NCBI GenBank assembly: GCA_042568575.1
Contig: JBHPIO010000012.1
Span: 1 to 36,604, forward strand
Length of the DNA stretch: 36,604 nt
Reading direction: 5' to 3'
Origin: Patescibacteria group bacterium
Lineage (GTDB): Bacteria > Patescibacteriota > Gracilibacteria > UBA1369 > PNNO01
The position numbers and the translations under genes were made by a program. How positions within the stretch are numbered: position 1 is the stretch's first letter; each line of letters opens with the position of its first letter. Positions 1 to 36,604 of this stretch are shown here, piece after piece. Under the pieces are notes generated by a model. That model saw only the letters and a list, made by a program, of their open reading frames with translations. It made no database searches and had not been told where the DNA came from.

Positions 1-1136
1 GAAAGAAATTAATTGATACAGTAAAGATCAATCAGTTCTTCAGAATTGCTGAATTAAACAAACAGTCCAAGGTATTACTTGTGACAATCACTGATGATAA
101 AGGAAAGAAGCGTTTTGGAATGTATTATCCAGGTCAGAAAACAGTTTATGAATTAGATAAGGAAGGTGGAAAACAAACAAAGAACCCACTTGGATTTGCC
201 AAAAAAAATAAAAACAAATTCCAAATACAGGTGGTTAACCCAACGGATGCTCACTTTAAGGCTAGGACGTCTGTTGATAGGAAGGTTATGTCACCGGATG
301 GATTAGAGCAAGGGGAAAACATGAAGAAACTTGAAGGTTTGAGAAAAGACTTTGCGAAATTAAAAGGCAAATTGGCTAATTTAGATCTCAAAAAACTGAA
401 TAAATTTGCAAAAGAATATAAGCCTTATAATTCAAATCTGATTTTGTTTGGTGAAAAAAGAATACTCGTCTTGAGTGAGATTACAAGAAAACATGGATTA
501 AAAGTATTAAACAAAATTTTAAGAGCTGAAATAGCAGTGCTAAATGAAGGTATCAAGAAGCTTAAAACTAAGCCTGCTGCAACAACCGCTTCACCTGGTG
601 CACCAAGTGCATCAAGGCGGCCTGGAAAACGTCCTAAAGGTGCAGAGACAGAAAAGCCAAGCCCTGAACTTCTTACTCAAATAAGAAGTTTAAGCGAAGG
701 TGATGGCGTGACATTTACAAAGGATGGGGTGAAAATGGCTGTGTTTAAAGATTCAAAAGGCAAGCTTCATTATATTACTGATCTTAGTTCTGGAGATTCA
801 TCCGGGCCGAAAAAAACGAGTGATTTTAAAGATCTTACAATTGATACAACCAAACCTATTACAAAAATTGACGGGAAACCTTTGTTTAATGCAATGAAAA
901 AATTAATAGGTCCAAAAAAAGGGAAAACCCTTACATTTACTTTAGCAAATGGTAAAAAAGTACGTGCGAAACTTAATAATAGTCCGGGAATATTTCAACA
1001 GTATGCAATTTTTTCCTATAGCATAGGAGGAACTCCTCAAGGTGTTGTTGATACAAGAAAACCAAAAACTCAAGTAGTGTCGTTTGCAAGGGTTAGTACT
1101 AATTTAAAGCCTGGGACAGTATTTTCTTATGAATAG
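1..1136 (+). CDS. Lys-rich hypothetical protein, 5'-truncated by the window edge
   Basis: The frame is open from position 3 (KKLIDTVKINQFFRIAELNKQSKVLLVT...) through the listed GTG at 81 to TAG at 1134-1136. Very basic, with an Ala/Pro/Ser linker and no recognisable domain. Confidence 0.75.
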   Translation, partial: KKLIDTVKINQFFRIAELNKQSKVLLVTITDDKGKKRFGMYYPGQKTVYELDKEGGKQTKNPLGFAKKNKNKFQIQVVNPTDAHFKARTSVDRKVMSPDGLEQGENMKKLEGLRKDFAKLKGKLANLDLKKLNKFAKEYKPYNSNLILFGEKRILVLSEITRKHGLKVLNKILRAEIAVLNEGIKKLKTKPAATTASPGAPSASRRPGKRPKGAETEKPSPELLTQIRSLSEGDGVTFTKDGVKMAVFKDSKGKLHYITDLSSGDSSGPKKTSDFKDLTIDTTKPITKIDGKPLFNAMKKLIGPKKGKTLTFTLANGKKVRAKLNNSPGIFQQYAIFSYSIGGTPQGVVDTRKPKTQVVSFARVSTNLKPGTVFSYE

Positions 1137-1148
1137 TTTTAAACAAAC

Positions 1149-2303
1149 ATGAAACAAAAATTCCTAAAACTAGCAAAAGAATTCACAGTTGTCATGACGG
1201 CAGCGATTATTGTTTTGTCGTTTGCAGCATCGGTTCAAGCAGCATCTGATTCAACTGAAAATACTCAAAATAGTTATTTGATTGCTGCTACGAATGCAGG
1301 ATCTACAGGAGGTGCATCGCCAACCACAGGTGCCCCAAAAGCGGGAACTACTGGCGCAACTTCACCAACGACTGATCCAGCTTCGAGAGCTACAGATACA
1401 GGTGTGACAGGAGACTCGACTGACACAGGTGCTCCAGACAACCTCATCCCAATAAAGACGACTGGCTACGATGACTTATGGAAGTTGAAAAGTCAGGATC
1501 CAGTGAGTATGCTCAATGAACTTAAAAATGGATTTTTTAGGAATGCGAAGTATATTTTTGGTGCGGTAGCAGTGCTTTTTGTGATGCTTGCAGCAGTTAA
1601 ATTAATTGTTGCGGGAGATAATGAAGAAGTTGTAACCAAGCAGAAGAAAGCCATTACATACGCCATTATCGCGTTGGCGGTAATTGGATTTTCAGATGAA
1701 ATAGCACAAACACTTTCAGTAGCTTGTCCGGAAGGGGAGGCAAACTGTTCGAAGGGTGGCTTTTTGGCCGATCCAAATGCAATGATTAAACAGTCAAGTA
1801 TTTTCAACAACGAAGTTAAAATATTTATAACGTTTATTAAATACCTAATTGGGGGGATTGCAGTGCTTATGTTAGTACGTAATGGTATTCGTTTTGTTGC
1901 ACTATATGGAAACGAAGAAAGTGTGACTGTAGATAAAAAGAATTTGGCATTTATTTCGGCAGGATTAGTCCTGATTGTTATAGCAAGTGTGGCAATCGAA
2001 AAAGTTTTCTTTGTCGTTGATAAAACAAGATATTCGACTTCAGGGGGTGTTCAGCCTGCAATTGCCCCAGAAAGAGGAGTGGAAGAGATAGCAGGTATAA
2101 CAAATATGGTAGTTACATTTGCAACACCAATTGCGATCTTAGTACTTATTATCGCTGGAGTGATGTACGCAACAGCAGGTGGAGACGAAGAAAAAACTAA
2201 AAAAGCAAAACGTATGATCGTACTGGCAGTAGCCGGTTTAGCCCTTATGTTTGGCGCATTTGCAATAGTGGGGACTGTTATTTCAGGTCAATTTTCATCA
2301 TAA
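1149..2303 (+). CDS. Membrane protein with three tandem TrbC/VirB2-like (CPR pilin-type) hairpin repeats
   Basis: Signal peptide (..SVQA), then a Thr/Gly/Ala low-complexity stalk, then 3 hydrophobic hairpins with the loops AGDNEEVVTKQKK, YGNEESVTVDKK and AGGDEEKTKKAKR. Confidence 0.8.
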   Translation: MKQKFLKLAKEFTVVMTAAIIVLSFAASVQAASDSTENTQNSYLIAATNAGSTGGASPTTGAPKAGTTGATSPTTDPASRATDTGVTGDSTDTGAPDNLIPIKTTGYDDLWKLKSQDPVSMLNELKNGFFRNAKYIFGAVAVLFVMLAAVKLIVAGDNEEVVTKQKKAITYAIIALAVIGFSDEIAQTLSVACPEGEANCSKGGFLADPNAMIKQSSIFNNEVKIFITFIKYLIGGIAVLMLVRNGIRFVALYGNEESVTVDKKNLAFISAGLVLIVIASVAIEKVFFVVDKTRYSTSGGVQPAIAPERGVEEIAGITNMVVTFATPIAILVLIIAGVMYATAGGDEEKTKKAKRMIVLAVAGLALMFGAFAIVGTVISGQFSS

Positions 2304-2306
2304 TTT

Positions 2307-3257
2307 ATGAATATCAAAAAACAATTAAAATCAGTAATAATCGTGTTTACCTTGGTGTCTGTGGCATTGGGCATGAAAATGCTATATGAAGAGACGACTT
2401 TTGCTCAATCGTCTTTACAGAAGCCATTAGAGACAATTCAAAGCGCAACAGATTTGCCTACATTTGATACAAACACTCATTCTAAGGCATCCATTCAACC
2501 AGGTGCTTCAAATATAACGAGTGCAATTTTCTTTGTTCTTGATTTTGCAAAATATTTGATTGGAACCGTTGCGGTGGTAGTGATTATTATTGCCGGGGTT
2601 AAATTAGTGATGGCTAGAAAGAAAATAGACGAAGTTTGGCCCAAACAAAAAGAACATTTGATTATGATAGCGACAGGACTTATATTTATATTCGTTGCGG
2701 ATGTGGCTGTTAGAAACGTCTTCTTTGGTGTTGAAGGAGAGGTTTATGATACTCAGGCGCAAGCTGAAGCGGCAGCCGAACAAGGAATCCAGCAGCTTCG
2801 CGGAATGTACAATGTAGTAATGATACTTGCGGGTGCTATTGCAGTGTTTATGCTGATTGTCGCGGGTATAAGATTAATAACAAGTGGAGGAAACGAAGAA
2901 GTTCAAACAAAGGTGAAAAAGCAGATTACATGGATTGTAATAGGTCTTTTTGTGATTGGGGTAGCTGAGTTTGCCGTTATGGATTTCATTTTCCCAAAAC
3001 ACGGAACTCAGATACCGGATGATGTTAAAGGAAGACAATTAATCGTTGATTTCACCAATTTTATATCTGCATTTATAAGTATAGCAGCTGTTATAGCATG
3101 TATTTACGGTGGATATTTGTATGTTACAGCAGTTGGAAACGAGGAGCAGACAGGGAAAGCAAAAAAAACGCTTGTGGGAGCGATAATTGCACTAGTAATT
3201 GCTTTAGGTGCATTTGCAATAATAAATACAGTTGTCCAGATAGAACCTGGCTTATAG
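2307..3257 (+). CDS. Membrane protein with three tandem TrbC/VirB2-like pilin repeats (paralog of the upstream gene)
   Basis: N-terminal signal/TM, then 3 hairpins including SGGNEEVQTKVKKQITW and YGGYLYVTAVGNEEQTGKAKK. Shares FAKYLIG/FIKYLIG with 1149..2303. Confidence 0.8.
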   Translation: MNIKKQLKSVIIVFTLVSVALGMKMLYEETTFAQSSLQKPLETIQSATDLPTFDTNTHSKASIQPGASNITSAIFFVLDFAKYLIGTVAVVVIIIAGVKLVMARKKIDEVWPKQKEHLIMIATGLIFIFVADVAVRNVFFGVEGEVYDTQAQAEAAAEQGIQQLRGMYNVVMILAGAIAVFMLIVAGIRLITSGGNEEVQTKVKKQITWIVIGLFVIGVAEFAVMDFIFPKHGTQIPDDVKGRQLIVDFTNFISAFISIAAVIACIYGGYLYVTAVGNEEQTGKAKKTLVGAIIALVIALGAFAIINTVVQIEPGL

Positions 3258-3259
3258 AC

Positions 3260-3288
3260 TTGAAAAAACACGTATTTTCTGATATAAT
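3260..3288 (+). promoter_or_regulatory. sigma70-type promoter for the pilin-PKD gene
   Basis: TTGAAA (3260-3265), 17 nt spacer, TATAAT (3283-3288) with extended -10 TG, 23 nt upstream of ATG 3312. Confidence 0.65.
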
Positions 3289-3311
3289 TAATCAATAAAA
3301 TAAATATAAAT

Positions 3312-6300
3312 ATGGCTATACTAAGAAAAATAAAAAAACACTTTGGACTGCTCTTCGTGACAGCACTATTGCTGTCTGTATTTGTTGTTCCTCAAACAGC
3401 TTCTGCTGACCTCTGTGATCAACTTGCAGATAAGACAGGAGGATTCTTCTCGTGTGGAGAAGGAGAAACTTCATTCACACAATTTCAGGGAGGATTAACT
3501 CCGCCAAGTACGGAAGGATATGATCCAAGCCTAGTACAGGAAACAAACCTGCGAGACTATATAGTGAACATTGTGAACTTTGTTCTTGGATTCCTTGGAC
3601 TGGTAGCAATGGTAATTGTGATTTACGGTGGTTTCTTATATGTAACCGCTGCGGGCGCGGAAGAACAAACAACAAAAGGAAAGAAAAGTATTATGTACGC
3701 CGTTATAGGTATAGTTATAATTTTAATTTCATTCGCATTAGTTAATACATTAATAGGAGGACTTGGAAAAGGAACAGATGCGGGCGTGGGAACAGGACAA
3801 CTTTCTGGGTCTGCACCTGATCAATTAACAGGAGATCAGACGCAAAATGTACAAAGATTATTCTTTCTTGCTTCTTCACAGGTGGAGAGAGCTGCTAAAG
3901 ATCTTGCTACAACATACTCACATTATATAGATGTAGATGACACACTTGCTGACTTAACAAGTGTTCCGCCAGCAGATACTCAACAACAGGTAACAATATT
4001 CTTAAATGACATGAAGCGTGCTCTTAGGAATGTGGTTTCTTCTGCAGGTGATTTGAGCCGTAGCGCAGAACAAGCAAAAATGGCTGAAGATCAGGTTGAT
4101 ATTTGGTTACGAGCAACAGAAGCACAATTAGCAAGAGAAACAGAAAGTGACATTGGTGATGTTGATTATTGGAAATTCTGGCAGGCTGATCCACAACTTG
4201 CAGACTTCCAGGGTGCAATTATGTCTCTAACAGTAGGACTTGAAGATGCTAACCTTCTTGATTTCCACGATGCGGTTAGTGATATCAAGTTTGAACTTGA
4301 GGACCTTAAGATTCAATTGGAGAACTCAGGATTTGTAGATACACAAGGAACTGATTTTGAATTATTCTATGACGATGCAATTGAGTCATTGGATGCTTTA
4401 TTAATTGGTGCTCCGGATAATATTCTTATTGTAGATGCGCTTACAGCATTAAGTGACTTGCACACAGTAGTGCAAAACATTCAATTCGTTGCTGCAATTA
4501 TTACAGCAGATGTAGATGACGGTAACGGACCGTTGATTGTTAACTTTGATGCACTTAGATCAGTTAGGCCAGATTATCAAACAATTAATGAAGACGATAT
4601 CTATTGGGATTTTGGTGACGGATCAGTTGCAGAAGGAAGATTTGCAGTTTCTCATGTATATAGAAAGACAGGAACATATGTAGTTAAAATGACTATTGAT
4701 GGGGATGCGGCAAATAATATTGCTGCAGGTGTTGCATTTAAAGATGTAGTAGTGCGGCCGCCTGCTTCCCAAATAAACCTAAAAGTAAATATCGGAGATC
4801 GCGACCTCGGCTACCTAAGCCAATACAAAGACGGTTTCCTAACAACAGACAGAAACAGATTCAACGTAACCCTAACAGAAGCGCGTGACATAGGTATCAT
4901 TTTCGATGCATCAGAAAGTCGCGGCGGCTTCCAATCAGAACAACAGCAAGAAGCTGGAGAAACATATATCCAAACAATAGCTTGGGACTTTGGTGACGGA
5001 ACCGATTCAATAATGGGAGAAATGGTTGCGGAAGATGTTCAAACACATTACTACGGAGAGCAGGGGACATATCCTGTAGTAGTTGAAGTAACAGACTCTC
5101 GTGGTATCCGTGACAGAAAAGTATTCGAAGTAGTAGTTGATTCACCAGCTGCAAGAATCTATGTGCAGCCAGGTGCTAAAGCAAAAATAAACGAACAAAT
5201 ATCATTTGATGCAGGAAATTCAGCAAGTGACGGTGGTCAGATTGTTGGTTACGACTGGCAGATCATTAACACACCTCTTCATTACACAGCTGATCAAAGT
5301 GAAGAAAGCTTTAATGAAACATTCGAAAATCCTGGTGTTTACAATGTAAGCCTTACAGTTACTGACAACGTAGGTGACTCAGCAACAGATACAACAAACC
5401 TTCTAATAGAATCAAAAGCGCCTGAGGCGAAGTTCACTTACAATATTCCTGATGACAGCAAACCTCATATATATGAGTTAGACGGAACAAAGAGTTTCGA
5501 TCCAGACGGAAATATTAATGAAGGTACATATACATATAAATGGACAGTGGCAGCTATTGATCCTGATTACGATTTCGTTGATGAAAACGGAGCAATCGAC
5601 GAGCAAGGTCACTTAAAAAACCGAACATACATTAAATTTTATAAAATAGGAGAATATCCAATTACTTTGGATGTGAATGATTTCAATGAACCGGAAAACC
5701 CTGGAGTTCCAGAATCTCAAACAATAAATGTTAACAGTATTCTGGATATCATGTTTAACGAAACTGATGTAACTTCAGCAATTCTCAATAACAATAGTGA
5801 AGCAGAAGTGACGCTAACAGGAATCTCAGAAAACGGTGTTGCATACGAATGGGACTTTGGTGACAACACTTCAACAACAACAGGAGATATAATTGCAGGA
5901 CAAACAACTGCTACTCACAAATATACATCTTCTGGAACATACGACGTTCGTCTAACTGTATTCGATAAAGAAGACAATGAAAACACAGTAAAACGAAGAG
6001 TTATGATTGGAGAGGCAGATAGCCCTCTTGCTGTGATTTCAATTAAAGTAGATGGTGAAGAACTATTTGATTTGTCTGAAGGAGTTACAGTAAATAGAAA
6101 GTCTGTAATCGAATTCAGCGCTGATAAGGCTCTAAACAGAGACGGAACAGGTCGAAGACTTGGTTACCAATGGGATTTTGGTGACACGCAGCGTTCAACA
6201 CAAAAAATAATTACACATAAATATAGTGATCTAAGTCCAACTGAACCTGGATACTACACTGCAACATTAAAGGTTGTTGATAAGAATGATCTCACAAGAA

Positions 6301-7787
6301 CTTCTTCAACAACAATTAACGTTAATGTAATTGGAGAGCTTCCAACTTTGCAGGCATTTACAGCTGTACCTCAGCAAACTGATTTAACAACTCCTGTGAA
6401 AGTTAAGCTCGAAGCCATTGGTGCTAGTGATCCGGACGGACAAATAGTTAAATACTTATGGTGGTATTACGATGCAAGAGACCCTCAATTAACAATGGGG
6501 CACACAATCACACAAACACCTTCTGCGAGCGTTACAATTGGAACACGCGGCGTTGAAGGCGAAGAAATGACATATAAATTTGGTCTTCAAATGACTGACC
6601 AGGAGAATTTCGATGTAGATGTTATGGATGTACTGGACGAAGGCATGATCCCATCATTAGATGTGGTTAATGGCCCTAATGATATTCCGGTATCAAAATT
6701 CAACGTTGATAGAACAAGTATCATGATTGGTGAAACTATCAACTTTACAAGTAGCTCTTCAGATCCTGATGGAAGGATCGTTCAATATATTTGGGATTTT
6801 GAAGGTGATGGATTTGGAAACAACAAAGCAACAAGTCTTTCTACAATCTCTCATACTTATGACACACCAGCAATTGATGGAGTGAACGTTAGATTAAAAG
6901 TTGTTGATGATAACTTTGCAGAATCTATTTCATTGCCGGTTAAAGTATTTGTTGACACAGACGCAGAGGCGCCTGTAGCTGCATTCAAAACTGAGCAAAC
7001 TGGTAAAAATACTATGCACTTTATTAATAATTCGGCAGCAGATGTCGAAAATGGAGCTGTACTTGCTAAGTATACTTGGGACTTTGACGTAAGTTCTGAA
7101 CTTGATAGTGCAGATAGCGATGGAGACGGGGTTAGAGACAACGATACTGACTCAGCTGATTTTGAACCAACATTCACATACGATGAAGATGGAATCTATA
7201 GAGCAAAATTAACTATTGAAGATAACTTTGGAAATACAAGTGAGGTAATTAATTTTGTTAACGTTAAGCCTGCTGCAGGAACAATAACAACAACAGAAGA
7301 AGACTTGAAAGCAAATTTTGTAAGTACTCCAAAAGTAAGTCCAGAAGATAATTCTATTCATTTATCTGGAGATTTTGATGAAGTTAGTTTTGATTTCACT
7401 AAATCAACAGGAAGCGTAATCAGATATGTTTTCGATGATAATGTTTATGTTGATTCAAATGATAACGGTAGAAAAGCGGATGACGAGGATTATGTATCAA
7501 CAAAACCTGGAGTTTATACAACTACATTTAATTCAGAAACTGATAGAATCAAAATTCGATTAACAGTTTATGACGATGAAGGACGTGTTGATATAAAGGA
7601 AATCCGTATTGTGTTTGATGAAGACGAAAGCGATCTTGGAGCGAACGTACTTGGAGGCATACATCAATCTGCAATTCCTGCAATAGTTGTAAGTATCGTG
7701 TTATTTGCTATAGTGAGTTTAAGTCTTTATATGCATGTATTACGATATGAACCAGTGCGTATAAATTCTAAAAAACGTAAAAAATAA
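3312..7787 (+). CDS. Large surface protein: signal peptide + pilin-like hairpin + helical region + ~10 PKD/Ig-like domains + C-terminal TM
   Basis: IYGGFLYVTAAGAEEQTTKGKK pilin motif. Repeated WDFGDG / SxDPDGxIVxYxW PKD motifs. DSDGDGVRDND Ca-binding-like motif. C-terminal hydrophobic helix followed by SKKRKK. Confidence 0.85.
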   Translation: MAILRKIKKHFGLLFVTALLLSVFVVPQTASADLCDQLADKTGGFFSCGEGETSFTQFQGGLTPPSTEGYDPSLVQETNLRDYIVNIVNFVLGFLGLVAMVIVIYGGFLYVTAAGAEEQTTKGKKSIMYAVIGIVIILISFALVNTLIGGLGKGTDAGVGTGQLSGSAPDQLTGDQTQNVQRLFFLASSQVERAAKDLATTYSHYIDVDDTLADLTSVPPADTQQQVTIFLNDMKRALRNVVSSAGDLSRSAEQAKMAEDQVDIWLRATEAQLARETESDIGDVDYWKFWQADPQLADFQGAIMSLTVGLEDANLLDFHDAVSDIKFELEDLKIQLENSGFVDTQGTDFELFYDDAIESLDALLIGAPDNILIVDALTALSDLHTVVQNIQFVAAIITADVDDGNGPLIVNFDALRSVRPDYQTINEDDIYWDFGDGSVAEGRFAVSHVYRKTGTYVVKMTIDGDAANNIAAGVAFKDVVVRPPASQINLKVNIGDRDLGYLSQYKDGFLTTDRNRFNVTLTEARDIGIIFDASESRGGFQSEQQQEAGETYIQTIAWDFGDGTDSIMGEMVAEDVQTHYYGEQGTYPVVVEVTDSRGIRDRKVFEVVVDSPAARIYVQPGAKAKINEQISFDAGNSASDGGQIVGYDWQIINTPLHYTADQSEESFNETFENPGVYNVSLTVTDNVGDSATDTTNLLIESKAPEAKFTYNIPDDSKPHIYELDGTKSFDPDGNINEGTYTYKWTVAAIDPDYDFVDENGAIDEQGHLKNRTYIKFYKIGEYPITLDVNDFNEPENPGVPESQTINVNSILDIMFNETDVTSAILNNNSEAEVTLTGISENGVAYEWDFGDNTSTTTGDIIAGQTTATHKYTSSGTYDVRLTVFDKEDNENTVKRRVMIGEADSPLAVISIKVDGEELFDLSEGVTVNRKSVIEFSADKALNRDGTGRRLGYQWDFGDTQRSTQKIITHKYSDLSPTEPGYYTATLKVVDKNDLTRTSSTTINVNVIGELPTLQAFTAVPQQTDLTTPVKVKLEAIGASDPDGQIVKYLWWYYDARDPQLTMGHTITQTPSASVTIGTRGVEGEEMTYKFGLQMTDQENFDVDVMDVLDEGMIPSLDVVNGPNDIPVSKFNVDRTSIMIGETINFTSSSSDPDGRIVQYIWDFEGDGFGNNKATSLSTISHTYDTPAIDGVNVRLKVVDDNFAESISLPVKVFVDTDAEAPVAAFKTEQTGKNTMHFINNSAADVENGAVLAKYTWDFDVSSELDSADSDGDGVRDNDTDSADFEPTFTYDEDGIYRAKLTIEDNFGNTSEVINFVNVKPAAGTITTTEEDLKANFVSTPKVSPEDNSIHLSGDFDEVSFDFTKSTGSVIRYVFDDNVYVDSNDNGRKADDEDYVSTKPGVYTTTFNSETDRIKIRLTVYDDEGRVDIKEIRIVFDEDESDLGANVLGGIHQSAIPAIVVSIVLFAIVSLSLYMHVLRYEPVRINSKKRKK

Positions 7788-7799
7788 TCATATAAATTT

Positions 7800-10244
7800 A
7801 TGGATACAAATTCACCTGAAAATATGAAACCAGAGGATGCGGCAAATGCGCCACAAACTCCTGAAAACCAATCGGTATCAGATTTTGGAACGCAGCCAGC
7901 TCAGCCAAGTCAGCCACAGGCTGCACCTGAGCAACCGGCAGCACCACAGCAGCCTGAAGTTCCTGCTCAGCCTAAACCGGCTCCAGCGGAACCAGCTTCA
8001 GTGCCAGAAGCACCTGCTCCAGAGGCTCCAAAACCAGAACCAGTTGTGCCAGAGGCTCCTGCAGTAAAACCTGCAATTGAAACTCCTAAGGCACCAGCAG
8101 TAAAGCCAGCCCCAGTAGCAAAACCGGCTGCAGCAGTAAAAGCAGCAAAAAAAATACCGGCAGGTAAAAGAGTATTAACAAAGGATGAGATAATGCAAAG
8201 AGAATCATCACGAAATAAAAAGATAATCATGGGATGTGGAGGATCATTTGGATGTGCATCAATTCTTCTTATTGTTCTTATTTTTGTATTTGTCGGACAA
8301 GGTGCAGCAGGATCGAGCGCTCTAGCAGGTGCTCTTAGCCTTGATCAAGCTTCACTAGTGAATACGCTTGTAACGATTGTGAACCTATTCTTTGGACTAG
8401 GTGCATTTATCACATTCATTATGGCTGTAGGAGGAATCTTCAAGGCTGTAATGGCTCGAAAAGACGACTCTATTGCAAAGAAAAAAGGATATGTACTTTC
8501 AGGTGCTTCATTTGGAGTATTTATCGTTATTATTATGTTGTGGATTGGAGCATGGTATTACCTAAATGAACAAAGGGGACCATCTCAACCACAAACATTT
8601 ACAACAATTCAAACAACACCGGCTGAAACTCTTAACTTAACAGCGCCGGTAGAAATTACATTCGACGCTTCTCAATTGCCTTACGACTCAAGAAATTACG
8701 ATGTAATCTCTTATTTCTGGGATTTCGGTGATGGGTCAGCAGGTGCAGGAAGCAATGTTGAATCTCACAAATATGAAAGAAAAGGCTCAGGAAGATATGA
8801 TGTTAAATTAACACTAACATTTAAACATAAAACAACAGGTGAAGAAGCTACTGACTCAATTGAACATATAGTGTCAATTGCCGACGAAAAAGTTAATGCA
8901 GTCTTTGAGGCTGACGTTGAATCGGGAACAGCACCTCTGACAGTTTCATTTGATGGAAGCGAATCAACAGATCCAGATGGGACAATAGAAACATACGCAT
9001 GGGAAATAGATGGTGGTGGATTCCAGGAGGATGAAGCAACTTATTCTTACACATTCGAACAAGTGGGGGACTATACAGTTCGACTAAGAGTTACTAATAC
9101 TAAAGGTGATTATGATATTGCAGAACAAGTGATTTCAGTTACACAAGGTGATCAGCCTTCTGCTGTGATTGATATCCTAAATGCAGATAACGATAAATAT
9201 TATGTTGATCAAAATTATACGTTTGATGCATCTAGTTCAACTAGTCCAGCAGGCGCTATTACTAAATACGAGTGGGATTTTGGTGATGGTACTGCTAAGA
9301 AGAAAACACGAACTTCTCAACATTCATTCTCAGCTGAGGGTGTATATAAAGTAGTTTTGATTGTTACAGACGAAAAAGGAAATACTATGGAATCAACAAA
9401 AGATCTTAATGTTACGACTGCTGCGTCTTCTCCGAAGGCAAGCATGAAAACGGTTCCTGCAAAAGAAAATGCAGATGATATCTTTATCGAAGGAACGATT
9501 CCTTTTGAGGTTAATTTCGATGCAACAGGCAGTACAGATCCTGATGACGATATCGTAGATTACAAATGGGATTTTGACGGAGATGATGAATTTGATGCAA
9601 CTGGGGAAACAGCTGCATGGGTTTTCCAGACAGCCGGTAGCTATAATGTTAAATTAACTGTTATCGATTCAGCTGGATTTGAAAGCAGAGACGTGCTTCT
9701 TGTGAAAGCTCTTTCTAAGGGGCTTGAAGCACAAGTAGTCGCAGATCCGGTTTCTGGAGTAGTTCCTTTAACTGTTGAATTCGACGCTTCTGGATCAACA
9801 TATTCAGATGGGCAAATCGTAAGTTATGAATGGGATTTTGGTGATGGGACATTACCAAGAAGTGACGTTGGACAGGTAACTTATAAATATACAAAAATTG
9901 GAAACTTTAATGCTACTGTAAAAGTTCGAACAAACGATGGTAAAGAAGAGAAGGTAGAGATTTTGGTTAGTGTAAGACAAGTACCTCTTAAATCATGTTT
10001 TGAACCAACTCAGACAGTAGGGGATGCACCACTTCTGACTACATTCAATCCACAATGTGCTACCGGTACAATCGCGAAATACAGATGGGACTTTGGTGAT
10101 GGAGAAACTTCAGCTGAACGAAAACCAACTTATACATATTCAACTCCAGGAAGTTATGAAGTAGTTCTGGAAGTTGCAGATGCACAAAACGTAGTTGATG
10201 TTTCGTCACAATTTATAACTGTAACAGGACAATTAGTTAACTAA
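7800..10244 (+). CDS. Pro/Ala-rich N-terminus + 3 TM helices + six PKD domains
   Basis: PAQP/APEAP/PAVKP repeats, three hydrophobic segments, then six PKD signatures (YFWDFGDG, YAWEIDGG, YEWDFGDG, YKWDFDGD, YEWDFGDG, YRWDFGDG). Confidence 0.85.
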   Translation: MDTNSPENMKPEDAANAPQTPENQSVSDFGTQPAQPSQPQAAPEQPAAPQQPEVPAQPKPAPAEPASVPEAPAPEAPKPEPVVPEAPAVKPAIETPKAPAVKPAPVAKPAAAVKAAKKIPAGKRVLTKDEIMQRESSRNKKIIMGCGGSFGCASILLIVLIFVFVGQGAAGSSALAGALSLDQASLVNTLVTIVNLFFGLGAFITFIMAVGGIFKAVMARKDDSIAKKKGYVLSGASFGVFIVIIMLWIGAWYYLNEQRGPSQPQTFTTIQTTPAETLNLTAPVEITFDASQLPYDSRNYDVISYFWDFGDGSAGAGSNVESHKYERKGSGRYDVKLTLTFKHKTTGEEATDSIEHIVSIADEKVNAVFEADVESGTAPLTVSFDGSESTDPDGTIETYAWEIDGGGFQEDEATYSYTFEQVGDYTVRLRVTNTKGDYDIAEQVISVTQGDQPSAVIDILNADNDKYYVDQNYTFDASSSTSPAGAITKYEWDFGDGTAKKKTRTSQHSFSAEGVYKVVLIVTDEKGNTMESTKDLNVTTAASSPKASMKTVPAKENADDIFIEGTIPFEVNFDATGSTDPDDDIVDYKWDFDGDDEFDATGETAAWVFQTAGSYNVKLTVIDSAGFESRDVLLVKALSKGLEAQVVADPVSGVVPLTVEFDASGSTYSDGQIVSYEWDFGDGTLPRSDVGQVTYKYTKIGNFNATVKVRTNDGKEEKVEILVSVRQVPLKSCFEPTQTVGDAPLLTTFNPQCATGTIAKYRWDFGDGETSAERKPTYTYSTPGSYEVVLEVADAQNVVDVSSQFITVTGQLVN

Positions 10245-10251
10245 TAAATAT

Positions 10252-10365
10252 ATGTCATTAAGCAAAGGTCAAAAAAAAGTTGTTAGAATTGTAGGGTTAC
10301 TTGCGATTATTGCATTAGTTCTTACGAGTCTTGCACCAGCATTGGCAGTGCTACTTGCTCAATAA
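10252..10365 (+). CDS. Small 37-aa single-pass membrane peptide (not in the ORF track)
   Basis: ATG 10252 to TAA 10363-10365 encodes MSLSKGQKKVVRIVGLLAIIALVLTSLAPALAVLLAQ. It starts 7 nt after the previous stop, has a basic N-terminus plus hydrophobic helix, and fills the intergenic gap. Confidence 0.65.
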   Translation: MSLSKGQKKVVRIVGLLAIIALVLTSLAPALAVLLAQ

Positions 10366-10425
10366 AAAAAGCTGGCTAAAATAAGCCATTTATATAAAAA
10401 TCAAAAATAAATAACAAAAAACAAT

Positions 10426-13068
10426 ATGGACAATCCACTCAACATTAAGCCACCGCAGGACGATGCGGTAGTAAAACCTTCTAAAAAAACAAAACGAAGG
10501 CGAAAAGGTTTAGGTTTACCCGCAATATTATCAATATTCGGGGGAATCCTAATAGTAGGTGCCGTTGTTGGTACTCTCATCTATTCTCAAAGTCCTGACA
10601 GACTTACAGGGAGCCTTATGAGAGCACCCGTAACGTTTGATCAACAAGTAGGCTCTGATTTAAAGTCAGTTGATGCCACTCGTAGTGCAGGTACTTTTAC
10701 AACTTTTGATTCAAGTGTTGCTACTACTACATGCCCAGAAGGACTTGATCTAACTTCGACTACAGATCCAACTACTGGTGCGGCACTTAATTTATGTATT
10801 TGTCCAGATATGTACTACCCGGTTATTACTGCTGGAGCGACAGGTGCGCAAAGTCTTACAACAGGATTTAGTGGTACAGCAACATCAATCAAATGCGAAC
10901 CATTTGTTTGTGGTATGACACAAGAAGAGGTCGCAAAAGCTGGCGAAGATTATGGAACCTTGTTAACTTTGCAAGGAGTGTCGGAATCATTAGTTTCAAC
11001 TTTAAAAACAAAATTAGTTAGTGCATATGAAACGTGGGAAGATAAAAATCCGGCGTGTCAGCCAGCTAAACCGTGTCCAGATATGGAATTTTTCTTAGAC
11101 AGAACAAACCAGTGTTATTCACTGTGTGATCTTCCAGAACAATACTATAATTCGGTTTCTGTTTTGCAGAATGCATACAATTCAGATAGAACAGATCCAG
11201 ATGTGAAAGACGAATTAAAACAAATAATTGATAGTGCTAGTAGCGGAGTTAGCTATAGCACATGGTATGCAAATACTTGTGAAGAAAAAACTATTGAGAA
11301 GAGACCTACAAAAACATGTGACGATGTGATGAAAGAACTACAGGAAGCATATGCGAAGAAAGATAAAGATGCCTATGCTGCTGCGCTTGCGACATTAATA
11401 GAAAATAATTGTATTACAGAATGTGATGAGAATTTCTTTATGGCAATTTACAGTATTGTAAATCCAGCATTCTTAAGCAATTCAGCAAGCTCTCTTTCGT
11501 TTGCGACAGCAAATTCAAGTCCAGCCGAAAACTATATAATTAAATATCTTGAAGGAAGTTGTACAGATTGTGATAAAACTTACGGTCTTATTACTTTGTA
11601 TGCCCTTGAGCTAAGTACTCAGGATAATGCAGATCTTTCACTATTAGAAAAATTGCTTCAAGTATTCTTAAAGAATTGTCAGTGTGTTGAACTTGAAACT
11701 CTACTCGATTCACCAAGTTTTGATGCAAATGATTACTTTAATGTGACTGCAGTTCCAGGAAATACAGCAATTAAAGCAGGAACTCTTGAACTTACAGATA
11801 GTTTCAAATCTGCAGCTTCATCATCACAGCTAAACAGCGCTTCAAGTTTCAGTACTCTTGAGAAGAGCACATCAAATACAACAAATACTGCTATAGATAT
11901 AACTAAGAAAGCGACTGATACTTCGGACGCAGTAATTAATCTGGTAGAAAAAGATACCAGTAGCACATTTACCACAAGATACATAAACTCACTTCTATTT
12001 GAGGAAGCTTATGCTCAAACAAGAATCAACAGTAACGTTTCAACGGGCCTTTCAGAAGACGTAAGGGCATTAATAGAAAGCATGTATGACGATTCTGAGT
12101 GTGGTGAAGAAGAAAAGGTCCCTGAATGTAAAGATTTAGATATCGTTTCTCCTACTACTAATTCAGCAATGACTGTGACTGGGGATTTTGATCCAGATGA
12201 CGATATTTTAGAGATTCAAGTAAGTGGTGCAGATGCAGTTCAAGAATATAAATATTCGACATCTGACAACGATCTTGAGCTTGTTGATATGTCTGATGAC
12301 TTGAAAAAAGGACTAAAGGGTGGGCCTGCTCCAGGTCAATCTATTGCTATCGATGTTGTTGCCATAGATGCAGCTGGTAATGAATTGAAACAATGTACAG
12401 ACCGACTTACAGTAAGCAGAGATAAACCAAAAGATGATGGAGGACCAACACCTAAAGTTTGTAAATCATTAAAGATTACAAAACCAGTTGATGCTCAAGA
12501 CGGAAGTGTTACCCTTGATGCAGCTGGATACGATGATGAGACATTACTAATCGAAGTTGTTGATGAAGGAGAAGTTGTTGATTACAGATTCACTTCAGTT
12601 AACGATAACGATAAAATTACTTTCAACGGTGAACAGACTTTAGATACAACAAATACAGCTATTAAACTCTCAGCTGATTTGGATGCGGGAGATGAATACA
12701 TTGTAACTGTGTGGGCACGCGGAGAAGATGATGCCGGAAATCTAGTTGGACTAGGGGACTGTCATGATTCGTTTACTATCAAACGACCTTCAACGCCAAC
12801 AGATACACCTGATGATCCACCAGAAGATCCTCCTACTACAACTACAATCAGTCAGGGTGATCCGGAACCAGAAACAGAAGAGCTAGAAATTCCTGAGGTT
12901 GAAGTAACTCAACCCACTTCTGCTCCTGAACCAACAACAGAGCCAGTTCAAGTTGAAGAACTGCACGCAGCAGCACCAATGGTTCCAAAAAGTGGACCAG
13001 CTGCTCTAATCTATCTTGTTGGAGCTGGACTTGGAGGTGTATTAGTTACACGTCGAAGAAAAAAATAA
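10426..13068 (+). CDS. Cys-rich surface protein with N-terminal TM and C-terminal LPXTG-like sorting signal
   Basis: KRRRK + TM at the N-terminus, about 22 Cys, a Pro/Glu/Thr stalk, and the C-terminus VPKSGP-AALIYLVGAGLGGVLV-TRRRKK. Confidence 0.8.
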   Translation: MDNPLNIKPPQDDAVVKPSKKTKRRRKGLGLPAILSIFGGILIVGAVVGTLIYSQSPDRLTGSLMRAPVTFDQQVGSDLKSVDATRSAGTFTTFDSSVATTTCPEGLDLTSTTDPTTGAALNLCICPDMYYPVITAGATGAQSLTTGFSGTATSIKCEPFVCGMTQEEVAKAGEDYGTLLTLQGVSESLVSTLKTKLVSAYETWEDKNPACQPAKPCPDMEFFLDRTNQCYSLCDLPEQYYNSVSVLQNAYNSDRTDPDVKDELKQIIDSASSGVSYSTWYANTCEEKTIEKRPTKTCDDVMKELQEAYAKKDKDAYAAALATLIENNCITECDENFFMAIYSIVNPAFLSNSASSLSFATANSSPAENYIIKYLEGSCTDCDKTYGLITLYALELSTQDNADLSLLEKLLQVFLKNCQCVELETLLDSPSFDANDYFNVTAVPGNTAIKAGTLELTDSFKSAASSSQLNSASSFSTLEKSTSNTTNTAIDITKKATDTSDAVINLVEKDTSSTFTTRYINSLLFEEAYAQTRINSNVSTGLSEDVRALIESMYDDSECGEEEKVPECKDLDIVSPTTNSAMTVTGDFDPDDDILEIQVSGADAVQEYKYSTSDNDLELVDMSDDLKKGLKGGPAPGQSIAIDVVAIDAAGNELKQCTDRLTVSRDKPKDDGGPTPKVCKSLKITKPVDAQDGSVTLDAAGYDDETLLIEVVDEGEVVDYRFTSVNDNDKITFNGEQTLDTTNTAIKLSADLDAGDEYIVTVWARGEDDAGNLVGLGDCHDSFTIKRPSTPTDTPDDPPEDPPTTTTISQGDPEPETEELEIPEVEVTQPTSAPEPTTEPVQVEELHAAAPMVPKSGPAALIYLVGAGLGGVLVTRRRKK

Positions 13069-13069
13069 T

Positions 13070-13924
13070 CTAGGAAAACCGTTTCCATAATTTATCAGGA
13101 AGTTGGACTATATGCTTTTGCAGTCCAACTTCTTTTGGTGTAAATCCAAGAGCAAGGCAGAGCAATTGGCTCATATGCAAAACAGGCATCTTGAACTTCT
13201 TTTGATACAAGTCCATTTGAGTGTGGCAGAACGGGCAGTTTGTAACAATAAGGTCAGCATTTGACTCTTTAGTGTTACTTAGATATTTTCCACTCATCTT
13301 AGCGGCATCTTTCTTATGAGTAAGAGTGACGTGAAAGCCACAGCAATCAAGTTTTCCATCAACATCAACAGGGATTGCACCAAGTGCTTTAACAAAACTC
13401 TCAAAATTATCAGGATTTTCAGATTCCTGGTGTTGTCCTACAATTTTTGAAGGTCTAAGAATATGGCAGCCATAATACGTGGCCACTTTTAGGCCTGTTA
13501 GTGGGACTTTTACATGTTTCTTGATCTTTTCTAGACCGTAATCTTGAGTAAGCACCCAAAGCCAGTGCTTAATATCCAATTTGGCCTCGCACTTCATGTG
13601 AAAACGCTTAAGATATTGATTCGATTCTTCAAGCTTCTCTTTGTTTTCTTTTAATTCAATTAAATCCTTTCGAAGATTAACAACGCAAGTACTGCAAATA
13701 GTCATTATATCGAGATTTTGCTTTTCACTTAGAGCGAAATTCCGCGCATTTAGAGCAGTATTAAAGTCTTTGTTGGCCTCACGGACAACTCCAGCACCGC
13801 AACAGCTGAACTCCGGGATATCAACCAATTTTATGCCCAGCTTATCGCATGCAAGTCTCGTAGCTTTATCGTATTCGCTTGTAAGTTGTTTGGAAGCGCA
13901 GCCGGGAAAGTAAGCGTATTTCAT
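13070..13924 (-). CDS. CCG-domain (HdrB-like) subunit of an E-type succinate dehydrogenase/fumarate reductase (SdhE-type anchor)
   Basis: YFPGC, SCCGAG, CSTC, YYGC, DCCG and CPFC form two CCG domains. ATGA overlap with the upstream Fe-S subunit. Confidence 0.85.
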   Translation of the reverse strand: MKYAYFPGCASKQLTSEYDKATRLACDKLGIKLVDIPEFSCCGAGVVREANKDFNTALNARNFALSEKQNLDIMTICSTCVVNLRKDLIELKENKEKLEESNQYLKRFHMKCEAKLDIKHWLWVLTQDYGLEKIKKHVKVPLTGLKVATYYGCHILRPSKIVGQHQESENPDNFESFVKALGAIPVDVDGKLDCCGFHVTLTHKKDAAKMSGKYLSNTKESNADLIVTNCPFCHTQMDLYQKKFKMPVLHMSQLLCLALGFTPKEVGLQKHIVQLPDKLWKRFS

Positions 13925-14922
13925 AGATTGTTGAGGTTATCTCTTTCCTTATTTCTCTTTTTTTGTTTTTCATTTTGAGTTCTTTTAACATCTCTTCCAA
14001 GTTCAGCGATCTCTCCATGGTTCTTGATTTTTTTCATGAAGAAAGGAGGCAACTTTCCTTTGAAGAATAATTTGATTGCGGTGGGCAGTTCTTTCATCAC
14101 CCTAATAAATCCAAAAGTACCTACAGGCAGCCATGCTTCAGATAATTCTCCATACTTTTTAACTGATTTCTCAAATGTTCGTGTATGACGCGCCCCATCA
14201 TTATGAATCAGCCCTTCTTTAATGCTTTCTTCGCGAAGCTCAGAAATAACTTCTTGTGGTTCAATATTCATAGGGCAGTTTTCTGTTGAACGTTCACAAT
14301 GAGCACATGCCCAAATTTGCTTATCCACAAGTTTTTTAAGCCGCTCTTTCTTTTTGCCGTCGCGAACATCAAAAATATATCTGTGGGAAAGAACAGACGC
14401 AGCCGGTCCCAAATATTTTCTGTTTGCTTCTCGTGAAGGACAGTCAGAAAAACATGCCGCACACCATATACATTCGCTCGATTTCTCTATTTTATCAGCA
14501 TCTTCTGGAGTAATTCGATTCTCAGCCACGAGTTTTCCTGAATTTTTCTTTGCTTCAATCCACGGATTTGTACCCTTCATTTCATCGTAAAATGTCTCCA
14601 TATCCACAACAAGATCTTTAAGCACGGGCAAATTTCCAAGTGGCTCTATCTTGATTTCTCCAAATTTTAGAACTTCATCGTGCACAGATGCTTTACATGC
14701 AAGCTTTGCTCTGCTGTTTATACGAATTGCACACGAACCACAAATCCCGGCTTTACAAGATTGGCGGAAAGACAAAGTCGCATCGACGTTGTTCCGAATC
14801 GACAATAATGATTCAAGTACCGTTTCCCATGGTTGCACAACAAGTTCATACTCTTCAACGTATGATTCCTTGTCTTTTTTAGGATTAAACCTGCTAATTT
14901 TAAATCTAATCTTTTGGCTCAA
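13921..14922 (-). CDS. sdhB: Succinate dehydrogenase/fumarate reductase iron-sulfur subunit with C-terminal extension
   Basis: SCKAGICGSC..LAC [2Fe-2S] motif, DLVVD, CIWCAACFSDCP, third motif CAHCERSTENCP. TTG start overlaps the end of sdhA. Confidence 0.9.
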   Translation of the reverse strand: MSQKIRFKISRFNPKKDKESYVEEYELVVQPWETVLESLLSIRNNVDATLSFRQSCKAGICGSCAIRINSRAKLACKASVHDEVLKFGEIKIEPLGNLPVLKDLVVDMETFYDEMKGTNPWIEAKKNSGKLVAENRITPEDADKIEKSSECIWCAACFSDCPSREANRKYLGPAASVLSHRYIFDVRDGKKKERLKKLVDKQIWACAHCERSTENCPMNIEPQEVISELREESIKEGLIHNDGARHTRTFEKSVKKYGELSEAWLPVGTFGFIRVMKELPTAIKLFFKGKLPPFFMKKIKNHGEIAELGRDVKRTQNEKQKKRNKERDNLNNL

Positions 14923-16606
14923 TTGGTAGGGGATAACTGGTTATTGTAACGTCTTTGTATGTAACTTTTGGATCATCGTCGCCTTGATAATGTGTAAGGG
15001 AATGCTTATGAAACTTCTTATTATCTTTAAGTGGGAAATCTTTGCGTGCATGAGCCCCTCTGCTTTCTTTTCTTTTTTCAGCGCTCACAAAAAACGCACG
15101 TGAAATATCTAAGAGATTGCGAAGCTCAAGCGCTTCATAAAGCGCATAATTGTAGCAATTCTCGGAGCTTCCAAGCGTAACATTTTCATATTCCTCTCGT
15201 AATTTATATAAACCTTCCAGCCCTTTTGTTAAAGAAGTGTGACTTCTAAATATCCCGGCATTCTCCTCAAGTGTTTTAGTTAGTTCATGTTTGATTTTTG
15301 AATAATGAGTCCCTTTTTCACGTTTCAATAGTGTTTCGATTTCTTTGCTAGTCTCTTTAACAGGACTTTTTTCGATTTTAGATTCTGATTCATTTTGTGC
15401 ATATAAAGATGCAACTTCTCCGGCTCTTTTTCCAAATACAACGGTTTCCATAAGAGAATTCCCGCCAAGCCTGTTAGCTCCATGAAGATTCATACATGAA
15501 CACTCGCCGGCAGCATATAGGCCTTTAACACTTGTTTCGCAATCTTTATTAATGTCGATTCCGCCCATTAGGTAATGTGCCGCGGGACGAACAGGGATAG
15601 CTTCTTTTGTACAATCAATATCGGCAAAATCTTTAACAAGTTTATAAACTTGAGGAAGTCGCTTCTTAATTCTTTCTGCTCCCAAATGGGTGAGATCAAG
15701 TAAAACGGCACCGTGCACACCATGTCCGGAATCTATTTCCTGCTGAATTGCCTGAGCAACAACATCTCTGGATGCAAGCTCCATCTTTTCTGGAGCATAT
15801 CGTTTCATAAAGCGTTCACCTTTATTATTTATAAGATAGCCGTTTTCGCCCCGTGCAGCTTCCGTAACAAGTATGCCTTTGTACGCAAGGCTTGTAGGAT
15901 GAAACTGAATGAATTCGATGTCTTTTAGAGGGACGCCAGCTCTATATGCGATTCCAACTCCATCACCGGTGCTGGAAGTAGCATTCACGGTGTCTTGGAA
16001 TAGGTTTCCAGCCCCTCCGGTAGCAATAACGACTGACTTAGCCTTAATCTCGATTACTTCCGCAGTATGCATATCTAAAGCCAAAATTCCCTTAACTTTG
16101 CCTTCTTCAACTATTAAAGAATGGAAATGCCATTCGCTATGAATCGGGATCTCGTGACGCATCACTTCGGTTAATAGAGTTGAAAGCAGTATGTGCCCAG
16201 TGTAATCACGAGCAAAACAGGTTCGTGGGAACATCCCTCCACCAAATGGACGCTGAGCAATTGTCCCATCTTCATTTCTGCTAAATACCATTCCCATGTG
16301 TTCAAGCTCAATAACACATTCCGGTGCTTGTTCACAAAAGTATTCAACAGCATCTTGATCGTTCAAAAATTCACCACCTTTAACTGTGTCTCGAAAATGA
16401 TGCTCGATAGTATCTTCTCCATCTTCAGGGTGATTGTTTAGGGCGGCGTTCATGCCTCCTTGAGCCATACAGGTCTGACTACGTAAAGGGAAAAGCTTAG
16501 AAACGACTGCGCACGAAACGTTTTTAGTCTTTGCAACTTCAAGTGCGGCACGTAATCCCGTAGCACCACCTCCAATTATCACGACATCGTACGAAAACGT
16601 GCTCAT
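14906..16606 (-). CDS. sdhA: Succinate dehydrogenase/fumarate reductase flavoprotein subunit
   Basis: GGGATG Rossmann motif, AQGG, QFHPT, TEAARGE, ELASRDVV, HYLMGG, HGANRLGGNSL, ESRGAHAR. The likely start is ATG at 16606 (MSTFSYDVVIIGGG), not 16669. Confidence 0.92.
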   Translation of the reverse strand: MSTFSYDVVIIGGGATGLRAALEVAKTKNVSCAVVSKLFPLRSQTCMAQGGMNAALNNHPEDGEDTIEHHFRDTVKGGEFLNDQDAVEYFCEQAPECVIELEHMGMVFSRNEDGTIAQRPFGGGMFPRTCFARDYTGHILLSTLLTEVMRHEIPIHSEWHFHSLIVEEGKVKGILALDMHTAEVIEIKAKSVVIATGGAGNLFQDTVNATSSTGDGVGIAYRAGVPLKDIEFIQFHPTSLAYKGILVTEAARGENGYLINNKGERFMKRYAPEKMELASRDVVAQAIQQEIDSGHGVHGAVLLDLTHLGAERIKKRLPQVYKLVKDFADIDCTKEAIPVRPAAHYLMGGIDINKDCETSVKGLYAAGECSCMNLHGANRLGGNSLMETVVFGKRAGEVASLYAQNESESKIEKSPVKETSKEIETLLKREKGTHYSKIKHELTKTLEENAGIFRSHTSLTKGLEGLYKLREEYENVTLGSSENCYNYALYEALELRNLLDISRAFFVSAEKRKESRGAHARKDFPLKDNKKFHKHSLTHYQGDDDPKVTYKDVTITSYPLPIEPKD

Positions 16607-16673
16607 AAAGTTCGAAACAGTTAATGCGGTTTGCCGTTTTATATTAATGAAAAACCATATATAAAACAAACTT

Positions 16674-16705
16674 AAAAGCCGCCCGACAACATATCAGGCG
16701 GCTTT
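16674..16705 (-). terminator. Rho-independent terminator of the SLH gene
   Basis: Inverted repeat AAAGCCGCC (16675-16683) / GGCGGCTTT (16697-16705), with a T-run on the minus strand, 16 nt after the stop at 16722. Confidence 0.7.
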
Positions 16706-16721
16706 CCCAATTTAAACTAAA

Positions 16722-18536
16722 TTATACAGCTTCAGGTGCTACATAATCAGCACAATCAGATTCTGCAAGGTCGTTGTAAATAGCAACATCTACAATCTTT
16801 GCAAACTCAGCACGTGTGATAGTAGATCCACCTTCAAAGTGTTTTTCACCTTCAACATCTCTACCTGAGAAGATTCCACATTGATACGCTTTTTCTGCTT
16901 CATTAGCATACCATTCATCACCAGTGATATCCGGGAATGAATATGTGTCATATTCTGGAACTTCGAATCCAAGAACACGTAATACTACAGCAGCAGATTC
17001 TCCACGTAGGATTGATAGATCAGGACCAAAAGTTCCATCAGGATATCCGTTGAAGTATCCAAGTTCTTGAGCAGCATCTACGTAAGGGCAGAACCAGTCA
17101 GCCATGTCTACATCAACAAAAACATCAAAGAAAGAATCACAATCAGGAGTAGCGTCTCCATTACCTAAAGTAACGATTTTAGAAGCTTCTCCTCTTTTGA
17201 TTTCATCATCAGGACGGAACATCCCAGTTTCAGAATCTCCAGATACGATGTCAGCATTGAATAGTTCATCAATGAAGTCTTCAGCCCAGTGACCAGCTGC
17301 ATCTTCAGGACCTTCAGATGGAGGTTCTTCTGCAGGAACAGGTTCTGGAACGAAAGGTGTCACTCCGTTTGCTTCGTCAAGAACTGCTTGCATTGCAGCA
17401 ATATCCTGATCAAGACATTCTCCCGCATCTTGAAGTGCTTGTAGTTCTGCAAGACATTCTTCAAGTTCAACAGCAAGAAGATCTATTTCTAAGTTTTTAT
17501 CTTCGATTAGATCTAATACGTCAAAATATTCAGTAAGAGCATCAAAATAGTCATTCAATAGAGTATCTAATTCAGCATTTAATGCTTCTTCAGAAGGTAA
17601 CTGCTCAGAACTATGAGTTTGCCAGTAGTCATCCAAATTTTGGATCATATCCTCAATTTGACCTTCGTTTGTGAAACACCATTCAACATTTCCAAAGTTG
17701 TGAGCGATTCCCCAAGCTTGACCGGAAGCAGGCTCGAAATCTTCACAGTCTGCACCGTGTTGACCTCCTGCATCTTCAACCATTTGTTCGAAGTCGGCTT
17801 TAAGTTGAGCCCAGTCCGCTAGTTGTTCGTAGATACCGTCGATTTCAGTTTCAAGATCTGTAAGTTCAGCATCAAGAATATCTGCTTCAAGTTCAAGAGC
17901 AGCAAGATCATCTAAAGCAGTATCAAGATCGTTAGCGATAGTTTCGCAGTCAGGACACTCTACAGCTGCAGGACAGTTTGTGTCTTCACATTCAAGAATC
18001 AATACAATAAGAGCATCAAGTAAATCAAGTAAGTCTTCAATGTCATCCGCATCAGTATCCGCATCAGTAATCAAGTCGAGAAGCACATTCATTACGTCTT
18101 CCCAGTCTGTAGTTGTCAGTGGATCAAGCGGTGAAAAGAATCCAAAGAAGTCATTGTACTGGGTTTCATCAGCGAAACAATATACTGATCCATCGTAATT
18201 AAAAGATGACCAGTAAGGGAGAACAGTTGCACTGTCTTCACAGGTTGTACCTGTAGAAACAAATGCTAGTCCTTCCATTGCAGTAACAGGATCAACTACT
18301 TCTAGTAGTCCTTCCATATTAGTTACTTGTGTCTCAACATCTGTAATGATGCTGCCAAGGTCGGCATATGCCGCATCATAATCGTCTTGATGTGTTTGAC
18401 AGTCAACACACGTCGTTGGATCTTCTTGTGCTGGCGATGCAGGTGTAGCAAAAACAGACGCTCCATTTGAGATAAGAAGCGTTGCTACCAAAATCACGCC
18501 AACAACAGGAGAAAGCAGTTTTGCTAGTTTTCTCAT
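16722..18536 (-). CDS. S-layer homology (SLH) domain protein with acidic, Cys-paired coiled-coil N-terminal region
   Basis: Signal peptide (ASVFA) and three SLH repeats (GHWAEDFI..FRPDDEIKRGE; WFCPYV..GYPDGTFGPDLSILRGE; FPDI..WY..TITRAE). Confidence 0.88.
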   Translation of the reverse strand: MRKLAKLLSPVVGVILVATLLISNGASVFATPASPAQEDPTTCVDCQTHQDDYDAAYADLGSIITDVETQVTNMEGLLEVVDPVTAMEGLAFVSTGTTCEDSATVLPYWSSFNYDGSVYCFADETQYNDFFGFFSPLDPLTTTDWEDVMNVLLDLITDADTDADDIEDLLDLLDALIVLILECEDTNCPAAVECPDCETIANDLDTALDDLAALELEADILDAELTDLETEIDGIYEQLADWAQLKADFEQMVEDAGGQHGADCEDFEPASGQAWGIAHNFGNVEWCFTNEGQIEDMIQNLDDYWQTHSSEQLPSEEALNAELDTLLNDYFDALTEYFDVLDLIEDKNLEIDLLAVELEECLAELQALQDAGECLDQDIAAMQAVLDEANGVTPFVPEPVPAEEPPSEGPEDAAGHWAEDFIDELFNADIVSGDSETGMFRPDDEIKRGEASKIVTLGNGDATPDCDSFFDVFVDVDMADWFCPYVDAAQELGYFNGYPDGTFGPDLSILRGESAAVVLRVLGFEVPEYDTYSFPDITGDEWYANEAEKAYQCGIFSGRDVEGEKHFEGGSTITRAEFAKIVDVAIYNDLAESDCADYVAPEAV

Positions 18537-18663
18537 GTTAATTGGTTAGGGTTTTTGAAGATATATAGGTATAAGATGTTTCGAAAAAAAACACCTAGAT
18601 AACTTTACGTTATTTCGAGTGTTAATGCAAGTTAAAGGTTTGTAAATTGCTAGTGCACTTTTA

Positions 18664-18692
18664 TTGACTTTGGGATACATTTTACTTAAAGT
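18664..18692 (+). promoter_or_regulatory. sigma70-type promoter of tRNA-Gln
   Basis: TTGACT (18664-18669), 17 nt spacer, TAAAGT (18687-18692), 12 nt before the tRNA. Confidence 0.6.
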
Positions 18693-18704
18693 GTCATTCA
18701 GTGA

Positions 18705-18779
18705 TGGGGCGTGGCCAAGTGGTAAGGCACCTGGTTTTGGTCCAGGCATTCGGGGGTTCGAGTCCCTCCGCCCCAGCCA
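18705..18779 (+). tRNA. tRNA-Gln(UUG), CCA encoded
   Basis: Acceptor stem TGGGGCG/CGCCCCA, D-arm GCCAAGTGGTAAGGC, anticodon stem CCTGG/CCAGG with TTG at 18737-18739, T-loop GGTTCGAGTCC, 3' GCCA. Confidence 0.97.
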
Positions 18780-18782
18780 TTC

Positions 18783-18882
18783 AGTTCCACTTGCTACGAG
18801 TGAGTCCTTTTTGAGGACTCATCGAGTAGGAAGAGAACTAATCTCGAGCTCGTAAGAGCGAGAGGCGAGCAAGCTTCTTCTA
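18783..18882. repeat. GC-rich nested palindromic (REP/MITE-like or terminator) element downstream of the tRNA
   Basis: Hairpin TGAGTCCT-TTTTG-AGGACTCA (18801-18821), hairpin GCTC-GTAA-GAGC (18848-18859), outer complementarity CTTGCT (18790-18795) / AGCAAG (18868-18873). Confidence 0.55.
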
Positions 18883-18890
18883 TTAATACA

Positions 18891-18920
18891 GCCTCCCAAC
18901 ACAAACAACAGAATTTCTTC
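18891..18920 (+). repeat. Left direct repeat of the oah-had cassette
   Basis: GCCTCCCAACACAAACAACAGAATTTCTTC, 26/30 identical to 21564-21593. Confidence 0.8.
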
Positions 18921-18929
18921 AATTTAAAT

Positions 18930-18979
18930 TTGCCAAATCTGTATTTTCTACTATAGAATTCTGATTGTGTTCTTTGACA
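18930..18979 (+). promoter_or_regulatory. Putative promoter plus boxA-like antitermination motif of oah-had
   Basis: TTGCCA (18930-18935), 18 nt spacer, TAGAAT (18954-18959). TGTTCTTTGACA (18968-18979) matches E. coli rrn boxA TGCTCTTTAACA at 10/12. Confidence 0.45.
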
Positions 18980-19131
18980 TATTTAGTTTTTAGCAGGCAA
19001 TTATTTGTATTCGAATAAATCGGGCAAAATCCAAGACATTCAGGTTTTAGGGCTTTGATCCGGCTTATCGGGTTCAAATGTCCTGCCTGCTATACCAACC
19101 CAACAATGGGAGAAAGCGCAGAGAACAAACA

Positions 19132-20316
19132 ATGCACGAAGACACACTTTTTGCAAAGACCCCTTGGGTCAAGAGAACGGGTGAGTTGGTAGATCATCGG
19201 TTGTTCAGCGATGAATGGCTCAACGGCGAAGCGCCGGGGGTCAACTACGAGCTGAAACCGGTGGTGAATCCGAAGACCGGCGAGGAAATGCCGGACTGCT
19301 ACTACGCCGTGGTGACGCTCAACAACCCTCGGCAGTTCAACAGCTACACGACCGCGATGGTCAAGGGCGTGATCTCGGCGATCACCAACGCGAGTTTGGA
19401 TCGACGGGTGAAGGCCGTGGTGTTTACCGGCACCGGTGACATGGCATTTTGTACCGGCGGTAATACCGAGGAGTACTCTTCTTTCTACGCCCTCAGGCCC
19501 GAGGAGTACATGACCTACATGCAACTCTTCATCATGATGGTGGACTCCATCCTGAACTGCTACAAGCCAGTCATTTGCCGGATCAACGGTATGCGCGTGG
19601 CTGGCGGTCAGGAGATTGGCATGGCGTGCGATTGGTCGTACGCCAGCGACTTGGCCATCATCGGTCAGGCCGGTCCCCGTCACGGTTCTGCAGCAGTGGG
19701 AGGTTCGAGTGACTTCCTCCCGCACATGCTGTCCGCGGAGCTCGCCATGGAAAGCTGCCTCGCTTGCGAGATGTGGAGCGCCTACAAGATGCGTCATCTC
19801 GGACTCATCATGGATGCTTTTCCGGTCTTGCGACGAGGCGATGAATGGATTGTCAACCCGACGGTTATCACCGAGGAGTATGTTCGGGCGGGCAAGGTCG
19901 TACTCGGTGAGCCCAAGACCGGCGATGAGCTGAAGGCTGGCTACGCGCTGATCAAGCAAGCTCGCAACCCCGACGACGACGAGATCGTGATCGACTTCGC
20001 GAGGCTGGACGCTGCGGTAGTTGCCAAGGTCTGGCAACTGACCCATCTGTTCCCGGGCTGTGAGCGGCAGACCTTTATGCAGATCCGTTCGCAGAAAGCT
20101 GCTACGTGGAATCAGCTCAAGCATCTCCACGCGATGTGGCTCGGTCCCAATCAGATGTTCGAAGGCGCTGCCGGTTTCGCGGCCTTTGCCAATCGCAAGG
20201 CCACCGGCAGGGTTGACCAGATCGACTGGGCAGCCCTACATGGTGCCATTTCGCGCGGCGAGATGGTCGATGCAGAGCTGTTCGCGAAGATCCTTCCGCA
20301 TCCGCCCAAGGAGTAG
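19132..20316 (+). CDS. oah: 6-oxocyclohex-1-ene-1-carbonyl-CoA hydrolase (ring-opening, crotonase fold; Oah/BamA/BzdY)
   Basis: Family-specific motifs NNPRQFNSYTTAMVKGV, AFCTGGNTEEY, KPVICRINGMRVAGGQEIG, GQAGPRHGS and CEMWSAYK. Likely start is ATG 19132 (MHEDT..). Confidence 0.93.
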   Translation: MHEDTLFAKTPWVKRTGELVDHRLFSDEWLNGEAPGVNYELKPVVNPKTGEEMPDCYYAVVTLNNPRQFNSYTTAMVKGVISAITNASLDRRVKAVVFTGTGDMAFCTGGNTEEYSSFYALRPEEYMTYMQLFIMMVDSILNCYKPVICRINGMRVAGGQEIGMACDWSYASDLAIIGQAGPRHGSAAVGGSSDFLPHMLSAELAMESCLACEMWSAYKMRHLGLIMDAFPVLRRGDEWIVNPTVITEEYVRAGKVVLGEPKTGDELKAGYALIKQARNPDDDEIVIDFARLDAAVVAKVWQLTHLFPGCERQTFMQIRSQKAATWNQLKHLHAMWLGPNQMFEGAAGFAAFANRKATGRVDQIDWAALHGAISRGEMVDAELFAKILPHPPKE

Positions 20317-20363
20317 TTCAGACAACACCAACCACACAAGTGTGGAGGAAGCGAGACAAACCT

Positions 20364-21470
20364 ATGTCGTTACCCGACGTAATCAACTGTTGGCTTCTAA
20401 CCAAGCCAGGCAACCCTCGAGACGGTACCCCTCCGGAGTTCGAACGCGGAACCCTCCCCATGCCGGAGATCGAAGAAGGCTGGGGCGTGGTTCAGGTGGC
20501 CGGTTGTGGCGTGTGCCACACCGACATCAGCTTTGCCTACATGGGAGTGCCAACGGTCAACGGTCCGCCCAAAGGTTCTCCTCTCGTCCTCGGACATGAG
20601 GTCAGCGGCACGATGGTCGCTGGACCTGAAGACCTGATCGGCAAACAAGTGATCGTGCCCGCGGTTATTCCGTGCCACGACTGTGTGGCCTGCAACAGAG
20701 GACGCGAAAACCTCTGCGTGAATATGCAGATGCCCGGCAACAGTATGGGTCAGTACGGCGGCTTCGCCGACTACATGCCGGTCCCGGTGCACGACCTCTG
20801 TGTGATTGATGATTGCAACGGCATCCCCCTGGAGCATCTGGCTGTTGTGGCTGACGCTGTGACCACCCCTTATCAGGCGGCCATACAGGCCGATGTCATG
20901 CCCGGCGATGGCGTAATCGTGACGGGTCATGCCGGCGGTATCGGCAAACACATGGTGCAAATCTGCAAAGCCCTCGGCGCCAATCACGTCATCGGTTTCG
21001 ATCCGAGTGAGCGTCGAGATGAGATGAAGGAGTTCGGCCTTTCCCATGCCATCGACTCGACCATGGAGGGCGGTTTCAAAGCGGTCAAGGGTGCTTTCAA
21101 GGCCTACTGCAAGGAGCACGGCCTCAATCCCTATTGGGGATGGAAGATCTTCGAGTGCAGCGGTACCGCCGCCGGCCAGAGCCTGGCCTTTGGTTTGCTT
21201 CCGAAGGGTGGCACTCTCATGATCGTGGGTTTCACCCCCGACAAGGTTGAGGTTCGCCTCTCGAACCTGATGGTCTTCGGGGCAAAGGTCGAAGGTGTCT
21301 GGGGCTGCAACCCCGTGCACTATCCCAAGGCGCTTAAGCGAGTGCTGGACGGTTACGTCAAGATCAGCCCCCTCGTTCAAACCCACCCGGTAAGCCAGTT
21401 CCTCGAAGCGCTCGAGGAGGCACACGAAAGCCCTCCCTGGCAGCGCATCGTGCTCACCCCGGACTGGTAG
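20364..21470 (+). CDS. had: 6-hydroxycyclohex-1-ene-1-carbonyl-CoA dehydrogenase (Zn-dependent MDR; Had/BamQ/BzdX)
   Basis: AGCGVCHTD, GHE, structural Zn CHDCVAC..C, MPGN, VVADAVTTPYQA, WKIFECSG, RLSNLM, WGC, and adjacency to oah. Likely start is ATG 20364, with GGAGG at 20344-20348. Confidence 0.92.
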   Translation: MSLPDVINCWLLTKPGNPRDGTPPEFERGTLPMPEIEEGWGVVQVAGCGVCHTDISFAYMGVPTVNGPPKGSPLVLGHEVSGTMVAGPEDLIGKQVIVPAVIPCHDCVACNRGRENLCVNMQMPGNSMGQYGGFADYMPVPVHDLCVIDDCNGIPLEHLAVVADAVTTPYQAAIQADVMPGDGVIVTGHAGGIGKHMVQICKALGANHVIGFDPSERRDEMKEFGLSHAIDSTMEGGFKAVKGAFKAYCKEHGLNPYWGWKIFECSGTAAGQSLAFGLLPKGGTLMIVGFTPDKVEVRLSNLMVFGAKVEGVWGCNPVHYPKALKRVLDGYVKISPLVQTHPVSQFLEALEEAHESPPWQRIVLTPDW

Positions 21471-21520
21471 CACCCCACTACAACTGAATAAAGGGGGAAA
21501 CTAAGGCAGGACAATATTAT

Positions 21521-21555
21521 ACGGGGTAGATGACATCGTTCGTCTCCCCGTTTTT
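21521..21555 (+). terminator. Rho-independent terminator after had
   Basis: ACGGGG-TAGATGA...TCGTCT-CCCCG hairpin followed by TTTTT. Confidence 0.7.
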
Positions 21556-22914
21556 CTAACTAGGCCTCCCAATATAAACAACTGGATTTCTTCTAAGTCT
21601 TGTTCTGTGAACCTTTTGACCTCGTTTTCGTCCTTTCCAACTAATAACTTGTGCGATGCCTCGTTTTTTATCGAGCCATCTCTCAAAAATCATATCGTGA
21701 TTTCCACCCCAATAATTATTCCATCCGTTTCCGTGGATTCGGTCTCCTCTTTGAAGTGTTGTAGCTAATTTGTAAAAAGGGTAATGAACATTTCCACATC
21801 TGCTTCGTTGTGGATCGCCTTTTGGTCTGCGAACCTTTCTGCCGTTTACATATGTATATGCATAGCTGTAGTCGCGATAAACTGTTGCTCTTCTTTTCAC
21901 ACCAGCTAATTTATAAACTCGATTTCCCCAGTCCGTACAATGTCTGGCGTAAATATGGTTCGTTGTGATGTGTCTTGCAACTTGAATAATCCTGTCTTGT
22001 AATGACAATCCTTCTATAGTTTCAAGAAACGTTCGTAGTCTTTCAGGATCCGTAGCAGATCTGATAATAGATTCAACTTTCATACTCACTTTAAAAGGAT
22101 AACTTCTAAGTCGTCTTCGTTTGTGAACTCTCTTTTTTGGCTTTTTGTAAGGCCTTGATGGACTTGATGATAACCCTGGAGTAGCAACTCCAGCCCGTCC
22201 TACAGAAGGCAAAGATGCCATCCTTGGAGATACCCGAGGTTCTGATTCTTCTTGTTTTTTATAAAACTTATATTCCTTTTCTATGTCAGCTTTATCTTTC
22301 TGAAGCAAATAAACACGAGTAGGCGGCTTTGTTGTGAAAGTCGCAATGTATTGTCCGTAAATAGTGTAATATCCGATTTTTTCTCCGTGAACTCCGTCAA
22401 CCACTGGCACTTTTCTTATTCCAACAACCCTTCGCCCATCCGGATAAACCACGAGTACTTTTTTCCATTCAGGAGAAATAATGTGTCCAAGTCCAATTCC
22501 AAATTCCCAATCGTTTCTCATTTTATGTCGTCCGATACCTCTGTAATCCACTGTTCGATACTTGTAATATTTCTGACCTTCATGTTCCAAAGCTTTTGAG
22601 TCTCGCATTTTTCGTGAGAACATAGCAGCCATTGCTTTGTAACTCTGGAAGGCTTTTAACTTCTTACCTTTCCTTTTACGATAAAGACGCTTTGCTCCGC
22701 CACTTTGAATGTCGTGAAGCGTAGCTTTGTCAGCATCTTTCAAATGACTCTCAATAATCTTTTCAGATAGCTGTTTAAGCTCAACCTGCTTGCCAAGAGT
22801 ATTTCTAAGCTTACTTGCTGTCTTTTTAACAGAAGCACGTTTTACAGGGGCAAGCTTTAGATTTTTAAGGACTTCTTTTTTTCGTCCTGGTTTTTCCTTA
22901 TGTTTAAGTGACAT
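21556..22914 (-). CDS. Highly basic hypothetical protein with probable C-terminal NlpC/P60-like (Cys-His) domain
   Basis: K/R-rich. The C-terminal HCTDWGNRVYKLAG ... LQRGDRI ... NHDMIF pattern resembles the papain-like NlpC/P60 layout. Extended -10 TGGTATAAT upstream. Confidence 0.6.
   Translation of the reverse strand: MSLKHKEKPGRKKEVLKNLKLAPVKRASVKKTASKLRNTLGKQVELKQLSEKIIESHLKDADKATLHDIQSGGAKRLYRKRKGKKLKAFQSYKAMAAMFSRKMRDSKALEHEGQKYYKYRTVDYRGIGRHKMRNDWEFGIGLGHIISPEWKKVLVVYPDGRRVVGIRKVPVVDGVHGEKIGYYTIYGQYIATFTTKPPTRVYLLQKDKADIEKEYKFYKKQEESEPRVSPRMASLPSVGRAGVATPGLSSSPSRPYKKPKKRVHKRRRLRSYPFKVSMKVESIIRSATDPERLRTFLETIEGLSLQDRIIQVARHITTNHIYARHCTDWGNRVYKLAGVKRRATVYRDYSYAYTYVNGRKVRRPKGDPQRSRCGNVHYPFYKLATTLQRGDRIHGNGWNNYWGGNHDMIFERWLDKKRGIAQVISWKGRKRGQKVHRTRLRRNPVVYIGRPS
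21564..21593 (+). repeat. Right direct repeat of the oah-had cassette (lies in the last codons of 21556..22914)
   Basis: GCCTCCCAATATAAACAACTGGATTTCTTC, 26/30 identical to 18891-18920. Confidence 0.8.
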
Positions 22915-23014
22915 GTTTTTGTATTAGTTTTCTCTACATTATACCATAAAACACTATTTGTTTCACATAAAAAAACTAACGTGATAAGATTCACTGAGAT
23001 ATAAAATCTCTCTT

Positions 23015-24304
23015 ATGAACTCACCAACTTTAAAACGCGATCTAGGATTATTTCACGCCACTGCAGTAGGAGTTGGTATTATTTTAGGTGCGGGAATTTA
23101 TGTTCTTTTAGGAGCAGCTGCAGGGATTGCCGGTAATTCTGTGTGGGTTTCTTTCTTTCTTGCGGCTCTTGTCGCGCTTTTGACCGGTCTTAGTTATGCA
23201 GAATTATCTTCTATTTATCCAACAGATGCAGCCGAGTACGACTACACAGAGAAAGCTTTTAAAAAGAAGGGACTTGCATTTTTTGTTGCTTATCAGGTGA
23301 TTTTGTCAGCAATAATTTCATCTGCAACTGTTGCAATGGGATTTGCAGGCTATTTTAGTGCTCTCTTTGGAATGAATCACATGATTATTATTTCGATTCT
23401 CGTGATTGTTGTCTTTTCAATAATAAATTTTAGAAGTATTAAGGGGTCAGCTTTAACAAATGTTGTTTGCGCAGCATTAGAAGTTATTGGTCTTTTTGTG
23501 ATTATTTTCCTTGCGATCCCACATATTGGATCTGTTTCTTACACAGAAATGCCACAAGGATTCGATGGAGTTTTAAAGGCTTCGGCATTGGTGTTTTTTG
23601 CATTTCTAGGGTTCGAATCAATCGTAAAACTATCCGAAGAAGTAAAGGATCCAACTAAAAACATTCCACGAGCACTTCTCCTATCACTCCTAATAACAAC
23701 AGTGCTATATATCCTCGTTGCAATCGCAGCCGTAAGCATTCTCGACTGGGAAGCGCTTGGTGCTTCAAAGGCACCACTGGCCGATGTAGCCGCAACTGTT
23801 CTTGGAAACAATGCATTTATTGTGCTCTCAGTAATCGCTCTTTTCTCAACTGCAAATACAGTCTTAATTAGTTTAATTGCAGGCTCCCGCGCACTCTATG
23901 GAATCGGATCTGGATATCGTTTATTAAAACCTTTTACAAAAGTTCATCCAAAAACAAGAACACCTCATTATGCAATTTTTGCAGTAATGATTTTCGCTAT
24001 TCTTTTCTCACTAATAGAAGATATCGGATTTATTGCAGAACTCACAAACTTCACTCTTTTTGTCACATTCGCGATCATCAACCTCGCTGTTATCGTTCTG
24101 CGATACAACGCTCCAAATGAAAAAAGGCCATTCAAAATACCTTTGAATATAGGCAAATTCCCAATTCTTGCCTTACTTGGAATTCTGTCGTGTCTATTCT
24201 TCATCACTCAACTAACAACCACCATAATCCTAGGAGGAGTGGCGCTTTCTGTGGTTGGTTTCGTTATATATGGTGTCTTGAGGTTGGGGGAAAAGCGTGA
24301 TTAA
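23015..24304 (+). CDS. APC-family amino acid permease
   Basis: LKRDLGLF..GIILGAGIY, YAELSS, FFAFLGFE..SEEVKDPTKNIPRA, RTPHYA, RPFKIP; about 12 TM segments. Confidence 0.93.
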   Translation: MNSPTLKRDLGLFHATAVGVGIILGAGIYVLLGAAAGIAGNSVWVSFFLAALVALLTGLSYAELSSIYPTDAAEYDYTEKAFKKKGLAFFVAYQVILSAIISSATVAMGFAGYFSALFGMNHMIIISILVIVVFSIINFRSIKGSALTNVVCAALEVIGLFVIIFLAIPHIGSVSYTEMPQGFDGVLKASALVFFAFLGFESIVKLSEEVKDPTKNIPRALLLSLLITTVLYILVAIAAVSILDWEALGASKAPLADVAATVLGNNAFIVLSVIALFSTANTVLISLIAGSRALYGIGSGYRLLKPFTKVHPKTRTPHYAIFAVMIFAILFSLIEDIGFIAELTNFTLFVTFAIINLAVIVLRYNAPNEKRPFKIPLNIGKFPILALLGILSCLFFITQLTTTIILGGVALSVVGFVIYGVLRLGEKRD

Positions 24305-26478
24305 GAAACACTTCCTTTGGTGAATATCAGTTGTTCGTTAATAGCAAGTTGAGCTGTGATTGCTTTATGTAACTTGTCGTAGAATTTTCTTATCTTTTTA
24401 TACTTAAAAGGTCTGCCCCATGTGCCAGGATTTTTCCATTTTCCATATATTTCTTCTCTTATACGCTTTAGTTGATTAAAAATGCTGTGACACATCATTT
24501 GAAATTCCGTATCGTCCATCGCCGGTACGTCTATCATATGTATACTAGCCCCGAAGTTAGTGTGAATAAGACTTAAATGCTTTGAAACCTCAAGTAATTG
24601 CTTAAAGCGTCCTGCCAGTTCCTCAGGTGCGTCATCAAGATCCGATTCATCCAACTCTCCATAAGGTGATAGAAACGCGCTAGGGGTAACATCTTTTGCT
24701 TTTGGCTTTTTAATTCCTACTGCCTCACAAAGACTAGATGTTTGAGGGAATGAGGGATCTGCATGTAAGTTTTCCATTAAAGTTTCTACCATTGCACTCA
24801 TTAAAGTTCTTTTACCTCCTTCAGATTTAGCTTGGCGTAAAAATTTGTATAATTCATTTAATCCGTGTCGTCTGCCATCATTAGAGTCAAATTGATGCGT
24901 GAATAATGCTCTAACCGCATCTGCTGTTTGAGGGAGTCCTTGTTCAAGTGTTGGGGCAAGAGTCATGTCTTCAACTATAGTTGGTGTTGTGCCTATATTC
25001 TGTGGCTGCGCCGTTCCCGATGCCAAAGCTTCTATTGACGAAGCTGGTGGTCGTAATGCTTTAGCTTCGTCTACTGCTGGGGGTTGAACCGGTGCAGCTG
25101 TTACATTTGCTGCAGGTGGTGGAGCGAGTGCTTGAACTCCAAATGCCATTGTTTGCGTTACACTTTCTGTCCTTGCAGGTTGAACTGGTGGAGTAGCAAC
25201 AGGAGGTGAAGATGGAGGTTTAACTGGCACAGGTGCAGGTTCGGGCTTAGGAGTATTTAGTGCTTGAACTCCAAATGCTATTGTTTGCGTTACACTTTCC
25301 GGCTTCACAGGAGGGGCAGGAGCAGATGGAGGTTGAACTGGTGCAGGTGTTGTCGCTTGTGGAACTGGTTTCTTAGGCAACCTAGAAGGAGGATTATATG
25401 CAGCAACTCCCATAGCTGTCTTTTTTTCTGAAGGTGGCCTAGGTGCTGGAGCACTTGGTTTTTTAGCAGGAGCAGGAGTAACAGGCGCAGGTTTCGATTC
25501 AACAACAGCCGCTGCTTTTCCTGATGTTACAACTTGTTGTACTCCGGTTTCAGCTTCTTCTACTTCACGTTTCTTCAAAGCATCTGTAAATGAAAAAATT
25601 CCTCTTTCTTTGCATTGGGCGAAATCTTCAAGATAAATTAGAACCTCTTCCCATCTTTTAAACAATTCTTCTGGAACAGGTGCTTTTATTCGTCCACCAT
25701 TCCTGCCGAGTAACGCTTTCAACCATAGGCCTTCAATATGCGGATGTGATCCTCTTATTTCTCTTAATTGAGAGCTGAATTGATGCGTTGTTGGAAGATA
25801 CCTTGAAGACATAAATCTAAAAAACGCAGCAATTTCTTTTGCATGCTCATGAGAGCTTTCACCAAAAACTTTTGATGATAAGTGGGTAAAAAACTCTTTC
25901 ATGATTTCGAAATAAACTTCAATATTATCTTCTTCTGCAAGTGCAAGTATTTCAGCATCACTAGCAAGTCGACGAGTTGTGTCTGCTCTTCTATTCTTTC
26001 TATGTTCACTAATTATGAGTAGAAATATTTGCTGCAAGCGTACGTTGCTTTTTAATTGTGGATTATTAATAATGATATTTACTAGATGTGGTCTTCTTCG
26101 TGTTACTTGAGCAAAATTTTCTGCTTGCATCCATGTCCTTATTTGATTTCGCATCCCTCCTTGATCTCTTTCTGCTACAACTGGTAGAGATGGGCATTCG
26201 CAGCTATATGGAGAATAACTATTTGCCTCGTTTTTATACATATCCATATCTCCATAAAGAATTGTTTCAAAAAGTTGCCATGCCATATCTTGTGCATCTT
26301 GATTTTCTCCATCGGGATTAACTTGTTTTGCTAATTTTTCCCAAAGTGCTTTAATTTGCCCTTTAAGAGCATCATCAAGACTTGACGCTTTGTGGAGCGT
26401 TTCTGTTAACTCATGCAGGACAGTATTTATTCGTCCTTCTAATGAGTAATCGACTTGTCTTAGTTTATCTAGTGCCAT
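24301..26478 (-). CDS. Hypothetical protein: helical N- and C-terminal domains joined by a Pro-rich linker
   Basis: 725-aa ORF with a central P/A/T-rich region carrying the duplicated motif ESVTQT(I/M)AFGVQAL. Confidence 0.75.
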   Translation of the reverse strand: MALDKLRQVDYSLEGRINTVLHELTETLHKASSLDDALKGQIKALWEKLAKQVNPDGENQDAQDMAWQLFETILYGDMDMYKNEANSYSPYSCECPSLPVVAERDQGGMRNQIRTWMQAENFAQVTRRRPHLVNIIINNPQLKSNVRLQQIFLLIISEHRKNRRADTTRRLASDAEILALAEEDNIEVYFEIMKEFFTHLSSKVFGESSHEHAKEIAAFFRFMSSRYLPTTHQFSSQLREIRGSHPHIEGLWLKALLGRNGGRIKAPVPEELFKRWEEVLIYLEDFAQCKERGIFSFTDALKKREVEEAETGVQQVVTSGKAAAVVESKPAPVTPAPAKKPSAPAPRPPSEKKTAMGVAAYNPPSRLPKKPVPQATTPAPVQPPSAPAPPVKPESVTQTIAFGVQALNTPKPEPAPVPVKPPSSPPVATPPVQPARTESVTQTMAFGVQALAPPPAANVTAAPVQPPAVDEAKALRPPASSIEALASGTAQPQNIGTTPTIVEDMTLAPTLEQGLPQTADAVRALFTHQFDSNDGRRHGLNELYKFLRQAKSEGGKRTLMSAMVETLMENLHADPSFPQTSSLCEAVGIKKPKAKDVTPSAFLSPYGELDESDLDDAPEELAGRFKQLLEVSKHLSLIHTNFGASIHMIDVPAMDDTEFQMMCHSIFNQLKRIREEIYGKWKNPGTWGRPFKYKKIRKFYDKLHKAITAQLAINEQLIFTKGSVS
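25127..25299. repeat. Intragenic 41-bp direct repeat, 132-nt period
   Basis: AGTGCTTGAACTCCAAATGC(C/T)ATTGTTTGCGTTACACTTTC at 25127-25167 and 25259-25299, 1 mismatch. Confidence 0.85.
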
Positions 26479-26481
26479 ATA

Positions 26482-27849
26482 TTATTTTAAATTTTCTTTA
26501 GGCGGAATTGTACGACAGTTTAAGCCTCCTGTCAAGTGGGCGTATCGACCTTGTAAATGATAGGTCATGGCTTCATTCAACTCTTCGGGTAAATGATCCG
26601 GTTTTCCTGTAGGACGTTCTGGTTTATCTCCAAAAGCAATTCTCGCATAATGTACAAGTTGAGGCATAAAAATTTCATCCCAAGGATTAAGTAAATGCGC
26701 AAAATATTCATCAACTTCTTCTGCTAGATCTTCCGAGGTATGTGTTTTAACACGCGCATATATAGCCTCTCCTTCTTCTCTGATTTTAGTACCATCATCG
26801 CTCATTTTTTCTTTCATATTTCTGCAAAATAAAACAAAATCTCCCCAAATATCTGTGTTTCTAGTTTGTTCCCGGATACTAAATCTTACTTCTATTTCAG
26901 ATACAGCAACCATCAGTGATTGCAATAGTTTGCTTTGTAATTCTCTTAATCTGTCATGAAGTCTGGTGATATTTCCCATTTCAGCATTAATTACTTCAGT
27001 TGCACTTTCCGGGATTTCTAAAAGCTCAAAATTTATCATTGTTTTTGAAGGCGGTTCTGGTATAGGTGTTTTCTCTTCTACCTTAGGTGGATCTTCTTTT
27101 GAGATACCCAATTTTACAAAAAAAGCTCTTGCAACTCTTCTAATACTTCCAATTGATTCAACCTTATCTTCTTCAATGCTTTCCTCAGGAGCTACTTCTG
27201 CATCTGGTTGTTCTTGAAGATCATTAAAACTTCTTTTAAGTTCATCTGGCAATTCTAATCCAAAACTCAGTGTATGAAATAGGGCGTTAATAATTTTGTT
27301 AATGTACTCTAATGATTCCAGATCAAACTGCTTCAATCCATTAAACTTCATATGCATTGAATATAGTTGCATTGCTAATGTGCGTCTAAGATATGGGGAG
27401 TGCGTATGGGGTCCTAAATCACTGAGGATTTCCAGAAAAATTTCGTCGCAGTTTTGATGATCAATTTTCAGTTTTTCATTTCCAAAATGACGAATGAATG
27501 AATTAGCAATCCCAGCAATCGCACTTCTTGATTCTTCTACTGTACGAACTTTCTTCCTATCCCCTGAGATCATTCTTGCTTCTTTTAAAAACCCGACACC
27601 AGTCATAGGCATTTCAACTCCTGGTTGGGTCACTTGCCCTGTTTGTTCAAATATTTCACTAGCTATAAAATCAACTCCGGGTCTCCCAGGAACATCTGTA
27701 TGGATTGTCCCGTCACCAAATAAATCAAGTCCATCAATAGCACCTGGTTCTACTTTTGGGAAAAACCCACTGTCGGGATCACTCGATTTTATTGGAACAT
27801 CTGTTCCAGGAAGTGTAGTGATTAATTTTCTCTCAGCTCTATCTGACAT
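26482..27849 (-). CDS. Hypothetical helical protein, probably co-transcribed with 24301..26478
   Basis: 455-aa ORF, 3 nt from the next gene; no recognised domain. Confidence 0.75.
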   Translation of the reverse strand: MSDRAERKLITTLPGTDVPIKSSDPDSGFFPKVEPGAIDGLDLFGDGTIHTDVPGRPGVDFIASEIFEQTGQVTQPGVEMPMTGVGFLKEARMISGDRKKVRTVEESRSAIAGIANSFIRHFGNEKLKIDHQNCDEIFLEILSDLGPHTHSPYLRRTLAMQLYSMHMKFNGLKQFDLESLEYINKIINALFHTLSFGLELPDELKRSFNDLQEQPDAEVAPEESIEEDKVESIGSIRRVARAFFVKLGISKEDPPKVEEKTPIPEPPSKTMINFELLEIPESATEVINAEMGNITRLHDRLRELQSKLLQSLMVAVSEIEVRFSIREQTRNTDIWGDFVLFCRNMKEKMSDDGTKIREEGEAIYARVKTHTSEDLAEEVDEYFAHLLNPWDEIFMPQLVHYARIAFGDKPERPTGKPDHLPEELNEAMTYHLQGRYAHLTGGLNCRTIPPKENLK

Positions 27850-27871
27850 TTTATGTTATTACGAAGGTGTT

Positions 27872-27899
27872 ATTATAAGATATTTGAGTAAAAAGTCAA
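27872..27899 (-). promoter_or_regulatory. sigma70-type promoter of 26482..27849
   Basis: Minus strand TTGACT (27899-27894), 16 nt spacer, TATAAT (27877-27872). Confidence 0.6.
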
Positions 27900-27947
27900 G
27901 GCTCTGTGCTCCTTTTCAATTTATATAACCAAATCTGGATTTAATCG

Positions 27948-28601
27948 TTACAAATAAAGCTTTGCAGCTGGGCAAATATCTTGTAAATCACATTCGGCAC
28001 ATTTCGGAGTAGGGGCTTTACATAAAGCTCTTCCGTGATCAACGATATAATATGCAAATTGTCCCCAGTCCTTACGTGGATACAACTTCATGAGGTCCTT
28101 CTCAATCTTTTCAGGAATTTTTTCACTAGTTAAACCGAGTCTATTACTAATTCTCTTAACATGAGTATCAACAACAACTCCTTCATTTTTACCAAACCAT
28201 GCGTACAAAAGAACGTTTGCACTTTTTCTCGCTATCCCTGGCAGAGTCACAAGTTCTTCCATCGTATCAGGAACTTTTCCACCAAAATCGGAAAGCACTT
28301 TTTGTGCAGCTCCTTTAATGTTTTTTGCCTTATTCCTATAAAATCCAGTTGAATGGATTGCCCTTTCAAGATCAGCTAAATCACATTCAGCAAAAGCCTT
28401 AACAGTTGGAAATCCTTTAAATAGTGGGGGAGTTACAATATTCACGCGCTTGTCTGTGCATTGTGCGGAAAGCACCGTTGCAACAAGTAGCTCCCATACA
28501 CTCGAATGGATTAACGCACACTTAGCTTTTGGATATATTTTCCCGAGCCTTTTAAATATCACATTTGCACGTTTTTTCTTATTTTCAAATGATTCTCTCA
28601 T
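27948..28601 (-). CDS. nth: Endonuclease III (DNA glycosylase/AP lyase)
   Basis: LLVATVLSAQCTD, HhH motif LPGIARKSANV, VVDTHV, and the 4Fe-4S motif CKAPTPKCAECDLQDIC. Confidence 0.96.
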   Translation of the reverse strand: MRESFENKKKRANVIFKRLGKIYPKAKCALIHSSVWELLVATVLSAQCTDKRVNIVTPPLFKGFPTVKAFAECDLADLERAIHSTGFYRNKAKNIKGAAQKVLSDFGGKVPDTMEELVTLPGIARKSANVLLYAWFGKNEGVVVDTHVKRISNRLGLTSEKIPEKIEKDLMKLYPRKDWGQFAYYIVDHGRALCKAPTPKCAECDLQDICPAAKLYL

Positions 28602-28610
28602 ACTTTTTGA

Positions 28611-29027
28611 TTACTTTTCTCCCATTACCTTAACAATAACACGTTTTTTCCGTTGACCATCAAATTCGGCATAAAAAACCTGCTCCCATGTTCCCAAATC
28701 AAGCTTTCCATTCGTAATCGGCAAAATAACCTGATGACCAATTAGTAAGCGCTTAAGATGTGCATCTCCATTGTCCTCTCCAGTCTGATGATGCTTATAC
28801 GGTTGTCCATAAGGCGCTAACTTCTCAAGCCATTCCTGAATATCAACAATAAGTCCGTTTTCATGATCATTCACATAAACTCCTGCAGTAATATGCATTG
28901 CGGAAACAAGCACCATTCCTTCCTGCACACGGCTTTCCCTCACAATTTCTTCAACCTCAGGTGTTATATGAATAGTGTCGTATCTGTTTTTTGTATTAAA
29001 TTGAAGATATTCTGTGTGAGCATGCAT
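28611..29027 (-). CDS. yjbQ: YjbQ/UPF0047 family protein
   Basis: [35 protein letters not shown]. Confidence 0.92.
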
Positions 29028-29091
29028 ATTTAAAAGCGATTAGAGAGTTATAAAAACATCTCTAATTTACATCGAAAATTGATAAAAGTCA

Positions 29092-30606
29092 TTATTCGGA
29101 TTCTTCAGAATCCTCCACCTCTTCCTCTTCGGCAGCTTTTTCTGCCTCAATCTCTGCCTTCAAATCTTCAGGAAGCAGATCAATCATGTAAGAAGGGATG
29201 TAGTCCGGATCTAATTGCTCTATTGGCAACAAGAACAGAGGATCTACATGTTTACCACTCTTAATAACTTCAAAGTGAAGATGCGCACCGGTCGTCAAAT
29301 ATCCAGCTCCTGTTGTCCCAGGAATTCCACCGGATAGTCCAATCATCTCACCAGGGAGAACAACATCACGTTCTTCAACAAGTGTTTCTGACATGTGTCC
29401 GAAGACTGTTAACACACCACCTTTGTGAGCCAGAATTATATAGCTATAACTTGTGTCGTTGTTATCTTTAACTTTATATACAACTCCAGATGATGGTGCT
29501 CTCACAGGAGTTCCTTGTGCTACCGGGATATCAATCGCATTATGAGGTATTCCAAATGTGGATTTGTATGATGAATCACGGAAGTATGCGCTAATTCCAC
29601 GAGAAGGCGTTACAGGCCAGTTAAGCTTTTCGCCAGTCGCGTATTCACCACTTAATTCAAAGTCGTAGATGGCTCGAACATTTGGTGAAATTAGATGTGA
29701 ATAATTGTCTGGATTGAAGTCATCTCCTTCTTCAAGAATCTTTTGTTCAATTAAGGCGAGACCATCTTTTAGAGCATTAATTTCTGCAACAAGAGCAAGC
29801 TGTTCACGCTTAGATTCCGCTATAAGTTGACGATAAATCTCTTCTTCTCCTTTTGTTTGTTCAAGTAATTTTTCTTTGGCATTTCTCTGAATTTGTAGAT
29901 TCTTTTTTTCTTCTTCTAACTGGATATTAAGACGAGTAAGTTTAAGTTTAGTTTCTTCCACTGCTTTTTCACGATCTTCAAGTGTAGATTTCAGTTCTTC
30001 AATATTACTAAAAATATTCTGTCCTGTTTGCTCTAGAATCGTAAAATACTGAATTTCTTGGAAGGTTTCTCCGACTGATGACTCCCCAAGTAAAAGCTTT
30101 GTTGCTGCGATATCTTCATCACCATTTCTATCATAAAAGCTGTTTTCCTGAATATAAAGGAGCTTCAAATACTCTTTAAGTAGGATTTTTTGATTTTCTA
30201 ATTCTATTTGTTTAATTTTGATTTCCTCATCTAGCACCTCTAAAAGGTTTTGCCTTTGAGCTATTTGTTTTTCAACATTTCTGATTTTTGCCTGAGTGTT
30301 ATTTATTAGATATTCCAAATTAGCAACCTGATCCTTCAAAGTTGTAATAGTCTCGGTTACTTGCATAAGTTTTTCTTTTGCAGAATCAATATTATTTCCT
30401 ATTTGAAAATAATCTGTTCTAGCATTTTGAAGATGTTTTCGTATCTGAATGAGTAGAATTTCATTTTTTTCTTCTTTCTCAGTCATCACAGGAACTTTCT
30501 CTGTTGATTCCTTTTCAGGCTCCTGGGCAAGAGTAATGTGTGCAGGAATAATCTGCAGCATTAAAATGAGCAGCAAAATACTTATTTTTTTCGTAACTCC
30601 GTTCAT
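29092..30606 (-). CDS. Coiled-coil M23-family peptidoglycan endopeptidase
   Basis: Signal peptide, long heptad coiled coil, and an M23 domain with intact HNAID and TGAHLHFEV motifs. Confidence 0.92.
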   Translation of the reverse strand: MNGVTKKISILLLILMLQIIPAHITLAQEPEKESTEKVPVMTEKEEKNEILLIQIRKHLQNARTDYFQIGNNIDSAKEKLMQVTETITTLKDQVANLEYLINNTQAKIRNVEKQIAQRQNLLEVLDEEIKIKQIELENQKILLKEYLKLLYIQENSFYDRNGDEDIAATKLLLGESSVGETFQEIQYFTILEQTGQNIFSNIEELKSTLEDREKAVEETKLKLTRLNIQLEEEKKNLQIQRNAKEKLLEQTKGEEEIYRQLIAESKREQLALVAEINALKDGLALIEQKILEEGDDFNPDNYSHLISPNVRAIYDFELSGEYATGEKLNWPVTPSRGISAYFRDSSYKSTFGIPHNAIDIPVAQGTPVRAPSSGVVYKVKDNNDTSYSYIILAHKGGVLTVFGHMSETLVEERDVVLPGEMIGLSGGIPGTTGAGYLTTGAHLHFEVIKSGKHVDPLFLLPIEQLDPDYIPSYMIDLLPEDLKAEIEAEKAAEEEEVEDSEESE

Positions 30607-30683
30607 TCTGTTTATTTGTTTATTTTATCTCTATATTATACGGAAAAATCACACATTTATAAAGGGTAAAGGGTGAAAATCGC

Positions 30684-30712
30684 TTGCATTAATAATGAGT
30701 ATCTATTAAAAT
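30684..30712 (+). promoter_or_regulatory. sigma70-type promoter of rpmA
   Basis: TTGCAT (30684-30689), 17 nt spacer, TAAAAT (30707-30712). Confidence 0.6.
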
Positions 30713-30742
30713 CATTTTGCTCTAATTAATAACGTTAATAGT

Positions 30743-31036
30743 ATGTCAAAGACGAAAGCAGGAGGATCAACGAGAAACGGTCGTGATTCCAAGGCGAAAC
30801 GGCTTGGTGTAAAGGTATTTGGAGGTCAGTATGTGAATGCTGGAGGAATTATTGTACGTCAAAGAGGTACTAAATTTCATGCTGGAGAAAACGTTGGAAT
30901 GGGCAGAGATCACACTTTATTCTCGCTTATTTCAGGTGTTGTTAAGTTCTCAGAAAAGCAAAGAACTAAATTTGATGGACGAAAATTCAAAGATATTCTT
31001 GTAAATATCGTTAAAGAGCCTGCTAAAAAGGCATAA
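30743..31036 (+). CDS. rpmA: 50S ribosomal protein L27
   Basis: [47 protein letters not shown]. Confidence 0.98.
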
Positions 31037-31059
31037 TTTCATTCTTAACATCGGTCGTT

Positions 31060-31317
31060 ATGAAACTTTCACCGAAAGCACTTGGTTTAACCCTCGGTAT
31101 TTTGTGGGGGATTGGTCTATGTGCTATGACTCTTCTTGCTGTTTATACTGGATACGCAAGCCATCTTGTTGAATTACTAGTTGGTATTTATCCATATTAT
31201 GAAGTATCTGCACTTGGAAGTATTGCAGGATTTGTATGGGGATTTGTAGATGGTCTTATTGGAGGACTTGTTATCGGTTGGGTGTACAACCTTTTTGCAC
31301 CAGGAAGCGCAAACTAA
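31060..31317 (+). CDS. Small 2-TM membrane protein (family often auto-annotated as bacteriophage holin)
   Basis: ALGLTLGILWG..IYPYY..GSIAGFVWGFVDGLIGGLVIGWVYN pattern. Confidence 0.7.
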   Translation: MKLSPKALGLTLGILWGIGLCAMTLLAVYTGYASHLVELLVGIYPYYEVSALGSIAGFVWGFVDGLIGGLVIGWVYNLFAPGSAN

Positions 31318-31337
31318 TCATTGAAATAACTTAAAAA

Positions 31338-32015
31338 ATGGCAGATTTCGAAAACTTTGTCGGTCCCGAACAGGGCGACCAGGTAGATGCAGCAGCGTTT
31401 GAAAAATTCAAAGAACGAGTTAAAGCAGCGTCTGCACAGATAAAAGCTTCAAAAATCCAGGAACAGAAACAGCGGAAAAAAGAAAGCAAACTTATTGCAA
31501 TTTTGCTTAAATTTGTGAAAACCCAGCAGAAAAAAGACATAATGCTTCTAATCGCCAAATTACTAGAGGAAAACATTTCACCTGTGTTTGTTTTAAGCGT
31601 TGTTATGCTCGGAAACGACGAAATAATAAAAGAACTTGAAGCGGAAGACCAGAAACAGATTGAAGCACCTGCGCCAACTAATGATCCACAAAATCGGGCG
31701 CTTGATATTTTTGATAGAGAGAAGGTTTTGCCACTCGAAATTAAACTAGAAATTGATAAATGGATGCAGAATATCATGAAATACGCATTAGAAACTCCAA
31801 AACGCCTTGTTCAAACCGTTTTTGATGCAGATGAAAACATTAAACTCCCACTAATTCAGCTTTCAGCGTTTGTTTTGCGTGATTTCCTTGAATCAAAAAA
31901 ACAGGAGACTGACTATGAGAAACTCAAAGAATTCGGCGACTTTTTTCTAAATGGAGTAATGAAGCAGGTCAAAAAGCAGGTTGAATCTCAAAAGGAACTT
32001 GAGAAGGGTGACTAG
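31338..32015 (+). CDS. Hypothetical helical protein
   Basis: 225-aa ORF co-oriented with rpmA, with host-like composition. Confidence 0.75.
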   Translation: MADFENFVGPEQGDQVDAAAFEKFKERVKAASAQIKASKIQEQKQRKKESKLIAILLKFVKTQQKKDIMLLIAKLLEENISPVFVLSVVMLGNDEIIKELEAEDQKQIEAPAPTNDPQNRALDIFDREKVLPLEIKLEIDKWMQNIMKYALETPKRLVQTVFDADENIKLPLIQLSAFVLRDFLESKKQETDYEKLKEFGDFFLNGVMKQVKKQVESQKELEKGD

Positions 32016-32863
32016 TTCAAATTAATTCCTGAAAATTTTTCCATTCCATCGGTAAATATTTCACCATATTGGACTTTTCGAGTTTCGTTTTGGTGTAGAT
32101 CCGTTGAAATTGAATCTATTCCTGAATTTAATTGATTTAGAAATTCCTGAAGATTTTCTCTTGTACCTTTAAGTTCCCCGAATTTTCTTAAATTATCAAC
32201 AATACCTACGGCATTAAATGCAAAACCTGCAATCATTGCAGGTGGGTATGCCACCAGGCTTGCTACATGTAAGACGTCACCACGAAAATTATTTTTATGA
32301 CCGCTTCTTTGTGTCACTTCTTCACTGCCGGCTATATTTAATTTTTCCAATTTAGCCTTTAATCGTTCATCCCGTTTAGGACCCCATATCCGCCCTACAA
32401 TAGGGATAATTGAACCGATGATTTTCATGCTTCGTGATTCTTTCACCAGTTTGAGAGCCTCTTCAATTTCTTTCTTTAGTTCAATAAGATTTTCGCGTTG
32501 TTCTCTCGCAATAGCTTCAGCTTCAGCATTCATTATCGCTCTTTCATCATATTTAGATGCCACAGCAAGACCTTGATTTCCGATATCTCCACGTAAATAA
32601 TCAGCAGTTTCTCTTGCACTCAAAACATCCGGATGCTCAGCAGTTCCTTCCGGGCTTGCATATCGATCATGAATTGTCAAAGTACGCTGATCTGTAGCAT
32701 CCTCAACGGCATTTCTTTCTTCTGGTGATAAATTTTCTACAGTGCCGCGAGCCTCTGCGTAATCGCGTCCATCTAATATAGATTGGCGAATAGCATCAAC
32801 ATTATATTGAGCACCTCCAGCTCCACCTTCTTCTTCAGGTGTGCGTTGTTGTAATTCATCCAT
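32012..32863 (-). CDS. Hypothetical coiled-coil protein with two internal hydrophobic segments
   Basis: 283-aa ORF with IIGSIIPIVGRIWG and VASLVAYPPAMIAGFAFNAVGIV segments. Confidence 0.7.
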   Translation of the reverse strand: MDELQQRTPEEEGGAGGAQYNVDAIRQSILDGRDYAEARGTVENLSPEERNAVEDATDQRTLTIHDRYASPEGTAEHPDVLSARETADYLRGDIGNQGLAVASKYDERAIMNAEAEAIAREQRENLIELKKEIEEALKLVKESRSMKIIGSIIPIVGRIWGPKRDERLKAKLEKLNIAGSEEVTQRSGHKNNFRGDVLHVASLVAYPPAMIAGFAFNAVGIVDNLRKFGELKGTRENLQEFLNQLNSGIDSISTDLHQNETRKVQYGEIFTDGMEKFSGINLN

Positions 32864-32866
32864 TTT

Positions 32867-33070
32867 TTATTTTGTTAAATTTTGTTTTATTTGAGTAATT
32901 TTTTCTTGGTCTTTTTCAGATGCAGCACCCTCCTCTAACTTATCGCTTTCTTTAGCGATTACTTGCTCCATCTTTTGATGTTTTTCAAGCAATTCAAGCT
33001 TCTTAAGAAGTCTTGCTTTATCATCATCTGAATTAGTGTTTGTTTGATTCATAGTTTTTTTGTTATTCAT
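32867..33070 (-). CDS. Small charged hypothetical protein
   Basis: ATG at 33070 (or 33052) preceded by TATAAT; ends 3 nt before the next ORF. Confidence 0.55.
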   Translation of the reverse strand: MNNKKTMNQTNTNSDDDKARLLKKLELLEKHQKMEQVIAKESDKLEEGAASEKDQEKITQIKQNLTK

Positions 33071-33094
33071 TGTTATATTATACAACAAATAACG

Positions 33095-33742
33095 CTAAAG
33101 CTCAACACTTCCGTAGATTGCTTCATCTGCTCCAGTCTTTATGGCCCACTCCTTGGTTCCATAACTAAAATGCCACCATTCCTCTTCATAATTAATAAAA
33201 CCAGCATCTTGCATGATTTTCTGCAATAGCATGCGGTTTTTGTGAAGTTCGACAGATTTTGAATCATCCTTATTCGCTAAATGATCAACAAAAGCTCGTT
33301 CCGTGAATTCGTCAAAAGGCGTTCCCATAGGAATTTCGTCACCATTCTCATCAACAAGTGTTAAATCAACAGTCCCACCAGTATTATGATAAGAAGGGGA
33401 TAGGGGATCGTAACTCGGCAAACAAACAAAAACCTCCACTCTCTCACGTAACTTTTCGTCAGTCCAGTCAGGATGTTTTTGCTTTAATACTACGTAATAG
33501 TCATCATAAAGAATCTTTTGAGTTTCCAATGTGCGAAAACCGTCCCAAATCTTTAAGCTCCATCCTTTGCATCCTTCTATTTTACGCAAATTCTCCTGTG
33601 CAACACGAAGCTTTTCAATAGCACCTTCCCGCAAGTACATCTTATCTGTATCAACATGTCCCCATTTAAAATAAACAGGCTCCAAAACAAATTCGTTTGA
33701 ATCGAATTCTACAAGCTTGTCTCCGTTGTCTTTAATGATCAT
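33095..33742 (-). CDS. D-alanyl-D-alanine dipeptidase (M15D, VanX/DdpX family)
   Basis: WDGFRT, SYHNTGGTVDLTL, MGTPFD, EEWWHFSY. A start at 33742 gives an ATGA overlap with the upstream stop. Confidence 0.9.
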   Translation of the reverse strand: MIIKDNGDKLVEFDSNEFVLEPVYFKWGHVDTDKMYLREGAIEKLRVAQENLRKIEGCKGWSLKIWDGFRTLETQKILYDDYYVVLKQKHPDWTDEKLRERVEVFVCLPSYDPLSPSYHNTGGTVDLTLVDENGDEIPMGTPFDEFTERAFVDHLANKDDSKSVELHKNRMLLQKIMQDAGFINYEEEWWHFSYGTKEWAIKTGADEAIYGSVEL

Positions 33743-34350
33743 ATAGTCCATTGATCATGAATAACACCTACTAAGTACCACTCTCCCTTATGTTCTTCAA
33801 AAACGAGCCTTAAACTAGCCCAGTCCATGCCTTCATATTCAGGCGCAAAACCAGAAAAGTGATATTCGACAAAATGCGCATCAGGATAAGCAGTTTCAAT
33901 GTTATTAACTGTGTTTCCGGTACTAATAATTTCATCATAAGCCACTTTTTCTGCATTTAAGAAGTCTTCGTCATAAACGAACTCTTCAAAATATGCGCCA
34001 AAACCGTTTTCTATAGGTTCACCAGAACCATCATAATGTCCCCAAGAAAATGATCTGCTATCAGCCATAATAGATTTAAGTTCGTCAGCGCTTAAAACAA
34101 CGTCGTTATCGGTATCAACGTTTCCATAAGGAGAAAATCGCACACCTTCGTTTGGATGAACATGTTGGGCAACATATCCTATACTATTGTTTTTAAACGC
34201 AAGAAGTATTTGCTTACTTTTAACTTCAATTTGTTCCTGAACACTTGCTGGTTGCTCGTCTTTGCCATTATCGGTTTTATCTGACTGACATCCTGAAAAC
34301 AGCATTAATGTCGCAACACTTACCAGCAAAATAGAGATGAGTTTTTTCAT
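33739..34350 (-). CDS. Putative lipoprotein of unknown function
   Basis: Lipobox MKKLISILLVSVATLMLFSG-C from ATG 34350. Conserved-looking motifs GVRFSPY, WGHYDGSG and GMDWASLRLVF. Confidence 0.8.
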   Translation of the reverse strand: MKKLISILLVSVATLMLFSGCQSDKTDNGKDEQPASVQEQIEVKSKQILLAFKNNSIGYVAQHVHPNEGVRFSPYGNVDTDNDVVLSADELKSIMADSRSFSWGHYDGSGEPIENGFGAYFEEFVYDEDFLNAEKVAYDEIISTGNTVNNIETAYPDAHFVEYHFSGFAPEYEGMDWASLRLVFEEHKGEWYLVGVIHDQWTI

Positions 34351-34447
34351 GGTTTTTAAGTTAATAATTAGCCATGAACATACTAAAGACTTTTGAAAAT
34401 TATTCAAATGAATTAATATACAAGTGTTCTATTATTAACCAGACATT

Positions 34448-34924
34448 ATGAAAACCAGATTTTTGACGTTTGCAGCTTTAGTTCTTGCATTTACTTTATT
34501 TCTGAATGGATGCTCCCAAGCTCCACAACCTCAAAACGAAATCGAAGAACCTGCACCTCAGGAAGGTGTAATGGTAAATGAAGAATTGCCAATTGCAGAT
34601 GATATCCCTCATGATTACGAAGGAGTATGGCTTAGAACAGCAACTTATGCTGATGGGAATCTTGTGAGTAGTACTCCTGCAACTTTAACGTTAAATAGAA
34701 CAAGTTACACCTCAACAGGAACTTGTGTTAACACTGGTGAGGTTATTTCAGGTGGAGCAGGTGGCATAAGATTAACTATAGCAAGCTCAAGTTGTCCTTC
34801 TTTGATTAAATCTGGCCCAGGATATGATGCTACTTATAGTATGACATTCGACAAAGAACGCGATGTGGAAGTAATGACCATCGTTACTGGAAATGTGATG
34901 GAGACTTATGATCGGCAGTCGTAA
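34448..34924 (+). CDS. Putative lipoprotein (small beta-rich domain)
   Basis: Lipobox MKTRFLTFAALVLAFTLFLNG-C; YEGVW motif and a Cys pair. Confidence 0.78.
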   Translation: MKTRFLTFAALVLAFTLFLNGCSQAPQPQNEIEEPAPQEGVMVNEELPIADDIPHDYEGVWLRTATYADGNLVSSTPATLTLNRTSYTSTGTCVNTGEVISGGAGGIRLTIASSSCPSLIKSGPGYDATYSMTFDKERDVEVMTIVTGNVMETYDRQS

Positions 34925-34927
34925 TCT

Positions 34928-34959
34928 AATGGGGTGAGTGCTTACCCTTTGTTCGAACT
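34928..34959 (+). repeat. 32-bp direct repeat, copy 1
   Basis: AATGGGGTGAGTGCTTACCCTTTGTTCGAACT, 30/32 identical to 36116-36147. Confidence 0.85.
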
Positions 34960-34962
34960 ATC

Positions 34963-36045
34963 TTAAGCCAACTCTAATAATGCGCAGAGCATCTTATGAA
35001 GTTTTTTTAGATCTTTAACGCTTACATATTCGTCAATTATATGAGCTTGCTTAACACTTCCTGCCCCAAGAACTGCTCCGCGTATTCTATATTTGTAGAT
35101 TTCACTAAATTCTGTTGTATAGTTGACACCTCTCGATTGGTGTTTCAATCCTTCGTTTTTTAAAATGTCTTGTAGGAGTTTTATAAAAGGCGTTTTAGAA
35201 GGTAGGTCAACTGGATTATGCGTATGTCTCACCTCTACTTTAGATGGGGCAACCACCTTTTTTATCTGCTTAATGATTTTACTACTATCCTGGTTTGGCA
35301 AGGTTCTAATATCAATTTCGATTTCAGCTGAATCTGGTATCACATTGTATCCAATCCCTCCCTTGATTACGCCAATATTAAGAGTAGGATTTCCTAAAAG
35401 CTTATGCTTCTTTTTTATGAATGTTTTTATGTATTTTTGGAGCTTATTTATAGAATGATTTAATTTTTGAATAGCATTTTCTCCTTCTTCAGGTGTTGAT
35501 GCGTGGGCTGCCTTTCCTTTAGCTTTAATCATTAAATATTGTTGTCCTTTATGGGCTGTAACTAATCTTAATTCTGTCGGTTCAAAATTTAGACAGTATT
35601 TTATGTGTTTTAGCTTTGTTCTTCGCATTTTCATAACCTCTTTAATTCCAGCAAAGGTATTTTCTTCTCCTACAGTAAAAGAACAACTTATTTTCTTTGT
35701 GGGATTTTTTGCCAAAGCAGCCAGTATACAAGCTCCGTTTCCTTTTGTATCACAGCTACCTCTACCATAGAGCCTTCCATTTTTAATTTGACCATATGGA
35801 TTTACGCTCCAATCTTTTTTTTCTCCGATAGGAACTGTATCAATATGACTATTAAGTAAAATTTCTCCTTCTCCAATTACAACTACATTGAATCTGTTTT
35901 TTTCGATCTTTTGCTTCTGAACAGCGAGGCCTAGAGTCTTCAAATATTTAAAAATGAATTCGGCCACTTCTTTCTCGTTTCCGCTTTCAGAGGATATACT
36001 AACAAGTTTTTTAGCAAGCTTAACTGGATCGGTTATTATTTTCAT
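34963..36045 (-). CDS. M20-family metallohydrolase (ArgE/DapE-like)
   Basis: NSHIDTVP, LYGRGSCDTKG, GEE, EPT, GKAAHAS, AHIIDEYV. Confidence 0.9.
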   Translation of the reverse strand: MKIITDPVKLAKKLVSISSESGNEKEVAEFIFKYLKTLGLAVQKQKIEKNRFNVVVIGEGEILLNSHIDTVPIGEKKDWSVNPYGQIKNGRLYGRGSCDTKGNGACILAALAKNPTKKISCSFTVGEENTFAGIKEVMKMRRTKLKHIKYCLNFEPTELRLVTAHKGQQYLMIKAKGKAAHASTPEEGENAIQKLNHSINKLQKYIKTFIKKKHKLLGNPTLNIGVIKGGIGYNVIPDSAEIEIDIRTLPNQDSSKIIKQIKKVVAPSKVEVRHTHNPVDLPSKTPFIKLLQDILKNEGLKHQSRGVNYTTEFSEIYKYRIRGAVLGAGSVKQAHIIDEYVSVKDLKKLHKMLCALLELA

Positions 36046-36115
36046 TGCTTAAGGCCTATAATATTCTTGAATCACTATACCACAAGTCCAAATATAGCTC
36101 AAACAAGCCAATTAC

Positions 36116-36147
36116 AATGAGGTGAGTGTTTACCCTTTGTTCGAACT
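36116..36147 (+). repeat. 32-bp direct repeat, copy 2
   Basis: AATGAGGTGAGTGTTTACCCTTTGTTCGAACT. Confidence 0.85.
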
Positions 36148-36155
36148 CTGAATAT

Positions 36156-36604
36156 CTACATAGGCAACATCTGTTCTACATAATCAATATTGCCTGTTTG
36201 TGCATTAATATGACATTCACTAAGATTATCTTTCCAAATCCAATAAATTTCATTAAATACTGCCTTTAGATGTAATTCATTCTCAGCAGTAGTTACATCG
36301 AAATATTCAGGATCAACACATTGTTCATTACCTTTGAAAAGATCAGCAGCCTCTTCTCTTGTTATTAATATTTGGAGTTCTGATGAAGTAGCAAAGTTAT
36401 TTTGCCTTTCATATACATAACCATCTAGAGCGTAAAAACTTTCATTCACATATCCATCTTCGATAACTTGATCATTATGTAAAACTATACTTTTTTTGAA
36501 AACCTGTTCTTCGTTTTCAGCATCCTCAATTGAAAAATCATAATTTACTTTAACTGCATCCGCAATCCCTATATGGTAGTGCGCTCCAAGAAAATTATCA
36601 AAAT
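36156..36604 (-). CDS. Hypothetical acidic protein, 5'-truncated by the window edge
   Basis: The frame stays open from the listed GTG (36449) to the window end (..FDNFLGAHYHIGIADAVKVNYDFSIEDAENEEQ..). The C-terminal CHINAQTG is PepSY-like. Confidence 0.65.
   Translation of the reverse strand, partial: FDNFLGAHYHIGIADAVKVNYDFSIEDAENEEQVFKKSIVLHNDQVIEDGYVNESFYALDGYVYERQNNFATSSELQILITREEAADLFKGNEQCVDPEYFDVTTAENELHLKAVFNEIYWIWKDNLSECHINAQTGNIDYVEQMLPM

What the first reader, a model, noticed from the sequence alone, without database searches (positions are those of the whole stretch)
13070..16606. E-type SdhAB + CCG-subunit operon in an organism not expected to respire
Seen: a translationally coupled operon of flavoprotein, Fe-S subunit and HdrB-like CCG subunit, with no cytochrome b anchor, no Tat signal on SdhA, and host-like AT-rich composition. 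Known: this architecture matches non-classical E-type complexes (Sulfolobales SdhABE, Wolinella/Campylobacter MfrABE), and CCG domains also occur in methanogen thiol:fumarate reductase. CPR generally lack a TCA cycle, quinones and respiratory complexes. Inference: a cytoplasmic fumarate reductase acting as an electron sink with a thiol or other non-quinone donor, e.g. for redox balance or dihydroorotate oxidation.
Basis: partly seen in the sequence, partly recalled or inferred. Interest (0 to 1): 0.7.

Follow-up and report, generated by a model that had tools for sequence, protein, structure and literature searches.

The report
Anchor-less one-way fumarate reductase in CPR
A tiny-genome Peregrinibacteria (CPR) bacterium with no sign of a respiratory chain keeps a three-subunit relative of respiratory complex II whose flavin and iron-sulfur sites have been rebuilt in a way that points to fumarate reduction only, fed by a donor that is still unknown.

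Summary
sdhA (14906-16606), sdhB (13921-14922) and a two-CCG-domain sdhE (13070-13924) overlap on the minus strand, with no anchor gene and no signal peptide.

The genome is a 1.2 Mb Peregrinibacteria MAG. The operon sits at the same locus in 7 of 12 family relatives, including a closed genome, and in 8 of 205 genomes of the order.

New here:
- All 21 CPR-clade SdhA carry Gln at the covalent-FAD histidine; 98 other top hits keep His.
- All 27 CPR-clade SdhB lack the third Cys of the type-E cluster motif.
- A syntenic sister lineage keeps both residues, so the changes arose inside CPR.
- dN/dS is 0.04-0.08.

Not found in the genomes searched: fumarase, Mdh/Ldh, SucD, cytochrome bd, SdhC/D. A UbiA-family gene is patchy (4 of 13). 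PyrD is class 1B with PyrK, so the dihydroorotate idea is unsupported.

Best reading: a cytoplasmic, quinone-independent, one-way fumarate reductase. The donor is unresolved (thiol, ferredoxin/flavodoxin or H2).

It is a new variant of a known kind. This scan reached the same reading on another genome (e1-2552458). I found no paper describing it.

The parts
14906..16606 (-). sdhA/frdA flavoprotein subunit, 566 aa, no signal peptide
   Evidence: TIGR01812 scores 717 bits (cut-off 567), with FAD_binding_2 plus Succ_DH_flav_C. Aligns to E. coli SdhA 1NEK_A at E 6e-140. The catalytic HPT(236), ASRD(278), HYLMGG(344) and GANRLGG(376) are kept.
16475..16477 (-). Codon CAG = Gln44, at the position of the covalent-FAD histidine (E. 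coli SdhA His45). It lies inside the motif RSQTCMAQGG (16454-16483).
   Evidence: Alignment to 1NEK_A. Coordinates. Of the 120 best SdhA hits, 21 have Gln and all belong to the CPR clade, 98 have His, and 1 is a fragment without this region.
13921..14922 (-). sdhB iron-sulfur subunit, 333 aa, with a ~95-aa C-terminal extension typical of CCG-partnered (type E) SdhB
   Evidence: Fer2_3 plus Fer4_8. NF004616 scores 240.6 (cut-off 228). NF009226 and NF009227 match across the extension but below their cut-offs. Alignment with other ABE-type SdhB.
14272..14307 (-). Third Fe-S cluster motif CAHCERSTENCP. The third Cys of CxxCxxCxxxCP is replaced by Ser here, and by Ser or Ala across the clade.
   Evidence: Of the 120 best SdhB hits, 27 (the CPR clade) lack this Cys (9 Ser, 18 Ala), 92 have all four Cys, and 1 has no motif. 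Alignment to E. coli FrdB.
13070..13924 (-). sdhE, an HdrB-like subunit with two CCG domains, 284 aa, no transmembrane helix
   Evidence: PF02754 matches twice. Best solved relatives are HdrB chains (E 1e-46). All 10 motif cysteines are kept. It is the only CCG protein found in 4 of 4 Sdh-positive genomes searched.
16674..16706 (-). Terminator-like hairpin between the upstream SLH gene and sdhA, which makes sdhABE its own transcription unit
   Evidence: 15-pair stem with 7 G-C pairs, followed by a T-rich tail. This is a consensus match only.

Best explanation
sdhABE encodes a functional, cytoplasm-facing, anchor-less descendant of type-E complex II that works only as a fumarate reductase.

Shown:
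- Three co-translated subunits under strong purifying selection.
- Intact dicarboxylate-site residues.
- Gln in place of the histidine that carries covalent FAD.
- A rebuilt third Fe-S site.
- An HdrB-like CCG subunit with all ten cysteines.
- A host in which no quinone-dependent enzyme was found in the searches made.

Inferred:
- FAD is bound non-covalently and therefore has a low potential, so succinate cannot be oxidised.
- Electrons flow from a non-quinone donor, through SdhE and/or the SdhB clusters, to FAD and then to fumarate.

My split for the donor:
- A thiol/disulfide couple oxidised at SdhE, as in methanogen thiol:fumarate reductase (thioredoxin-type or a small thiol): about 0.3.
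- Reduced ferredoxin or flavodoxin from the 2-oxoacid oxidoreductase, or H2 through the two-subunit [NiFe] hydrogenase: about 0.25.
- Scavenged quinol: about 0.15.
- Something else: the remainder.

The likely fumarate source is internal: PurB and ArgH by-product, with AspA in one relative. The likely role is fumarate disposal plus a modest redox sink. It is probably not growth-supporting fumarate respiration.
For: Real and vertically kept:
- The SdhE gene is in 7 of 12 same-family genomes (genera g1, g3, g4), including the closed 1.37 Mb genome G006.
- It sits next to the same pilin/PKD gene cluster in 7 of 7 relatives' loci fetched.
- dN/dS between G000 and G001 is 0.059 (A), 0.079 (B) and 0.035 (E).

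Direction:
- Gln44 aligns with E. coli SdhA His45.
- 21 of 21 clade members have Gln, against 98 His among the other 99 top hits.
- Passages of PMC9557727 state that the covalent link is 'absolutely required' for succinate oxidation, and that non-covalent homologues only reduce fumarate.

The changes are derived:
- The syntenic metagenome contig L246 carries sdhABE with His and four Cys. It lies beside a PKD protein 42% identical to window 7800-10244.
- Its SdhA group is sister to the Gln clade with SH-aLRT 96.

Non-quinone context:
- UbiA family: absent from G000, G001, G003 and G006.
- Cytochrome bd: 0 of 5.
- Sdh_cyt: 0 of 5.
- The only strong Pyr_redox_2 protein is thioredoxin reductase.
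- PyrD is class 1B with PyrK.
- No quinone enzyme appeared among 123 membrane or redox ORFs of G000.

Low-potential electrons are available:
- 2-oxoacid:acceptor oxidoreductase with a flavodoxin gene in its operon.
- A ferredoxin.
- A [NiFe] hydrogenase in 8 of 8 Sdh-positive genomes.

Not a NadB stand-in: a second full-length FAD_binding_2 gene is present in 12 of 13 genomes.
Against: - No biochemical data exist, and the donor is not identified.
- A Cys conserved two residues after Gln44 (RSQTCMAQGG, 21 of 21) could in principle form a cysteinyl-FAD link. I could not measure the geometry.
- Quinone-linked SdhE proteins of Sulfolobus and Campylobacter also keep all ten cysteines, so the cysteines do not prove thiol chemistry (PMC2754724 passages).
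- The SdhB extension is rich in Lys, Phe and Pro and could bind a membrane.
- UbiA-family genes do occur in two Sdh-positive genomes, G004 and G012.
- Only UbiA was searched as a marker of quinone synthesis. Citrate synthase, aconitase and isocitrate dehydrogenase were not searched.
- Known protein substrates of CCG enzymes were not found: DsrC 0 of 13 and GcvH-like carriers 0 of 13.
- No shared C4-dicarboxylate transporter, so flux may be small.
- Two relatives have the [NiFe] hydrogenase without Sdh (G009, G011).
- G000 is only 81.8% complete.
- The FastTree run did not place the His-bearing group next to the Gln clade.
Confidence: 0.58

Rival explanations
1. A monotopic, membrane-attached quinol:fumarate (or succinate:quinone) oxidoreductase of ordinary type-E function. 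It would use quinones taken up with host lipids.
For: - The ABE architecture and the extended SdhB are those of quinone-linked type-E and MFR enzymes (PMC2754724 passages).
- The SdhB tail is basic and aromatic.
- A UbiA-family gene is present in G004 and G012.
- CPR bacteria with an oxidase but no quinone synthesis are discussed in PMC8407418.
Against: - No other quinone-reactive enzyme was found that could reduce or use a pool: cytochrome bd 0 of 5, NuoD-like 0 of 4 Sdh-positive genomes, no NDH-2-like flavoprotein, and PyrD is class 1B.
- The UbiA family is absent from the closed genome G006.
- The clade lost two type-E redox features.
Confidence: 0.15
2. A succinate dehydrogenase that regenerates fumarate, for example for L-aspartate oxidase (NadB). 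NadB can use fumarate as its acceptor in anoxic NAD synthesis.
For: - NadA is present in 5 of 5 genomes and a NadB-like gene in 12 of 13.
- NadB can use fumarate (PMC12577380 passage).
- SdhA keeps Gln at the position where SdhA has Gln50 and FrdA has Glu49. That assignment is recalled from memory.
Against: - The covalent-FAD histidine is lost in 21 of 21 clade members. Such enzymes are reported unable to oxidise succinate (PMC9557727).
- No acceptor with a high enough potential was found.
- Relatives without Sdh also have NadA and NadB (G005).
Confidence: 0.07
3. The flavoprotein has moved to another substrate (another enoate, or an amino acid as in NadB), and the complex is no longer a fumarate/succinate enzyme.
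For: - Three neighbouring residues at the flavin site changed together: HTGA became QTCM.
- SdhE has a clade-specific ~9-aa deletion.
- The nadB model still scores 419 bits.
Against: - All dicarboxylate-binding and proton-donor residues aligned with E. coli SdhA are kept.
- TIGR01812 is passed, while nadB is below its cut-off of 452.75.
- A separate NadB-like gene exists.
Confidence: 0.05

Closest known systems
Type E succinate:quinone reductase SdhABE(F) of Sulfolobus/Acidianus (as defined in Hamann et al. 2009, PMC2754724; passages read)
   Same: - SdhA plus an extended SdhB plus a two-CCG-domain SdhE with ten cysteines.
- No transmembrane or haem anchor.
- Cytoplasmic orientation.
   Different: - The covalent-FAD His is replaced by Gln.
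- The third cluster motif has three Cys, not four.
- No SdhF gene is seen in the operon.
- The host shows no quinone synthesis marker in most carriers and no respiratory chain in the searches made.
- The predicted direction is fumarate reduction only.
8-Methylmenaquinol:fumarate reductase MfrABE of Campylobacter/Wolinella (NCBIfam NF042982, NF042952, NF042965)
   Same: - Same gene order, A-B-E.
- Same SdhB extension.
- The SdhE model is the best NCBIfam hit for the CCG subunit (236.5 bits).
   Different: - All three scores are far below the equivalog cut-offs: 541 against 1100, 171 against 600, 236 against 500.
- No export signal on the flavoprotein.
- Campylobacter MfrA sits on a separate long branch.
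- The Campylobacter loci keep the four Cys in SdhB; the His of their SdhA was not inspected here.
Thiol:fumarate reductase TfrAB of methanogens (NCBIfam NF004900, NF004898)
   Same: - A soluble, quinone-independent fumarate reductase in which a CCG module feeds an SdhB-like module and a flavoprotein.
- This is the closest analogue to how I think the enzyme works.
   Different: - In TfrB the Fe-S and CCG modules are fused (488-position model). Here they are two genes.
- Scores are below cut-off: 541 against 718, and 176 against 385.
- The coenzyme M/B thiols of methanogens are not expected here. Their synthesis was not searched.
AB-type and NADH-dependent (ABCDE) fumarate reductases of Aquificota/Nitrospirota (PMC13147460, passages read; Miura et al. 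2008 not held, recalled)
   Same: - Among the nearest named SdhA relatives outside CPR are Persephonella, Sulfurihydrogenibium and Aquifex (50-52% identity).
- Several of those enzymes also lack a known donor subunit.
   Different: - Those proteins keep the His.
- No GltD-like NAD(P)H subunit was found here.
- Here a CCG subunit is co-translated with A and B.
Type B SDH/FRD of the respiring Parcubacterium 'Parcunitrobacter' (PMC5220378, passages read)
   Same: A complex II relative reported in a CPR genome.
   Different: That one is a membrane-anchored type B enzyme within a full respiratory chain. This one has no anchor and no chain.

Membership tests
SdhA/FrdA flavoprotein subfamily (TIGR01812) | Score above the curated cut-off, with conserved dicarboxylate-site residues | tested here: met
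   717.2 bits against a cut-off of 567.3. HPT, ASRD, HYLMGG and GANRLGG align with E. coli SdhA.
Type E succinate:quinone reductase | Flavoprotein with covalently bound FAD (histidyl link) | tested here: not met
   Gln44 lies at the position of E. coli SdhA His45. This holds in 21 of 21 clade members.
Type E succinate:quinone reductase | Third SdhB centre is a second [4Fe-4S] cluster, from a four-Cys motif CxxCxxCxxxCP | tested here: not met
   The motif here is CAHCERSTENCP. 27 of 27 clade members lack the third Cys, while 92 of the 93 other top hits have it.
Type E succinate:quinone reductase | SdhE with two CCG motifs (ten Cys), and no transmembrane anchor subunits | tested here: met
   PF02754 matches twice. 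Ten Cys are aligned with HdrB and other SdhE. Sdh_cyt was found in 0 of 5 genomes.
Type E succinate:quinone reductase | Second small subunit SdhF | tested here: inconclusive
   There is no room for another ORF inside the operon, and no conserved small ORF flanks it in 7 relatives. I had no SdhF model or sequence to search the genome with.
Type E succinate:quinone reductase | Quinone as electron partner | not testable with these tools
   Context only: the UbiA family occurs in 4 of 13 genomes and not in G000, G001 or G006. Cytochrome bd was found in 0 of 5.
MFR (MfrABE) of Campylobacterota | NCBIfam equivalog cut-offs for all three subunits | tested here: not met
   540.6 against 1100, 171 against 600, and 236.5 against 500.
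MFR (MfrABE) of Campylobacterota | Export (twin-arginine) signal on the flavoprotein. This feature is recalled from memory. | tested here: not met
   SdhA starts MSTFSYDVVIIGGG, which is the Rossmann motif at residue 5. Even the longer TTG frame has no RR motif.
Thiol:fumarate reductase TfrAB | NCBIfam cut-offs, and a fused Fe-S plus CCG subunit | tested here: not met
   TfrA scores 541.4 against 718, and TfrB 176.1 against 385. sdhB and sdhE are separate genes that overlap by 4 nt.
Thiol:fumarate reductase TfrAB | Coenzyme M and coenzyme B as donors | not tested
   I made no search for coenzyme M/B synthesis genes.
HdrB (CoB-CoM heterodisulfide reductase subunit B) | TIGR03288 cut-off, and partnership with HdrC/HdrA | tested here: not met
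   213 bits against a cut-off of 345.15. The neighbours are sdhB and sdhA. No HdrA-like flavoprotein was found.
L-aspartate oxidase NadB | TIGR00551 cut-off, and being the only FAD_binding_2 protein that could serve NadA | tested here: not met
   419 bits against a cut-off of 452.75. A separate full-length FAD_binding_2 gene is present in 12 of 13 genomes.
NADH-dependent fumarate reductase FrdABCDE (Hydrogenobacter) | Extra NAD(P)H-binding subunits. Their nature is recalled from memory; the paper is not held. | tested here: inconclusive
   Apart from thioredoxin reductase there is no strong Pyr_redox_2 protein. I had no FrdC/D/E sequences to search with.

The most novel reading that the evidence does not exclude
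After a CPR lineage acquired a type-E complex II, it turned it back into a quinone-free, low-potential fumarate reductase. The lineage dropped the covalent flavin link and one cluster ligand. The HdrB-like subunit now oxidises a non-methanogen thiol (thioredoxin-type). Alternatively, the complex takes electrons from ferredoxin or flavodoxin, or directly from the two-subunit [NiFe] hydrogenase that co-occurs with it in 8 of 8 carriers. The latter would amount to an H2:fumarate oxidoreductase without any membrane chain. This would be a bacterial counterpart of methanogen Tfr, and a worked example of complex II evolving in reverse.
Probability: 0.22. Interest if true: 0.8.

Novelty: new variant of a known kind. 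Interest (0 to 1): 0.62.

Why it matters
CPR bacteria are described as fermenters without respiratory complexes. A conserved complex II relative in one family therefore asks what it is for.

The sequence gives a testable answer. The one residue that lets complex II oxidise succinate has been replaced in the whole clade, while a syntenic sister lineage still has it. This is a natural version of the E. coli His44 mutants. It is also a dated step in the evolution between thiol-linked and quinone-linked fumarate reductases.

Finding the donor would show how these small cells balance redox. It might also reveal a new substrate for CCG/HdrB-type iron-sulfur sites.

Tried and rejected
- **NadB replacement**: rejected. 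A separate NadB-like gene is in 12 of 13 genomes.
- **Dihydroorotate link**: rejected. PyrD is class 1B with PyrK above cut-off.
- **Anabolic route to 2-oxoglutarate**, as in methanogens: SucD was found in 0 of 5 genomes.
- **Known CCG protein substrates**: DsrC 0 of 13 and GcvH-like 0 of 13.
- **Shared dicarboxylate transporter**:
  - None among 123 ORFs of G000 scanned by Pfam. These were 123 of 136 picked by six or more predicted helices or by Cys/Rossmann motifs, from 1148 ORFs. I dropped 13 that were over 900 aa or lay in the window and so were already scanned.
  - AEC family in 2 of 13 genomes.
  - DcuAB in 0 of 5.
  - A weak DASS-like hit in 3 of 5.
- **AspA and malic enzyme of G001**: not found in G000 by tblastn.
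- **Donor lineage**: the FastTree run on 101 rows gave no donor and did not join the His-bearing group to the Gln clade. The IQ-TREE run on 46 chosen rows did join them.
- **SdhE relatives in genome contigs**: mostly HdrB next to HdrC/HdrA, so uninformative for Sdh.
- **Loci L247-L249**: these proved to be classical SdhCDAB.
- **Sequencing runs**: none was listed, and no RNA holder was listed.
- **Miura et al. 2008**: not held.
- **Not attempted**: structure prediction, fold search, complex prediction.


Full report
**What is there**

The minus strand of 13070-16606 holds three overlapping genes.

- sdhA runs from the ATG at 16606 to 14906 (566 aa). The longer TTG frame to 16669 is not supported: all close homologues start at MS(K/T)FSYDV.
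- sdhB is 14922-13921 (TTG start, 333 aa). It overlaps sdhA by 17 nt.
- sdhE is 13924-13070 (284 aa). It overlaps sdhB by ATGA.

Family assignments come from Pfam and NCBIfam:

- SdhA belongs to the SdhA/FrdA subfamily (TIGR01812, 717 bits, cut-off 567).
- SdhB is a succinate dehydrogenase Fe-S subunit (NF004616, 240.6 bits, cut-off 228).
- SdhE has two CCG domains. Its best models are the MFR 'anchor' SdhE (236.5 bits, cut-off 500) and HdrB (213 bits, cut-off 345).

A terminator-like hairpin (16706-16674) separates the operon from the upstream SLH-domain gene. Downstream, a convergent 880-aa gene ends one base from sdhE. GC is 40.4% in the operon against 38.3% in the genome.

**Whose gene is it**

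The window is the whole of contig C4 of a 1.20 Mb, 31-contig genome, 81.8% complete and 0.19% contaminated. The nearest records are titled 'Patescibacteria group bacterium', and their proteins are named 'Candidatus Peregrinibacteria bacterium'. The window also carries T4SS-pilin/PKD genes.

- SdhE is found in 8 of 41 genomes of the relatives sample: G000, 7 of 12 in the same family, and 0 of 28 in other families.
- It is found in 8 of 205 genomes of the whole order, all in one family and three genera.
- One carrier, G006, is a closed 1.37 Mb genome.
- In all 7 relatives' loci fetched, the order A-B-E is kept and the operon abuts the same pilin/PKD cluster.

So this is not a binning artefact. 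dN/dS between G000 and its congener G001 is 0.059, 0.079 and 0.035 for A, B and E.

**Two clade-specific changes at redox cofactor sites**

*Flavin site.* In the alignment to E. coli SdhA (1NEK_A), Gln44 of the motif RSQTCMAQGG falls on His45 of RSHTVSAQGG, the FAD-linking histidine. The substrate and proton-donor residues are kept. Among the 120 best SdhA hits in a 5.8-billion-protein collection:

- 21 have Gln, and these are exactly the CPR clade.
- 98 have His.
- 1 is a fragment without this region.

*Third Fe-S site.* The third Fe-S motif of SdhB is CAHCERSTENCP. Other CCG-partnered SdhB have CxxCxxCxxxCP: Woesearchaeota L013, Sedimenticolaceae L113 and Campylobacter Mfr. E. coli-type SdhB has Cx5Cx3CP. 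Among the 120 best SdhB hits:

- 27 (the clade) have Ser (9) or Ala (18) at the third Cys.
- 92 have four Cys.
- 1 has no motif.

*SdhE.* It keeps all ten CCG cysteines. It lacks about 9 residues after 'DLYQ' that every other aligned SdhE and HdrB has.

**Polarity of the changes**

The closest SdhB outside the clade is P0148 (51% identity). It lies on a 12-kb metagenome contig, L246 (GC 34.6%), with sdhA-sdhB-sdhE. A convergent cluster follows, and its 782-aa PKD protein is 42% identical to window 7800-10244. That lineage keeps His (P0014, RSHTGAAQGG), four Cys (CSHCESCVAQCP) and the SdhE segment.

- An IQ-TREE quick run (LG+G4, 46 chosen rows) gives the Gln clade support of 100. It places (P0014,(P0013,P0016)) as its sister with SH-aLRT 96.
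- An earlier FastTree run on 101 rows kept the Gln clade together (98). It placed that clade as sister to the remaining 70 rows of the main group, not next to P0013/P0014.

Synteny sides with the IQ-TREE result. I conclude that an ancestor already had a canonical type-E-like operon at this locus, and that His→Gln, Gly→Cys, Ala→Met and Cys→Ser/Ala came later. No outside donor lineage can be named. Among the nearest named SdhA are Aquificota at 50-52% identity.

**What the changes imply**

Maklashina et al. 2022 (PMC9557727; abstract and passages read) make three relevant statements:

- The covalent flavin link is absolutely required for succinate oxidation.
- Engineered non-covalent variants drop the FAD potential by about 90-150 mV.
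- Non-covalent homologues (soluble fumarate reductases, L-aspartate oxidase) can only reduce fumarate.

By that rule the clade's enzyme is a one-way fumarate reductase. The caveat is the conserved Cys two residues after Gln44. I cannot exclude a cysteinyl-flavin link.

**Genome inventory**

Unless stated otherwise, counts are for the 13 family genomes G000-G012, or for five handles.

*TCA-related enzymes*
- Class I fumarase: 0 of 13.
- Lyase_1 proteins: 13 of 13. Only G001 has a third, high-scoring one. It passes the aspartate ammonia-lyase model (618.5 bits, cut-off 510), not the fumC model (471 against 664.75), and sits beside a malic enzyme. Neither gene was found in G000 by tblastn. The one in G000 lies next to a SAICAR-synthetase-like gene, so I read it as PurB by eye.
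- Ldh/Mdh C-terminal domain: 0 of 5.
- SucD: 0 of 5.

*Quinone-related genes*
- UbiA family: 4 of 13 (G004, G012, G009, G011). It does not track Sdh, and it is absent from G000, G001, G003 and the closed G006.
- Cytochrome bd: 0 of 5.
- NuoD-like: only in the Sdh-negative genome G005.
- Sdh_cyt: 0 of 5.
- The only strong Pyr_redox_2 protein per genome is thioredoxin reductase (TIGR01292, 346 bits, cut-off 343).

*Other pathways*
- PyrD: present in 12 of 13. In G000 it is the class-1 type (NF005574, 323 bits, cut-off 269), followed by PyrK (NF000796, 297 bits, cut-off 224).
- NadA: 5 of 5. A second full-length FAD_binding_2 gene, presumably NadB, is in 12 of 13 and missing only from the incomplete G000.
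- 2-oxoacid:acceptor oxidoreductase: 5 of 5, with a flavodoxin gene in its operon in G000.
- ATPase catalytic subunits (ATP-synt_ab): 5 of 5. In G000, a V-type ATPase subunit I and an H+-pyrophosphatase are also present.

*Not searched*
- Citrate synthase, aconitase, isocitrate dehydrogenase.
- The Men, Mqn and Ubi pathways beyond the prenyltransferase.

**Clues to the donor**

- SdhE is the best-conserved subunit, and it is the only CCG protein in the 4 Sdh-positive genomes searched.
- Quinone-linked SdhE proteins keep the same cysteines (PMC2754724).
- DsrC and lipoyl carriers are not found.

Hydrogenases show a clear pattern across the family:

- A two-subunit [NiFe] hydrogenase (3b-like alpha, 437 aa; a short delta, 176 aa; no beta or gamma) is in 10 of 13 genomes. 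These include all 8 with Sdh, plus G009 and G011.
- The other 3 genomes have an [FeFe] hydrogenase or its remnant.

This fits a low-potential electron supply, but it does not tie the hydrogenase to Sdh. No dicarboxylate transporter is shared by the carriers. Fumarate is therefore probably internal, from PurB and ArgH, with AspA in G001.

**Comparison with known systems**

- It looks like type E complex II and MFR in architecture.
- I think it works like methanogen thiol:fumarate reductase, that is, soluble and quinone-free.
- It fails defining tests of each:
  - No covalent-FAD His and no four-Cys third centre (type E).
  - Scores far below the cut-offs and no export signal (MFR).
  - Unfused subunits and scores below the cut-offs (Tfr).

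[quoted passage not shown] This clade may have gone the other way.

**Prior knowledge**

Full-text searches:

- 'Peregrinibacteria' with 'succinate dehydrogenase': 4 papers.
- 'Candidate Phyla Radiation' with 'fumarate reductase': 17 papers.
- 'Patescibacteria' with 'sdhA': 15 papers.
- 'Peregrinibacteria' with 'fumarate': 10 papers.

None of the papers whose passages I read describes this enzyme. I read passages of PMC5220378, PMC8407418, PMC9698310, PMC4736985, PMC12577380, PMC11606122 and one bioRxiv preprint. For the rest I saw only the listing.

PMC5220378 reports a type B SDH/FRD in a respiring Parcubacterium.

This scan had already reached the same reading on another Peregrinibacteria genome (e1-2552458, seen). 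I saw that note after my own.

**Verdict**

This is a new variant of a known kind. Its interest lies mainly in the derived loss of the covalent flavin site and in the open question of the donor.

Noticed in passing
window 18705-21470: A GC-rich island (56-59% GC against about 39% around it) sits directly after tRNA-Gln (18705-18779). It carries an enoyl-CoA hydratase-family gene (19078-20316) and a Zn-alcohol-dehydrogenase-family gene (20340-21470). It looks acquired.
   Followed up: partly
G000:C3:7360-13154 (locus L193:3361-9155): A [NiFe] hydrogenase has only a 3b-like large subunit (437 aa) and a truncated small subunit (176 aa). It lies directly after genes that pass the [FeFe]-hydrogenase maturase models: HydG (570.7 bits, cut-off 312) and HydE (266 bits, cut-off 254.6). 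The HydE is fused to a HypC domain. No beta or gamma subunits or other Fe-S partner lie nearby in the 4 genomes looked at. H-cluster maturases next to a [NiFe] enzyme is odd.
   Followed up: partly
family genomes G000-G012: Each of the 13 family genomes has one hydrogenase type only. [NiFe] is in 10. [FeFe] is in 3 (G002 and G005, plus a remnant with stop codons in G007). All 8 genomes with sdhABE are of the [NiFe] group.
   Followed up: partly
window 1149-13068: A cluster of T4SS-pilin-domain and PKD-repeat proteins (384, 316, 1491, 814 and 880 aa) is conserved next to sdhABE in all 7 relatives' loci fetched, and on the sister contig L246.
   Followed up: partly
L092 (G001:C66:5466-9455): The congener G001 has an aspartate ammonia-lyase next to a malic enzyme and an amidohydrolase-family gene (NF005365). 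This is a possible aspartate-to-fumarate route, seen in 1 of 13 family genomes.
   Followed up: partly
window 23015-24304; L102:3940-5220; L101:16474-17769: An APC-family amino-acid permease (best NCBIfam subfamily TIGR00909, below its cut-off) lies within about 1-7 kb of sdhA in genera g1, g3 and g4. Its substrate is unknown.
   Followed up: no
G000:C23:75337-90796 (locus L214): A run of eight paralogous genes of about 546-560 aa. Most have no Pfam family. Two carry a treble-clef zinc-finger domain, as does a neighbouring 108-aa ORF.
   Followed up: no
G000:C31:24319-26298 (locus L232:1-1980): A 660-aa fused 3-hydroxyacyl-CoA dehydrogenase/enoyl-CoA hydratase (FadB-like). This is unexpected in a genome of this kind.
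   Followed up: no
window 16722-18536: The SLH-domain protein upstream of sdhA is extremely acidic (long Asp/Glu-rich stretches). It is followed by a strong terminator-like hairpin.
   Followed up: no

What the first reader, a model, noticed from the sequence alone, without database searches (positions are those of the whole stretch)
18879..21593. 30-bp direct repeat brackets the oah-had cassette and duplicates the 3' end of the neighbouring gene
Seen: 18891-18920 and 21564-21593 match at 26/30. The right copy encodes the C-terminus of the 452-aa gene (..RNPVVYIGRPS*). The left copy, read on the same strand and frame, gives RNSVVCVGRLY** with two tandem stops, which looks like a displaced gene tail. 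Inference: the 2.7 kb unit integrated at the 3' end of this protein-coding gene, not the adjacent tRNA, and supplied a replacement tail and terminator, as attL/attR-type integration does. No integrase or transposase lies inside, so the unit is either a trans-mobilised mini-island or the product of microhomology-mediated capture. Four mismatches suggest the event is not very recent. The repeat also argues against a simple misassembly.
Basis: partly seen in the sequence, partly recalled or inferred. Interest (0 to 1): 0.75.

Follow-up and report, generated by a model that had tools for sequence, protein, structure and literature searches.

The report
Insertion scar around foreign enzyme pair
A tiny symbiotic-type bacterium carries two foreign genes for breaking down aromatic compounds, framed by a short duplicated piece of the neighbouring gene; the duplication is a real scar of insertion, but the neighbour kept its own ending and no dedicated integration machinery is visible.

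Summary
The repeat is real: 18891-18920 and 21564-21593 match at 26/30, occur only twice in the window, and frame a 2.64-kb unit whose oah and had genes have GC3 0.75/0.72 against 0.18-0.37 for 26 host genes. The host looks like a Patescibacteria (CPR) member. So the gene kept its ancestral tail and the left copy is a decayed duplicate; at most the last codon and stop are new. No recombinase, transposase, tRNA duplication or abutting inverted repeat was found. A second, unrelated 32-bp repeat frames an ArgE/DapE-family gene 13 kb away. Best reading: one insertion that duplicated about 30 bp of target, enzyme unknown; an e14/icd-type att site is the main rival. The empty site could not be tested (no genome with the flanking gene found). 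The odder part is the cargo: intact Oah and Had on very long branches (51-59% and 49-54% to their nearest relatives), with their own promoter, 105-nt hairpin and shared leaders.

The parts
18705..18779 (+). tRNA-Gln(TTG); outside the unit, not duplicated
   Evidence: ARAGORN; Rfam; no second copy of its 3' end
18783..18880 (.). Host hairpin cluster after the tRNA; would have been the convergent junction with the 452-aa gene before the insertion (inferred)
   Evidence: folds at z -3.7 (+) and -3.4 (-), 0 of 200 shuffles as good
18891..18920 (-). Left repeat: decayed, non-coding duplicate of the last ten codons of the 452-aa gene
   Evidence: 26/30 to right copy; carries non-family residues; in-frame stop just before it
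18930..18959 (+). Sigma-70-like promoter candidate of the unit (10 of 12 consensus matches), in AT-rich DNA
   Evidence: 8 such sites found vs mean 4.7 in shuffles, so a candidate only; GC 0.25-0.28
18992..19096 (+). 105-nt imperfect hairpin in the presumed 5' leader; more stable on the transcribed strand (40 pairs, 7 G-U, -39.1 vs -27.3 kcal/mol)
   Evidence: z -4.6, 0 of 200 shuffles; strand comparison; no Rfam family
19094..19131 (+). Leader of oah: small hairpin, GGAG placed far from the start, A/C-rich spacer; resembles the had leader
   Evidence: alignment with had leader reached by 1 of 1000 shuffles; spacing
19132..20316 (+). [quoted passage not shown]
   Evidence: TIGR03200 430 bits, cut-off 464; Atlas feature score 0.98, TM 0.92; 51-59% to 119 best relatives
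20327..20363 (+). Leader of had, same design as the oah leader
20364..21470 (+). had/bamQ-like 6-hydroxycyclohex-1-ene-1-carbonyl-CoA dehydrogenase, 368 aa, intact, long-branch
   Evidence: TIGR03201 370 bits, cut-off 339; 49-54% to 119 best relatives
21521..21555 (+). Hairpin followed by a T-run: likely terminator of oah-had, abutting the stop of the 452-aa gene
   Evidence: fold of 21471-21570, 2 of 200 shuffles as good on +, 30 of 200 on -; not listed by the terminator scan
21564..21593 (-). Right repeat: coding, ancestral-state 3' end of the 452-aa gene
21556..22914 (-). 452-aa basic protein with a C-terminal CHAP/NlpC-P60-like domain; rare family, host-like codon use; the insertion target
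   Evidence: no Pfam/NCBIfam hit; Atlas look-alikes CHAP/NlpC (lead only: low-confidence model, TM 0.46-0.58); 3 close relatives, 71 distant hits; GC3 0.28
34928..36147 (.). Possible second case: 32-bp direct repeat (30/32; 34928-34959 and 36116-36147) around an ArgE/DapE-family gene (34963-36045, minus strand)
   Evidence: unrelated in sequence to the first repeat; gene has host-like codon use

Best explanation
A 2.64-kb foreign expression unit (promoter, long leader hairpin, oah, had, terminator) was inserted in one event at the convergent junction between tRNA-Gln and the 452-aa gene, and about 30 bp of the target were duplicated in the process. The copy that stayed in the gene kept the ancestral residues under selection; the spare copy decayed neutrally. 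The insertion most likely did not use a dedicated, conserved att site: I favour a sequence-independent, target-duplicating route (repair of a staggered break or template switch capturing taken-up DNA, or a long-duplication transposase encoded elsewhere). Shown: repeat, foreignness, which copy is ancestral, absence of mobility genes in the scanned ORFs. Inferred: single event, order of events, enzyme. The immediate donor was probably a GC-rich, fast-evolving or unsampled lineage rather than a typical benzoate degrader (inferred from the long branches). The two enzymes would convert 6-hydroxycyclohex-1-ene-1-carbonyl-CoA to 3-hydroxypimelyl-CoA if supplied with substrate; alone they do not make a benzoate pathway.
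For: Repeat beyond chance and at both edges of the GC island. GC at four-fold sites 0.72/0.70 vs 0.20 for the host pool; host-codon score -0.66/-0.64 vs +0.01 to +0.30 for 23 other genes. Right copy matches the family, left does not; difference pattern fits neutral decay. Decay of the left copy and the still-high GC are compatible: implied starting GC4 0.84, range 0.73 to above 1. Target is a rare gene: 3 relatives among 5290 candidates, none in GTDB genomes, a poor choice for a conserved att site (my reasoning). The two best real junction repeats among 756 junction comparisons are this pair and the ArgE pair, both about 30 bp, both at convergent 3' ends, with no shared sequence. Patescibacteria carry many islands and are described as naturally competent (PMC12455944, passages and part of section 7).
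Against: No empty site was seen, so single-event insertion is inferred only. The ArgE gene has host-like codon use and its repeat is a hairpin just after two stop codons, so it may be a duplicated terminator and no second insertion. Homology-facilitated illegitimate recombination as described (PMC3240628, abstract) is not said to duplicate the target, and from my own knowledge it usually replaces DNA. A 30-bp duplication of a gene end is also exactly what att-type integration leaves. With four differences the neutral-decay test is weak (P=0.11-0.31 for working alleles). Only 36.6 kb of the genome could be examined.
Confidence: 0.5

Rival explanations
1. e14/icd-type site-specific integration: a circle carrying a copy of the gene's 3' end integrated by a recombinase that has since been deleted or acts in trans; the repeats are attL/attR cores and one has decayed.
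For: Direct repeat that keeps a gene end intact, as with icd/icdC around e14 (PMC13626634, passages). The family's commonest last residue Val (28/59) is encoded out of frame in the left flank while today's gene ends Ser (2/59). A relative carries a truncated recombinase ORF running into the same tRNA-Gln (L002:9992-10906; Pfam zinc-ribbon recombinase E 2e-5, just under its cut-off), so the group has such enzymes.
Against: No recombinase family among the scanned ORFs. icd/icdC differ mostly by synonymous or conservative changes, here 3 of 4 change the residue, two to residues absent or nearly absent from the family. Target gene is rare. The adjacent tRNA, a proven target in L002, was not used. 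Extension past the 30-mer is not significant.
Confidence: 0.3
2. The left copy is a leftover of a separate local rearrangement (partial duplication, inversion or loss of a paralog), and oah-had arrived independently between it and the gene.
For: The neighbourhood is rearranged relative to relatives: UPF0047 (L003) or M23 (L001) lies just upstream of tRNA-Gln on the same strand there, but 10 kb away on the opposite strand here. The left copy overlaps a 19/20 inverted match to the start of the UPF0047 gene (28996-29015; 1 of 200 shuffles).
Against: Needs two events at one spot; no longer remnant of the gene is detectable beside the left copy (profile search and anchored extension); a paralog tail would keep family residues; intergenic control queries reach scores of 33-34 against 35 for the UPF0047 match.
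Confidence: 0.15
3. Chance similarity or a chimeric assembly that placed a GC-rich organism's genes in this contig.
For: Oah, Had and the 452-aa protein are each known from this one contig only; no reads could be checked.
Against: Expectation 5e-7 at the junctions; longest exact match 9 bp, too short to mislead an assembler (my knowledge); AT-rich promoter and graded GC at both edges; both enzymes are unlike ordinary degraders'.
Confidence: 0.05

Closest known systems
E. coli e14 prophage at icd with the icdC C-terminal fragment (PMC13626634, passages read)
   Same: Foreign DNA flanked by an intact gene end and a spare copy of that gene end.
   Different: e14 is 15 kb, excises, and targets a housekeeping gene; icd/icdC differ mostly synonymously. 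Here 2.6 kb, no recombinase found, 30-bp copy with mostly amino-acid-changing differences, rare target gene.
IS1549/IS1634 insertions with long variable direct repeats, 8-514 bp (PMC2266710, passages read)
   Same: Target duplication of this length with no fixed target sequence.
   Different: No DDE transposase and no inverted repeats abutting the direct repeats (best 8 of 14); a 10-bp inverted repeat lies 158 and 49 bp inside.
Genomic islands and single transferred genes of groundwater Patescibacteria (PMC12455944, passages and part 1 of section 7)
   Same: Horizontally gained DNA in a CPR genome; paper reports most transfers are between Patescibacteria.
   Different: The word 'aromatic' and the terms 'direct repeat' and 'integrase' do not occur in its main text; cargo here is two benzoyl-CoA pathway enzymes.
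Oah/BamA/BzdY and Had/BamQ of the anaerobic benzoyl-CoA pathway (PMC1924859, PMC3794298, passages read)
   Same: Best family for both proteins; two consecutive steps; crotonase and zinc-dehydrogenase core motifs kept.
   Different: No dch or reductase in the window; Thauera vs Geobacter identities are 76% (Oah) and 70% (Had) in PMC1924859, whereas these reach only 59% and 54% to anything found; 21 of 149 and 20 of 119 near-invariant columns are changed.

Membership tests
att-type island at a protein gene 3' end (e14/icd kind) | Direct repeat duplicating the gene's 3' end at both boundaries | tested here: met
att-type island at a protein gene 3' end (e14/icd kind) | Site-specific recombinase in or beside the element | tested here: not met
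   0 of 28 ORFs (Pfam), 0 of 14 (PHROGs); rest of the genome not available
att-type island at a protein gene 3' end (e14/icd kind) | Distal copy is the displaced working allele (synonymous or conservative differences) | tested here: not met
   3 of 4 differences non-synonymous; Ser444 0/59, Leu451 0/59 family rows; later decay could hide it
att-type island at a protein gene 3' end (e14/icd kind) | Empty site in relatives or excised circle | not testable with these tools
   no GTDB genome with the flanking gene; 3 of 3 tRNA-anchored loci lack it; no reads
tRNA-targeted genomic island | Copy of the tRNA 3' end at the far boundary | tested here: not met
   no exact 12-16-mer and no >=14/20 copy elsewhere in the window
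IS1549/IS1634-type insertion with long direct repeats | Direct repeat within 8-514 bp | tested here: met
   30 bp; range from PMC2266710
IS1549/IS1634-type insertion with long direct repeats | Terminal inverted repeats abutting the direct repeats | tested here: not met
   best 8 of 14 over all offsets tried
IS1549/IS1634-type insertion with long direct repeats | DDE transposase | tested here: not met
   (window only)
Integron gene cassette | attC hairpin with R boxes after the gene, integrase nearby | tested here: inconclusive
   105-nt hairpin exists but lies before the genes; R-box motifs (recalled, checked by eye) not at its ends; no Rfam match; no integrase; no attC model was run
Oah equivalog TIGR03200 | Score above curated cut-off 464 | tested here: not met
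   430 bits, full length, next family 96 bits; works-like claim supported
Had equivalog TIGR03201 | Score above curated cut-off 339 | tested here: met
   370 bits
Benzoyl-CoA pathway gene cluster | dch and ring reductase genes present | tested here: not met
   none among the window's scanned ORFs; rest of genome unknown

The most novel reading that the evidence does not exclude
This Patescibacteria lineage gains genes by an integrase-free route that duplicates about 30 bp at convergent gene ends (two cases in 36 kb), and oah-had is a CPR-domesticated module: reshaped enzymes, its own structured leader RNA and matching translation leaders, passed between Patescibacteria and used on ring-cleavage intermediates drawn from a benzoate-degrading host cell.
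Probability: 0.12. Interest if true: 0.75.

Novelty: new member of a known kind. Interest (0 to 1): 0.4.

Why it matters
Small foreign islets framed by short direct repeats are a known kind, so the repeat itself is of moderate interest; its value is that it shows the oah-had pair to be a true insertion in a CPR chromosome and gives its edges. The cargo matters more: two consecutive anaerobic ring-cleavage enzymes, intact but far from all sampled relatives, in a group thought to lack such metabolism. Two searches of the held library (listings of 20 of 43 and 15 of 25 papers, plus passages of PMC10766756, where oah/had belong to a Desulfotomaculales bin) showed no report of oah/had in Patescibacteria; subscription journals are not covered. 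If the genes are expressed they would point to the host (an aromatic degrader) and to metabolite exchange, and they caution against reading every bamA/oah hit as a benzoate degrader.

Tried and rejected
Empty-site search: GTDB scan with the 452-aa family alignment found 110 pattern matches, 0 confirmed; a tRNA-Gln-anchored scan gave 3 loci, none with the 452-aa gene or oah-had (L001 ends at the tRNA, so its downstream side is unseen). Unit DNA against plasmids and phages (blastn) and Oah protein against both (tblastn at E 1e-40 and 1e-20): no match. Longer repeat including the stop codons: seen in a gapped alignment, rejected as not significant. Longer gene remnant beside the left copy: no profile hit. 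Dispersed repeat: rejected within the window and the three loci (one 21/30 match in L003, treated as chance); rest of genome unknown. tRNA as target, IS-type ends, integron cassette, riboswitch or other Rfam family: not met. Split UPF0047 gene in L003: a scaffold gap of Ns, no real duplication. Hairpins after the tRNA show no convincing likeness to those in L002/L003. No solved Oah structure; nearest are MenB naphthoate synthases. One paper search returned nothing relevant. No structure or complex prediction was run.
Full report
Observation. The two 30-mers match at 26 positions, spaced 2673 bp, and no third copy at >=20/30 lies on either strand of the window. None of 1000 shuffles of the left junction region reached 26/30 against the right one (best 23), and 12 whole-window shuffles gave at best 23-24; the analytic expectation is 5e-7 at the junctions and 0.004 window-wide. 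A gapped alignment seemed to carry the match through the stop codons, but anchored tests did not support this (158 and 781 of 1000 shuffles as good). The repeat is therefore about 30 bp and ends one base into the penultimate codon. The longest exact match is 9 bp.

Host. The window encodes multi-pilin and PKD proteins, an S-layer-homology protein, an M23 peptidase and L27. A pattern built on its tRNA-Gln matched 3 GTDB loci, all 3 titled Patescibacteria or Candidatus Peribacteria, at 74/75 or 76/77 bases; L003 and L001 share UPF0047 (69%), PKD (44%) and M23 (36%) homologs. Most host genes lack a Shine-Dalgarno signal near the start. I infer a Patescibacteria (CPR) host of the Peribacteria/Peregrinibacteria side; no marker tree was made.

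The unit. Between the repeats lie a promoter candidate (18930-18959), a 105-nt hairpin (z -4.6; more stable on the transcribed strand; no Rfam family), oah, had and a hairpin with a T-run on the + strand. oah and had have GC3 0.75 and 0.72 against 0.18-0.37 for the 26 other ORFs measured, and four-fold GC 0.72 and 0.70 against 0.20. Their leaders resemble each other (1 of 1000 shuffles). Had passes TIGR03201; Oah is full-length on TIGR03200 but scores 430 against a cut-off of 464, while the Atlas places it with Oah clusters by features and structure. Each protein is known from this contig only, and the best hits are 51-58% (Oah) and 48-53% (Had) identical; both searches scored only the 8000 candidates sharing most words and listed 120. 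In alignments with the 119 best relatives, those relatives are a median 69% and 67% identical to each other, the window's proteins sit on terminal branches of 1.00 and 0.77 (next longest 0.26 and 0.33), and they change 21 of 149 and 20 of 119 near-invariant columns (relatives: median 0 and 1, at most 7 and 8). This set is biased towards similar sequences and the tree is unrooted, so acceleration and an unsampled deep lineage are not told apart. That divergence is far more than could accrue since the insertion, so it predates it (inference).

The target gene. The 452-aa protein has no Pfam or NCBIfam match; its C-terminal part resembles CHAP/NlpC-P60 proteins in the Atlas (a lead). It has 3 close relatives (78, 72, 57%) and 71 profile hits in the representative library. 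The close relatives end GRPVG, GRAV and GRPLR. Of 73 relatives given, 58 (59 rows; one protein aligned twice) cover the last strand; 15 without residues there were left out. Pro444 is in 54/59 and Ser in none; Ile448 in 53/59 and Val in 3; Tyr447 in 10 and Cys in 1; Pro451 in 46 and Leu in none. Three of four differences are non-synonymous, the neutral expectation (23 of 30 sites; P=0.77), less likely for two working alleles (P=0.11-0.31). Against my reading: the commonest last residue is Val (28/59; Ser 2/59), and the left flank has a Val codon one base out of frame, so the last codon and stop may have been replaced. Which copy is 'original' DNA cannot be told if both were identical at insertion.

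Mechanism. No recombinase or transposase family was found in 28 ORFs or 14 ORFs; the tRNA end is not duplicated and no inverted repeats abut the direct repeats. In an all-against-all comparison of 28 gene junctions (756 comparisons), leaving aside one self-overlap of the tRNA, the two best matches are a 30/32 repeat around an ArgE/DapE-family gene and this repeat. They share no sequence. The ArgE gene has host-like codons, so that case is uncertain. A rare, lineage-limited target and two unrelated ~30-bp duplications at convergent ends tilt me to a sequence-independent, target-duplicating insertion (0.5) over an e14/icd-type att site (0.3). For the latter: the e14 arrangement (PMC13626634, passages) is the same in outline, and L002 has a truncated recombinase ORF running into tRNA-Gln. 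IS1549 and IS1634 are reported to make 8-514-bp duplications (PMC2266710, passages), which shows that this length needs no att site. Patescibacteria are described as competent and island-rich (PMC12455944, passages and part 1 of 2 of section 7). Age: three strong/weak changes in the left copy imply a starting four-fold GC near 0.84 for the cargo (0.73 to above 1), so moderate age and high GC are compatible.

What stayed open. No empty site: the family scan of GTDB confirmed 0 of 110 pattern matches and 0 of 3 tRNA-anchored loci carry the gene or the unit (L001 ends at the tRNA). In L003 and L001 UPF0047 or M23 lies just upstream of tRNA-Gln, whereas here they are 10 kb away on the other strand, so the region is rearranged. 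No match in plasmid or phage collections. Metagenome and viral contigs, reads and the rest of the genome were not available.

Function. Had and Oah are consecutive steps leading to 3-hydroxypimelyl-CoA (PMC1924859 and PMC3794298, passages). Without dch and a reductase in the window they are no pathway; intact frames and kept core motifs suggest selection, perhaps on intermediates from a host or on a shifted substrate (inference, untested). Searches (listings only, plus passages of PMC10766756) showed no report of these genes in Patescibacteria.

Verdict. A real insertion scar around a foreign two-gene unit: a new member of a known kind. The replacement-tail reading is not supported beyond, possibly, one codon. 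Interest 0.4, carried mainly by the cargo and the possible second case.

Noticed in passing
window 34928-34959 and 36116-36147: 32-bp direct repeat (30/32) with a small hairpin, each copy just after a stop codon, framing an ArgE/DapE-family gene; only two copies in the window. Second insertion scar or duplicated terminator.
   Followed up: partly
window 13070-16669: sdhA-sdhB-sdhE/hdrB-like operon (succinate dehydrogenase/fumarate reductase with CCG-domain anchor), unusual for a CPR genome by my recall; codon use at the low end of the host range.
   Followed up: no
window 18908-18927 vs 28996-29015: The only inverted 19/20 match in the window links the left repeat to the start of the UPF0047 gene and agrees with the left copy at two of its four differences; 1 of 200 shuffles, but intergenic controls score nearly as high. 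Unexplained, possibly chance.
   Followed up: partly
window 19079-19088 and 21505-21514: 10-bp perfect inverted repeat between the leader hairpin and the region after had (0 of 500 shuffles, noticed post hoc); could pair the two ends of the transcript.
   Followed up: partly
window 18992-19096: 105-nt G-U-rich hairpin ahead of oah, no Rfam family; possible regulatory leader RNA.
   Followed up: partly
L002:9992-10906 and upstream of L002:10001: Truncated serine-recombinase-like ORF reading into tRNA-Gln on the opposite strand, and a small ORF ending at the tRNA's 5' side that looks like a GIY-YIG nuclease (by eye, recalled).
   Followed up: partly
window 18705-30606 vs L001, L003: M23 and UPF0047 sit directly upstream of tRNA-Gln in relatives but 10 kb away and inverted here.
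   Followed up: partly
window 25127-25349: 132-bp-spaced coding repeats in the Pro/Ala-rich middle of the 725-aa orphan protein.
   Followed up: no
window 1149-10244: Cluster of multi-copy T4SS-pilin-domain and PKD-repeat genes.
   Followed up: no

What the first reader, a model, noticed from the sequence alone, without database searches (positions are those of the whole stretch)
19132..21470. Anaerobic aromatic ring-cleavage genes oah/bamA + had/bamQ on a GC-rich cassette in a CPR-like genome
Seen: two intact ORFs of about 60% GC carrying the diagnostic motifs of Oah and Had, in an AT-rich genome with CPR hallmarks. Known: Had and Oah catalyse consecutive steps of the benzoyl-CoA pathway (6-hydroxy- to 6-oxocyclohex-1-ene-1-carbonyl-CoA, then hydrolytic ring opening towards 3-hydroxypimelyl-CoA). 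They normally sit with dch and a benzoyl-CoA reductase in dedicated anaerobic aromatic degraders, and CPR bacteria are regarded as minimal-metabolism episymbionts. No dch, bcr/bamB or CoA ligase is present in the window. From memory, the sequences (MRVAGGQE, CEMWSAYK, MPGNSxGxYGGF, RIVLTPD) look like the Syntrophus/Desulfobacterota type but are diverged (e.g. HGSAAVGG where I recall HGSAP(V/I)GG). Inference: the module was acquired from a host or neighbour and may let a symbiont intercept or assist host CoA-ester metabolism, hinting at an aromatic-degrading syntroph as host. It would also confound bamA marker-gene surveys.
Basis: partly seen in the sequence, partly recalled or inferred. Interest (0 to 1): 0.9.

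Follow-up and report, generated by a model that had tools for sequence, protein, structure and literature searches.

The report
Acquired ring-cleavage operon in a CPR bacterium
A tiny symbiont-type (CPR) bacterium carries a foreign-looking two-gene operon for the ring-opening steps of anaerobic benzoate breakdown, inserted beside a tRNA gene and absent from its closest relatives, although the rest of that pathway was not found in its genome.

Summary
Window 19132-20316 and 20364-21470 hold two intact, co-oriented genes of 58.5% and 59.7% GC in a 38-40% GC, 1.2 Mb genome whose RpoB is closest to Peregrinibacteria/Patescibacteria. The second gene is a clear Had: above the NCBIfam cutoff and a full-length match to the solved Had structures 7QUL/7QUY. 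The first is closest by far to Oah/BamA but scores just below the equivalog cutoff (430 against 464 bits). Both lack close relatives: best identity is 51-58% for Oah and 51% for Had among billions of proteins, and both sit on terminal branches 10-13 times the median. A same-genus genome has an empty site: there tRNA-Gln is followed directly by the permease gene, so window 18781-22978 is extra. A significant 30-nt direct repeat brackets a promoter-oah-had-terminator unit. No dch, ring reductase, CoA ligase, CoA transferase or acyl-CoA dehydrogenase was found in the 82%-complete genome. A second GC-rich island, also unique to this genome, encodes a 3-hydroxyacyl-CoA dehydrogenase/hydratase fusion and a thiolase, and pta-ackA is native. 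Horizontal acquisition is well supported. A host as donor and use of host CoA esters remain speculation. Verdict: a real, divergent new member of a known enzyme pair in an unexpected lineage.

The parts
16722..18536 (-). Native left flank: SLH-domain surface protein
   Evidence: PF00395 SLH, 3 stretches. Orthologue split over G401:C23 and C35 at 81-83% identity.
18705..18779 (+). tRNA-Gln (UUG). Its 3' end is the left boundary of the genome-specific segment.
   Evidence: ARAGORN and Rfam RF00005, 63 bits. G401 1485-1601 matches window 18664-18780 at 91%.
18781..22978 (.). Segment present here but absent at the orthologous site of same-genus genome G401 (4.2 kb)
   Evidence: In G401:C23, tRNA-Gln (1526-1600) is followed by the permease gene (1642-2925). 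blastn homology resumes at window 22979.
18783..18865 (+). Small repeat element of native composition, directly after the tRNA
   Evidence: Two more copies at C1:194737-194802 (88%) and C1:56101-56178 (85%).
18891..18920 (+). Left copy of the 30-nt imperfect direct repeat
   Evidence: 26 of 30 identical to 21564-21593. 0 of 2000 simulated flank pairs reach 26, maximum 23. No other copy in the genome. It matches only the last ~10 codons of ORF452, with a stop just upstream.
18930..18959 (+). Promoter-like site in the AT-rich leader
   Evidence: TTGCCA-18-TAGAAT, 10 of 12. The scan as a whole is not above chance: 3 found, 1.9 expected.
19132..20316 (+). [quoted passage not shown]
   Evidence: TIGR03200 430 bits over profile positions 1-359 of 360. 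Best non-self identity 51-58%. Keeps 127 of 147 near-invariant columns.
20364..21470 (+). had/bamQ gene: 6-hydroxycyclohex-1-ene-1-carbonyl-CoA dehydrogenase, 368 aa, GGAGGA upstream of the ATG
   Evidence: TIGR03201 370 bits, above cutoff. PDB 7QUL/7QUY 285/282 bits, full length. Sequence upstream of the start.
21521..21556 (+). Hairpin followed by a U-run (terminator-like) between had and ORF452
   Evidence: RNA fold -29.6 kcal/mol, z -2.44. The consensus scan did not list it.
21564..21593 (+). Right copy of the 30-nt direct repeat; it lies in the 3' end of ORF452
21556..22914 (-). 452-aa basic protein of native composition; the C-terminal ~150 residues look like CHAP/NlpC-P60 (lead only); not a recombinase
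   Evidence: No Pfam or PHROG hit. Atlas feature scores 0.86-0.87, structural TM by row up to 0.71. Homologues at 24-38% identity in 13 of 40 relatives, none in G401.
23015..24304 (+). Native right flank: amino-acid permease
   Evidence: PF13520. 89% identical orthologue at G401:C23:1642-2925.

Best explanation
Window 19.0-21.5 kb is a real, horizontally acquired two-gene operon (promoter-like site, oah, had, terminator-like hairpin). It sits in a Peregrinibacteria-related CPR genome, inside a 4.2-kb genome-specific segment directly 3' of tRNA-Gln. Had is a true 6-hydroxycyclohex-1-ene-1-carbonyl-CoA dehydrogenase homologue. The first gene is a divergent member of, or sister to, the Oah/BamA ring-hydrolase family. 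The pair came as a unit from a GC-rich (about 56-63% GC) lineage that is not sampled at close range and is related to a small group of MAGs with the same oah-then-had order. Inferred mechanism, not shown: Had oxidises 6-hydroxycyclohex-1-ene-1-carbonyl-CoA with NAD+, and Oah hydrates and hydrolytically opens the ring to 3-hydroxypimelyl-CoA. A second island unique to this genome (3-hydroxyacyl-CoA dehydrogenase/enoyl-CoA hydratase fusion plus thiolase) could carry this on to glutaryl-CoA and acetyl-CoA, and the native Pta-AckA pair could turn acetyl-CoA into ATP. The genome shows no way to make the CoA-ester substrate, so the module would depend on an intermediate supplied from outside the cell's own metabolism.
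For: Identity: HMM scores; Had against 7QUL at 285 bits, next ADH 86 bits; Oah keeps 127 of 147 and Had 93 of 124 near-invariant columns; the above-cutoff G264 Oah keeps 112 of 147. Real insertion: (empty site in G401 ending exactly at the tRNA-Gln 3' end); (30-nt repeat, 0 of 2000 simulations as good); (synteny with G401 also on the left: sdhA next to the SLH gene). Lineage-specific: Had in 1 of 13 family genomes; Oah in 2 of 401 phylum genomes sampled. Joint origin: Oah and Had both attach nearest L021/L023/L030, the only 3 of 46 adjacent pairs in oah-then-had order; those loci are 57-66% GC. Branch built up before transfer: GC3 0.72-0.75; lowest FYMINK fraction of all homologues and replacements biased to GARP, 10 against 5 and 8 against 2. 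Downstream steps: fusion and thiolase at C31:24319-27611, found in G000 only among 13 family genomes; ackA and pta adjacent on C23. Expression signals.
Against: Oah is below the curated equivalog cutoff (430 against 464 bits). It has 20 of 147 near-invariant positions changed, several of them charged; Had has 31 of 124 changed. Terminal branches are 10-13 times the median, so substrate specificity may differ. Not found in the 81.8%-complete genome: dch, any adenylate-forming CoA ligase, BcrA/D, AFOR/BamB, CoA transferases of family III or I, acyl-CoA dehydrogenase including glutaryl-CoA dehydrogenase, and the ATP-grasp_5 domain of ADP-forming acyl-CoA synthetases. So neither the supply of substrate nor the fate of glutaryl-CoA is visible. 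Each protein was seen on one contig only. No read-level or expression data could be obtained. The fusion and thiolase match only generic beta-oxidation models below their cutoffs, so their link to pimelyl-CoA intermediates is inference. High GC alone is not proof of recent transfer in this family.
Confidence: 0.6

Rival explanations
1. The pair is functional but acts on a substrate other than the benzoyl-CoA-derived intermediates, for example another cyclic or branched hydroxy/oxo-enoyl-CoA, or it belongs to a lower-pathway-only route for alicyclic acids. The name Oah/Had would then overstate what it does.
For: Oah is below the equivalog cutoff. Branches are very long. 20 of 147 and 31 of 124 near-invariant positions are changed. 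Ten neighbouring ORFs were annotated in two of the nearest relatives, L021 and L030. They include a glutaryl-CoA dehydrogenase-type gene and EtfAB but no dch or ring reductase. The own genome lacks dch and reductases.
Against: Had passes its equivalog cutoff and aligns over its full length to solved Had structures. Oah matches profile positions 1-359 of 360, including the family-specific C-terminal part, at 430 bits against 96 for the next family. It keeps more near-invariant positions than an above-cutoff Oah. Adjacency of oah and had is the family norm: 46 of 81 loci.
Confidence: 0.22
2. The operon is a recently taken-up passenger with no role in this organism. It is still intact only because too little time has passed for decay.
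For: It is a singleton in the lineage. Composition shows no shift toward the host genome. The pathway has no visible input or complete output. No mobility gene or selection signal could be measured.
Against: Both ORFs are intact, with a ribosome-binding site ahead of had, an AT-rich promoter-like leader and a terminator-like hairpin. A second, separately located island supplies just the next two reaction types and is also unique to this genome. Small CPR genomes would be expected to lose unused DNA quickly (general knowledge, recalled).
Confidence: 0.14
3. The GC-rich segment is an assembly chimera or mis-binned DNA from a co-occurring anaerobe, not part of the CPR chromosome.
For: The composition changes sharply. 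The cassette is on record on one contig only. No sequencing runs could be listed to check spanning reads.
Against: The segment is internal to a 36.6-kb contig, with native genes syntenic to G401 on both sides. The GC shifts fall in intergenic DNA next to a promoter-like leader and a hairpin. A significant direct repeat brackets it. About a dozen similar islands are embedded in this genome's large contigs. Equivalent GC-rich genes occur in six other assemblies of the family, including a single-contig genome. Contamination estimate is 0.19%.
Confidence: 0.04

Closest known systems
[quoted passage not shown]
   Same: It is the best family hit by a wide margin (430 against 96 bits) and covers profile positions 1-359 of 360. 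It has the crotonase N-terminal domain (PF00378) plus the family's C-terminal extension. It lies next to had. It keeps 127 of 147 near-invariant columns.
   Different: It is below the curated cutoff (464.45). It is at most 58% identical to any of 5.8 billion clustered proteins. Its terminal branch is 1.06 against a median of 0.11. Twenty near-invariant residues are changed, including the Pro of the HGSAP motif. The host is a CPR bacterium.
Had / BamQ, 6-hydroxycyclohex-1-ene-1-carbonyl-CoA dehydrogenase (TIGR03201; PDB 7QUL, 7QUY)
   Same: It is above the equivalog cutoff. It aligns over its full length to both solved structures (285 and 282 bits). It has the MDR zinc-dehydrogenase domains PF08240 and PF00107, with the Cys-rich and glycine-rich motifs visible in the alignment.
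   Different: It is 51% identical to the nearest cluster representative and forms its own 50% cluster among 1.84 billion representatives. 31 of 124 near-invariant columns are changed. The gene order oah-then-had is seen in only 3 of 46 adjacent pairs elsewhere.
Genomic islands inserted at the 3' end of tRNA genes
   Same: The extra DNA starts at the base after tRNA-Gln relative to the congener. The cargo unit has foreign composition and is bracketed by a direct repeat.
   Different: There is no integrase, transposase or other mobility gene in the segment. The repeat does not overlap the tRNA: it duplicates the 3' end of a neighbouring native gene, 111 nt downstream of the tRNA. The segment also contains a gene of native composition.
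Complete benzoyl-CoA degradation gene sets of anaerobic aromatic degraders such as Syntrophus, Geobacter and Thauera (names recalled; the Thauera-type BamR/BamQ/BamA naming was seen in passages of PMC10570749)
   Same: It has the two consecutive modified beta-oxidation steps, plus candidate enzymes elsewhere in the genome for the following dehydrogenase and thiolase steps.
   Different: No dch/bamR, class I or class II reductase marker, CoA ligase, or glutaryl-CoA dehydrogenase was found in the genome.
BadI / MenB branch of the crotonase superfamily
   Same: The N-terminal crotonase core aligns to MenB structures (90 bits, residues 59-240) and to BadI (92 bits).
   Different: These scores are far below the Oah score, and these families lack the Oah C-terminal region that is present here.

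Membership tests
Oah/BamA (TIGR03200 equivalog) | Whole-protein score at or above the curated cutoff of 464.45 bits | tested here: not met
   430.4 bits and 430.5 bits. The G264 Oah reaches 564.8 bits.
Oah/BamA (TIGR03200 equivalog) | Full-length architecture: crotonase core plus the family-specific C-terminal region | tested here: met
   Profile positions 1-359 of 360 aligned in one stretch. PF00378 covers residues 77-250 only.
Oah/BamA (TIGR03200 equivalog) | Retention of residues that are near-invariant in the family | tested here: inconclusive
   127 of 147 kept and 20 changed. That is more than an above-cutoff member keeps (112 of 147). Catalytic residues are not defined by any solved Oah structure.
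Oah/BamA (TIGR03200 equivalog) | Genomic association with had | tested here: met
   had starts 47 nt after the oah stop on the same strand. 46 of 81 comparison loci have an adjacent pair.
Oah/BamA (TIGR03200 equivalog) | [quoted passage not shown] | not testable with these tools
   Needs an enzyme assay.
Had/BamQ (TIGR03201 equivalog) | Whole-protein score at or above the curated cutoff of 338.65 bits | tested here: met
   369.9 bits.
Had/BamQ (TIGR03201 equivalog) | Full-length similarity to experimentally solved Had structures, well separated from generic alcohol dehydrogenases | tested here: met
   7QUL 284.8 bits and 7QUY 281.6 bits over residues 9-366. The next hit, an ADH, scores 85.8 bits.
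Had/BamQ (TIGR03201 equivalog) | NAD+-dependent oxidation of 6-hydroxycyclohex-1-ene-1-carbonyl-CoA | not testable with these tools
   Needs an enzyme assay.
Complete anaerobic benzoyl-CoA pathway | Dienoyl-CoA hydratase (dch, TIGR03189) | tested here: not met
   Best hits 40.9 and 20 bits against a cutoff of 292.5. Genome 81.8% complete.
Complete anaerobic benzoyl-CoA pathway | Ring reductase: class I (BcrAD_BadFG, PF01869) or class II (BamB, AFOR_N, PF02730) | tested here: not met
   0 matches for each.
Complete anaerobic benzoyl-CoA pathway | CoA activation by a ligase (TIGR02262) or a transferase (PF02515, PF01144) | tested here: not met
   0 matches for each.
Complete anaerobic benzoyl-CoA pathway | Glutaryl-CoA dehydrogenase (Acyl-CoA_dh_1, PF00441) | tested here: not met
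   0 matches.
Integrase-mediated tRNA-associated genomic island | Integrase or recombinase gene within the island | tested here: not met
   The only other ORF in the segment has no Pfam or PHROG hit and gives CHAP/NlpC-P60-like leads.
Integrase-mediated tRNA-associated genomic island | Direct repeats at both ends derived from the tRNA 3' end | tested here: not met
   A repeat exists, but it derives from the 3' end of ORF452, not from the tRNA, and it brackets only the oah-had unit.
Patescibacteria (CPR), Peregrinibacteria-related | Universal marker phylogenetic affinity and a small genome | tested here: met
   RpoB core is 84% identical to proteins named Patescibacteria group or Candidatus Peregrinibacteria. 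Genome 1.20 Mb. The tool's own grouping places it in a phylum whose sampled genomes are mostly about 0.9-1.5 Mb.

The most novel reading that the evidence does not exclude
This CPR episymbiont has assembled, from at least two separately integrated GC-rich islands, a four-enzyme module: Had, Oah, a 3-hydroxyacyl-CoA dehydrogenase/hydratase fusion and a thiolase. The module would let it feed directly on a partner's dearomatised benzoyl-CoA intermediates and convert them to acetyl-CoA, then to ATP through its native Pta-AckA. Because it encodes no CoA ligase or transferase, this would imply hand-over of CoA thioesters themselves from host to symbiont, a kind of metabolite sharing not documented for CPR bacteria. 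It would also point to an unsampled GC-rich aromatic-degrading anaerobe as the host.
Probability: 0.12. Interest if true: 0.85.

Novelty: new member of a known kind. Interest (0 to 1): 0.55.

Why it matters
CPR bacteria are usually described as fermentative symbionts with very little metabolism. If this finding is real and the genes are expressed, ring-cleavage genes of the benzoyl-CoA pathway would be added to the list of functions these organisms pick up by gene transfer. The partial pathway, with no CoA-activating enzyme, poses a sharp and testable question about which metabolites pass between a CPR cell and its partner. The divergence of both enzymes, with nothing closer than about 50-58% in billions of proteins, also shows that an unsampled GC-rich lineage carries a deep branch of Oah/Had. 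Two practical points follow. bamA-based marker surveys will rarely meet such genes, since Oah was found in 2 of 401 CPR genomes sampled. And high GC alone is not a safe sign of recent transfer in this CPR family, because some family-wide surface-protein genes are just as GC-rich.

Tried and rejected
Read-level junction check: the look-up of sequencing runs listed no run for window 18400-22100 (none was listed, which is no evidence either way; no RNA holder listed).

Left repeat copy as the remnant of a longer paralogue of ORF452: rejected. Only about 10 codons match and a stop lies just upstream. tblastn found nothing further.

Shared boundary motifs among the GC-rich islands (an integron- or cassette-like system): rejected. 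The 30-nt repeat, the leader and the tail have no other copies in the genome. Only the 18783-18865 element recurs, and not beside the islands.

Empty site for the second (C31) island: a 13-kb DNA query against G401 matched only a 79-nt element, so it was uninformative. Absence of the fusion gene from G401 rests on the protein search.

Sisterhood of the two CPR Oah proteins (window and G264): they pair with 99% SH-aLRT support, but both are long branches. Each attaches to the same basal grade when the other is removed. I treat the pairing as unproven.

Common donor from codon usage: RSCU of oah+had correlates 0.89 with the fusion and 0.72 with the thiolase, but also 0.79-0.84 with the family-wide Cys-rich genes. 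It therefore shows little beyond shared GC3.

dN/dS: not attempted, because no homologue is closer than about 50-58%.

Missing steps among unannotated GC-rich ORFs: eight ORFs gave no NCBIfam hit, and only one gave a Pfam hit, a borderline SLH domain. One of them (C31:20932-22008) looks like an SMP-30/gluconolactonase-type beta-propeller, which is not a CoA-activating enzyme.

Literature: three searches for oah/bamA or benzoyl-CoA together with Patescibacteria or CPR returned 1, 1 and 4 papers. Passages of PMC10766756 and PMC10570749 mention Patescibacteria only as community members and assign the pathway genes to other MAGs. The four papers and the three were seen as listings only. Supplementary files were not consulted and might hold per-MAG gene tables.

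Primer-level effect on bamA surveys was not tested.
Full report
**Observation.** They run 19078/19132-20316 and 20340/20364-21470, both on the + strand and both intact. In 500-nt windows, GC rises from 0.39 at 18501-19000 to 0.53-0.60 between 19001 and 21500, then falls to 0.41. Per gene, oah has GC 0.585 and GC3 0.747, and had has GC 0.597 and GC3 0.724. Native genes of the same genome have GC3 of 0.26-0.32.

**Family assignment.** The first protein hits TIGR03200 (dearomat_oah) at 430.4 bits over profile positions 1-359 of 360, and the next family scores 96 bits. The curated cutoff is 464.45, so it falls just short. The second protein hits TIGR03201 (dearomat_had) at 369.9 bits against a cutoff of 338.65.
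- Had aligns over its full length to two solved Had structures, 7QUL at 284.8 bits and 7QUY at 281.6 bits. The next structure, an alcohol dehydrogenase, scores 85.8 bits.
- No Oah structure exists in the PDB copy. The best match is MenB at 90 bits, covering the crotonase core only.
- Among 80 Oah homologues, 147 alignment columns are at least 97% conserved. The window's protein keeps 127 of them. An Oah that scores above cutoff, from another CPR genome (G264), keeps 112.
- For Had, 93 of 124 such columns are kept, measured against 52 homologues.
- Both homologue sets were chosen by similarity to the query, which biases these counts.

**Divergence.** In 5.8 billion clustered proteins, the only 100% Oah match is the window's own protein, seen on one contig. 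The next-best listed matches are 51-58% identical. Across 80 loci from named genomes the identity is 51-55%.
- Had is at most 50.5% identical to the Had genes in those loci.
- Among 1.84 billion cluster representatives, Had is its own cluster, and the next representative is 51% identical.
- In a tree of 82 Oah rows, the window's terminal branch is 1.06 against a median of 0.11.
- In a tree of 60 Had rows, it is 0.81 against 0.064.

**Organism.** The window is the whole of contig C4 in a 1,203,139-bp, 31-contig assembly. Contig GC is 34-42%, completeness 81.8% and contamination 0.19%. Apart from its own record, the RpoB core is 84% identical to proteins named Patescibacteria group bacterium or Candidatus Peregrinibacteria bacterium. 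The window also carries CPR-type pilin-like genes. The CPR claim is supported. It is general knowledge, recalled here, that marker-based completeness tends to underestimate CPR genomes.

**The insertion.** tRNA-Gln(UUG) lies at 18705-18779. In the same-genus genome G401, contig C23 carries three features in a row:
- the SLH-protein gene (1-1104, minus strand, 81% identical);
- tRNA-Gln (1526-1600);
- the amino-acid permease gene (1642-2925, 89% identical).

blastn aligns G401 1485-1601 to window 18664-18780 (91%) and G401 1606-2227 to window 22979-23600 (80%). So window 18781-22978 is extra DNA that begins at the base after the tRNA. On the left, synteny continues: G401:C35 has the rest of the SLH gene followed by sdhA.

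The extra segment holds, in order:
- an ~80-nt element of native composition, with two more copies on C1;
- a 30-nt direct repeat copy at 18891-18920;
- an AT-rich leader with a promoter-like site at 18930-18959 (10 of 12 matches, though the scan as a whole is not above chance);
- oah;
- had, preceded by GGAGGA;
- a strong hairpin plus U-run at 21521-21556;
- the second repeat copy at 21564-21593, inside the 3' end of a 452-aa gene of native composition on the minus strand.

The repeat is 26 of 30 identical. None of 2000 simulated flank pairs reached 26, and the maximum was 23. It occurs nowhere else in the genome. The left copy matches only the last ~10 codons of the 452-aa gene.

The 452-aa protein has no Pfam or PHROG hit. 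It gives only leads toward a CHAP/NlpC-P60 cell-wall hydrolase domain. No mobility gene is visible, so the route of integration is unknown. Illegitimate or short-homology recombination after DNA uptake is my inference.

**Distribution.**
- Oah at E <= 1e-30 was found in 2 of 401 sampled genomes of the phylum: the window's own genome and G264.
- Had was found in 1 of 13 genomes of the family.
- G264's Oah scores 564.8 bits and is 45% identical to the window's. It sits at the very end of a 30-kb contig of 38-49% GC that carries his-biosynthesis and aminoacyl-tRNA synthetase genes.
- G264 may be a second, independent case, but a contig end is weak evidence.
- The pairing of the two CPR Oah proteins in the tree is not reliable.

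**Origin.** Of 81 comparison loci, 46 have a strong Had gene within 300 bp of oah on the same strand. In 43 the order is had-then-oah. Only 3 (L021, L023, L030) share the window's oah-then-had order.
- The same three are the nearest rows for Had. Together with L022 they are also the nearest rows for Oah.
- The two genes therefore share a history and probably arrived together.
- These loci are 56-66% GC. In L021, oah is 58% and had is 60% GC.
- Ten neighbouring ORFs were annotated in L021 and L030. They include a glutaryl-CoA dehydrogenase-type gene, EtfAB and unrelated genes, but no dch or reductase.
- The window's proteins have the lowest FYMINK fraction of all homologues compared.
- Their lineage-specific replacements lean toward GARP residues: 10 against 5 for Oah, 8 against 2 for Had.
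- That is the opposite of what AT pressure in the CPR genome would produce.
- With GC3 showing no shift toward the host genome, the long branches most likely built up in a GC-rich donor lineage that has not been sampled closely.

**Pathway census in the own genome (81.8% complete).** These markers gave no match or no significant match:

| Function | Model | Result |
|---|---|---|
| Dienoyl-CoA hydratase (dch) | TIGR03189 | best 40.9 bits, cutoff 292.5 |
| Adenylate-forming CoA ligase | TIGR02262 | 0 matches |
| Acyl-CoA dehydrogenase | PF00441 | 0 matches |
| Class I ring reductase / activator | PF01869 (BcrAD_BadFG) | 0 matches |
| Class II ring reductase (BamB type) | PF02730 (AFOR_N) | 0 matches |
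| CoA transferase family III | PF02515 | 0 matches |
| CoA transferase family I | PF01144 | 0 matches |
| ADP-forming acyl-CoA synthetase domain | PF13549 (ATP-grasp_5) | 0 matches |

Present are acetate kinase (in 12 of 13 family genomes) and, next to it, phosphotransacetylase.

**A second acyl-CoA island.** A second GC-rich island lies at C31:24319-27611. It encodes a 660-aa fusion, with 3-hydroxyacyl-CoA dehydrogenase at the N-terminus and enoyl-CoA hydratase at the C-terminus. It also encodes a thiolase that scores 338 bits on TIGR01930, above its cutoff of 240.55. Within the family, the fusion gives a strong match in this genome only. One other genome has a weak hit at 26% identity. Its best match anywhere is 51% identical. 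Homologues near oah in the 81 loci are distant, at 25-36%.

**GC-rich islands in general.** The genome has about a dozen further islands of 53-62% GC, each with one to three genes. They encode:
- three large Cys-rich repeat proteins;
- an OPT transporter;
- a GT87 glycosyltransferase;
- several proteins with no family assignment.

The OPT transporter is unique to this genome within the family. The Cys-rich proteins, however, have homologues in 13 of 13 family genomes. In 6 of 7 loci checked those homologues are themselves 55-62% GC (GC3 0.63-0.80) inside 27-45% GC flanks. So high GC alone does not date a transfer in this family. The case for recent gain of oah-had rests on the empty site and on distribution, not on composition alone. 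These islands, one of them in a single-contig genome, also make an assembly artefact very unlikely.

**Mechanism (inferred).** From established knowledge of the pathway (reaction scheme recalled, not read here), Had oxidises 6-hydroxycyclohex-1-ene-1-carbonyl-CoA to the 6-oxo compound, and Oah adds water and cleaves the ring to 3-hydroxypimelyl-CoA. The fusion enzyme and thiolase could then give 3-oxopimelyl-CoA, followed by glutaryl-CoA plus acetyl-CoA. Pta-AckA could yield ATP from the acetyl-CoA. The steps before the operon (CoA activation, ring reduction, Dch) and after it (glutaryl-CoA oxidation) are not encoded as far as the assembly shows. Either the organism receives the intermediate from a partner, or the enzymes act on another substrate, or the operon is idle. 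I put these at roughly 0.6 (including the identity and HGT claims), 0.22 and 0.14, with an assembly chimera at 0.04.

**Literature and novelty.** Three full-text searches that combined the pathway with Patescibacteria or CPR found no report of oah/bamA or had in a CPR genome. In the two papers read as passages, Patescibacteria appear as community members of hydrocarbon-degrading cultures, and the pathway genes belong to other MAGs. Supplementary tables were not seen. The enzymes are of a known kind. What is new is a deeply divergent pair, integrated in a CPR chromosome, as part of a partial pathway.

**Limits.** The cassette was seen in one assembly on one contig. There are no reads, no expression data and no close homologues for selection tests. 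The trees are unrooted and made with a quick search, and the sequence of interest sits on a long branch.

Noticed in passing
G000:C26:83100-85643, C2:36570-39020, C12:17378-19462; loci L131-L136: Large Cys-rich repeat surface proteins (TIGR02232 / DUF4215) are GC-rich islands here (57-59% GC). In 6 of 7 homologous loci from other genera of the family they are also GC-rich (55-62% GC, GC3 0.63-0.80), although the proteins are only about 29-46% identical. Either GC-richness is kept up for long periods in these genes, or they are repeatedly re-acquired.
   Followed up: partly
window 13070-16669 (-): Native-composition sdhA, sdhB and an HdrB-like SdhE-type subunit (succinate dehydrogenase/fumarate reductase) lie 2 kb from the cassette. 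SdhA scores above the model cutoff in 8 of 13 family genomes. This is unusual respiratory-type equipment for a CPR lineage and a possible sink for reducing equivalents.
   Followed up: partly
G000:C31:24319-29211 and C31:20932-22008: A second GC-rich island holds a HADH/ECH fusion, a thiolase and a GT87-family glycosyltransferase. A separate GC-rich ORF 2 kb upstream looks like an SMP-30/gluconolactonase-type beta-propeller (atlas score 0.96, TM 0.83).
   Followed up: partly
L138 (G264:C13:10400-30355), Oah at 18342-19493: Another genome of the same phylum carries an above-cutoff Oah (564.8 bits, about 56% GC) at the end of a 38-49% GC contig that also carries hisG, hisD, hisB, a hisHAF fusion, argS and ileS. 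Whether had follows cannot be seen, because the contig ends.
   Followed up: partly
window 18783-18865; G000:C1:194737-194802; C1:56101-56178: A ~70-80-nt repeated element with internal hairpins has three copies in the genome at 85-88% identity. It has no Rfam match at gathering threshold.
   Followed up: no
G000:C31:30555-30633 and G401:C11:1-79: A 79-nt stretch is 95% identical between the two congeners while the surrounding 13 kb gave no DNA match. A weaker copy lies at G000:C23:28988-29040. ARAGORN finds no tRNA there.
   Followed up: no
window 1149-10244 (+): A run of genes encodes Mbov_0395-family pilin-like conjugal-transfer domains and very large proteins (1491 and 814 aa) with PKD-like repeats. 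There is a weak hit to the CPR pilus protein PamR.
   Followed up: no
G000:C3:35853-37634: A GC-rich (55%) OPT-family oligopeptide transporter gene was found in this genome only among 13 family genomes.
   Followed up: partly
G000:C1:201500-204000 (L018): A stretch of about 50-55% GC without long ORFs. It may be rRNA. It was fetched but not examined.
   Followed up: no
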